DNA of 64,000 bases from Takakia lepidozioides (Eukaryota > Plantae > Bryophyta), in contig CM060732.1 in the NCBI GenBank assembly GCA_030704615.1, positions 496,001 through 560,000 on the forward strand, written 5' to 3'. Below, piece by piece: positions 1 to 64,000 of this stretch. Made by a program: the position numbers and the translations under genes. The notes beneath the pieces are model-generated. The model was not told where the DNA came from and searched no databases. It was given only the letters and a program-made list of their open reading frames with translations. Positions within the stretch are counted from its first letter, which is position 1, and each line of letters begins with the position of its first letter.

Positions 1-365
1 ATGAGTGTCCGCGGGAATAGGGTTTAGGGTGCCACGGTCATAGGGGGAGAAGGACCTCCCGATGAAGGAGGTTCGGCAATGTTATTTAGAATTATATATT
101 GAAAGGCAATGTTTCGCGAATGGTAGGGTGGTACTGCTCTGTACAATGGGGGCCCGTTTCAGCCTACCAGCCATTTGCAAAATTCACCCACACTCCCAAT
201 CCCAAACGAAATGAGCAATGACGCATTCTCGGAACAATGGACACAGAATAGAATAAAAAGAGGGCACAATGAGGTTTTTATTGATCCACATGAATTGCAT
301 TTGAAGCACGTCTACTGTGCTGATTGTGCCCTCAAATCTTGAGCCCTGTGCCTACTGAATACAAG

Positions 366-1040
366 TCACGTTGTCAATGGGACTTCGACTGCTCTCAGAA
401 CTAGCTCATGAGTCCTGGGGCTCCTCCATGTAAAGTCGATTGCAGCCGTTGTACCGCCCCTAGTGATGTTCACCACAATGTCCTGCCCTTCAATCATACC
501 ACCATCGAATATGGAAATCTTCACGTTTTCGTCGTCCACACCAATGCGAATGTCCCCATACAATGGAGAAGAGGAGCGCACTCCTCGAGGAGAATAGGTC
601 TCTCCGATGGAGTCCACCCACGTCCAGTGGCAGCAGTTCCACCGCAACAGCATAGCAGTGCGCCTTCTTCTGCATGGGTGACCGTCGTAGCTGGGAAAAT
701 CGGAATCGAGGATGCGCAGGAGCCACGGACTCCTCAAACCAAGATCGTCACCCCGCTCGAAGGCGTAGTGGCCTACGATATACTCAAAAGCCACCAATGT
801 TTCCACAATCGAACCAGTATCTTCTGTGTAATCTGTGTACCAGATAACAATGTCTCCCGATGTGGCCGAATACATTGCATAATCGATGCCTCCAAAGGGG
901 CAGTCGTCCCGGTTCCGGAAGCACGGCATCCTTGCAAAGGAGGACCTGAGGACGACTTGGATGCCGATGACCTTGCGGACAGCTACGAAGCCCTTAGATT
1001 TTGGAAAAGATACGAAGCGGAAGAGCAGTCCGGCCTCCAA
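366..1040 (-). CDS. Hypothetical protein (possible third gene or terminal exon of the element)
   Basis: 224-aa ORF with globular-protein-like composition, followed by AT-rich sequence. No recognisable motif, and an overlapping + ORF of similar length exists. Confidence 0.3.
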   Translation of the reverse strand: MEAGLLFRFVSFPKSKGFVAVRKVIGIQVVLRSSFARMPCFRNRDDCPFGGIDYAMYSATSGDIVIWYTDYTEDTGSIVETLVAFEYIVGHYAFERGDDLGLRSPWLLRILDSDFPSYDGHPCRRRRTAMLLRWNCCHWTWVDSIGETYSPRGVRSSSPLYGDIRIGVDDENVKISIFDGGMIEGQDIVVNITRGGTTAAIDFTWRSPRTHELVLRAVEVPLTT

Positions 1041-1432
1041 AATGGAGCATCTGGGTCACACGTACCCACCGACGGAGGTGGAACGTGTTCATCACGCCAG
1101 CGGTGGATGAACCCATACATCTTTCTCATCAACAAGTTATAGTTTGAGATCTGCCACCGAAGTCCATCCCCCCGGATGGAAATTCGGCGCCGCATTTACA
1201 TCGAAGAGGGGATGGACTTCGTCGTGTCCAGTGGCTATCGGCCCACCTGGCAGTGACTGTGCCCTGGAATGTACCTCACTTCTGTATGACTGTGTTTCAT
1301 TGTGTTGAATAACTCTCGGATTTGGCCCACTGTTTACAATTTGATGTCTCATTTCTACAATTTGTCTGTCTGGTTGAATAAAGCAGAGTAACCGGTATGT
1401 GAGTCATGTGTCAAGAATATACCAGAGTAACG

Positions 1433-2300
1433 CCATGTCGGACATTGAAATGCGGCACCGCATTTCCATGTCGGCATCGAAATGCGGCGCCGCATTTCCA
1501 TGTCGGGATCGAAATGCGGCGCCGCATTTCCATGTCCGCATCGAAATGCGGCACAGCATTTCCATGTCGGACATCGAAATGCGGCACCGCATTTCCATGT
1601 CGGACATCGAAATGCGGCACCGCATTTCCATGTGGGACAAGAAAATGCGGTGCATCATTTCCGTCCAGGTACACGAAATACCAACACGGGTCTATAAATT
1701 GATCAGAAAACGAGGTTGGCATTGCAAATGCGGCGACGCATTTCCAGCTTGGCAATGGAAACTTCTTTTTGGACAAGGGAATGCGGTGCCGCATTTCCGT
1801 CCAACACTTCGAAAAGTGCACCTATTTCCGACCAGCGCGATGGAATGCGTTACCGCATTTCCGAGAGAGGGTCTGCAAATTGACAAATTGCGATGTCCGT
1901 TCTGGAAATGCGGCGCCGCATTTCCATGTCCGTCATCGACTTTTTTTTTACAATGGAATGCGGTGCCAGTTTTTGCTGATGGGTCTGCAGTTCGAACAAC
2001 CACCATCCCCAATATGGAAATGCGGCACCGCATTTCCAATCCCGCCATGTCGGCCTCCTTGTTCGACCTCCTTGTTCGACCTCTGTAAGCGTGGTGGCAT
2101 CCATGCAATGAGCGGGAGAGGCCAAAACTGGCGTGTGGACAAAGGAAATTTTGGAAATGCGGCACCGCATTCCCAATTCAGATTACTTTTTACTATGCCA
2201 ACATTGAAATGGAAAAATTAGTCCCTCCCCTGTTTTGGAAATGCGGTGCCGCATTTCCAAAAGAGGTTCTTAGAGTTGCCAAAATTTTGGAAATGCCCTG
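1433..2300. repeat. Palindrome array A: ~15 copies of GAAATGCGG(CA/CG/TG)CCGCATTTC, the first seven in 32-33-bp tandem units
   Basis: ATGCG cores at 1450,1482,1514,1546,1579,1612,1645,1728,1781,1845,1908,1958,2020,2157,2241. Unit consensus CCATGTCGGACATCGAAATGCGGCACCGCATTT. Confidence 0.95.
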
Positions 2301-2446
2301 ACCCATTTCTGATTTTGGGAGCGTCCTGGTTTGGGCGATTGTGTGGCTGGAATGCACACTGGAGAGGGGTCACGAATGTCGGGCAGAATTTTCTTTATAT
2401 ACTCTGGAAGAGAATTTACATTTACAGAGACTTCATTAAAATTCTA

Positions 2447-5400
2447 TTAATCTTGAAAATCATCGGAATCCTCATCCTGTTCTAGACTGTCCTGCTCCTC
2501 CTCCACCCCCTCAGTGCCTCTCTCATCTCCAGCGGACTGCTCGTTGGCCAGGCTTTCGAAAATCCCATCTTCCCCTTGCGGAACTGTCCATCTCACCTCC
2601 GTTGGGTCGTCTTCCTCCCTGTCTGCGTCGCTCTCATCCGCTGAATCACATATGTACTTTCGTACCCGTCTACCTGTCTGAGCTGCTGCCAACTCTTTCC
2701 TTATCCTTCTGTCCTCCCTAGCCCTCTCCAAAATCTGCTCTACTTTACTGGGATTCTCACTTCTTCTAATCGCTGTATTTGCGAGTTTAGCTGCATAACT
2801 AGGAAGGGAGTAGTCCCTCACCGGGCTCGTCATGAAGTCGGCCCTCGCAAAGAACGGGACATTCTTCCTGGCAGGAAGTGTAGGCCCTACATGTTTCGAC
2901 CCGGACCCTGCAATCCTGCACATGACAATCATCAACGAGACTAATGAGAACCACAGTCGGGAAATTCCTTTGACATAAATGACCCAGAAGGCTTTGCAAA
3001 CTTACAATGTTTGCACTCACTCGTATTCCGGGTTCTCCTCTGCATCAATGTCCACTGTGTCTTCCTCGGACTCCGACGAATCCGAGGAGACTTCCGCTCT
3101 GTCGGGAGCCTTCACATTCCGTTGCAGCCCCTCCAGATGGGATCCCCACACGGATGAATCCTCCTCGTAGGCAAAGAGGTGCCGGTCGGAAAACCGCCCA
3201 GCCCACATTGAGGCACCTGTTACAATGCCATCCACACATTACCACATGGCGCTTCAGATGTTGCGAACTACATCCTAACGAGAATTTGCAGAACAGCAGA
3301 GATCAAGATTCTGCATACCTGTCCCACAGATGAGGTCCAGCACTGTGCCCTCCACGTCTGTGCATGTCTCCATAATTGTCTGAATGAAGGCAGGGCTCCG
3401 AGTCCGTGAGTACCGCAGGGGTTCCGTTGAAGTGAGGCTATGAGGGAGAAGTTCCTTGGGAACGTTGTTGAACAGAACGTCGTAATCGAGTGGGTCGCAG
3501 TTCGGGTCAACCTTTCCTCCCTCCTTCCGGAAAGCAAAGGTGGAGTTTTCCTTCACAAAGCAGTATGCATCGAACTGCTTCGTCTGCATACACAGGGGGA
3601 AAACGATTAGAAACCGAATGCGGCACCGCATTTGAAAGCACCCAAGCAAATGAATGGACGAGTGCCAGTGTCGTAATCACCTTCTTCCCTTCCGACCGAA
3701 GGCCCAGTGTGTTGATGCACGTCCACTTCTTTTTCAGAATCGGGACGGCGCTCTTGCGGGTCCACTTCGCAATTCCTGTCTGAGTGTTTTTTCCTCTGCT
3801 CGCCAGGACAACCACACAGCCTCTGTCGTCCAACACCATGCGGGCAAGCCCGAATCCTTTCTTCCAAAAGTCCTCCGAGTACCTGTTCCAAGATGGCAAA
3901 GCTTGCAGTCCTTCCACAGGCTCTCCGTCCGGAATATCCAAGATGATCATATCGCAAGACCACTCGGTGGCATTTCCGCCCCTCCTACAATCCTTGTCTG
4001 CACACACCCTCTCAAAGAACGAGACCATATTCTGAAATCCTGGGGTGTCGGAAGGCTCTTCGGCAGTCGCCTTCTTCAGTGCTCTGCCCTTCAGACCCTC
4101 CATGGTCTTCATGTATGCCAACTTGGCTGCCCGTCCATCCAAAGCCGCCAAGAAACTCTCATTTACACACTGGACTACAGTTTCGGGAGCCACTTTCGGC
4201 CTCTTCATTTCCACCGGCTCGAAAGGGTGCCCCCCTGGGGGGTTGAAGAGTGCCTTCTTTGCCGAGCCAGTTCTCGTGCCTCTGGTGACAACGGTGGGCA
4301 CAGGGGAGGCAGCCTGCGTTTGGGGGGGTGGGCTGGTTGCAAAGTCTCCATCGGAGTCCTCTTCCTCACCCTCTTCCTGAACAGGCTGTTTCTGCTTCTT
4401 CGTTTTGGCGGGTGTCACAACAGCTGCTCCTTGCTGGCGAGTCCTCTTCTTCGACCCCTTCTGTTGGGCCTGCACAGCTGCATCCACCGTCTTTTGTGCC
4501 ATCTCAGCTGCCTTTCTGGATTCTTCCAGAGCAGCAGATTCCTTTGCCGACTTTGGCCCAGCAGGGACACGTCTTTCCTTTCTCTTCTCTTCTGCCAAGG
4601 CGTGCAGATCTTTCTCAGACTCGTCAACAATACCGCCAGACATGTCCAGGTACCACGGGCATCCAACGAGATGCGCGGGATGCCATTGTTTCTGCATCTC
4701 GGGTGTGTAGACACAGCTTGGGCCCGCCACGGTCCAAGCCATGAAGAACGGGGGCTCTTGAGCCAGGGCCCCTGTCTGAAGGAGCACGTATTTCATATAC
4801 CTGCAAGGCAGTCAGCATGCGTGAGCAAAACTTGAGACCAACCTACTGGCAGAGTGCCACCGAAAACATAAAATGCGAATGCGGTGCCGCATTTCCGAGA
4901 CAAACCTCGTAACCAGGCTTCGCATACAAGGGCAGCTGTGCTTCACCTGTAAACAATTCGCATTGCAGCTTTCCCCGCTCCCTCCTGATGTGTAAACTCC
5001 ACGCTCCTTCTTGCTGTCTGTAGCTCTCTGGCGAAAAGGTTGTCCTTGTACGCACATCTGAAACGTGTCACGTAGTCTTCCAATGTCTGTGTTCCATCCC
5101 ATTTGACGTACAAGCCGAACGAATTTGTGTGCATTACGACTTGCTCCTTTGCATTCGACATTACCTGCCATTCCCAAATGCATTGTCACGTAGCAGTTCA
5201 GGGAATTCATGTCAGAAAAGCAAATCTGGGGAAGTACCTTGAATTACCTGGAACCACCAAGTCATACGGTTGAGCCACACATCCACTGCAGGGTCGGAAA
5301 CTTCCAGTGGAAAAGACCACATTGTCCTTATGCTCTCGGATGCATTCCAGATCGACAGCCACCGTGTCTGCCATTTCCGATCCAATGTCAGTGGCTGGAA

Positions 5401-7390
5401 GAGAGTGGCTATTGCTAGGAAGGAAATTCAGTGCATTGAAACCTCACCTTCTCTTTCGCCTCCACACATGCCGTTGAGAGGTGATGCAGTTTCTCCAATT
5501 GCATGGTCGGCTGCATGGCCCGAGAATAGTGTTTTGCAATCTCGGGGATGAAGTCCTTTCCAAGTGCCGGATCTGCAATTGCCACCAGCTTCACAAGCTT
5601 TGACTTGTATTTGGTTCTGGACTTGACACCGGCTTCCTTCAAGTGCTCAGTCAATGACTGCAACGTTTTGACCTGCCCCTCACTTTCCATGAAGAAGCGT
5701 TTGGCATGGGCCAAATCCAGCTTGATGTTTGACTGCCAACAAAAACATGCAGAAGCGTTACATTCGATTCATGTGGAAACATTACTGGAAATTGGGGAAG
5801 GATGAGCAGAGGGAAATTGGAGCACGACTTACTTCGTATATCACCTCCACCATTCCATCCATAGTGAGACGATACCATGTCCGGTCTGTTTTTGCAACGG
5901 CTTTCTGAATGAGCTCCGGCTCCAGCATTTCCGCAAACATCTGCGGATCAGTAAGACCAGTTTTCCTCACCCTGTACAGCATATGTGCCATGTGGGTATG
6001 CACGTACGCATTCTCAGTGACCCTGCAAGGCACACTCTCCAGTTCAGTACACGGAAGCACGGAATCAAACCAGAATGGAAACCGAAATGCGGCACCGCAT
6101 TTCGAATGTGCTAGGGAGGGTATGAGTATCTTACGAGTTGAGGTCCGCCATGGCATTCTTGAGGAGGGAGGAGTCTGCCGCCTTCACCTTGAGGATGACA
6201 CACTCCACCATGTAATGCCAGCCAATGTGCTTGGCATGGTTCTGCTTGATGTACTCCCACCAGGCGAGAAGTCGGTGATTCCCGTCCCACACAAAGAACA
6301 TTTTTCCCGACATATGGCCGAAGTCGGGATCACCCTTCAGCGTCGCCTCGAATTCGTGGTTGCGAGTGTGCCAGTGGGTATCCCACGTTGACAATTCATC
6401 GGCAGTGGGTCCACGGGTTTCGCCGTCCTCATTCTCTATGGAAACGTAAAACGCTGCCGATCCCAGACGGTACCCTTCTCGAAATGCGAACTTGAGCTTA
6501 TCCACATCTCCGGGAAGGGCCTGCCTGACGATGGGAAGGGAGACCATGCGACAGAGTGGGATTCGAAGAGTCCGCTGGAATACCCTGCTGCCCAGAACTC
6601 TGCCAATGCTACTGTGTGTCTCCTCCAACATTTTATCCGCTGCACTTTTGAAATCCTCCGGAGACATGTCTGTAGGTGCCGGTAGTGGCTGAGCAGGTGG
6701 AGCATCCTCAACTGGAGCTGCACTCTGGGGCCTGTGTGCGGGCAATTCTGCCACTGCAGAGGCCTCCTCCGGGCCTGCTAGCTCATCGGTGGTGAGGTCT
6801 GCCTGCGAACGTTCAGCGGCAGCACCCTCCTCCGGTACCAAATCGAGATCAACGGTCGATCCCATTGCCTTCGCTGCAGCAGAGTCGGCCCCAACATCTG
6901 CAGGCGGGAAATCCTCCAGGAACTGAGCTTCAGCTCGTGGAAGCGGTTTTGCGGGAGATTGTTCGGCCGTCGCCCTGATTGCCTTCTGCTTCCTCATCCT
7001 TGCAGGTGAAGGTGTCTGCTGCAATAGAATCTGTCTTCTACCCTGCTGCTTCATTCGCGTTGGGGGGGGTGAATCGGCCTGAGCCGGTTCAGAAGCCAGT
7101 AGAGGGACGGGCTGCTTCTTCTTCGACTTTGCTGGAGAAGGGCCCGACCCCTGCTGGCGATTCTCCATGATCGAAGAACGCGAGTCGATCTCTGAGACTT
7201 TGAACTTGCCCTTCGAAGACGCGTCTTTGAATCGCAGAGGGCTAGGCCCGGCAGGAGTACCCGCGCTCGGGGATCGGGTGGGTGTACGTGCTGCAGCTAG
7301 CTCCTCGGACTCTTCCTGCGGCTCTTCGGATTCCTGCGATCCCTCCAGCACGTCCACCTTTCCTGTTAGGCATGCAAACATGTTCTGCAT
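2447..7390 (-). CDS. Spliced ParB/Srx-like domain + beta-class amino-DNA-methyltransferase-like fusion protein (~1,370 aa; a further 5' exon near 7490-7570 is possible)
   Basis: Exons 7390-6135, 6022-5833, 5732-5448, 5367-5248, 5164-4947, 4800-3681, 3583-3319, 3216-3021, 2915-2447 join in frame across eight GT-AG introns (80-146 bp). Motifs: MFFVWDGNHRLLAW (ParB/Srx DGxHR, ~6260-6300), CDMIILDIPDG (degenerate DPPY-like motif IV, ~3925-3957), and RSPAFIQTIMETCTDVEGTVLDLICGTG/ASMWAGRFSDRHLFAYEED (motifs X-I-II, SAM binding). Confidence 0.8.
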
Positions 7391-7964
7391 TCAAGTCTCC
7401 TAGCATTCAGTCTAAGAATTACAGAAGCAAAATGGGGGGTTCGGTGCTCGATCAGCTGCGCGCAGCCCGATCGCATGGAGCTCTCACTGGTGGCTGGGTT
7501 GCCTGAGTGGCCTGCTGCTCGGAGATGGCAATCTCCTCCTGTAGACGCATCTGCTTCCTCCCCTTCGGCATTGGCCTACGTCCGAAGTATAATTTCCGGA
7601 GCTTGCGACGAGGTCTCCTGTCTGGTGCACGAACTCCCCCCCTCTCAGGTTCGAGCATAAGAAGAACAGAGAGAGGGAAAAGGGGCAAAGAGTGCAGATG
7701 GAAAGGGCGCGAGAGGGGTGACTGAGGAGACACGACAAAAGTAGATGAAACGGCGGTGATGCACCACTTGGGTTCGAAAGGTTGGACGAAAGTGTCTCCT
7801 CGTGGAGTTTGCGTCATTACGAAATTCGAATCGTTGAGGGTACGCCCGCCGTCCGAAAATCAAACATCATTATCCAACGGTCAGGCCGCGCCGCCTCATG
7901 CCCCTTCAGTCAGATAGAGTGCCGACATGTGCAGCAATTCCGTTGCTCCACGTGTTCACATTTC

Positions 7965-9655
7965 AAGGCATTTCCGTCCCAGCGTCTGATGAGTTGGAGC
8001 GAGAATGCGAATGCGGCGCCGCATTTCCGTTAAGTACCATCACGAAGCTACACATCCGTACTTGTTGGAAGAAAATGCGGCACCGCATTTCCGTTCCACC
8101 TTCACATACCTTAGTTGTTGAACGGAAATACGGTGCCGCATTTCCGTCCCACAGCTCCATGTATGAGATTCAGAAGGGAAATGCGGCGCCGCATTTCCGT
8201 TCCCACTTCACATACGTTAGTTGATGAATGGAAATGCCGTGCCACATTTCCGTTCGGGAAAGTATAGAGGTCTCACCTGGACAGAAATGCGGTGTCGCAT
8301 TTCCGGTCTGGAAAGGTTGAAGGTCTCACATGGATGGAAATGCGGCAACACATTTCCGTAGCACAGCTCCAGGCCGAATATACAAAACGGAAATGCGGCG
8401 CCGCATTTCCGTTCGAGAATGTCGGAAGGTGCGACTCGAACGGAAATGCGGTGCCGCATTTCTGTACCCGTTGCGCACGATTTTCAGTCAGAATGGAAAT
8501 GCGGTACCGCATTTCCGTTCTGTAGAGTATTAACGTCTGACGCTGGCGGAAATGCCTTCCCGCATTTTCGTTCCACAGCTCCATGCCTCACATACAAAAC
8601 GGAAATGCGGTGCCGCATTTCCGTTTTGGAATGTCGGATGGTGGGACTCCGACGGAAATGCGGTACCGCATTTCAATTCCGATGTTTCAGGATATTTCAT
8701 CAGAACGGAAATGCGGTGCCGCATTTCCCTTTTAAATCTAATACATTCCGTTCTGGAATGTTGGGAGGTGCGACTCGGATGGAAATGCGCTGCCGCATTT
8801 CAGTTCCGATGGTTCACGATTTTCAGTCAGAACGGAACCGCATTTCCGTTCTGGAATGATGGTGGATGCGACTCGGATGGAAATACGTTGCCGCATTTCA
8901 GTTCCGATGGTTCACGATTTTCAGTCAGAACGGAAATGCGGTGCCGCATTTCCGTTCTGGAATGATGGTAGGTGCGACTCGGATGGAAATACGGTGCCGC
9001 ATTTCAGTTCAGATAGTTCACGATTTTCAGTCAGAACGGAAATGCGGTGCCGCATTTCCGTTCTGGATAGTGTGAATGTCTCAACCGGTCGGAATTGCGC
9101 TGTATGAAGCTGTCGGAATCTTACTCGGCTCCAGGCATCAGATACAAAATGGAAATGCGGCGCCGCATTTCCTTTATGGAATGTCGAAAAGTGCGACTTT
9201 GACGGAAATGCGGTGCCGCATTTCTGTTCCCGTTGTTCATAATTCTCAATCAGAACGGAAATGCGGTACCGCATTTCCGTTCCACCTTCACATACCGTGC
9301 TTGTTGAATGACGGAAATGTGCTGCAGCATTTCTATCCCTCAGCTCCATGCATCAGATACAAAATGGAAATGCGGCGCCGCATTCCCGTTCTGGAATGTC
9401 GAAAAGTGCGACTCGGACGGAAATGCGGTGCCGCATTTCTGTTCCCGTTGTTCATAAATCTCAATCAGAACGGAAATGCGGTACCGCATTTCCGTTCCAC
9501 CTTCACATACCGTGCTTGCTGGATGGAAATGCGTTACCGCATTTCCGTTCTGGAGAGTATAAAGGTTTCCCCCGGACGGAAACTCGGTGCCGCATTTCCG
9601 TCGCTCTGTTGCATGACCAAGATGCAATACGGAAATGCGGCGCCGTATTTCCGTC
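7965..9655. repeat. Palindrome array B: ~30 copies of (AC)GGAAATGCGG-NN-CCGCATTTCC(GT) at a 53-bp period with five recurring spacer classes
   Basis: AAAT starts at 8073,8126,8179,8232,8285,8338,8391,8444,8497,8550,8603,8656,8709 (each +53), again in 8881-9093 and 9153-9633 with a few indels. Lies between the two divergently oriented genes. Confidence 0.95.
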
Positions 9656-10081
9656 CACCAGCAATCGACAGAATCACTCGTGACGGGAAATCTGGAACCT
9701 CAATGGGTTGCATTGTTCCGAAACAACACAATTGCGGCCAGTCTTGATGAGCACAACTTGGTTGTCTGACCGTTTTAACCAGCAGTCCTGGCACTTGTCA
9801 GTGCGAACGTTCCTGTCTGCACCGAGAATACTGCTGGATCCACCCTCAGGAGAAACTGTCAGGAGATGTTATTTCGTCGCCGAATCGGCCATCATTGTCC
9901 TACTCACTGGCTATGGAATCAAACCTCCCACCTTCATGCATGTAGCTTGAAACAATACTTTCCACTTCAATGTGCGACTTCCAATCGTCGATGGACTCCG
10001 CAGATCCACTTAGATGGTGCCTGTGAGCCTTGGTCTGTCGCTATACTGAACCTCGCACTTGCCAACTCCGTGCGGTGTTCG

Positions 10082-13000
10082 ATGGCTCCGAATTCCTACG
10101 CTATAGTTTGCTGTCCTCCGCAACTTGGGAGAGCCTGGATCCCAAACGAGGGAGGACTTTGCAGAGTGACTGAAACTTACCTTTGTTCCAAATTCAAGCT
10201 CAAACCGGGCACAGTTTATTTGGAAGAAGAAAGGAAGGATGTTCCTGGACAGGTTGACGAGACCATTGTCGTGCTAGGTAACGACGGAGGTTGCGGAATC
10301 GAATGGCACGTTCCCCCGTCAGACACCATCCTGTACCGAGCTGTGGGAATGCCCATTCCCTTTCCGAATCAGTCGCTGCCCACACCATCCACAAAGGAGT
10401 CCGGAAACCGAGAGGCGGCCACTGCCAACAGAGAGGTATGCAACGATAATCATTCCCGACCTGGACCGTCAAGACCCTCCATAGCTTCTCGTGTGGACGT
10501 ATTCGACATTTCCGACGAGGAAGATGATTGCATTGAGGTACCCATGTCCTCCACACGGTCGTTCAAATCCGGCATGGACGTCTCTGTAGGTGCTACGCAT
10601 GTGCCCTCGAGCATAACTCCAACCCGGTCCATTGTGCAGCTCCTACGACAACATCACCTCGATGGTTCTCGCTCCGAGCTGGCTGCTCTCGACTATGCCA
10701 AATTCCCAGTCAGAAAGGTAACTTTTCTGCCTCCCGAAGTCGATGGCAATGTCATCTTCGAGTTTCCACCTGTTTCTTCGTCAAAGAAAGCCTCCGGGAT
10801 GTTAACAGACATGGATCGAAAGCATGACGGACACCCCTGGTGTGTGACGAAGACCAGTAGCACAAAAATTGCTGATGGTGTTCGTGTACGATATGTCCTC
10901 TGTGCGGGGAAGCTGAGGTGCCTCAATCCCACCTGCTTCCACTTTCTCTCCAAAGGAGGGCGGAGAAACGAGACGGATTGGACTGGCACAACGCATCATC
11001 CATTCATTGTCTCCAGCCAAGCTCCTGCGGGTTCTTTCAAGTGTGCACATTGCAAAGAACCACCGACGTGCATGTCCATGTGCAGAGCCAAGCAATATTA
11101 CGTAATCCATTTGCTCCCGGACTTGACTAGAGCTTGCATACACGTTGGGGTCCACTGCCACCCCTTGGCGAGAGGCAACATGCGTGAGGCTGTGCAGGAA
11201 GCACACGACATCATAAAAGAGGAGGTGAAATTGAGCCCCGGAGCCAGACCAAAGCAGATTCAGCTGAAGGCAGCCCACAAGATTGCTCTTGGCAAAATCA
11301 TGTCTGAAGATGGTTCCGACCGAGAGCCCTTGACCGAAGACGAGATGCGTGACCTCTTGGAGTCCGTCTCGCACGTTTGTAGTCCGAATGTGCGGAATCA
11401 CATCGTATCTTGCAAGCAGGAGTTCGGCAGGGGGTCGGACATGTACTCAATCCTGGAGGTGAAACGAATGACTGGATATGACTACATCCAAGGTAGCAGG
11501 TTTCCAGGGCAAGGCAGCGAATCCGATCGTTGTTACATTTTCAAAATGTCGACGTGTGGGCCTGGGAGTGGAGTCGACTTGGTCACTCGCATGACAACTG
11601 GAAACTTGTCGAATGCTTGGGTGATGTTTGATCACATCAAGCGAATTACAAACCATCAGTGGGTGACTATGGGTGCGCATGTTTATGACTATCACTCCAA
11701 GAGGCTCATGACGATTGCAATCTGCGAGATGAAAGGGGAGGACACACAGTCCGAGATGCATCTGTGGGAGGGCATAAACGAGCAGATGGCAAGGGCGGGA
11801 TTGCCAGAGCCCAATTTCAGGGGATTCATGGCAGACAACGCTCAGGCCAACTGGGCAGCGGTGCGGCGTGTGTACGGTGAGGACCCCAATGTTCCAATGG
11901 AGGGGAAAGAGAGATCCTGTGGATTCCATTGGATGCAGAGTCTATCCCACTACACTACCAAATTTGTTGCTAGCTCATTCCAGGCTGAACACCGTGTCCT
12001 TTGTACGGCGTGGAAGGATGCACCCACATTTGATGACGCGGAGGTTAAGTTTGCTATCATCGAGGCTTGGTGGAACACGTCAGGTGCAGTGGAGACAACC
12101 AATCTGGGAGCATTGCACAGCTGGTTGGGGTGGTGGCATTTTCGGTATCGACAGTTCGGACAGTACATGCGGGAGGTAGGCTGCTGTCAATTTCGTTCAT
12201 TTGTCTTTCTGTTACGGACATTTCGATTGGTCCCTCACCGTTGTTTGTGTCCTTCTAGGAGCGGTGCTTGGATTCCGACACGGACATGCCGAACACGAAT
12301 ATGGCAGAATCGGTCCACTCCTCCTGGCGAGCGTCTTCTGCCGCACATCTGGTGGACGTAGTGACGGCCACAACGGAGGACATCGACAGAGCAATCATGC
12401 AGCAAGCCACGTACTACAAGTTCCTGAGCGGCAAACAATGGGGCTTTGGGCCGGACAGGGAGGAATTGTTGGTACGAACAGCTTCGAGGTCCAAGAATCC
12501 AGTGAAATGGGCGACAGCATTGCGAGAGAAGATCAAAGGGACGCCTCTGCACCGCAGAGGTGAACACCTAGAGGGGGACGTCCGGACTCGCCCTGTCAGG
12601 CGGAGGATTGAAGAGGAACCCGGGTGCGAAGAGGATTCCTGGAGATCCGACAGGAACATTCGGACAGCACCTCGAGGTCCCGTCATGTTGCCGCACAATG
12701 TGTCTTCCAGCAGTGGAAGCCCAAGAAATTCCAGATCGCCGTCGCCTTCAACCGGGGATTTCGTGCAACAAATTCCCACCGCTCCCTTGCCCCACATTCC
12801 GCCCGCTGTTATGCAGTATGGCCAAGCCATTGTGGAGACGACTGTGTCTGCCTCACAGTGGAGAATTGCTCGCACAAAGCCGTCGTTTCGAGGAAGGTGT
12901 TCCGCAATTCGTGTGGATACACGGCAACGTTGTTTAGAGATGATAAGGAGGAATCCAGATGGGGCTGTCCCTGCTCCTACTTTTACAGGAAGATTTGTCC

Positions 13001-13688
13001 ATGCAAAGTTTGCGGAGGCGACAACCACCCAGTTCTGGTTCTGCAGGCACGACATTATGACTTGCGTGTATGGAAAGCCCAAGTACGGCATACAGACAAT
13101 GCCAGAGGCTCCCCCGGTGTGGCCGGTGGAACCAGGCTGCGATCTGAGTCAGGTTGAGGCCGACGCCCTTACCGCCGCAGGATTTCGGATGGTGCAGCGC
13201 ACTGACGTGCCCAGACAACCATTTCCGCTTCCACAGCCTCCACCACCGACCCCTGTGAGAGCAAGAACAATGGGACACGACAGCTCTAAGCATCCTACAC
13301 ACCGTTGGGGGAAACCGAAGAGGCGGCGACCTCCCTCAAAAGTGAACGAGACAAGGATGGGGAATGCACTTCGGATGAACTGTACAATCCAGAGCTCGAC
13401 AGAAGTGCCCCCACCAGGATTCGGGCGTGTGTATCAGATGGCCACGGCGGGCTCAGCTGTTCGCAATGAGGTGTACACCATCACCATTTCAGAATTACCC
13501 ACCTGCAATTGCACCGACTTCCAGATCATGGCGAACAAGGGGCATCATACTGCCCTTGCAAGCATTTGTACTACGTGTACCTAAAGAGACTCCGTTGTAA
13601 TTCCACAACTCATCACTTCATACATGCACCAGGGTTGAGCCCCCAGGAGGTTCACACTCTTCTGAATATGGATCCAGGGGACCAGTGA
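10082..13688 (+). CDS. MULE/IS256-type DDE transposase with GCM-like Zn DNA-binding domain and C-terminal SWIM finger (one frameshift in SWIM)
   Basis: GCM-like YVLCAGKLRC...CAHC...C...HVGVHCHP. Catalytic WVMFDH, FMADNAQA, RSCGFHW (CxxH) and TNMAESVH. A phase-0 GT-AG intron at 12176-12258 joins the two long ORFs. The SWIM motif CNCTDF continues as PCKHLYYV in a shifted frame from ~13554, ending TGA at 13686-13688. Confidence 0.85.
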
Positions 13689-13933
13689 GCTTGGCTTGCG
13701 GTCCACATACAATGGTACGCCCATCGGATAGTAGAACTGTACTGCTGCCAGTACCTCAGACTCTGGCCACACAAAGGTCCGACATATGTCTTGCCTACCA
13801 GTAACCTGTTTTGATCGAACTAAGATATTACTATATCGTTCACTTGTTTCCACGTGCATGTATTTTTGTATGTTGGAGGGTTCATGTTTTTCTGCTTTCC
13901 GAAAACTTGCTCTCCTCATTCGACCTCCGACAA

Positions 13934-14415
13934 GGAAATGCGGCGCCGAATTTCCAAGTATCGTCGTAGGTACCCCCAGAGGCGGCCTTCGCCAACACCA
14001 AACCGCTCCGAAATTTCGCACGTGCGAACCCTAATGCGGCACCCTATTTCCCAGTTCAGTTGCAAACCTTTCCCGCCGAATACCCGAAGAAGACAGAATT
14101 GTGAAGTACTGCAGACTGTATTGGTGCAGACTCCATTGGTTCAATCGCGGCAAAAGGGTCAGCTTCATTCCAATGTTAAGGCATGTAAAACCGCGGAATA
14201 CTCTATACAGGCCAGTATGCGACGTCCTTTTGCAGTGGTATACTGGATTTCCCGTTGCACGGTCACTTATTTCCATGAGCGGATCTATAAAACCATGAGC
14301 GGACTTGTTACTGACGACATATCTTCGCCGCATTACATGATCTGGAACGTCCAAAAACGGCAAGGTCAAATAAAAAACTATTATTTTAATACTTGTTTAA
14401 TCTGCCGCATTTCCA
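13934..14415. repeat. Degenerate palindrome copies near the right end (array C)
   Basis: GGAAATGCGGCGCCGAATTTCC (13934), AATGCGGCACCCTATTTCC (14033), half-site TGCCGCATTTCC (14403). Confidence 0.75.
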
Positions 14416-14429
14416 AATTTGGAGGAGTC

Positions 14430-14545
14430 CGCTCATGAAATCCGCGTATCTTAGACTTCGGCTCACCGCTCATGCGGCTCATGCGGCTCATGGCTCATGG
14501 CTCATGGTTTCTGCTCATGAAATAGTAAACCTCATCTCCTAGGTG
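14430..14545. repeat. Subterminal GCTCATG heptamer cluster and putative right terminus
   Basis: About 8 GCTCA(TG) copies in 14430-14520, then CTCATCTCCTAGGTG directly before the Gypsy breakpoint. Confidence 0.6.
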
Positions 14546-17500
14546 TCATTTTTGCAAGCCATACTTGCGCAAACCCCTCTTCACCGTCTGCACCACTCTC
14601 TCTGCCAAGCCATCGGCCTCAGGATGATCCCGAGAAGTGGTACGGTGGTCTATCAAGGCTTTATCACACAAAGCCTGAAACTCCCCCAATAACTCTCTTC
14701 CTTGGTCCGTGAGTACCTCAGCTGGAGCACCGAATCGGCTAAGCACACGATCCAGGAATGCATACGCAGCCCCATCACTAGCCTTGTCAGGCAATGGAAC
14801 CAACTCAATCCACTTGGAGAAGTGCTCCACCATCACCAACACATATCTGTGGTGGCGCATCGTCAGTGGCAACGGCCCTGCGAAGTCAAGACTCCACTTG
14901 TAGCCCAATCCCATGATGGGTAATGGATGCAACTGTGGTGTAGGGGCGTTGAATGAAGCACGCACCCTGTCACACACCATGCACCTAGCCACAAATTGTT
15001 GCACCTCTGTGTGCATACCAACCACCAATACTGCCCTTGCAGTAAACTATGAGTGCGTCGCACTCCAAAATGCCCCAACTCCTCATGGGCATGCCGCACT
15101 AACCGTGCACGCTGTGTTGGGTGATGCACGATCCTCACCCGACCATCCTCCCACACTCGAAGCAGGTGTATCCCCTCCCACTTGAACCTCTTGGCTCGTT
15201 GTAGGATCCGATCCCTCTCCTTGGCAGTCACACTAGCTGCCGTGTCTCCAGTGCGGAGGTAGTCCAACACAACCGAATCCTCATGTATATCTCTGGCATC
15301 ACTGGCTCATCAATAGCCTCAGGGTCCTCAGACACTCCGTCTATAGTCATCCCTGTTGTAGGTCCAACTTGACCTCCCGATGCCAAGATACACAAAAAGG
15401 CAGATGCATGCCATCCCGACACCAACTCCTCGTCCGTCTTACCATGCCACCGAGCTCCAGTGTCATCCTGCTGGCTCGTGAATGGATTGCGACTCAATCC
15501 ATCCGCATCCCTATTCACCAAACCCGGTCGATGCACAACCTGAACATGTCTCTTATGCTCCTCCACCGTAGCACGAGAAGCAAAGCAATTCATGTAAGCC
15601 TCAGGAATCGCCGTATACGTCGTCTCTCTCCTCTAGTGACAATAGGTCCAATGTCAGGCTCCCAATTGCCCTTCGTAACTGCAACCTTAAGTCCAGCAAT
15701 CTTAGAGGTAAAGGACGCGTCCCGTGGTTGCTATGCCGCAACCTCTTGAGCAGTACTCCCTACCTGCTCAGTCAATGACAAGGCCTCATCCTGCCCCATC
15801 ATCTCATCCCTGAGGACCTTCTCAACCCGAGAAGAATCCCCAACCTCATCCATCACAGCCGCCTTGGCTGCCAACTCCCTCTGAACCTCGAGCACCTCCC
15901 ACATGTACCATGGATGTCTACACCCCGTGGTCCTCACCGGCTTGCCCCCACTCACTGCCTGTACCATCTCGATAGGCAGAGAGACCGTCAAGGGAAGTGC
16001 ACTCCGCACTCTACGTTGCTCAGCCATAGCCAAGCTGATAATCCAGGTCAAGCAATTTAGATCCATCGCTTGCCCCAACACCTGACGATGTGATGCCTCA
16101 GAAAGAGAAGGCACCGCCGTGGTCCTGGTGGAAAAACCCATAGCCCACTCTCGCTCGTCGGCATTAGGCTCCACTAACTGTTGCAACTTAGCATCCCACA
16201 GGAGGCCAGGTCCGCTATCCCAGAAAGCATGCGATCCTGGGAAGCTGAGCAGTGTAGGTAGTGCTGCTCGTGGTCGACCCACCTTGTTGACCACTGCCAA
16301 AAGCGAACGGTCATCGTGTCTCACACGCTGAGACTGCCTCCCTGTGTCCAAAATACTATCCACTGTGAGGTGTGCTGGCCGCTACACCCCATCAAATGCA
16401 CGCTTAAGCAGTGCGGGTGGCATCAAGTTAGTCCACCATAACCGTGGACGATGAGCCCGTGACCCCACTGCAGCTGCATCAGGCAACACTGCTGACCCAA
16501 GCCACGACCAGACTTGATGCACACTGGCCATCACCCTGGCCTGAGAATTGCCCATCAATGGCACATTCTCCAAGATGTATGCTAGAGATACAGCTTGATG
16601 AAGTTGTAAGTGGTGCAAAACCCGCACCATCTCCCAAAACAGACCCAACCTCGAGTCTCACAATCCATTGCCATGCCTGGCTGATGAATGCCCTTGGCAG
16701 GGCCAACGTGCCACTACCAAATCAATGGAGCCAACCCGCTCCAAATCCTGCGCCCCCAACAACGAAATGTCTCATGGCAAGGCCTGCTGATATCCACGAA
16801 TTACAGACACTGGCAACAACTCAGGGTACTGCTGCACCAACTGAGCAACATGACGGAGTGAGACGCGTCGTGCAGTCTCATCCCTCTCCACATACAAGTA
16901 ACGCCGTACTCGTACACCTGCCTGTAGCACAACAACCAATCCGGTGCTGATCCCGCCAAACAAGTCCAGAAGGCAAATGCCTTCATCCGGACACTGCCAC
17001 ACAATCGATGTGGTGGCCAATGGTGACAACTGAGGTGGTCCTGGTGCAATCCCCGCACTGTCCTCCTCTCCTGACGGTACAAAAGCCTCTACCCAGGCTT
17101 GTTGCACCCGTCGATCAGCAACCCGCTGCAAATCCTTGCTCGAGCCCCACAATGGAGTGTGAGCAACCATGGCAGACAACTCCGCCATACCATATATGTC
17201 ATCCTGCTCTCCCGGAGGTGACACATCCTCTGAATGAGCGTTGCCCTCTAGCAACTCTCCAGGCCAATTCACTGCAGTTGTGAATGCTGCCTGTGTTGGC
17301 ATCTTGCCTCGCTGGGCAACCGCAACTCCTCCTATGAACGTCAAAGGGAGCTACACACGTCGGCCCTCCCCTGACTGCCATCCAGGCCTATAAAAAGCTG
17401 ACTCCTCCCAAAAATCCAGGGTGAAGCCCATGGGGTACAACACTGCCCCACCAACAAGGACATTGTACGAGACCACATCTGTCACAATGGCCTTGGCTCT

Positions 17501-18790
17501 CATCACTGAGCCATCTGTAGGATGATCCGGCTGTAGTCTGATAGCCAACTCACGCCGTGTCATGCCCCGAGCCTGCTCTGATCCTCCCAGAGATGTCTGT
17601 ATCTGGAAAAGGCACGGCTCCATATCCGCCTCTGTGAGGCCCAAGCCTGCAATAGCAGCTCTACCCAACATCAATGGCTGAGCTCCTGAGTCCAACAAGA
17701 CCCGCAGTGGCGTACCCTTCTGCCTGTCGGTCCACTCAAACAGAAAATGCCATCCTGGTTGTCTAACATGACAACTCTAGGTGTAACCATGGCGCGCTCA
17801 ATGGCTGGCCTAGCTGACAGCTCCATCAACCTGGCAGCTGCAGCTTGCCATGGCGCTGCCGTGGCAGTCTTGACCCTCACATCCGAGGATCCCTCCAGCA
17901 CTACACCTCCCACTATCTCCGCAGAAGATGAAGTAACCTCCCCACTCTTATAGAGTGTAGCTGCCAGCCTGAACACCTCAGCTGGTCTTACCCCCGGCGT
18001 CGCAATCATGGTAGCCGAGAACAATGGAGCCTGACACACAGCTGTGGCCGCCCCCAGCAGCACACTAGCTGCCGTAGCCTTGGCAACACTAGGTAGTGGT
18101 GCTGCCCGTGTAGCTCTCCCCAATGGCATAGTAACCTCCGCCTCGGTAACAGTCGGGCGAGAACTAGGTGCCATGGACGGCGTGGACACTGTCTCCGCCA
18201 ATGTGAATGACTGAGGAAGCCTGGCCTGACGGCTTGTCTCCCCACGCTGTGGATCCAACTCCACCTCCGCACTCCGTGGCTCAGGAACGCGTGCTGCTCC
18301 TCGAGTCACTGCCGCAGCTGACTCCACTTGCACTAGTGGTAGTCCTGCCCCGCACATAGTGGTAGTGGTAGTGGTGACCGGCACTAGTGGCAGTGGTGCC
18401 TCTCCCACAGTGGTAGTGGTAGTGGTACCCCTCACTCGTAGTAGTGGTGCCCCACCCATAGTGGTAGTGGTAGTGCTGCCCCGCACATGAATCCCATGCT
18501 TCCTATGTCTCCTCCTTCAGGAGTAGGAGGTGGACCATCCGGCCTTGGAGCCGGTACCACCTGAGCTGTGGCCATGGTAGCGAGCCTCTGCTCTAGCTGC
18601 TGAAGCCGGTTGGCCATGCCTTTATCACCACCCTGACCTCCGCGTCCTTGGCCATGTTGAGCTTGCCCTTGGCCTGCACCTCGTGCCTGGCCACCTCGTC
18701 CTCTCTGGGCTGCTCCACCTCGCCCCCGGCCACCATTGTTCCCTTGGAACTGGCCTGGGCGCAACTCGGGATGCAAACCATAGCAAACCA
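14546..18790 (-). mobile_element. Degenerate Ty3/Gypsy LTR retrotransposon internal region: gag remnant - protease - DNMT - (RT/RNase H deleted) - integrase
   Basis: Gag knuckle tail CYGLHPELRP (~18760-18788), protease LLDSGAQPLMLG (17351-17701), RNase H tail QVVHRPGLVNRDADGLSRNP (~15485-15545), integrase HEELGH...CMVC...WSLDFAGP...LTDQG...ADGLAER (14546-15270). Multiple stops and frameshifts; no LTRs identified. Confidence 0.9.
16040..16990 (-). pseudogene. DNMT3-like C5 cytosine methyltransferase domain embedded in Gypsy pol
   Basis: One reading frame with motif I LLDLFGGISTGL..RRYLYVE, IV DLVVARWPCQG, VI YILENV, VIII AHRPRLWWTNL, IX EREWAMGF and X RQVLGQAMD. In-frame stops TGA (16772), TGA (~16658) and TAG (16382). 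Confidence 0.9.
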
Positions 18791-19249
18791 TACCAGTGCA
18801 CTACAGGGCACTAGTATGGATGGGGGGCGGGGGGGGTCATGGCCAGGGATTGGATGAGAGCTCTGTGGAACTTAGGGGAACGCCGCTTGCTTTAGGTGCT
18901 CCGGCAAAAAGCGCGGAGTCATCAGGCTCATCGGATAGCTATGAGTCCTCCTCTGAGGATGAGGACGAGGATGACTAGTCCTAGTCCATGTAGATCCCAG
19001 GGTCAGCCTACTAAACCCTTGTGCAAAGCATTTCAGCTCATCGCTTGTAAATATATTTCCAACTTTCCATCTTTCATCTTATTCATGTGTCGCACCGGCC
19101 TCACCCTCGATTTATGCTTGCTCAATTGTGTACCTGCTAAATCAGAGCAATGGAAGCTGTAAGGTCTCCCAATAACCCAAAACAAAACCAGGGAAAAAAC
19201 AAAAACCACCCCCAATTCACCCCCAAAATCAACCCCCAATCCCCCCCCC

Positions 19250-19958
19250 ACCAGGTTCGCGTTGCGACGGCAGGGCGTCGATATTTGCGACGTGTTTTTT
19301 TGGCGAGGGTTGCAAGTAGTGACGGCCGGGCATCGCAAATACCAATGCCGGTAGCAACGCCCGACCCCCTTGCGACGTCGTGGTGTCGCGGATCCCAACA
19401 CCCTGCCTGCGCCACGTGTTTTTATTATTTATTATTTATTATTTTAAATTATTGAAAATATGGAAAACGACGCCAGCGCGTCGCAGAAACCCACGGCCGA
19501 GCGTCGCAGCGCCCGACTCCAGCGGCGACGGATGTTTTTTCTTTGCCACGCCCAGGAGTCGCTAGCCGTGACGCAGCGGCGTCGCTTATCCTACCACTCG
19601 GCTTCAGCCACGTGTTTTTTGTTTTTAGGATGCGACGCCCGGGCATTTTATAAAAGAACTTGGTTGCGACGCCGAGCCGTTGCCCGTCCAATGCCGTCGG
19701 CTGGAGGGCAGCGACGGTCGAGCGTCGCTAACAGGAGGCCCCTGCCATCGCCATGGACCGCCCGAAAAGTGACGTCCGGGCGTGGTGGGAGGGGGGGCGG
19801 GGGCTTGTGACCCCCATACGTCGCATATTTGCGACATTTTTTTGGGCGCGACGCCTGGGCGTTGCAAAATTGGCGCCGCGCCCATGCCTGAAATGGGGGT
19901 TTACCCACGCCGCGGCGCCGCAAACCCACCCCCCCCCCCCCCTTGTTTTCCTGTAGTG
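19250..19958. mobile_element. CACTA-type right terminus with GCGACG/CGTCGC subterminal repeats
   Basis: TTTTCCTGTAGTG at 19946-19958 is the reverse complement of CACTACAGGAAAA, with dense GCGACG motifs inside it. A possible partner CACTACAGGG at 18799 has no matching 3-bp TSD. Confidence 0.65.
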
Positions 19959-20844
19959 GGCAAATACCACACAACAGCGTCGCCCCCAACCTACGTAGCA
20001 GACCCATACCATCAGTACTGATACTGAGGATCAGTGTGCTGAGCTCGAGCAAACCATCATCATGAACGATGACTTGGAAGGGTTGGAAGGGGAGACAAGT
20101 CCGGTGGACATTGTCTTGCCTTAGACTAGCCAGCAGACACATACAAACCAGGAGGCCCATGTGAAGATCCAAAAGAGCACTGGAGGCCCAGTCTGCCCTG
20201 GCACGTTGCACCTCATTCCCCCACTTTTAGTACCATATTAGCTATTTGTCAGAGGAAGGCAGAAATTTGCCAGGCGTGATTTGATCCAAACCGAGGCCCA
20301 GATTAGGTTCTAATTCTTGTTGTGGAACCCGTAAGCTCCCCATTTGGCATCCCACTTTGCATACATTGGTTTGGCCATGATGATGAGGGCCTTATAGGCT
20401 TTCTTAGTGGTATGTGAGAAGAAAGGGTAAGGGGAAGTTGGGTAATTAGAATTTAGTCTGTAAAAAGTTAACTTGCATAAAAGCACTAAAATATATATAT
20501 GAGTAATGTACATTGATGAACGAACGGAGTCTTGGATGAGAGTTGCGCAGAAGGAATTGGAACCCTAAATAGATTGAGCCCAATAAAGCCCAGAGATTGC
20601 GTGCAGTTATGACGGGATATTTCCTGCCTACAAATGATTCTCGCCTAAGCGCTGGACGCCACGTGCTTGCTGTTAGGTTCTCATCCATCCTCGTATACTT
20701 TATGTACTTTGACAATTATCACATTGTTACAGTTATAGAGTTATAGTTATTTTTTTTTATAATGTTTTAAATTAACAATACTACCAAAAAAGAAACTACG
20801 CAAACTCACTGATCGGATTCGTAAGTTACGAAATATGGCACATC

Positions 20845-21075
20845 GGGTGGTAGCTCAGCTGGTAAGTGCACGGTGTGTCGCCTTGGTGGTTCGGGGATCA
20901 AACCCGCTGCCCTGCCCCGTGTGTGGGATTGTTCGTGACGGTATGTCTGGGCGTTGATAGTCCTGTAGGCCTCATGGCCCATAAGTGAAAGGGGGTTAAT
21001 TTTTCCCCCTCCTCAAGGGCCTGAATTGTGGGCTCTCGCTCCCAGGTTGCCTTTATAAATTAAAAAAATAAATAA
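20845..21075 (+). mobile_element. tRNA-derived SINE-like element upstream of DCL1
   Basis: Pol III A box TAGCTCAGCTGG (20851) and degenerate B box GGATCAAACC (~20895), non-tRNA body, A-rich tail at ~21055-21075. Confidence 0.6.
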
Positions 21076-21355
21076 TGACAATAATAACAGCAAAAATAGA
21101 AGGGGGAAGAAGAAATAGAGAAAGGGAAGAGTGAGCGGCAAGTGCGAGAGGGGAGGGGGCATCCGTAAGCATCGGCTCGGGAGGAGGGCGCGAGCTCCAG
21201 GGAGCCAGGCTGCTGCAGGGCATTCGTTACGATTGTGCGAGCAACCCTAGGGAGATGGTGCGGAGGTTTGCTGTTCAGCTGTAGGGACAGGAGAAGCTGA
21301 AAGCAGCGGGTTAGGAAGTTGTTTGATTGAGAGAGAGAGAGAGTGGAGGGGGAGG

Positions 21356-24300
21356 ATGGAAGGGGGCGGTGTGATGCGGAAGGGGATTCGGGTGAGGTCG
21401 TCGGAAGGGTATGAGTGGGAGAGAGATGAGAGACGGAAGAGGATGAAAGAGGAGGGGAGGGAAAGTGAGGTGTGGCGTGAGAGAGGGGGGGATGTGGTGG
21501 GATTGGATCCGTTGCGGGGTGATGATGAATTCAAACTGGTGGCGGAGGATGGAGCTGAGTCGGATAGAGCGTGGCAAAGGAGCGGAGATAGTGGAGATAG
21601 GACGAGGGAGGAGGAGAGTGAGCGAGGAGGTGAAAGGACGCAAATTGTTGATGCGGAGCTGGTACAGAGAGGGACACGGTTGAGTTCTGTAGAAGTTTGT
21701 GATCCTGAGAGGGATGGGAAGCGCAAGAGAGGCAGAGAGGAAGGCAGAGAGAATGGGTCGCAGGGCGATGGCCAGACGGATTCAGGACGCGATGGGATGA
21801 AGGGTGACTGTAATTCGGACGTGGCAAAGGTGGAAGAACGAGCTGATTGCGATAGAGCAGGTGACAGCGGTAAGGATAGGATGACGAACAAAGATTTTGA
21901 GAGACGAGGGCAGAGGATAGGCAGGGGAACGCGCTTCAGGTCCCCTGACGGCACGGACGGAGAGGATAGATGCAAGAGGATGAAGGAAGACAGCAGAGAG
22001 AACGGATTCCGAGGTGAAAGACAGATAGATCAAGGGTGTGATCGAATAAGAAACGATCGATTACGAGCCAAGGTGTGGAGCAGGGATCGAGAGAAAAGAC
22101 CGTATATAGAGAGGAACGGTTTCCGAGGAGAAAGAGTTGTGTTCAGGTCCCGACTACGAGATGGGGACTTAGAGAAGGGGCCATTGAGGAACAAGGAGAG
22201 AGAGATGGATTCGGAGAGTGCAAAAAAGCTGGAGCCACCAAAGGAGAAAGTTAGGGAGGAAAGGGCCCGAAAGTACCAACTGGAAGTGCTGGAGCAAGCT
22301 AAGGTGAAGAATACAATCGCCTTTTTGGAGACTGGCGCTGGCAAGACTCTCATTGCAGTTTTGCTCATGAAGTACAAGTACGAGATGATGCGCCAGGAGG
22401 GCAAACGAATGCTGGCTGTGTTCCTCGTGCCTAAGGTCCCTCTTGTATATCAGGTACTCTGATTCCCCCTATGTACCCATCCTGTATTTGCTTCTCAGGA
22501 CTTTATTCTCTCACACTGTACACTGTGTCTGTGAACAGCTGGCATTGCCACCACTGCAATGCCTCCCTTCCTCTCTGAATTCTCTGGTTGGGCTGGAGAC
22601 CAGTCTAAAGCTGGCAGGTTGTGTCGATATCAGGAACTGTGAGCTTATAACTTAGGTAGTACAGGTCAAGTTTTCAATGGCGTCGGAAGCATCTAGTCAT
22701 CTGACAATCAGACTATATGAGCTCAATGTATCCCAATGCCTCATGGTTGAGGCCCTTTGGGTTTCTGTCTTAAGCAATGAAACAGAAAGTTTTAGGTTCA
22801 AGGTGGTGACATGGAGGGAGAAGCAGCTTGGGAAGATGCTGGAGTAGTAAAACTTTTCTTTCTCTTGTGTCTAGTTCCATTATGAGTTTGATGTCTGGTT
22901 GATGGCTGTCACTGGGATCTTCAACTGCATTTATGCACCTGCTAACTACTTCGCTGTAACGCACAGCAAGCAGAGGTAATTCGCGATGGTACTGGATTCC
23001 ATGTAGGCCATTACTGTGGGGAGATGGGCCAAGACTTTTGGGATGCACGAAGGTGGCAACGAGAATTTGACACTAAAGATGTATGGCAAGTCTGATCTCT
23101 CCATACTCTTCTTCGGTGGGGTTCTCGCCTCTAGTATTTTTATGAGCTTACAATGAATTCCCAAAACATTTTATGTCGTCGTTGCTTATGCGTCGCAGAA
23201 GCTGTTCAAACTATGCTGTAAACACGACCTATCCATGAACTCTTTACGGATCGGATCAGTTTGCAAGGTGACAATGGTTAGACTGTGATGTGAGTGGATC
23301 TGCTGTCTGACTAGAAGGGTCGTTGTACGCAGGTCCTGGTGATGACTGCACAGATACTCCTAAACATTCTTAGGCACAGCATCGTGAGAATGGAGGCCAT
23401 TCACCTACTCATCTTGGATGAATGCCACCATGCTGTGAAAAAACATCCTTACTCATTGGTTATGTCGGAGTTCTATCACATTACTCCTAAGGAGAAAAGA
23501 CCATGTGTGTTTGGTATGACTGCATCTCCAGTAAATCTTAAAGGTATGCAACTACAGAAAATCTTTGAGTTGGGCTTGAGTGCAGCTTACTATATCCTTA
23601 TTTGAACCACAATTTACAGGGGGGAAAGGGAAGTACTGACGCTGCTGTACTCTCGTTGCGCACATGTGCTTCTCTGAGGGATTTGCATATTTGCAACCCA
23701 CCTGCTATGAAAACATTTGTAGCCGTTGGAGCTTACTGTACATGTCAAACTGTGAAGTCTGCTGGTAATTAAGCCCCTGCAACATAAGCTGTGTTGCTGG
23801 AGCAGGTGTGTCGAATCAAGAGGATTGTGCAATAAAAATCCGGAATCTGGAGAGCAAGCTGGACTGCATTGTGTGCACTATTAAGGATAGGAAAGAGCTG
23901 GAGAAGCATGTGCCTATGCCATCAGAGACAATGGTGGAGTATGATAAGCCAGTAACCCTTTGGTCACTGCGGGAGAAGATTAAGCAGATAGAAGCCACTG
24001 TGGAAGAAGCTGCCAACTCAAGTGCCAAGCGTAGCAAGTGGCGGTTCATGGGGGCGCGGGATGCGGGCTCTAAAGAAGAGTTGCGGCTTGTGTATGGTGT
24101 GTCTGAGAGGACTGAGAGTGATGGAGCAGCAAGTCTGGTACAGAAGCTGAGGGCTATAATGTATGCCCTTGATGAGCTTGGTCAATGGTGTGCCTATAAG
24201 GTGAAGAGATTTCCTTATTCAGCTGAATGCAAGTCTCAGGGTGAGAGTTTTAGTCCTGTATATTTTTTCAAGCTGGTGAGACATGCTTTAAATTGCTCAG

Positions 24301-27300
24301 AAAGCAACAGCTTGAGTTGAATTAGGAGCATTTCAACAGCTACAAGGTATGCATGTAAAAGGTTATGAGTGAGCAAGCTAGAGTATTTTGAAGAGGTCAA
24401 CAGTGGTTGCAGCACTTCCTGTGTCCCCTCACTAGCCTTGTTATGAACAAGAATGAAGAGGTGATACCAGTTGTGACAGTTGACTTCTCATGCCCCTCTT
24501 TTATTGGTGTCAAAGCGAAATGATGACAGAAGTTCCTTGCACTGTTCTCCTTAAAGTGTCAGCTTCAAACATTAACGCGTGGGGATAATCATTCATGGGG
24601 AAGAGGCCCTCCATAACTTGGTTTATGACATATCGGTGGATGTACAGGTGGCATTGAATTTTCTATTAAGCTTGCGAAACGACGAGAGAATCAACCATCA
24701 GCTGGATGTGAAATTCCAGGAGTCTTATCTCAAAGAGGTTAGTCTCCTACTACGCTGTAGTCTGAAAGAAGGAGCTGTTGGGAGTAAGGAAACAGGCGAG
24801 GATGAAAAGAGCCAAGGTGTCGAGGGTGAGAAGCGAGAAGAGCCTTCTGAAGTAGAGGATGGCGAGCTTCCAGACACTCAAGGTGAGGAGCACTGCCCTG
24901 AGCAGACTGTTTGATGACTGTTTCTAGATTTTCTTTGTGAGCAACTTTACAGGGTGAATATGTTGGTGTGACTCGATCATGTTGTGGTCTGTTTGATGAA
25001 TGTTTTTAGATCTCCCCTGTAATATGTAACGTGTGCCTCCACAAGTGAAGAGGCGGAGAGAGGAGAAGTAGGATAGCAGTTTCCTGTTATGTGGCGCATG
25101 GATTTCTAGTAATCCCCACTATGGTTGTCATTGCAGTGGTTTCTGGGGGTGCACATGAGGATGAAATTCTTGGAGCAGCTGTAGCAGATGGTAAAGTGAC
25201 ACCCAAGGTGCAGTCATTGATCAAGATTTTACTTGGGTACCAACACACTGATGACTTCCGAGCTATCATTTTTGTGGAGCGTGTGGTTGCAGCCTTGATT
25301 CTTCCTAAGGTACATCTTCAAATTTGATGGCACTTTCCAGCAGTCCTTAATAGCCATTTATTTAATTTTCTTCTGAGCAGGAAACTCAATGAAGTTCAAG
25401 AGAAACCGCTGCAATAGAGATCTACCCAATCATTACAGTATCTTTGCAGGGTAGAGCTGGGATTGCCTCTGTTGTAGCAATAACCCCACATGCATTGGCA
25501 AACCTCAAGGCCTATATTGCATTCTGAAAGACACTACTGTAAGCAATGGCATTGTCTTTGCACAAAGCTCTAGCTGCTGAAAGGAACTCCCACTCGCTTA
25601 TGGATGTAATCGCCTCGGACCCTAGTAGTGAACACGATGAGAGCTCGTCCTGATAATCTTGAATAGTTCACAATGATGTCTGGTACCTTTAGATATCATC
25701 GCCATCATGAAATTGCAATTGCATGGTCGCCGTCGGGATGGAATGGTCATGAACCTCATGCTGGACTTGAATGATAATTTTGCCAAATAGAATGGAAGGG
25801 TGTGTAAGCCAACTGGATCCGCTTTTGTATTCTCCTGGCAACACTCCCCTATCCAAGTGCCCACTGTTTCTATCAATGATTCGGAGGATCCAAGTGTGGC
25901 AATGATGACAAAGTTAATTGCATCCATAAAGCTGTCTGTGCTGATGAAGAAAATAGTGGCATCACATATGGTTCCAAGGCACATAGCAACCTGGGTTTCC
26001 ATCGAGCATTTTTGGGGCTGGGTACAACTCACTCTTCTGAATCGCAAAAATATGTTTTCCTGAGCTTTTGGAGCCAAACTTCGAACACTGTTTTCCTTGC
26101 CACCTTCTTGTGTTTTACCGCCGTTTCTGCTAGTCAGTAGGATTATGACCTTGGACATATGTTTTAGTTCATTGTTGCATGATGTCCGTCGACAAGTGAT
26201 TCACTTGTATTCACTTGAGGATTCACCTGATTAGATCCTCCAACTTACAGATTGAACCTGTGTCATATTGGCTGAAGATACATGATGTGGAAACGATGGA
26301 ATTTTGCAGGTCTTTGCAGAGTTGCCATCACTGAAGTTTGTGAAGTGTGCCAGTTTGATAGGCCACAACAACAACCAGGACATGCGGACGCGACAGATGC
26401 AGGAGACTATCTCCAAGTTCCGAGATGGACGGGTGTGGTTATCTCCTTTGTTTACTGTGGCTTTGCTGCCTGCATTCATTGTTTGGATCATATGTGGCAG
26501 GCCTGATTACCGTTTGGATTACTAGGTGGTCTCTGATGACAAAGGCCTTAACTCAATTGCATACTTGAGCTAAGGCCACTGTGATCAGTGATGACCTAGT
26601 AGCCCACCTGGGGACTTGGTCTTTCCGCAAGGCTTCTGCGCCAGGCACTTCTGAGTTCCTGGGTTATCCAGGTTTGGGCCTTCATCAAGTGGGTATCCCT
26701 GTGTCGCCTCGAACATTTTTCAAGTGCAGATTGGATATGCACCGCTGTCTGCCTGTGGCTGTGCCCTTGTCTGCACAGCTAATGAGTTTGAGAAAGACTC
26801 TGTAGTACTCCATCTCTGATTTACAGTCTTGGAACCAGTGAAGTGTTAGTGATTAACTACACAATGAGAGGAACACTTCCAGAAAGGTTGGTTCCAAATT
26901 GAGGTTTATTTAAAGGAATCTGTAGTGCACATGATCCCTATGGGAGACGTGTTCTTCCTTTCAAAACCTTGATCCTCAGGTGGATCAAATGGTAGTTAGC
27001 AGACTTGTCGGATGTCCAACTACTACTCAGGATGGATACCACCAAATCTCCACCGACATGAAATGTTCACATCAGAGGGGGATGGTAGACTGCATCTTTT
27101 TATAATTTGTTTTTTTTCGACGGGTGAAAAAAGATGAAGGATGTGGTAAGGCTGATTGCATTGCGAGCAGAGTAGAGCAAGTCAATTCTGTGATGCTCAT
27201 GGTTGGTCCTGAGGTTGAAAGTTGGTTGAGCTAGGTGACATTGCTGGTGGCAACAAGCGTGGCAGAAGAGGGATTAGATATCCGCCAGTGCAATGTGGTA

Positions 27301-30300
27301 ATCCGCTTTGATCTCGCCAAGACTGTATTAGCTTACATTCAGTCACGTGGTCGTGCACGGAAGCCTGGTTCAGATTACATCCTGATGCTTGAGAGGTATG
27401 TCTTATTTCAGTGGCCTTACATGGTGAAAAGTGAAGTCATAGAAGACGACAGTTTTGGATGTTAAACACAATTTTTGCAGTCCAGGAGCATTGATGTTGA
27501 AAGTGAGCCAGAAGGAAGGAAATTGTATTTGGACTGGTTGATGTGTATTCTCATGACTTGTGTCGAATATGGAAAGAGGTTAATCTAGCTAGTGAAGGCA
27601 AACTTCAGCACTATGTGCAGCTGTCCATGTCTGTACTGGGGCTTGCGTGACAAAGTGCGAAGACATGCTGACAAAGTGTTCGAGATACCTGTGTCTTGTT
27701 CATAGCTCTTAACAATGTGAAATGTCCCTCCTTGTGCTTGCCATATATGTGTTTGACCATTATCTAGTTGCTTCATCATAGGATCATGGACCAACTTAGT
27801 CTCTGGACCCCCATTTCTAAGTAAAATTTCCAACCTCACGAACCAGTCCATTGTAAGGCCAGATTGTGTTGCTTTCTAGGATAAGAGATGTTTAGGATAC
27901 AGCCATCACATGTGATGGGAATTAGCTTCACTTGGAAATGGACCAGTGGTGATACTTGGCTCCTGAACAATCACCTCACCTTTATCTTCTTAGACTGTAT
28001 GCCTCCCAGTCAGTCTAGTGTCAGAGTTCTATCTAGCTTGGCCTGCCCTCTTGTCTCTGCTATGTGTTTCCTGATTCCCCTAGCTCTATTAAGTTGTGTT
28101 GTCCTCTTTTGATTTTGCTTCCTTTTGAATAGCCTCGACATTCTCCAGTTCACTCAATCAGTTGCCTCTAGAGAACTACTGTGCTCTGGGCAAGTTCATT
28201 ATCATCTGAAAAGCAACAAATGTCCTCTTTGAACAGGGGAAATTCTGCACATCAGGCGTTCTTACGTAATGCACGGAACAGTGAAGAAACCTTACGGAAA
28301 GAAGCAATTGAAAGAACGGATTTGGGGTACTACAGGGAGGCTGCAATTCTGGCCTCTGTTGAAGTTGGGGAAGGAGAGATATATCAGGTGCCAAGCACAG
28401 GGGCAGTGGTGAGCATGAATTCTGCTGTTGGTCTTATTCACTTCTATTGCACCCAGCTCCCCAGTGACAGGTATTTTTTCCTCTTGTTGTGCCCTTTCTC
28501 TGAACATGGTGTACTGTTTGGAAGACTTTCTGTGCATTGAAAGTCAACTATCCCGAGATTTTGGAGTTCTACAAACACTGCATCTGTTCTTAGAAAGTTC
28601 TACACGTTGAGTCCACTTGACAACTCCGCTGTGGACACCGTCGTTTTGTTGTTGTCTCTTAACCTGTGTTTATCTCAATTCAGAAACCTCATAGACACTG
28701 CACTGTACTGGTTCTGAAATATCTCACCTTATTATGGGGTCATCGCTGGAAACCTTTGGTGGCGCTAAAATGGCATGGTTGGACTTTTCTAGGTACTCAA
28801 TCCTGAAACCCGAATTCATAATTGACAAGCATGAAAAGGAGGGGGGTGTTGTCAAGTACTCTTGCAAGCTGCAGCTGCCGTGCAATGCCCCTTTGGAGAC
28901 CCTTGAGGGCCCCATCCGTACTTCCTTCAAAGATGCCCAGCAGGTGGAGTTAACTGTAGCAGACTTTAGATTCTGCATTAAGGTTGCATTGGGTTAGTAG
29001 AATAGATTGCTTTCAGTGGAGTCCAAGTCCTGCCTTATGTTCATAGTCATTGCATGGCCATAGAGTTTTGCAGAGCCAATATTGTTGTTGTGACATGTAC
29101 CCTGAGTCATTGCTCCAATTTGTGCTGGGTTTATAAGCCATTGTGTGCCAGCATCTGGCAAATTTAAGGGGCTTGAAACTTCCCGGAAGTGGAGAGTTTA
29201 TTGGGATACATCTCACTTCAAGCTCTTAGCCATATCTATGAACCGTACCCTCCAGTGTCATCCTCTCAATGATCGTCCACCTAGAATGTACTCCCAAGAC
29301 GTTGTCTGCCGTAGCCTTGATTGATGACCATCCACATAGAAGTAGTCTCATGGGATTGGTGGGGTAAAATGCACTTTGACAACAAGAGCCTGCCATGACT
29401 CTTCCCTAACTCTTGAGTTTTTATGTTTACATGTAGCACAGGCTTCAACTGTTATGGTCTTCCTCATGTCAGATGTTTCAATGGTGAGACAGGATAAGAG
29501 AGATGAATGGATTGTGAACTATCTGTAAATTATCCTACTTGCATGCAGTGATCGCTGAGGTTGTGTTATTTCTGCCGCAGGCTGTGTGTCTTGATGCATG
29601 CAGGAAACTCCATGAAATGGGGGCTTTCACAGATATGCTTCTGCCAGACAAGGGAAGTGGTGAAGAGACAGAAAAGGTGGAAGGAGGTGAGGAGGGGGAG
29701 CCTCTTCCTGGTACAGCTCGTCATAGAGAATACTATCCTGAAGGCGTGGCTGAAATCTTGAAGGTGAGGCACAGTTTGGACTCTGGCAACTGAACTGAAT
29801 CTGGTTGCTGGAAGGGCATTTGGGTTCTAGTTGTGGCAATTATATGTTCATATGGCCAATTAATGGCCAATTATATGTTCATACCATTATAGAGGTGGCA
29901 ATTGCTTGGTTTTTGGGCTCCTCTATGCTGAGATGAAAAGCAAGGGGCCCCATGAATATTGCACCCACGGATGGATGGATTCAGCATTTTCATTGTGTAG
30001 GAGATGTCATGTTCTTGCCCTCAAAAAATACATCTCAAAAGGCCAAGTGTCATTTCTCGCCTGTTTCAGGCTTTTCTCTAATCATCTTCACAGTGTTGAA
30101 AAACTTCTTGGATGCTGGTGATCTGCAGGGTGATTGGTTAGTAGGTGGGAAAGAAAGCGAGACAGATGAAAACAGCAATGTGTCGCTGTTCATGTACAAG
30201 GTTTGCTGTGAAAATGTTGGCACCTCTAAGGATCTTCTCTTGACCGAAACTTATGATTTTGCGATCCTATTTGGCCAGGAGCTAGATGCAGAGGTCAGCT

Positions 30301-33300
30301 GCCACCCATTGATCTGATTTCATGTAATTTCTTGTTCTGACCCCTTATGCTTCTTATTGACACCTGGCTGATAGTGCAACTGGAAGATTCAGATGAACTG
30401 AGAGAGGAGAGAGACATGAGATGTATCCAGAATAAACCTACGTCAAATTGCAGAATCTGATAAAAACAATGGGCACACATATTATTACCGTTTGAAGCTT
30501 TATGGGCACAAATGAAAACTCAGGTTGTAATTTGTAGTGTCTTATGGTGGTATGCAGGTGCTGACCATGAGCATGGATCTCTTTGTTGCTCGCACCATGA
30601 CAACAAAAGCATCCCTTACTTTGTGTGGCCCTATTGATTTGAGATTCAGTCAGGTTCCGTTTTCACTCTGACTTTCTATTGATGTATTGTGCTCCTTGTT
30701 TCATGAGAGAATGAGAAGACTGGGGACATGGGATTGTGCATTGCCAACCAGTGTAACAATCCTCATGTTGGCGTCATTGTTGTGATGAAGATTTTCTCTA
30801 CCCTTCATCAAACAGCAAATGACAATACTGGTTCTTGCATTGCTGATGGCACTGTTGTACTTTTTGGGTTCTGCACTTATTCCAGCAATTGCTCCCAGAA
30901 AATTCACATACTGGGGAATGTATGGTAGCGGATTCATTGCAGCTACTAGCGCTGCAGTACGTGGAATCATCAAGTTCCACTGTGCCAATGAAAAGATTGT
31001 AATGTTGTGGGGCCACTGTAAAATTATTCAAAGGCCAGATGGAGGTGGAGGCCCTTGTTTAACGCATTTTCTTGGTCCCTCACCTATATGCCAAGTTTGA
31101 GACTAAATGGATCACAATGCCATGCAGCCCCTTTGTACGTGAAAACATGGGTGTTGTCGTTGTAGTTTTTAATCGAACCCTGTAATGTACCCACTTTCTA
31201 TCATCTTGATTGAAAGTCAGTCGGATTCATTCAATCTGTAGCTGGCCTGTTATGCTGTAATGAGGTGAATCCGGATTCTTGATGTGGCCTCGATGTCGAT
31301 TTCCTCCTGCTCTGGAGGTGGATGCAACATCTTTATCTTTGGATCATGCTCAAATCTAACCTAACCCTTGTCAGATATGCATTTATTGCAGTGGGACAAC
31401 ATGATTTGAGTCTCTTCATTTTTGGAGTTTAATAACAAATCTGGTCTGTGGCACTGGTTCCACAGCTGAGTTCCCTGAAGAGTTTCCATGTGCGACTTAT
31501 GAGCATTGTCCTGGATGTGGATGTGGAGCCTGCCACAACTCCCTGGGATCCAATCAAGGCTTATCTTTTTGTCCCTGTGTTGGACAAACCTGCTTTTGAT
31601 ACTTCGAATATGATTGATTGGCCCCTTGTTGAGCAAATATTGGCAACAGATGCCTGGTCCAATCCTCTGCAACGTGCACGGCCCGATGTGTACTTGGGGA
31701 CAGATGAACGGGCTCTTGGAGGTGATCGCAGAGAGTACGGATTTGGAAAGCTACGCTATGGTTTAGCCTTTGGGCAAAAGGCACATCCAACCTATGGAAT
31801 TCGAGGTGCAGTAGCCCAATTTGATATAGTCAGATATACAAGTTTACTCCCTTCCCGGGACATAGTGGAATCAGAAAAAGTGCAGGAAGTTGCGCCGGAA
31901 GGAAAGCTGCTTTTGGCGGAAGGTGTAGTTGCTATTGAGGGGCTGGTCGGGAAAATTGTCACTGCAATTCACTCAGGAAAAAGGTTTTATGTGGATTCAG
32001 TGCGTTTTGACATGAGTTCAGACAGTTCCTTTCCCCGGAAGGATGGCTACTTGGGTCCCCTGGAGTACACTTCATATGCTGACTACTACAAGCAGAAGTG
32101 AGTTTGATGACCGATCCCATGTTACATGCAAGATGTGTGTAATGTAGATGCTATCAAATATTAGCATATTTGGTTGTGTAGTGGTCTGACAGGGCTGAAT
32201 TCATTCTGTAAAGATATACTTAAAAGCTACTGCATTTGCATGGTTTGATTTCGTATGCAGAAAACATCAGTGAAACAGTGTGCCATGGTTGTCCATGAGG
32301 TGATTGTTGTGCCCGTACTGGTGGACAATCACTGCACAAATGTACCAATATATTTTGACGATCCCTTGGTTGGATGTGTTTGCAAACAGTCATCTTATTC
32401 TGTTCTCAGTCTGTGCGGTCTTATCTGACTTGAAGAATTTATGTGGGTCAGAGTTCTTTTATAGAGATGAAAGGCTCTGGTAATAAACTTATTTGTGGTA
32501 ACCATGAAACTAATTTATCCAGGTATGGAGTTGAGTTGGTTTGTAAAACGCAACCCCTCCTCAGGGGCCGTGGTGTTTCTCACTGCAAGAATCTACTTTC
32601 ACCTCGTTTCGAAACTTCTGATGGTATGTATGGTGCTACCTAGCGTGTTACACCTCTTATTATTCCTGTCCTCAGAACCCAGCTAGAATTCCCAGGTTGT
32701 TTGTGTAAAGATTTTATGATGATGTAGTGTTGCTGAATCGCTCCAGCTTCGGCATATGTAGGAGCCATGCAGAATTTTACGATTGTTAGTTTTTTGCCAG
32801 AAGTAGGTACATCGGGGGTTACGTTTGTCCAGTATTGGGAAATGGTTAGGGAGCATGTTGTGAGAGAACATACTAACGGTGTTAACCCCCAGTGTGTATG
32901 AAACTCCAAATTGCCGTGTTGCTCGTTATAAGGAATTTAGATTTGATGTATGCGCCGGCTCAAGGGATTGTTGACAGAGAGGCAGATAGAGAGACTCTTG
33001 GTAAAATTTGTGATGCACTTCAGGTGGGACACCCGGTTCACAGGAGGCATTAGACAAAACATATTATGTTATGTTGCCTCCAGAGTTGTGCCTTGTGCAC
33101 TCTCTTCCTGGACCCTTGGTGAGGGGTGCACAGCGTCTACCTTCAGTCATGAGGAGGGTGGAGAGCATGTTGCTCGCAATCCAACTCAAACACCAAATAG
33201 CCTTCCCCATTGCTGCTATCAAGGTCTGGTTGCTTGCACTCTTGTTTTGATAAGGTAGTTGAAACAGTGAACCATGTATAGGGCTTCGACACTCTTCATC

Positions 33301-36300
33301 TGCCACTTCCAGACTCTTGTGGATATGGAAAGCTTCAAGCCTGCCTGGTGGGTGAGTGATCTAATAGCTTGCTAATTTAGTACTGCCCTTCAAGCTAGCT
33401 AAGTCATATGGAATAAATTGCAATTCTGTGCTAGCCTAGCAAACATTCACAACAGTATTTGGAGCTTGACCTATTTCAGACTGACTGTCCTAGAATATTA
33501 GTTTCTGTGGTTGTCTCATTTGCGCTCTGCGTAGAGACTGCTCATACGAATATCACTATTTTCCAGGTATGTGGCGATCAGTTAACCTACATAAACGGCT
33601 ACAGTTTGCCTGTTCTGTTTATGTTTTGTCTTGTCATTGCTTTGTTTCAATATCATCCTTCCTTTGCAGGTTCTAGAGGCATTGACAGCGGCCTCTTGTC
33701 AGGAGACCTTCAGTTACGAGCGGGCGGAGTTGCTAGGTGATGCATATTTGAAGTGGGTAGTCAGCCGCCGGCTGTTCCTGAAGTATCCTAGCAAACATGA
33801 GGGGCAGCTCACTCGTATGCGACAGCAGACTGTTAGTAATTCTGTACTCTACCAGTACGCCTTGGAAAAGGGGCTTCAGAGTTACATTCAAGCTGACCGG
33901 TTTGCGCCCTCCCGGTGGGCAGCACCAGGTGTGCCTCCTGTATTTGACGAAGATACGAAGGACGGGGAAGAGACTGAGAAAAAAGAGCACCTTAACAAAG
34001 AGGAACAGGAGGGAGAGGAAGGAGAGATTTCAACAGTTGTAGAGCAACTGGATGACGATATAAGCAATATGGAAGATGGAGAAATTGAGGGTGACTCAAG
34101 TGCCTACCGGGTACTCTCAAGTAAGACATTGGCAGACGTAGTTGAGGCCTTCATTGGGATTTATTATGTGGAAGGTGGACAGGATGCCGCCACACACTTA
34201 ATGAACTGGATAGGTATACCTGTCGAGTTTGACACTGCAGAGGGGGAGCAGGCACAAGCCGGCTGCGAAGTGCCAGAATCAGTGTTGCGGAGCATTGACT
34301 TCACCGGGTTAGAGGCTTCAATGGGTTATCCATTCCGAGAGAGGAGTTTATTGGTGGAAGCTATAACACATGCTTCACGCCCTTCTTCTGGGGTGCCCTG
34401 TTACCAACGGCTGGAGTTTGTGGGGGATGCTGTGCTTGACCACCTCATCACAAAACATCTGTTCTTCAGCTACACCGATCTGCCCCCTGGGCGTCTGACT
34501 GACTTGAGGGCTGCTGCTGTTAACAATGAGAATTTTGCACGTGTTGCAGTGAAGCATAAGTTCCACCTCCATTTACGGCATGGGTCTACTGCCCTCGAAA
34601 CTCAGGTGATTTTACCCACCTGGAACCCCAGATCTCTCCATCCCTCTACAGCACAGTTCTGCCACAATTCTTTCATGTTTCATATGAATGTTAGATGCAG
34701 TTTGGCATGGGTATGGTGCAGATACCTTCTAGAACTCTTGAGCAAATGATGAGTGGAGGGGTGATGCCTGACCTAAATTTTTCGTATTCACCAAGTGACC
34801 CCCCCTCAGCGACCAGCTGATTGACACATTCAGGCAACTGTATTGTCTTGCAGATCCGTGATTTTGTGAAAGACATACAAACTGAGCTGGATAAGCCTGG
34901 TGTGAATTCTTTTGGGTTAGGAGATTTCAAGGCCCCAAAAGTCCTGGGGGACATTTTGGAGTCCATAGCAGGCTCGATTTTCCTGGACACGGGCTTGGAC
35001 ACCGATAAAGTCTGGGAGGTGAGTTCTTTACCTTCATCTTTTGCATTCATTGACTTGACAACTCTCTACCTATTCTCTGCAGTGTAAATGCTCAAGGAGA
35101 CTCCATAGCTGTGGCCACGGTTGGTGCTGATTTTGGGGCAGATTTGACATGAATATGTCTAAAACAGAGAAGTACTTGTACCAGGGCAACTGTAAGTGAT
35201 GGCAGAGGGAGCCCTTTTTGCAGGACATGCGAAAGTGAAACTGTAATTAGTGACAAGTCCAAGTCCCACGGACCCTTTTTCCTCTTTTGAGTGTCATGAC
35301 ATCATTCTCAAACCCTTGCTACTTTGTCCAAGCTGTGGGTGGATATGCTACTATTTGGCTGCAGCAAGCGCAAAACTTTTTTATGCTCAATTGAGCTAGG
35401 CACCAGATACTGTGGTGTTTGTAAGGTCACTGTGAGTTTGTATGCAGGTGTTTGAACCATTGTTGCAGCCAATGGTGACACCTGAGACCTTGCCCATGCA
35501 TCCAGTGCGAGAGCTCCAGGAGCGTTGCCAGCAGCAAGCAGAGGGACTTGAGTACAAGGCCACTCGAGCAGGTAATGTGGCTACTGTGGAAGTGTATGTG
35601 GATGGTGTACAGATCGGCTCTGCACAAAATGCCCAGAAGAAAATGGCTCAGAAGCTGGCCGCTCGGAATGCACTCGTGATTTTGAAGGAGAAAGAGGTTA
35701 TCAGAGAACAAGCCGCCAAGGTAGCTGCTAGTGAACCAGGAGATGCTAGTGCAGGCAGATCCAACAAAAATGGAAGTGTCCCATTTACACGTCAAGCTCT
35801 GAATGACATTTGCTTGAAAAGGCAGTGGCCCATGCCGCAGTACAAGTATGTTTCCTTGAGTGAAGTCTTCTCTGTTGTGTTGCATAAATGTTTAGCCATG
35901 GGTTGTTAATTGTTCTGTTTCTACTCTCATCTTGAGCTATCCAAGAAGAAGGTTGACTCCTGCCGAAGCTAGCATAATTTAATGGTGTCATTCCACCCCG
36001 AAGGACCTACTACCTTCCATTTGGAAGGTGGACACCTTCTAATGGCGTAACCGGCGGAATGTGGTTGCCCAAACCTCTCCCAAGGACACATAAGTTTTCA
36101 GGTTAGGTGTCTGGTTGACCAAGCGAACCCCTTTTATAGCTGGGTTGGCTATAATGGCAACATACACCTATGTGGCTTTGAACCCACGACCACTTGTAAG
36201 GCGGTCTTTTGCCCTATCCACTGGGTCATCTGTTGGATGATGCTTGAACTATCCACCATGACAGGAGGGGAATGTTTTGTAGATTACATCAATGAAAGCT

Positions 36301-36594
36301 CCCCATAGCTTTTTAAGGGGGCCCTTGGCAATATAGGGAACATGTTTTTTGCTCAGAAGATTGACGGTTCCCTACTTATGGTATGTAAGTCTCATGCTGA
36401 TTGCTGCTAGATTGTATTACAGGTGTATTACAGAAGGAGGGCCTGCCCATGCCAAGAGGTTCACCTATTCGGTAAGGGTGCACACGACAGAGAGTGGGTG
36501 GACAGATGAGTGTGTGGGGGAGGCAATGCCGAGTGTGAAGAAAGCCAAGGATTCAGCTGCCGTAATATTATTGCAGCAGTTGAAACGCTGGTGA
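21356..36594 (+). CDS. DCL1: DICER-LIKE 1 (DExD helicase, DUF283, PAZ, 2x RNase III, 2x dsRBD), 20 coding exons
   Basis: Exons: 21356-22453, 22967-23080, 23333-23543, 23806-24200, 24648-24882, 25137-25309, 26310-26432, 27235-27395, 28237-28470, 28793-28943, 29581-29763, 30129-30293, 30558-30653, 31466-32097, 32523-32623, 33024-33223, 33670-34605, 34854-35018, 35448-35845, 36423-36594, all GT-AG. Motifs [57 protein letters not shown], plus DCL1-typical [14 protein letters not shown] and [11 protein letters not shown]. The start ATG is inferred. Confidence 0.96.
26516..26605 (+). ncRNA. miRNA-like stem-loop in DCL1 intron 7 (miR1047-like position)
   Basis: 36-bp arms 26521-26556 and 26565-26600 pair without bulges (29 Watson-Crick pairs + 1 G:U), with an 8-nt loop. 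Confidence 0.75.
35990..36230 (-). mobile_element. Possible tRNA-derived SINE relic in DCL1 intron 19
   Basis: Minus strand reads TGACCCAGTGG...GGGTTCAAAGCC, A/B-box-like with tRNA-like spacing. The 3' boundary is uncertain. Confidence 0.35.
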
Positions 36595-37249
36595 CCCCAG
36601 CCCAGCTGGATTTTTATCTCACAGCCCTGTGTTAAAAGAAGTAAGGGCATTGTCAATTCTAGATTAGAATCCGAAGCATGGATTCCAATCAAGGAGCTTT
36701 TGTGATTCTACAGAACTGATAGATCACAGTTTATCGGCCTTGAAATTCCGTAAGAACCTGGTATCATGGCAAATTTCTTCTCTATCATCATTATTCATCA
36801 TTCATCATTCATCATTATTCATTATTATTCCTGGACGAACCAGGAGTGAGTGCATTTGTTCTGGTTCTTTGAGCTGATCGGCTGGCATCAAGCAGCCCAC
36901 TATTATTGATTCCTTAGACAGCTGTCTCTTTTTCTGAGTGAAAACACAGTTGTATTTTGAGTACCGCAAGTTGACACACCTTGCATAACTGCCCAGCATG
37001 TGCCATGAGTGGGTGACATTGGTCCATGGTAATGGTAGTATCAGAAAGTATCCTCCCAATTTCTATGTGGCTTGATTTTATGGCGCACTTGCTGACAGGG
37101 CCTGCGAAGGTACAGCCGTCGAATCCCGGCCTCTGGCGGCCTGCTCAAAGGAGGGAGAGGCTTTGTCAAATCCTCTCCACCCCCCTTGCCCGGGCCCGCT
37201 CTCTCTGTGCCGCTGCCCCTCCCCTTCCGATCTCCCCTTATTCCGCCAT

Positions 37250-38625
37250 GTAGCGTGCCGATCCCCCAGCCACATTGATCCACCGGCTCGAATTGATCCT
37301 GGCCATCCCCCAGCGGCCATGTGGCGGGCCCTCCGTTGATCCCTGGCCGCCTGGGCTGAGAGCGTGTTTCCATGTAGACCCCACCCCTTCCAATAACATC
37401 ATCCTTGGAATGGGTTTGACCAAAGGCCCAACCCTGGAGTTGGCGAGGGGATGAGCAGGTTCTCTTGCAGGTCTCCTTCTTCCACGCGGGCTTCACACAC
37501 AAGAGAAAGACCTGCTCGGCAGGTGATCGCAAAAACCAATCTGCTGTAGCAGGTGAAAGTCAAAGATCGGACCCATCTCCCAACTTCCAGCTTTTCATGG
37601 AGAGTTGGGAGATGGGACCTGAGATAGGGTTTGGGTTCGGGTTTTGAACATAGAAGTGCCCGGCAGACATTCAAAACTCGGTCATGACCAGTGTTGGTCT
37701 GGTATATAGGTGAAGGACTGGTATAAAATACTAGTATATGCACTGGGAGATCGGACCAGTCTGGTATCATTTGGGAGAATACTGGGTCATATACCAGACG
37801 AGACTGGTATATCAGCCTCAATACCAGTACTTCCCCGCCATCTTCCTCATTTACTCTGGTATGCATACTATATTAATTTATGTGTATATATGCCTACATA
37901 CTTGTACTTATGTATATTTATTTCTTTATTTATATTGTATTTGTTTTCACTTGATACTTGCTAGTGATAAACTTGTAATTCAAGATGGCTATGGAATGAT
38001 ACCTGAATTGATATCTCGTACCAGCTGATATTGTGGTCACGATACTCATACTCATACCAGTATGTAGAGAATTATACATCCACCATTATATAGACCAGAC
38101 TGGTATAAATTTTTTGTGATACGTCTGGTACCAGGACCAGTCTGGTATGTCCTAACACCAGTCTGGTATGTCCTAACACGGATACCAGAACAACACTGGT
38201 CATGACATCATTTTTTGGTCGGGTTTGACCACATAGAAGGACGCCGTGATCCCCCGGGCCGCCTGATCCCCCAACCTCACCTGACCCCACGCTGTCCCCC
38301 ATATGCCATGTGCGCGCCCTACTGGCCGCCGCCAGCACCGATCCCCCACCATACTGATCCTCCGTCCCCGAGTCATCCACGCCGTCCCCCACACATCATG
38401 TGGTGGCATCTCCGTCGATCCCCAGCGGGCTCATGATCGCCTAGGGCCGATCCCCCAGCAACATTGATCCCCACGATCCCCCACATGCCATGTGGCGGCA
38501 TCTCGTGGATCTCCAGCTGAATCATGAGCGCCCGAGGCCGATCCCCTAGAAACATTGATCCCCCTGAGGTCCTTGATCCCCGTCTTCCCCCAGCGGATAC
38601 CCAGTGGGCCCTCTATTGATTCCCA
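37250..38625. repeat. GATCCCC-motif repeat family (TE subterminal-like), interrupted by the hAT MITE and resuming at 46780-46890
   Basis: Recurrent GATCCCC(C)AG..ACATTGATC and GCCATGTGGC(G/A)GCATCTC at 37260-37345, 38240-38620 and 46820-46890. Confidence 0.6.
37689..38198. mobile_element. Non-autonomous hAT-type MITE (510 bp)
   Basis: 17-bp TIRs CAGTGTTGGTCTGGTAT / ATACCAGAACAACACTG (1 mismatch), perfect 8-bp TSD GTCATGAC (37681-37688 and 38199-38206), internal ACCAGTCTGGTA repeats. Confidence 0.92.
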
Positions 38626-38628
38626 GCG

Positions 38629-38900
38629 TAGGGAATTCCAAAAATGCCTTGATGTGAAATGCATCACAATTCAAGTGATCGCCCACTAAAAGTGCGCAAT
38701 TCAATTGGATTGCGCACAATTCAATTGAACTGCAAAAACTACCTTGAAAACGATTCAATTGGATTGTGCGCACGCAATTCAATTGAATTGTCATCTCACA
38801 ATTCAATTCAATTGACAATGGTTCAATTGAACTACGAAACTCAAACCTAATTCGCAATTCAATTGAATTGTGGGGATGCAATGCAATTGAATTGTAATCT
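38629..38900 (+). mobile_element. Solo left terminus of the TAGGGAATTCC foldback family
   Basis: TAGGGAATTCCAAAAATGCCTTGATGTGAAATGCATC... nearly identical to 45521, followed by CAATTCAATTG repeats. Confidence 0.8.
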
Positions 38901-39685
38901 ATAACTGTTTAGTGTATAAAATACGTATTCAATTCTGTATATACAATAGGCATATATCCCTATCAAATACATTGTACTGTTTAAAATGCAAGCTGCACTG
39001 CCCGTCTTTTCTTTCTGTTCGTGGCAAGGCGCCCGTGCTCGCCAAAGCTGAAGTTGAGCGAGAACAGCTCGTAAAGCGTTTGGATAGGTGTTGGTGGGCC
39101 TCAAAACGAGAGGATCAAAGAGGTAGAGGAGGAGTAGCAGCAGCTGGAGTAGCAGCGGCGCCTCTCCAAGTTGTTCAGTGTTACTCTTTTCTCTCAACAC
39201 ACTTTAGGGTTTAGGGTGGAGCAATGCGTCTGCTTGAGCGTGGAAGCCTTGGAAAATGGCGAAGGTCTGTGGTGTCCTGGGAGTCGTTGGAAGTGTATTG
39301 GATGTCTCTTAGTATGTTTCACCATGAGCCGGGGCTCTTGTGGCCCTCTGGAGATTATACAGTTTTTTTTCTTTCTTATCTCTTTCCCTCTTTCTGACAA
39401 ATTGCTCCTTTCTCATGTTCCCGTTCTGACCTTGTCACTGGCTGTGCATGAGTGCTTTGGCAACCTTGGCCTGGGTTCCATAGCTTGGGGAATAACCCCA
39501 GAACCAACGCTGGGAGGGTCAGACTTTTTGTTCTGTGCCATCTGAAGGGTATCCTATGACACAAAGGTCAATGCGTGTGTCCATTATGCGCTCATATAGC
39601 AGGGATTGGAAGCTTAAACACCAATACAAGCTTTGGGATTGGTATGTAAGATGTGTTCATTACTCTGACTTTCTGTTCTCACAGG

Positions 39686-41135
39686 AAATTGCAGAGTCAA
39701 GAAGCATGGGTGATCAAGCGTTGGCAGAGCTGAGGGAAAGCAAGGTGAAATTTTCCTCCCTCCCTTGGGATGGCTAGAAAATCCAGAGGAAGATATAAGG
39801 TCTAGCCTTCGCTCAATTTATAGCACCTTTGACTAGACCTTGACATGGTTTGCAATTGGGAGTCTGCGCAGTCACACAAGGTTTTATTATAGCATGGTCA
39901 AGGTTCTCTGGAAACTTTGATGAACGTCAGGTTTCTTTAATTACTTCTGAATAATCCTCTGATTTAGATCATACAGCAACGCATTTATTGTAGTTTGTTG
40001 TTCTGACAAGTTAGAACCCAACTTGTCACAGCACTGAACTTGAGTCTTCCCACTGGCACCAAAAATGTGACATCTGTACTTGAGAGCAAGGGGAGATTAA
40101 TGTGATAAAACAGCAACGTAAGCACCTGTCCTGGAGGTTTGCTTTCGTCCTGCACACAGGTCCTGCATTGCATGCTTTCGTCCTGCATCCTGGAGGTTTG
40201 TTGACAGGAAAATGCAAAGATGGATGCTTGGACCAGGAGAAGGAAGAGCTAAAGCGATCGAATGCTTCCCTTACATCAGAATGCTCACAGGTTACAATGA
40301 CATCTTTTGGTTTGATGTTGGTGTTGGATGTAAGGAGTGAGATGTGGGATTTAGATTGGAACAAGCATCATTGCAGATTGAATGGGGCTAACTAGGGGTC
40401 AATGATGCGTATGGAATGGGAATCAGATGACGAGAGCTAGGGATGAAGCAAAAGCCAACACAGAGCTTGTGAGGAACGAACTACGAACGGTCTGTGCATT
40501 GGTTGAGCGCATAAGTTCCCTCATCATGACATGGGTAAGACATGGGTTGAAGTGCTTGAATGTGGTTGGAGTCATCCTGGTCCATCGGTTTTCTAAATAT
40601 GAAGGCCAATATGTTCTATCTGAGCCAGCCTTTTTCCACCCTCCTTGATGACCTCGTGGATGAGAGGGTGAAATTGTATGCATTATTCTTTATCCATTTT
40701 TCTCTCAGTAGGAGATTGTAATGATTTTCAGATACATTGTCCAGGGTATTCTCACCAAAGAGTGACCCTCGTCAGGAACATGAAGAACACTGTTCCAACA
40801 TCTCTGTTCACCAACTTTCAAAATCTTGAGGCTGAGCCTAAAGCCCTGACCCTCACAAAGGTTGTGTCTCTTCCCTTTTGTTCCGCCAAAGTGGGCGCGG
40901 GGTTATGGCCATAAGACTACAACAAACAACGTCTATGAGTACATTCTTACTTAGTAGTCCCCTCATATGTGGGCCCCAAGCACATCATCTTTTACTGCCA
41001 AGACATTACACTCATAATCACATTGTCTGTCTCATACCTGAATGTTCCTTCAGAGTGAGGGTGAGGTGGCAAGGCTTAAAGAGGCTGGGGAGCAATCAAG
41101 GGAGCACATTGCAGCGCTGCATGCTGCTCGGAAAG
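39686..41135 (+). pseudogene. Fragments of a spliced coiled-coil gene
   Basis: Short AG..GT-bounded segments encoding EIAESRSMGDQALAELRESK, LDQEKEELKRSNASLTSECSQ, MTRARDEAKANTELVRNELRT and SEGEVARLKEAGEQSREHIAAL. Confidence 0.4.
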
Positions 41136-42189
41136 GGTGGCTTTCATATCACACCAAACAAAGGTGCCTGGGGTCTGGTGCTCGGACCTGGACCCTGCTA
41201 ATTGATGATGAGTCAGCAGGGTTGGGGAGAGAGCAGCATGGTCATTTTTGGGGGGTTAGGGTGGTTAAACGTGAAAAAAATAGAGGGAGGAGCAAGGGGA
41301 TGTAGTGAGCAGATGGGGGAGGTGGGGAGAGAGAAAGCATGGTTCAGAATGTACTTATACATGTTTGAACGAAGCATTGTGACCATAGACCATAGTTGCG
41401 TCTAGTTTGGATGGAACAAAAGCAAATACATACTACTTTTGTGATGGGGTCACTCCGGTTTAAGTGTAACTGACTGCGCTGTAATAAAAATCTTGGTCGG
41501 TTTGAATGTGGCTCCTTGGAAAGCCCTTTGCACAAGTATCAACTTGTTCTGTGTCAGCTGCCCAATATTAAATCCCAACAGAGCCAAGGCCAAGGCCAAA
41601 GTTTTAAAGTTGGTGAATACAGGTGCAAGACAACATGAGATATGAGGCTGCCTGCAGAATCATTCACATCATAATATAAAGCAGTTTGTTGTAGAGGGAA
41701 AAAGAATAATGAGATTATGCGTGATCATGTAACTGTAGCTAGACAATGGAGTTGCAGCCAACAGTATCGACTTTGTGACTATAGCGTTCGTCTTGGACTT
41801 CTCTCCAAGTAAGATGAATGGCTTGCTAACACATTTTGCTACGGAGAGTAGTGGTTCGTTTCAAAGTACCTTTAGTTCATTTACTAGATAGCCTATGTGA
41901 AGTTCAGTCACATAAGTCTCTGGGGAGTGTGTGAATGGTACAAAAGCAGTTGGCATCATGGATAACAACCATTTTGACAATAACAAGGTAGTGGATTATT
42001 TAGTACTTTATGTGGAAGCAATGTTGAATGAGTTTGCCACAATGAAATCAATGGCCAAGGCCCTTTCTTTTCATGATGTACAACCGTTGAAAAGATTGCT
42101 ATCAGAAATCCAAGGGTCTCCTTTCAGAGTCCATCATCAACTTAGTATCCAACGCTTCTGTGAAAAGATTTGAGAGTTATTTCCTATTG

Positions 42190-43202
42190 AAGAGAATGGG
42201 ACAAATTGGGGAATGAGAATAGTGCAATCTGCCTTAAGGAGGTCAAATTTGCGGATTCCTCGAAGGAAGGCGGGGAAAGCTTTGAAAAATCATCTCACCT
42301 TACCATTATGAGCGTAGGAGAAGGGCACAGGCAATTCGGAGGATTCAGTATAATGTGACAATGCCTATGGCTCTATGGCACATTGATTGTAAGTATTTTA
42401 TCTCATGCATCTTAATGTTCTTTGAAGATGCACATGCAAGACGTTTGCTTGCATTACATATCGTACAAAATTGTATGCAAACTAAAACATGTATGCAATT
42501 CGTGATGCAGCTTATGACAAATTGGTTTTGTTTGGTCTTCGAGTACATGGTGGCATTGATGGGGCCCTTCATTTTGTTTTATGGGAAAATGTTGCAAGAA
42601 ACAAGAAAGAAAAAACCATTTTCAAATGATATCACAATGCAGTTTCCAAGTTTGGAGCACCTTTATGAATTTGCTCTGATTTCGCGGCAGAGTACTATCT
42701 TATAAAATAACACACTAAAGCCACGCGTTCTGAAACACCCAATCCTTACTTGACTGGGTCTTCCACACACAATCAGGTTAGTGTTGTATACAATTCTATC
42801 TTGCATATCAACTTTATGTTTCTGTCATATTTCTCGGTTCATCTCTATTAATCATTGAAAATTTAGTTGTGTGTGATTTTGTGCATATTTCTAATATTTT
42901 TTGTGGTGTGATCCCCACATTAGAGGATTGAACACTTTTGGCGGCATCTATGGGAGACGGTAATGTTCTACTACAAAATTTGCTTCTAGGCAATGGTCAA
43001 TGATGAGTTATTGGATATGGACGATCCGTGGCAACGAGAATCTTTTATTCACGTATATATGCCCATTGTACAAGGAGCTATTTATGAATACGTGAAGATT
43101 TGGAATGGACATCTTGTTTGTACGATTAATGAAAACGGTCGATATCGTCGATCACATGTTATTGCTCGTTTTTTTCGTGAGTATGAACGTTTGCATGGAT
43201 AA
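42190..43202 (+). pseudogene. Degenerate intron-containing integrase-core DDE transposase (IS3EU-like)
   Basis: NWGMRIVQSALRR; RIQYNVTMPMALWHID|gt; TGSSTHNQ|gt...ag|RIEHFWRHL; YVKIWNGH. These match the YxVxxPxxLWHxD...GxSxHNQRIERxW...WNxH pattern. Confidence 0.7.
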
Positions 43203-45289
43203 GCTCATGGTTTTATCTTGTTTGTACTTTCATTGTTAAGCTATAATCTACATTGGAATGTTATTCTACTGTGGTGATGTGTTTGATCATACAGAAGGAC
43301 CAACCACCTTATTGATGATCCATGATTTATTGAAGACTCCCAACACATTGGTAGCCAAGACTTGGGGCCTCGTGGGAATCAAAGGTGGCGATGTGCAGCT
43401 GGTTTGCATGATCTTCCCACCAAAGGAGCTGAACTCATTCCTGACATGATTTGTGTCCATGCACAAGCTTATGAAATTGGAAAGGTTGGAGGATTTGATC
43501 TTTTGTTTTCATCTCCACTACTACATATCTCGATATTGTGACTTGGCAATGCAAGAACATAAATTTTTTGATCAATTGGACCTCATTGGTAATATTGTGT
43601 GGAGTACGGAAGCTCTCCATTGTTTAATTACACAAGCTCTTGTATGTATGAGATTGTGATTAAGTGAACAAGTGGGACAATCACATTCAAAGAATATTGC
43701 TTTATGTAATGTACTTTAGGGATTTTGTTTAAATATATCCTTTCATCTTCGGTTACTTTTCGACAAAGTGAATCCACACCATTTATTATTGTTTGGTATC
43801 ATATGGGGCTCAAATCCTGCTATATTGTCATGTTAATGGTTTATATGAACGAGGGTTAGTTTTCTTATATAAAAAGAGTGGTGGTTTGAGCTGACTTGTA
43901 TGGGCTACCTCACGTACATCCAAAGGGTGTGTACACTACAAGCATTCGTGTCTTTTCCGAATCGACTGCGTGTCCGAAACCACTGTGGGAACAACTTCGC
44001 AGTCCACGTTACTACTGGAGAGTCGCAATGGACAAGGCAGGCCCACAGGGGCATTTCAGATGGCGGTAGAAGTTGGGTCAATGCCTTCGGAGTCGTAGCA
44101 ATAATCGCGGCTATTTAATTCAATTATGTAAATAGCCAATATTTAAAAAACGGCAATTACAAGTGGTTTTAAGCACTGGAGAAATGACTCGAAAACCAAA
44201 ATCCGTATTCTTAATCAATTCAGTTTTATATTTTTTTAATGGGGGTGAATATTTAGTCGTTTGTACCACTCCTTTAACAACTAGGCATTCATTGCACACC
44301 TTATTCAAAGATGCAATTTCCGTGAGTGCTATACGTGGCTCATGACGTGGAATATTTCAATATATTTTAGCTCTTTGTGCGCCTCATAGACATTAGGGTT
44401 TAGCCTCTCGTTGTCCACCAACAACGACACGTTAGTTCCGGAAATTATCCCACTCATGAACATCAACTGACTCCCTTTACGCAAGGGGCCAGTCTCCTGG
44501 CAAGAACTTTTGGGAGTTTTCCCAAAAAGTGCGCTATACCCTCCATTGCTAAGCTGTAACTTCTTACCCCCTTACCTCCAGCTGGATGAACCGTTCTGAA
44601 CCGTTCCATTCCATCCCTACCTACTACATGAAGGTCCTCAGAAAATTGTAGCACTTTTGACCGTTCCATTTCCTCTTTTTTTTTGTTCATGGTTTCAACT
44701 TGGCCAAGTTGAAACCATGAACAAAAAAAGAGAGGAAATTTTGCTTTGACCATGCAAGTTTGGTGATTTTACAATTTTTCTTGAAAAAATGGCCTCCAGA
44801 ATCCGGATAAGGGGCAACCAACAGGTCATCTCCCATAATCTCAGACCAAAATGCCAAAAATATGGGGGGGCTGCTTTGTATGTGAAATCTGAGGGGTAAA
44901 TTATCTTGTTTTGGCTTCTTTCCCAAGTACACCCATGAGGTGACATTTGTTTTCCAATTCCTCTGGTAAGTAAGTGCATAGTAATATTGCATGGTGCCTT
45001 GTCCAAATCTAACACTAGATTTCATGAAACCCTGGCACTTTGCAAAATTCTAGGGAGTAGAGCTTTTATGATTTTTTGCTGCTGTAAATTCTCATATGTG
45101 CTCCTCTCTGACATCTACAATTTCATCTTCAAGGTTCACTTCCATCATTATCATCCACGGGAATTGGAGCTTGGCAAGTAACGCGACCCGAATCCGTCGT
45201 CCTTCAGGGGTTCATTGTCGGATGTAAAAGGATCTAAGGGTTGAAGACTAAGTAGGCCCTTCGCTAAAATTCATCTCAGGGTTGGGAGA

Positions 45290-45520
45290 GTGATGGAAGC
45301 TTTGGAGAGATGTGAGCAAGTGATGCGGGAAGGACTAAGACCAAAGCTGGAATTGTACCAGATGTTGCTGTGAGCACTGCTATAGTTGGACATGCTATAA
45401 TTAGACATGTATGCCAAATGTGGGAACATCAAGGATGCAAAGGGATTGTTTGACCATATGGCTCAACGAGATGTGGTGTCATGGAAGGCAATGATCGCAG
45501 GATGCACAACAAGGGCCGTG
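45290..45520 (+). pseudogene. PLS-PPR fragment truncated by a TIR
   Basis: [33 protein letters not shown], highly similar to the 56-58 kb PPRs, ending at the TAGGG terminus. Confidence 0.8.
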
Positions 45521-46731
45521 TAGGGAATTCCAAAAAGACCTTGATGTGAAATGCATCGCAATTCACTTGATCACCCCCCTAAAAGTGCGCAATTCAATTG
45601 AACTGCTAAAACTAGCTTGAAAACAACCCTAATTTGCAATTCAATTGAATTGCTAGTTGCCAATTCAATTGAATTGTAATCTCTAATTTTTAACTTGTTT
45701 ATGTATGTATGTATGTATGTATGTATATATATATGTTTAAATTATATATATGCACATACAAAAGTATAAGCTAAAAATACATGTTGCCCGTCTATTCTTG
45801 CTGTCCGTCTGTCAATCCTTTGCCCGTGGTAAGGCTTGAGCCCGAGATGAGCCTAAGGGAGAGCGAAAGAGGGAGAGAGAGAGAGGAAGTCACGAAGTGC
45901 TTACATTAAAAGCGGGATTGTCTCTCTTTGTAGATGTTGGTGCCAATATATGGCTATGTACATATACCAAACATGATACCAATGTAAGAGTATCAAGGTG
46001 TAAGAGTTTGATATATTAAACTTATATGGAACACACATCCCAACTTCAACATGATACCTTTGTAAGGGTATCGAAACAATATTATTTTTGATAATTCTCA
46101 AGATGAACATATTTTTTGTTTTCTTTGTCCTGGGCCAGATACTAGTGTTAGGGGACTACATGATGACGTAGGGGAAGCCTTTCATCAATTGTCATGTTTG
46201 ATTTTTTCTGTTTCTTTCGGAGCCAGCCATGTTTCTTTTGCCAGTGAATCGCAGGAAGCTGCTGATCTCTCTCCGTCTCTGGCTCTCCTTTCTCGCAGAG
46301 GCTGAGGGTGGCTTCACAACTCCACAATTTCCTCAAGGGCACAAGAAAGAGGGCCAGCAAGAATAGACGGGCAACATGTATTTTTAGCTTATACTCTTAT
46401 ATGTGTATAAGTATAATTTGAATATATATATATATATATAATATACAGAAATAAGTTAAAAAATATAGATTACAATTCAATTGAATTGTAGTCAGCAATT
46501 CAATTGAATTGCTAGGAATTGCCAACTAGCAATTCAATCAAATTGCCAATTCGCAATTCAATTGAATCGTGTGCCGACAATTCAATTGAATTGCAAATTA
46601 GGGTTGTTTTCAAGCTTGTTTTAGCAGTTCAATTGAATTGCCCTTACAATTCAATTCAATTGCGCACTTTTAGGGGGGTGATCAAGTGAATTGCGATGCA
46701 TTTCACATCAAGGCCTTTTTGGAATTCCCTA
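45521..46731. mobile_element. Foldback/MITE with long (~280-370 bp) inverted arms and hAT-like TAGGG termini
   Basis: TAGGGAATTCC...GGAATTCCCTA. Arms include CAATTCAATTGAATTG repeats, (TA)n/(TATG)n and CTAAAAATACATGTTGCCCGTCTATTCTTGCTG (45771) with its reverse complement (46356). No clean TSD. Confidence 0.85.
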
Positions 46732-48667
46732 CCCCGCGCCCTTCTGCCCACCACTGTCGCCACCACAACTATTTCCCAACTAATTGTGATCTCCCAGCCC
46801 CGCCTCATACCCTCCCTACCCCGCACGCCATGTGGCAGCATCTCCGTTGATTTGAAACGGACTCATGATCCCCTAGCCACATTGTGGATGGTGCGCGTGG
46901 ATGATGCACAAAAGGAGAGGTGGTGGATATTCTCTAGATTTGGTGGGTCCCACTATATGTGGAGGATATCCTCTTCCTCCTCCTTGTTGCATGTTATGCA
47001 TGCTAGCACGCATCATTTTCATCCATATGACCGTCATTGCTCGAGTGTCCACCCCATGTTCCAACACCTCCGATGTTTGTCCTTCCACCTCGTCATGTTG
47101 TTGAAGTATCCGTACTGGCTTTGCCAATCCATTGGACGCAACAACATCAACTCCATGTACAACTGTTTACCATTTCTGGAAGCTCAATGAGCTGGTTTAC
47201 AAAGGCACCTACCAATTACAGTTCAATTAAGAGGTTGTCATTAAGCTGCCAAGCTATACGGGATATGGCCCTTTATGAGTGTTTTGCCCCACAATGTGCA
47301 ATGCACCTCCTGGGCCTTATGTAGGAAATGCAAGTTCGTGCAAGAGCTCAACTCTCCGTAATTATTTTCTATTTGCACAACATGCCTATGTCTAGGCCAC
47401 AAACGGTTGATGTGATACCCTTTGACAAATTTATTGCATCTTGTTATCGACCACCTTAACCTAGACGGAAAATCCTCCCAGCCGTCTTCCACTAGTATGC
47501 TAGGATCGTAGTATATTTCCCACTTCAAGTCATGCCTTGACCCTTTAACCTTTTTAGCAGACGGTCCATAATCATCATGGTCATCTCTTCCACGACGCTC
47601 ATCGTCGTGTCCCTCCGCCATTTTGTAGCACTTGGAGCAGAGAAAACGAGGTTTATTACGAACTATACAACAGCTAAACACTAAGCGATGTAGAAATGGC
47701 TAACTCCGGGTTGGGCGAAACGGAGAATACCCTAAACCAACTACAATGGTGTCCTCCGGTGTTGGACCGGTGTATAGGTCTGGGACGGGTATCAACTAGG
47801 GTAAGGGTAATGGTATGAAGGATCATATCAGGCGGGTACGTGCAAGGGCAAGACCCGGCAATACCCTGGTGGGGCAGGGTACATTGACTTCGAAAACCCT
47901 AGCGCAAACCAGACCAGTCTGGTCTTCTTCCTCGCGCTGCCATTCCAATAGCATGCATGCGCCGGCTGAGGGAGAGGATGCAGGGATAGTTTTCATTAGG
48001 GATACTGAGTACATGGAGCGTTTTCAAGATGGCACTTCAATGAGGATGGGAGTGGAGGCAGATTTGGCTGGGAGACATTTTTGCATGGCTACGCCTTGTG
48101 AATGGTTGTGGAAGTTATTGTAAACCACTAGTGCAGCTGATACCAGACACATATCAGGCTGGCATGACTTTTAAATTTTTGTTTTATACCATACCAATCA
48201 GATTTTCACGTTGATACCATACCATATATCATATCATGCTGTCAAATTTACACGTCATTTGACACCAGTAACATACTGGCTTGAATAATTCAACTTTAAC
48301 CCAATACCTTTACCCCAGTGGTATCAAAAAATCATGATACCAATCCCCAAGTAGCACATCCACGGCCTGTCTAATGCCCGTACGTTCTACCCAAAATACA
48401 TTTTAAAAGCGAATTTTCTATAATGAAATGATTGTGGAAGCCAGAGGAGGGCTTTTGGATTCTCCAACGACTTCACAGAAATCGCGGCAAAAACTACCCC
48501 CCACCCAGCCAATGGCCTGCAACATTTCAAGCCCACTAAGTTGTGTGGAGAGCAAATGAGAGGAGAATGAGCCTCCTTTGCCTTATGCCCCTCCACCCCC
48601 CCCACCGCCCCCAACCCCTCATTCCTCAGGGCACGCAGTCATCATGACAGGGACCACCTATAAATAA

Positions 48668-49030
48668 GTCGACCGCCTAATATTGGCAGTCGCTTCATTT
48701 TAAAAATAAAAAAATACAAGCGGCCGCCAATATTGGCAATCGCTTGAATTTTAAGAAATATATATTTGTTGAGTTTTTAATTTCCAAGCGACCGTCAATA
48801 TTGGCGGTCGTTCGTATTTTTTTTAATTTTCAAGCGACTGGCGGTGTTAAAAAAATTACAAAACAAAATCGACCGCCAATAATGGCGGTTGCACATATTA
48901 AAATATATAGTATAAAATATGTGTGACCGCCCATATTGGTCGCACGGGATTACTAAAACAAAAAATGCGTGCAACCAGAAAGTAAAGGTCGTTCTGGAGG
49001 GCCTAAGTGGCTATTGGCGGTCGCACGAGA
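48668..49030. repeat. Cluster of ~24-bp palindromes GCGACCGCCAATATTGGCGGTCGC (degenerate)
   Basis: Copies at ~48668, 48720, 48788, 48869 and 48923, plus half-sites at 48834 and 49013. Confidence 0.75.
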
Positions 49031-50319
49031 TCAACACACAAGTATTACTTCGCTATAGCAATGTAAATAGGTCCACAAAATATTGCTGCTGGATGGCTAA
49101 AACTGGAGCACCATTCAATTCATTTCGGTTCGACGACGGGACGAAGAAGATCCCAATCTTGATGTTCTGATGGGGTTGAAATCTGAGTCGCCCTCCACTT
49201 GACCACCATTGCCATGATCGGTGCTTGAATCATCCTCCCTATCCAACCTCTCATCTCCAGGCCTTTAAATGTGCAAGCGACCTCGAACTACATTTAGTTC
49301 TCTCTGAGGTCGATTCTCACTCCGGTGTTGAATACTATCTACGGTATCTGGTCTGTTTGTGGGGCGATCGACTACAAAACGTTGGACTGTTCTCTGACGT
49401 TTATTGAGTTGGGGCGCATTCGAAGGTGGTCTCGAAGGAGGTCTCGAATGAGGTCTCGGAGGGGGGTATACCTGAGATGGACCGGCATTAGAAGGAACCA
49501 CGGTTTAGGTGGGCAGGACGTCGGTTAAGGTGGAATAATAGTGGCTGGTTGTCGTCATCTGATGGTTCAACTTCCGCATCTGCTAAAGTACATGCAGCGG
49601 CAGAATGTTGTATGCACAGATCGACCCTGTTGTTCCTTAGTGCCCGCTGAATTGATGGGGAGTTGGATTAGTTTTGGGATTATGGTGGAGCTGGTCGTAT
49701 CGAGGGTGGCATGTTCCTGGCCCGTCAACTGTAATGCATTCGGCATCATCGCTTGTACGAACAGGGTTGTGTACGTTGCTCGGTCCTGGTACCAGCTAGT
49801 TGATCATCCCTGAGCTCCATTGGGCCACTGGTGGTGGTTTCAGCGGTCCGAGGGGATGGTATTACGAGCATAGGCTTGTGTTAGTTTGTCAAGGGTACGG
49901 GGTTTTTTGGAGGGGGTTTCGCGTAGATACCGGTCAACAAGCCAGCAGACCTATGTGGCAAAATCTTGCCTTGGAGGTTGTAACTCATTTGTGTGGGGTA
50001 TGGAGATAGAATATTTTTTCCAGAGTCAGGCTAGCTTGTCATTGGAAATTAATCCGACATATTTACCATTAAGGGTGTAGATGTTGGACGCTAAGTGTGG
50101 CTAGGGCATATAATGGGCGAGCTGTGTTTAATATCTTTGTCAGGGTTGCATTCTGTGATATATATGTGAATGTGACGAGCATCTATCAGCTGGGTTTGGG
50201 ATATATGGTGTTGATGAGTGTGTGCGAGATAATTGGTGTTGGTTGTTATGTGGAATTTGGTTAGAAGGTAAATGTTATGGGCAGGTCCACAATCTTCATG
50301 TGACCTGAAGAGGTCATCT

Positions 50320-50460
50320 TCACTTTGCCATGTATTGTCTTCTGTGGGGAAGCCAGCCCATCTACATAGGTAATTAGGTATCAACACATGTAGCTCCGAA
50401 GGAGTCAATTGAGGTTTAAGTTTTTATGCCGACTATCGGTTCGATGATGAAGGCTTCAGG
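50320..50460 (-). pseudogene. Chromodomain relic (TE-derived)
   Basis: EAFIIEPIVG...YLCRWAGFPTEDNTWQSEDDL, frameshifted, preceded by poly-Pro. Confidence 0.65.
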
Positions 50461-50629
50461 ATGGTCAAGATTGGTGGGGTGGGGGTTAAGTGGGGGGGGG
50501 GGGGGGGGATCCGAGTATGTAGGGTCAAGGGGGATGGGCCGGAGTTGTGTTAGTTCTGCCTCGGGTGATGGGGGAGGTGGGGTAGGTGGGGGGGGGGGGG
50601 GAGGTGCCTGGTGGGGTGGGGTGAATGCA

Positions 50630-51351
50630 GGGTTGACTGGACCAAAATGGACGTTACCAGCACAGTATTAGATGACTGTAATTGATGGTGTCATCAATTG
50701 AAATTGAATTAACTCATTAAAACCAGCAGATATATATGTCATTGGATTCCTAGCTTCAATACGCACCCATAGCAACTCTCCAATCATGAATCCGATAAGA
50801 AATGACTCCGTTATGGACTTTTGAACACCGTCATTGTGGACTGTTACCGCAATGAATGGAATTACAATGGACTCAAGTTCTCCTATGTGCCATTGGTGAA
50901 TTCCATTGAAATTTGGACATAAGGTGGCCATTTTGGTCCACATCATAGGTATGTATTTGAAGTGGCAAAATCATTTGTCATTTGACTCATATGGACTAAT
51001 ATATGTCAAGAAAATAGGCGTTTTTTGAAAAGTTCATAGCTCATCTTGTTTTTTGGATTTTGGGTGTCATGTTTTTTCTAGAAGTATAAAAACCTATAAT
51101 CTTCAATGGTTAGGTGTCATATTGAAATGTTTTTGTAAACACTAATTTTTAGTTTTTCATAATTTCTCTGAATAATAGACTAAAATATTTAATGAATTAT
51201 ATCTTTAATATTTGGGGTAGGACTCTTTACTAAATATGTTCAGTATACCATTATCTATCATTAAAAAAAATTTGGGATAGTATCATCAACTTTTGTTTTT
51301 GGTCATGGACTTTCATGGAGCAGGATCTGCCGTTTTTGGTCCACTCAACCC
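50630..51351. mobile_element. AT-rich MITE (~720 bp)
   Basis: TIRs GGGTTGACTGGACCAAAA / TTTTGGTCCACTCAACCC, flanked on both sides by TGCA (either a 4-bp TSD or part of the TIR). Confidence 0.8.
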
Positions 51352-54300
51352 TGCAACTGCCCGGTGCATACATTAGTTGTTTGGGAGGCCTTGAGTCTTT
51401 GGAGTATAGAGGCGGCTGGGGCTATCCGGAATTCAGGAAGAAGATCTTGTTTGTTGTGGGGGAAGAGTGAGCATGGGAGGTCGCAATCAATGGTATAAGA
51501 GGCTGTCGGGTAACAGAATAAGGTACGAAGGTGTTATAGACACCGTCTTGTTTTGATAGTACAGCACGGGAGTGTTTCAGGGTAAATTGGCATGGAGTTA
51601 ATAGTCGGTTACAAGTGGTTACAAAGTTGGGTGAGATTAGTGATGTGGCGGTCTTTGAAGTAGGAGAAGATGGGTTTTTTTTTACGGGGGTGTGATGGCT
51701 GTTAAGCCAAGCACGTTCAAGCGGTGATGTTGGGGGCAGTTCTGGCCCAGAATGTGACAGGCACAATAGATTCACCAAACTATTATGAGACGCTAAGGAT
51801 TGTGGGCTAGGATGGCAAGGTCATCTGCATAGGCTGCGAAGAGATGGCGTTGTTGGAGGTTTGCTGACAGCGGCTGAGAAAAACTATAGCACCACGGAAA
51901 GGGAAGCATTGGCAATGATTTATGTTGTTCAAAAGTTTTGGCATTATTTACTTGACAATTGCTTTAAGTTTATTGTTGATCATCAGGCTCTAGTTCATTT
52001 AGCACATCGACCACTAGCTAGTGGCAAGGTTGCTCGATGGTTATTACTTCTTCATGAGTATGATTTTGAAGTGGTTCATAAACCTGGAAGATTACATGTC
52101 ACAGCAGATCATCTATCAAGACTTACTACTGGAGAACCAGCCACAGGAGTAGAGGATCAACTTCCCGACGCATTTCTGTTTGTTGTTCAACCAGAAGCAC
52201 AAGATGAAGAGACAGACCCTCTAGACGCTCTGGGAGTATTCCAGGGAGACTATGACCTTCCAGATGCACTGAAACTAATGGATGACACTGATGAAGAAGA
52301 AGACTCATCAAATGAGGATGAACCCCTCGATGAAGGACCAATTATTGAAGAAGAGGCAGAACAAGAAGAAGATGACAAAGAAAACAAGGAGCCAATTGAT
52401 CAAGCCATGACCAACATTAGCATTGGGACTTATGCAGTCACCGTGGAAGATTCAGAAGAACTTCATAATCAAGATCAAGATGATTGGCAATGGCCAATCA
52501 AATACTACTTGATAACAGGGAAATTTCTTGAAGAATATACCAAAGATGACCGGAGAAAGCTTTCAATGAAAAGCAAACCATACACAATAATCCGAGGAAT
52601 TCTATACAAACGAGGACTTGATTCCATCATGAGACGATGTGTCAACAAAGAACAGGCCAAAACAGTGATGCAAGAATTACACGAAGGAATATCAGGAGGA
52701 TACTTCAGCTCAGATCTAACAGCAAAGAGGATATTATTGGCAGGATACTGGTGGCCTACAATTTTTGGAGACACTTACGAACACTGCCAACAGTGTGATG
52801 TCTGCCAAAGAATGGGACCAATAGAAAGAACTGGAAAAGGAGCGATGCATCCAATACTACCAACAGAACCATTTCGTTGGGGACAAGACTTCGTGGGACC
52901 CATTAAACCTCCAGCAAGGTACACACAGAACCAATACATCCTCACAGCCACTGACTACACTACCAAATGGGTAGAGGCCAAGGCACTAAGAGACAACACT
53001 GCCAGGTCGACAGCCAATATGAAAACATCATCACACGATTTGGTTGCCCACTGGAATTTGTCAGTGATCACGGATCACATTTTATAAATGATGCCATAAA
53101 ATGCTTGACGGAGGAGTTCATGATTGTACATCACAAGAGTACTGCTTACTATCCCCAGGGAAATGGCCAGGCCGAATCTACCAACAAGATATTATGCACT
53201 ATCTTAACCAAGATAGTGAACGCCAATCGTACAGATTGGGATACCAAAATGAACACAACACAATGGGCATTCAGGACATCATACAAGGTGACCACGAAAC
53301 ATACATCATTTCAACTGGTGTATGGAGCAGAGGCACTATTACCCATTGAATGCATGATACCCACACTACGAACTAGAACTCATGAACGATGGGGTTTAGA
53401 AGAATCTCTACGAGTCAGGGAACATGAGTTATTTCATCTGGAAGAAGTTCGGGCAGACGCTGCAGATAACATGGCACGAATTCAAGAACAACGAAGAAAA
53501 AGAATATCCAAAGGGAAAGAAAAATCTTTCCAGGACAGGGAAATTGTTTTGTGGCTACCAAAAATCAAGAAGATCAAACTGGGAGGAAAATTGAAAATGC
53601 CATGGATGGGACCGTTTCAAATTAAAAGGGTACATGATAATGGAACTGTAGATTTGCAGACCTTGGAACAAGAGTTCGTGGGACGAATGAATATCAATAA
53701 GTTAAAGGGCTACAAAGGGATACATGACAGAGCCCTTATACATGACTTATACGCGAACGAGGAAGACCACACCGCAGATGAAGAACGTGAAATCACCAAT
53801 GCATACTACATTCATCACGACACAGTGAATCAGCATGTACTAAGACAGGTGGCAGTACGAGTTCAAGGCACCGCTACGTTTAGACCACCACTAATTTGGA
53901 TGTCGGCACTACCACCCCGTATACCGTATGGTGAACCGTGGCCAGCACATATGCCCTACAGAACCGTGAACGAATACGAAACAGCCAACAAGTCACTGCT
54001 TGTGTTAAACTCCGAGATGTACGCTCCAGATGACCCCACCGACCGTGGTAATCATACACCACTAACCATCGATCATAACACGGAGAAAGAACGACGGCGC
54101 AATCCAACGGATTGCCAAAAGACGGCGGACGATAAGGGCAAAGCCATTAAACCGATCTGCAAGTACTGCGCACACGCCGCTCATCTAAAATCAGACCACG
54201 TGCCAAGATGGATGAATGTAAACCAACCGAAATAGGAAATCACTAGAAGAGAAACCGGCTTTTTCCACGTGTATGCCATCTCACACTTGGCACATTCCAC

Positions 54301-55863
54301 GGCTTTTATCACGGGTCTGTAGACTGAGCCAAGGTGTGGGTCTAAATATGCCCTAACTGTGGGGTGTCTCACATGTGGTCCACACCCCAGGCAAGAACGG
54401 TGTGAAAACAGCCATGAGCGTGGCAGGGGTTGGCTTAGTTTACATGGCATGTTACACACCTGTGTGAAATGGGACCATACAATTATTTCCACTGATTGTG
54501 GTATATGGGTTTAGTTAGTACTCCGCTGCAAATGGAATAAATCATGAACTTCAGAAATCTGCCCTCGGAAAGACGAAGAGGTGGTCGTCGCACTTTGCAA
54601 TGTAAACCGAATGCAATGCAAGCTTAACAGTCCTCATATTATGATTGAAGGGAGTCAAATTAAGTGTGGCCATATCAGTGCAGGGACATAAATATGAATC
54701 ATTCAACATTGTAAAATGAAAACAGGGTAGAGCTAGTACATGGTACCTTTAAAACTTGTTGCAGAGTGCAAAAGGCTTAAAGATCATAGTGCAAAAGGTT
54801 TAATTTTTTTTGCAAAAGTTGCTTATAGGGTTTGCAAAAGGTTAATTTTTTAAAAAAGTTGCCCATCCCGGTAGCTGTGAACAGAGGGCTGGGACTTAGA
54901 GCGAGCGAGCGGGAGGGAGGGAGAGAGAGAGAGTGAGCTGGGACTTAGAGCAGCGAGCGGGAGGGAGGGCAAACATGGGAGGCCCGCAGTTGGAGCAACC
55001 TTCGCATCTGAAAAGCAAGCAACCCGACAAACGCTAGGGTATGTGTGCGAGGACTAGGTGTCGGCTGAAAGCTCGCCGTTATGGGGAGAGTCAGCTTGGT
55101 CTAGATCGAGGACAATGTGGTGAGGGCACCTTCTTCTTCGACCTATTTCAGCCTGTTTTGCGCTCTCATCAGACTCAGCCCTGAATTTATAGCACGGAGC
55201 AGAGCTGGCATGAGTTTTTAAAGATCCTTCATGATGGTGGGACAACCGCAATCGCAAGGTGTGGCTTTTTCTTAATGTACGATGTGAAGAAGTTTGTCCA
55301 TCCTGCAAATGTGGGCTCTTGGCTCCTATTAGTACCGTGCTTTGGTATCCTTCCTAATGAACTTACAAGGTTCTTGGAAGAGTCAGCTTGGTCTTAGCAG
55401 GCCGTGCTTCAATTTCTGCCCGCTCAGCTGCACCGTGGTGGTTCTCACAAACCAATCAGACATTACCTGACTACAGACACAAGCAGCACAAACAAGAGGT
55501 TCTCTTAGGTTCATGGTCAGTCAAATCCTCCATGGGTCATGACACAAGGTCGAGGACAATGTGGTGAGGGCACCTTCTTCTTTGACCTATTTCAGTCTGT
55601 TTTTCCCTCCCATCAGACTCAGTTGATAGAACCAGGCAGCGGTAACGGAGGCACCTTCTTCAATACATTTCAGCCTGTTTTCCCTGTTATTAGAGTTGTC
55701 CCTAATTTTCGTGTTGAATTCTGCAAGTTAGCTCTTGGTGGATCTATGGTACCAGGGGTTTTGAAGTGATTTTGACATGTTACTGCCTATGTGGCAACAG
55801 GAAAGTATTGAAAACAGATAACAGAAACTAGGAGAAGCTCTGGAATGAAGGAGCAGGGATAGA

Positions 55864-56680
55864 GTGTGGGTTGAGATTCATCAAAGCGGGCCGGATTTCA
55901 AGCTCCAGATCACCTATGATTCCCTGTGGAAGGATAGCTATAAGAAACCTGCATGGGTAGATGGTCAATTGGAAGCCGCGGCACCAGCGGCACAAATGAT
56001 CAAAGCAAGCACCTCAACCATGACCACAGCTTCTGGAAGAGGATTAGGAGAGGGAGTCCACAATGCCTATTCCGGCACTTCTGGGCATGTCAAGATGCTT
56101 TGTGAGGCAGCCAGACTGAATGAGGCTCTACAGACTTTAAACCAATGAGGAATTTCAGCAGATTTAGATAAGTATGTCTGTCTCTTGCTTAAGTGCATCA
56201 AGAGGAAAGGTCTGGAAGTTGGAAAGTAGGTGCACGCTCACATTATGATCCAAAGTGGACTCACGCCAACTGTTTTCTCCTCAACACCCTTGTCAACCTG
56301 TATGTTAAGTGCGGGAGCATTCCGAATGCTCACCAAGTTTTCAACAGAATGCCTCAACGATCTTTGATCTCATGGAATATAATGCTGGAAGGATTTACCA
56401 CGCGTGGGTGTTTGTGTTTGCAAAAGCGTGTGCAAGCCTGGGACCTCTGGAAAATGGGAATGAGGTCCATGGTGACATCGTCAAAGCTGGAATTGTACCA
56501 GATGTCATTCGGAACACTACCCTGGTGGACATGTATGCCAAATGTGGGTGCATTAAGGATGCAAAGGGAGTTTTCAACACTATGGCTGAATGAGATGTGG
56601 TGTCATGGGACGTGATGCTTGCAGGGTATGCACAGCAGGGACATGGTATGGAGGCTTTGGAGACCTACGATCAAATGATG
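55864..56680 (+). pseudogene. PDF-motif + PLS-PPR copy 1 (disrupted)
   Basis: GPDFKLQITYDSLWKDSYKKPAWV followed in frame by LCEAARLNEAL, then P/L/S motifs with stops and frameshifts. Confidence 0.8.
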
Positions 56681-56789
56681 AGGAAAGGGGGCACCTTCTT
56701 CAATAGCACAGCGGCTACAAGTGGGTAGATGGTCAACTGGAAACAGTAGCGGCAGCAGCACATTGATAGAACAAGGCACTAGCTAGGAT

Positions 56790-58620
56790 CAATAGCTACA
56801 AGAAACCTGCATGGGTAGATGGTCAATTAAAGGCAGCAGCTGCAACGTCACAGTTGATAAAATCAGGCACCTCAACCATGACCACAACTTCTGGAAGAGG
56901 ATCAAGAGAGGGAGTCCACAATGCCTCTTCTGGCACTTCTGGGCATGTGAAGATGCCTTGTGAGGCACGCAGACTGAAAGAGGCTCTACAGACTTTAAAC
57001 CAAGGAGGCATTTCAGCAAATTCCGCATGTCTGTGTCTTGCATAAGTGCATCAAGGTGAAAGGCCTGGAAGTTGGAAAGCAAGTGCACACTCACATTATC
57101 CAAAGTGGATTCACGCCAAATGTTTTTCTCCTCAACACCCTTGTCAACATGTATGTTAAGTGCGGGAGCATCATGGATGTTCACCAAGTGTTCAATAGAA
57201 TGCCTCAACGATCTTTGATCTCGTGGAATATAATGTTGGCAGGATTTACCAAGCATAGGTGTGGTAGGAATGCTTTGGAGACCTATGAGCAAATGATGGG
57301 GGAAGCGGTGAAGCCCAACCACATCACGTTTGTGAGCGTTTGCAGTGCGTGTGCAAGCCTGGCAGCCCTGGAAAAGGGCAAAGAGGTGCATGGCAACATC
57401 GTGAGAGCTGGAATCCTACCAGATGTCATCCTGAATACTGCCCTGGTGGACATGTATGCCAAATGTGGGTGCATCGAGGATGCAAAGGGAGTGTTCGACA
57501 ATATGGCTGAACGAAATGTGGTGTCGTGGAGTGCGATGCTCGCAGGATATGCACAACAGGGGCGCGGGATGGAGACTTTGGAGACCTATGAGCAAATGAT
57601 GGGGGAAGGGGTGAAGCCCAACCACATCACGTTTGTGTGCGTTTGCAGTGCGTGTGCAAGCCTGACAGCCCTGCAAAAGGACAAAGAGGTGCATGGTGAC
57701 ATCGTCAGAGCTAGAATCGTACCAGATGTGATCCTGAACAATACCCTGGTGGACATGTATGCCAAATGTGGGAGCATTGAGCATGCAAAGGGAGTGTTCG
57801 ACAATATAGCTGAACGAGATATGGTGTTGTGGAGTGCGATGATTGCAGGGTATGCACAGCAAGGGCGCGGGATGGAGGCTTTGGAGACCTATGAGCAAAT
57901 GATCTGCGAAGGGGTGAAGCCCAACCACGTCACATTTGTGTGCGTTTGCAAGCCTGGTAGCCCTGGAAAAGGGCAAAGAGGTCCATGGTGACATTGTCAA
58001 AGCTGGAATTGTACCCAATGTCATTCTGAACTCTGCCCTGGTGGACATGTATGCCAAATGTGGGAGCATTGAGGATGCGAAGGGATTGTTCAACACTATG
58101 GCTGAACGAGATGTGGTGTCGTGGAACACGATGCTTGCAGGGTATGCACAGCAGGGGCGCGAGATGGAGGCCTTGGAGACGTATGAGCAATTGATGGGGG
58201 AAGGGGTGAAGTGCAACCACATCATGTTTTGTGTGCGTTCGCAATGCTTGTGCAAGCCTAGCAGCCCTGGAAAAGGGCAAAGAGGTGCATGGTGACATCG
58301 CCAAAGCTGGAATTGTACCAGATGTGATTCTGAACAATACCCTCGTGGACTTTTATGCCAAATGTGGGTCCATCGAGGATGCAAAGGCAGTGTTTGATAA
58401 GATGGCTGCACAAGATGTGGTATCATGGAACGTGATGATCGGAGGATATGCCCAGCAGGGTCACGGGATGGAGGCTTTGGATACCTATGAGCAAATGATG
58501 GACAAAGGGTACCAACGACAGTTTGGAGGCTGTGATGGCTTCATATGTGTGGGGAAAATGAAGCGAAGGGATAGAGTGTGGCCAGATTTCAGGCACAAGA
58601 GTACTTATGATTCCCTATGA
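56790..58620 (+). pseudogene. PLS-class PPR copy 2 (about five 303-bp P-L-S triplets, frameshifted, no E/DYW domain)
   Basis: Repeats of VDMYAKCG.IEDAK.VFD.MAER.VVSW.AM.AGYAQQG.G.EALETYEQM. Frameshifts at ~57040, ~57945 and ~58235. Ends in PDFRHKSTYDSL. Confidence 0.88.
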
Positions 58621-58879
58621 ATCAATAGCTACTAGCAACCTGCATGGGACGTAGATGGTCAACTGGAAGCTGCAGCAGCAGCAACACAATTGATAAATTC
58701 AGGCACTGCTAATGGAGGCACCTTCTTCAACACATTTCACCCTGTTTTTCCCTCTTATCAGAATCGGCCCTGAATTTTCATGTTGAATTCTGCAAGTTAG
58801 ATGGTTGAGTGAACCTTTGACAGTTTGGAGTGACTGACTGATATTGCCAATGTGACAACAGGAAAGTATCCAGAAACAG

Positions 58880-59530
58880 GTAACAGAGACAAGGAGACCA
58901 GGAGTTGTGGAATGAATACTTTTCTGACCCCAGTCAATGGTGGGACAATCGAGGCAAAAGGTAAATGCCTGTTGGATTACAGAGAATAGCAAATGCAATT
59001 GAGCATAAGAAGTAGTGTGATAAGTTGAGTTGGGTGTTTCCTAGAACAATTATAGGCTTTCATTGTCAGTTGCTAGTAGCACGGAAAGGGTGAATGCATG
59101 ATTTGTGCAAAGGCATGGATAGCTGAAGGAGCAGAGATAGAGTGTGGGTCCAGATTCATCTAAGAGGGCCAGATTTCAAGCTCCACAATACCTGTGATTC
59201 CCTTTGGATCAATAGCTACCAGAAACCTGCATGGGTAGATGATCAACTGGCAGCAGCGGCACAATTGATATAATCAGGCACTGCTAATGAAAGCATCTTC
59301 TTCAGCACATTTCACCCTATTTTTCCCTCTTATTAGAAACGGCCCTAACTTTCCATGTTGAATTCTGCAAGTTAGCTGATTGAGTGAATCTAGTTTGGAG
59401 TGACTTTGATATGATACTGCCGATGTGACAACAGGAAAGTATTCAGAAACAGGTAATAGAGATGAGGACAAGCTGTGGAATGAATACTTTTCAGACCCCA
59501 GTCAATGGTGGGACAATCGAGGCAAGAAGG
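58880..59530 (+). pseudogene. OSB-type PDF-motif exons (tandemly duplicated ~570-bp unit)
   Basis: LWNEYFSDPSQWWDNRGK|gt (58905-58960 and 59474-59529), and ag|IHLRGPDFKLHNTCDSLWINSYQKPAWV (59154-59237). Confidence 0.75.
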
Positions 59531-62500
59531 TGAATGCTTGTTGGATTATAGAGAGTAGCAGATGCAATTGAGCATAGGAACTAGTGTGATAAGTTGAGTT
59601 GGGTGTTTCCTAGAACAAATCTAGGCTGTCATCGTCAGCTGCTAGCAGCAAGGCAAGGATGTATGCTTGATTTGTGCAGAGGCATGGATAGCTGAAGAAG
59701 CAGGGATATAGTGTGGGTCCGGACTCAGGTGTTTCCGCCTTGGCAGGTTGCTCAGTGACCTTCCCTGGTAGCTTTGGAGTATAGTGAGTGTCTCACAATG
59801 CAATGTTGGTTGGTGCATCTTATGCAGGAGCTTGGGAAACAAACAAATGTCATTTTTTGGAGCTTTAGGCTGAATCTCTGTGTTGGGCTGCATTGCGCAG
59901 CCTGGCCTCTGCCTCAGACTCATACTCAGATCTTTGATCTCAGACTCAGACTCTTTGATGTCAGACTGAAGTGTATTTGGACAATGAAGCACTTATGTAA
60001 TTTTGAATTATCGTTGCATCTGCTCATTCTATCTGTTGTTCTGGCCATGCTTAGTCAGTTCTTCATGTCATGAGCAGGTTGTTGCCTTGATGCTTTGGAA
60101 TTGTGTTTAGGTGTCTTTAGATCGTGATACTGACCACAAGCAACCTACGGTGAACTGTGGTATCTTCCACATTTATGTGGAATGTCCTACAACGTAGGCC
60201 GTAGTATATTTCACACCCGCTATGGTCTTCTCCACAGTTATGTGGAATGACCTACAGTATAGGCAATAAAATACTCCACACCCACACCAAGAGTTGCTCC
60301 AAAATATGCCACGTGTCGCCCTGCCAAAAATACATGTGATGCCCATACCGTTGCCCAGATGTCGTCAAGCCATGGTGACAGGCTGTCGCATAATTTTCCC
60401 GTAGGTGTGGACAAGTCCACACCCTTTGTACGTTTAGGATCCACGTGGCGGTGTTCGCCAAAGCACACGTCGCCCGTGGAAAAAGCCATTCACCCCGTGA
60501 AAAAAACCACCTGTGGATTCAGCCACCCATGGACTTTTCCACAGGGCCACCCGAGAGCCAGGCCGTCCACGGGGTGTCCGAAAGCACTAGTCGTTTCTTA
60601 CACCCACGACAGGTGTGGATTGCAGCTGATTCCACAGCAAAAAGTGTGGAAAAAGCCGTGGAAATAGCCGGTTTCTCTTCTAGTGAATCATCAACAACCA
60701 TCAGTCCAATCCAAGACAAACCACGAAGAAAACACCAACGGAAGAAAATCAAGCACATCCAGAAAAGGGATGAGGTCTACTCAAAACCGTTACCAGAAGC
60801 TAAATGCTTCTTGGTAAGCGCGGGCCCAGCAATTAAAGCTAACTGCGCTTTAAACCTAGGAGGACAGCATGACAGAATTACCTCCACGAGAACCTCGAGA
60901 GAAGATAGAGTGGAAGCCCACAGAGGAGAACCCCTATTTAAATCCAGAAACGAACCCCACACCTCCTTTTCCGCAAACTGGAAATTGTCGTCTACACAAC
61001 TTCCAATGTGCTTCATACTGTTCTTGATACAGGAATTGGTGCTCCAATTCCTTACAACAACAGCAAAACGAAGGGAAATGGCAGGCACCAAACGGAAGAC
61101 ACCAAGTTCTTATGCGTAGGTGAATTTCAAAATCAGCCCGGCGTTGCGGAAAATCGAGCAAGACACAGAGACACAGGAGACGTTGGACAGTCTTGGCGTG
61201 CGGTACTTTGTCACCACGCTGGACTAGAACCTTAACCACGACGATCTGTGCAGGGAGTTCTTGGAGAACTACAACACCAGCACTCGAAGCACAAACGTCC
61301 GTGACACACATATTCTATTGACGGAGAAGTACTTGGTGGAAGTGTTTCACCTTCCCAGTCTGGACGTACTGGCGCACAGCGGCAAATCACCAAGGTTTGT
61401 AATTGCGAACCTGTTTGAGAATCTCAACCAAGCCGATCAGGGCTACACATGCAGTCACAACAAAAACCCCGGCTTTAAGAAGATAGCCCCGGTACTTAGC
61501 ACATTGCTTTGCCTCAGGCAAAACCATAGCTATTGCACCAAGGAGCTAATCGACCAAGTGTTGATTTGCCTCAATGGGCAAATCATGAATTGGGCAGGCT
61601 TCTTATTGAAGAAGTTGACCCAAGAATTAACCAGGTTGACAAAGAAGAAGAAGGAAGTGGCGGTTACCATGGTTACTCCCCTGTTACTCCAAATGATTTG
61701 ACACACTGTGCACTTGATACCCAAAGACCAAACAACGTTGGGAATCATGCAGCGGGCAGATACGATGGAGGAGGAAGGAAGTGAGACGGCAGCAGGTCAA
61801 GAGGAAGAAAGACAACAATTAGAGGAAGAGGGCGGACTTGCAAAGAGAGCCCGGATCGACGAAGCAACCATGAGTGCAATGGCAGAAAACATCTTCAACT
61901 CAACGGCTGATTCCACACTACAGAGAGAAAGAGAGAATCAACAGCCAGAAAGAGGGGTCCAGCCGCAGGCCAATGAAGCAACACCCATGGAAATTGGTCA
62001 TGCCAACACCAAAATCCATCAAACAACACCTGCAGAGGTCACACAACGAGCAACAGAGGAGGGAGCCATAGTGGTGCAGCAACAGCAGGTGGTGCAAGAG
62101 GCACAAAGTCAGCAGCAACAAGACAATAATTCCAATTTGGAATTACTACTCGCACAACAAGTCTTGGATACAACAGCATGGGACACGGGTTTGGAAGAAA
62201 CGCCACAGAATGTAATTCTGCAGGCAATGCAAGCGTTGGGTCAAGTAACGGCCTACATGGATAGGGCCAAGGATTACGTAAGCCCGGAGAACCTTAGCAT
62301 GATCATGGACCACCGTCTGGCAATTCCAAGAACCTCTGAAAGAATTGTTTGGACAATCTTTCTTTCTCAGTTTCACAGGGAATTTGATTCACATCAAATT
62401 CCTTGATTCTCGCTCACCCGCATCAGCAGACTATGTCTGCCTGCACAATCAAACCCAGTGTGAAAAAATGAAAGACAGGGTCCTCACGACAATGAGTGTA

Positions 62501-62544
62501 ATGTGAATTCGTAGTAAAATATGGTGAATGTACAGAGAACTCAC

Positions 62545-63140
62545 TTGTTTATATCATGCATGGCTGTTAGCAGCTGGGTGTAGTTCCCACTGGGATCCAA
62601 AACGCATGCCGCAACTGAGTAGTGCCAGTCTTTCTCCTCTTGATGCATATTGGCGATGTACTCCATCCAAGCAAGCAGGCGGTGGTTCCCGTCCCAAACA
62701 AAGAACATCTTGATACTGTACACCTGCAACTCGGGACTCCTGGACAGAGACTGTTCGAACTCCAAATTCACTTCCTTCCACCACTCATCCCACTTGCCAA
62801 TGATCTCCTTGTCAACCACTTTCTCGTTTCCATTGGAATCACCTACTGAAACATAAAACACTGGGGTTCCAAACACATACCCGTGCACAAAATCTCCCTG
62901 GAGTTTCCTGATACCCCCCGTCAAGGCAGGACGAACAGCGGGCATTGAGATCATCCTGCAGCTCGGGTATCATTAGGTTTGCCTCCATAACCATCATGGA
63001 CCGGATTACTTGTTCTGATTTCACCTTGGACCCCGACCTGATCTTGATGGCCATGCCCTTGTAATCCATATCAGTGTCCTGCACTTCTGTCTGGACAGTT
63101 TGCGCCACACCAGGTTCTTTGCCCTTCCTCCTCCTCTTCT
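62545..63140 (-). pseudogene. Second, diverged ParB/Srx-like gene exon (homolog of the 2447-7390 gene)
   Basis: KMFFVWDGNHRLLAW is identical; CRMISMPAVRPAL aligns to CRMVSLPIVRQAL. Same phase-2 GT donor after MHDINK/MADLNS. Frameshift at ~62965. Probable further exons at ~63797-63883 and beyond the window. Confidence 0.85.
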
Positions 63141-63230
63141 GCTCGACACAAGAAACAGGTGAGAAATGCTAGCTTTAGCTTCCAACAGTGAAAACTCCCA
63201 TTCAAATATAGGTTACTTCCAGACTCAGAA

Positions 63231-63654
63231 ATCAGGCTTGCGTCAACGCAAGCCTGATATGGAGGTCTTGCAAGCACCCATATGCAACTCATTCCGAGAG
63301 TGGAAATCATGCAAATGGGGAAGAACCAATGTCTGAGCTCCATTCTTTCGTCAACGCAAGCATGTACCGACTTCGAAACATACTCTTTCATAGTGTTCCT
63401 CCTCTCTTACTCACACATCATGAATCCCATACAAGATCTGCCACTCAGTGGCTTAAGCTACTAATTCTGCGCCTCCACTTCAGGCTTGCATCAACACAAG
63501 CATGATTTGGAGGTCTGAAAAAAGTCATTGTTTTGCTACTTTCATTATGAGAGAGGGCCCTTGCTTCAGTCCAGATAACCAAGTTGATTCAGAAAAATGG
63601 GAAATGTGAAGCCGCTGGAGACCTCCGAAACAGGCTTGCGTCACCGCAAGCCTG
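63231..63654. repeat. Palindrome family 2: CAGGCTTGCGT-CA-ACGCAAGCCTG, four copies
   Basis: Perfect 13-bp arms at 63231-63258; variants at 63346-63364, 63481-63504 and 63631-63654. Confidence 0.85.
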
Positions 63655-64000
63655 GTGCTGCTCTCTCAAACCTGGTATCCTGCACTCTCTTACTTCTCTA
63701 TGCGAACACATCTAATGCAAAAGAGAAAGAGTTTCAGGATTTCGTTGACACAACCTTGGACAGCGCACTCCAAAATAGATGTGAGAAGCATGAACAAACC
63801 TCTACCGGGTTCTCGCCTTGGCCTGTTGGTGCAGATCCGTCCCTTCTGTTGCCCTTCTCCATCGCCGCCACCTGGTTTCGGAGAGACTGCATACGAGCAG
63901 AATGGTTACACCTGAATCAAATGAAAGAGCTTTGTTTCACTTGTAGGAAAATGGTGTAAAGGTCTTCTCACCGCGATGGCTACGGCTTCTTCTTGTGCTT

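Follow-up and report, generated by a model that had tools for sequence, protein, structure and literature searches.

A truncated ParB-like transposon gene with its own variant palindromes in Takakia lepidozioides, and a family in which palindrome type follows the ParB-like protein

Introduction

The described systems closest to the one considered here are cargo genes of algal transposons. Sola1-1_Ec32 of Ectocarpus carries a cargo gene with ParB-like and N4C/N6A methyltransferase domains, whose product was suggested to bind the element that carries it and to modify it; the accessible part of that report mentions no palindromes, family-specific motifs or loss of catalytic motifs (PMC12477816). 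In Bostrychia and other red algae, the accessible text of a preprint describes the Plavaka genes PAG2 and PAG3 as ParB-domain cargo with adjacent tandem inverted-repeat arrays, for which self-binding was proposed, and places PAG2/PAG3 homologs in Chondrus Mutator elements as well (bioRxiv 10.1101/2025.02.11.637652). The pairing of ParB and methylase cargo with adjacent inverted-repeat arrays has already been put forward for algal transposons, and these ParB cargo genes have been the subject of proposals so far. The Bostrychia preprint, in the part available, calls VANDAL the only demonstrated self-binding, self-modifying transposon. As far as the accessible part of the VANC study goes, VANC21 binds motifs arrayed in tandem within introns and between genes, the motifs are non-palindromic words of 8–9 bp, and both binding and demethylation were shown (PMC5735166). 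ParB-HTH-fused N6A methyltransferases in chlorophytes and chytrids are, in the accessible part of their description, another family (PMC4738411).

Here we analyse a 64-kb stretch of the Takakia lepidozioides genome (the window), in which a near-complete Mutator-like element (family 1, element 1) lies at the left end and a truncated, diverged homolog of its accessory gene (family 2) at the right, each with its own palindromes. A literature search whose scope excluded most subscription papers and repeat databases found no land-plant case, no family-specific motifs and no CpG core. Our preferred reading, predicted from sequence and given a probability of about 0.58, is that a ParB/methyltransferase-like passenger protein binds the palindrome arrays of its own family in the fashion of ParB at parS, shielding or activating the element.

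Results

The original prediction described the right-end gene as a diverged homolog of the family-1 gene with an identical 15-residue core and the same intron position and phase, and both points were borne out. Its exon is 44% identical to the family-1 exon at 6137-6640 over 141 residues (E 7e-41), the 15-residue stretch KMFFVWDGNHRLLAW is exactly the same in both, and both exons terminate at a phase-2 GT donor. These traits are family-wide. The stretch is the most conserved motif of the family (identical in none of 150 library hits, within two changes in 21 of them), and the donor position is present in all 32 elements that could be aligned as far as the end of the exon, so the shared intron says nothing special about the window pair. 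The two window proteins are not joined as sisters in the ParB tree, the node being unresolved. At about 62411 the family-2 gene is cut by a junction with a high-copy repeat, and everything after the ParB exon is missing. Public contigs contain several related family-2 copies at low depth and family 1 at very high depth, depth being a rough guide. These contigs contained no splice joints, an outcome that has no bearing on expression. What is left at the family-2 locus is a dead piece of an element from a Mutator-like plant transposon family, and a valid second example of a system in which a transposon carries a ParB/pseudo-methyltransferase gene and palindromes particular to its family. Next to it, medium-copy sequence up to ~62310 abuts the truncated gene, and the end of a CACTA-like element lies at 60100-60654, its CACTA being near 60650 on the minus strand and its subterminal repeats of the TCCACA type.

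Table 1 Features of the two ParB-like gene families in the window (positions within the 64-kb stretch).
Feature	Position	Strand	Remarks
Family-1 Mutator-like element, high copy	1..14533		left end just outside window; right end ~14533 within Gypsy-like sequence
Third ORF of element 1	372..1055	-	228 aa open; possible further accessory gene
Second family-1 array	1178..2310		16 copies, partly 32-33-bp period
Family-1 accessory gene	2447..7362	-	9 GT-AG exons, one open frame, 1371 codons; another exon, the first, probably lies upstream of these
Three single family-1 palindromes	3614, 4875, 6083 (3614..6104)		one apiece in three short introns of the accessory gene
Main family-1 palindrome array	8007..9652		29 copies, mostly 53-bp period; between the two genes
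MULE-type transposase	10180..13600	+	divergent from accessory gene; conserved D, D, CxxH; SWIM-like finger by eye, second exon
Subterminal GCTCATG repeats and right end	14274..14533		8 copies; distinct from palindrome; candidate transposase sites
Remnant of downstream intron, family-2 gene	62411..62544	-	loose ends and depth step in public contigs
Family-2 ParB/Srx-fold exon, pseudogene	62545..63138	-	net +1 frameshift near 62970; ends at conserved phase-2 donor
Putative intron with all five family-2 palindromes	63139..63805	-	GT..AG splice signals, sequence-based model
Family-2 palindrome copy 1, reference	63233..63256		24 bp, 0 mismatches; 13-bp arms with flanks, CA centre
Family-2 palindrome copy 2	63341..63364		4 mismatches
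Family-2 palindrome copy 3	63481..63504		3 mismatches, two of them CpG decay
Family-2 palindrome copy 4	63631..63654		1 mismatch
Family-2 palindrome copy 5	63735..63758		5 mismatches, decayed
Putative upstream exon of family-2 gene	63806..63911	-	frame not certain; element runs on past window end

Four palindromes had been predicted in the probable intron upstream of the ParB/Srx-fold exon; all four are there (Table 1), together with a decayed fifth that had been overlooked and lies beyond the range originally given. No further family-2 palindrome occurs in the 64 kb at up to seven mismatches. At up to three mismatches the motif has three sites in the window and no match in 100 shuffles. The extension GGAGGTCT is common to copies 1, 3 and 4, inverted in copy 4. 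Palindrome motifs are much better conserved than spacers. As predicted, the flanks differ between the families, and family-1 and family-2 motifs never cross-match. The exact family-2 palindrome had no match in the metagenome contigs searched. Read depth across 63.1-64.0 kb is 280-480, so that the palindromes are level with the rest of the family-2 element; this argues against an origin in an unrelated, high-copy inserted repeat, an explanation that the original prediction had itself raised.

The family-1 element is near-complete at 14.5 kb and has inverted ends (contigs join 1 to 14476 across opposite strands and have loose ends at 14533/14534). Its transposase scores 0.94 in the ESM Atlas to MULE clusters, the best ten of ten named matches fall within one clan, and D, D and CxxH are conserved across 21 aligned sequences; a Pfam hmmscan matched no MULE family in the window ORFs or in 14 transposase homologs. 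None of 50 family-1 palindromes lies in an exon, although exons make up 56% of the element. The third ORF had no match in Pfam or PHROG, and no ParA Walker ATPase is present among the ORFs of the element. A CRISPR-like reading of the 53-bp array was rejected, as the spacers repeat one another, cas genes are absent and the host is a plant. The CpG observed/expected ratio is 0.86 in element 1, compared with 0.37-0.61 in most other parts of the window and 1.13 in one other repeat end, which is only a hint of 5mC loss. The share of transitions is lower among family-1 variants (74 of 176, compared with 127 of 183), but coding selection can explain this, and we do not count it as evidence. A decayed Gypsy-like retroelement at 14534-18800 is the insertion target of the family-1 element.

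The accessory gene of element 1 encodes a ParB/Srx domain, a helical middle and a C-terminus resembling beta-class amino-methyltransferases. The N-terminal domain folds as ParB/Srx with an AF2 pLDDT of 94, and in a structure search with the family-1 exon all eight matches at Z of at least 5 are KorB, PadC, SerK, Srx and their kin; the best such match is middling (Z 7.6, rmsd 2.6, 91 residues aligned). G-N-H-R-x-x-A is invariant in 12 of 12 sequences. KorB aligned across residues 110-454, the helical region included, as a weak match (Z 7.3, rmsd 6.8), while hhalign of the family profile with SopB gave a probability of 2.8%, and no helix-turn-helix was identified by sequence in the accessory protein. 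Pfam contained no relevant family for 14 window ORFs or 11 ParB homologs, and the ParB exon matched neither Pfam nor PHROG. PDB sequence searches with the methyltransferase exon, exon 4 and the transposase were uninformative.

At its C-terminus the family-1 protein matches Riccia and Adiantum proteins with a beta-class amino-methyltransferase domain, for which the Pfam E-value of 5e-5 falls below the curated cut-off. The fold of P0179, a Riccia relative matched by the family-1 gene, reaches Z 15.1 to M.MboIIA (Foldseek E 1e-6). In motif IV, an aromatic residue stacks on the flipped base. Measured against active beta-class N6A/N4C enzymes, the family-1 gene keeps the SAM-binding motif I intact (VLDLICGTG, near 3320) after motif IV, in the beta order, and its motif IV (DIPD, near 3950) does not fit (D/N/S)-x-P-(Y/F/W). 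A phage relative reads DIPY where the plant proteins read DIPD, DLPT, DMPS, DIPT or DLPS, the catalytic Y being replaced by D, T or S in all six aligned (family 1 and five from Riccia). Since this tyrosine is lost in most members, the domain is probably not catalytic in most of the family, and would serve as a module for binding or capping bases, not for methylating them.

The same loss bears on a rival account with the same binding, in which the methyltransferase is active and gives its own element a private 4mC or 6mA mark. The whole beta-class fold and motif I are kept, and one fern protein retains an aromatic residue (DVPF); self-modification was proposed for Sola1-1_Ec32 in the accessible part of its report (PMC12477816), and 4mC enzymes function in Marchantia according to the available text of a further preprint (bioRxiv 10.1101/2021.02.12.428880). 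With the catalytic position replaced in every aligned plant protein of the six, we nevertheless judge an active enzyme unlikely.

A profile of the two window exons retrieved 730 protein clusters (50% identity, ParB exon). From metagenome contigs we kept 80 of 124 confirmed loci, most of them stop-ridden, which collapsed with the two window elements into 43 elements; 20 with less than 2.5 kb upstream were left out of the array test, leaving 23 testable, and the tree omits L079 and L061, which were too short. A word-indexed search with the ParB exon found none among longer proteins, viral contigs yielded one confirmed stretch and no locus, and none of 91 candidates in prokaryotic genomes was a relative. 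With palindromes of less than 25% GC or low complexity removed from test and control alike, 14 of the 23 elements (12 of 21 once the two window elements are set aside) have an array of at least four copies 0.6-2.5 kb upstream of the point where the exon ends, compared with 2 of 33 tiles from distant flanks and 3 of 24 tiles from the window; a Fisher P of 1e-5 exaggerates the difference, because relatives have motifs in common by descent. The proposed tie between palindrome type and the ParB-like gene family is upheld by these counts. The converse possibility, that other homologs lack such palindromes, applies to part of the family: nine of the 23 elements, most of them stop-ridden relics, have no array in the tested stretch. 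In one element (L038:7700-9200) a transposase lies ~2 kb from the ParB exon end and the array is absent; the intergenic region has perhaps been deleted.

Palindrome motifs differ between clades, and among the metagenome-contig elements the clade-specific motifs follow the ParB tree, in agreement with the suggested comparison of motif and protein trees. One ParB subclade (support 89/83) has the motif ACTTT.G.CA.C.AAAAGT in 13 of its 19 elements; the motif occurs once more in L028, which belongs to the duplicate set of that subclade, and in no element outside the subclade. The subfamily-specific recognition originally suggested, still a prediction, has in its favour that each clade has its own motif, which tracks the tree; co-evolution of protein and site is not proven, since co-inheritance within one element also gives matching trees, and the transposase is another candidate for the binding. 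Three elements (L018:12474-12800, L040:2942-3370, L075:11460-11680) have a further array ~2.0-2.5 kb downstream of the ParB exon end, with a period of 51 bp that recalls the 53 bp of family 1.

That the palindromes are sites of the transposase, or of the third ORF, with the ParB-methyltransferase gene merely travelling along, draws on the divergent transposase found upstream in 8 of 16 elements with at least 6 kb of flank, which puts the arrays near the transposase promoter as well. The accessory protein also lacks a proven helix-turn-helix, and the AtMu1 transposase binds and activates cognate copies, according to the accessible part of a recent preprint (bioRxiv 10.64898/2026.08.24.746577). 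Set against this, the arrays lie inside the element and in introns, away from its termini, element 1 has separate GCTCATG repeats at its right end, and red-algal ParB-domain genes adjoin inverted-repeat arrays in Plavaka, another transposase superfamily, in the available text (bioRxiv 10.1101/2025.02.11.637652). We consider this account improbable. Rarer still, in our estimate, is the chance that the palindromes are unselected by-products of tandem duplication of hairpin-prone DNA or of an unrelated inserted repeat. Arrays do occur in unrelated repeats, as the window and flank tiles attest, and some near ParB exons (L069/L004/L080, and downstream in L016) do not follow the tree; but array position is repeatable, single copies sit in separate introns, and the conservation of motifs over spacers and the family-2 read depth point the same way. 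Binding by the ParB-like protein remains our preferred reading.

The TGCG-N-CA-N-CGCA core that the original prediction saw in both families is indeed present in both: two of five family-2 copies keep it in full, and family 1 has 20 such matches, against a shuffle mean of 0.06. It is not general, as elsewhere it is found only in L008, after CpG decay. A shorter core, CG-N-(CA/CG/TA)-N-CG (CG-N-YR-N-CG), is seen again in L003, L016 and the large subclade, with the mix of CG, TG, CA and TA at its outer positions that is expected of decaying CpG; in intact family 1 one outer CpG survives in 44 of 49 copies and the other in 43 of 49, and the centre varies (CA 31, CG 11, TA 6). Of 11 outside motif families counted by hand, a weak twelfth in L027 being left out, 4 fit this short core (P ~0.001 under a crude null), or three with two related families merged (P 0.013). 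Palindrome types without a CpG core occur in L008a, L063a/b, L024 and L069, and such arrays in the same elements imply either more than one binder or some unselected repeats. At L008:7417-8409, a repeat unit of ~136 bp carries three different palindromes in turn, one alone with the CpG core.

Elsewhere in the window, 21250-36000 holds what we take to be a DCL1-like host gene with helicase and RNase III exons, and several ORFs presumably belong to PPR genes. The palindrome CAATTCAATTGAATTG forms arrays at repeat ends (38630-38900, 45520-45690, 46460-46730), with no CpG core and no ParB exon nearby; the stretch 45520-46730 looks non-autonomous, with long inverted ends starting TAGGGAATTCC, and is inserted in a PPR fragment. 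A CACTA-like end at 18800-19960 has many GCGACG/CGTCGC repeats and a CpG observed/expected ratio of 1.13, and a perfect 52-bp hairpin with 26-bp arms lies at 44678-44729.

Discussion

How such a protein might act can be outlined from its domains and the layout of the sites. A dimer would read the two outer CpGs together with the family-specific flanks, and spacing at 53 bp or at 32-33 bp (~5 and 3 helical turns) would keep the sites on the same face of the double helix. A nucleotide would be bound in the conserved DGNHR pocket, which may permit loading and spreading like that of ParB clamps. The element would thereby be kept transcribed or protected from host silencing, an outcome akin to VANC anti-silencing, with each family activating its own copies only. 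A bolder version, which we regard as doubtful, is that seed-free land plants harbour a large unclassified Mutator clade in which a eukaryotic ParB clamp loads at phased, CpG-cored, parS-like palindromes and slides on its own element in a nucleotide-dependent manner, a dead methyltransferase caps or reads CpGs against host 5mC, and protein and site flanks diverge into orthogonal pairs.

If the preferred reading is true, a ParB-parS-like system would be at work in eukaryotic chromatin, plants would have a second independent anti-silencing design, and the family would amount to a natural library of orthogonal protein-site pairs. Because one genome holds both an intact high-copy element and a second motif, cognate and cross binding are directly testable.

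Among known systems, the window families share with bacterial ParB-parS and the KorB/Noc CTPases the ParB/Srx fold, a conserved nucleotide-pocket motif and clustered palindromic sites; unlike bacterial ParABS, the system has no ParA, is eukaryotic, intron-rich and methyltransferase-fused, and its exon has no Pfam or PHROG match. In element 1 and the Riccia relatives, ParB-like and N4C/N6A methyltransferase domains are joined in one protein, as in the accessible description of Sola1-1_Ec32, and the gene likewise sits in a DNA transposon on the strand opposite the transposase (element 1; 8 of the 16 elements with at least 6 kb of flank); a transposase of the family-2 element would lie past the window end. 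The likeness is one of domain architecture. Sola1-1_Ec32 comes from a brown alga and has a Sola transposase; the family-2 copy, set beside this type, has the ParB exon and has lost the methyltransferase domain with the truncation. PAG2/PAG3 resemble the window family in having a ParB cargo gene beside arrays, but in the available text the Plavaka ParB domain is joined to a 2OG oxygenase, and the N6 methylase is encoded apart from it, in a gene that has a SET domain, whereas here ParB and methyltransferase form one protein; that text contained no comparison of motifs with a tree for the Plavaka arrays (bioRxiv 10.1101/2025.02.11.637652). VANDAL/VANC of Arabidopsis, as far as its accessible account goes, matches in layout, as a Mutator-like element with an accessory protein and family-specific arrays in introns and intergenic parts. 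Compared with VANC, the window families have palindromes of 18-24 bp and a ParB/methyltransferase protein, so far known from sequence alone, and the folds of the accessory protein point to ParB and a methyltransferase instead of VANC.
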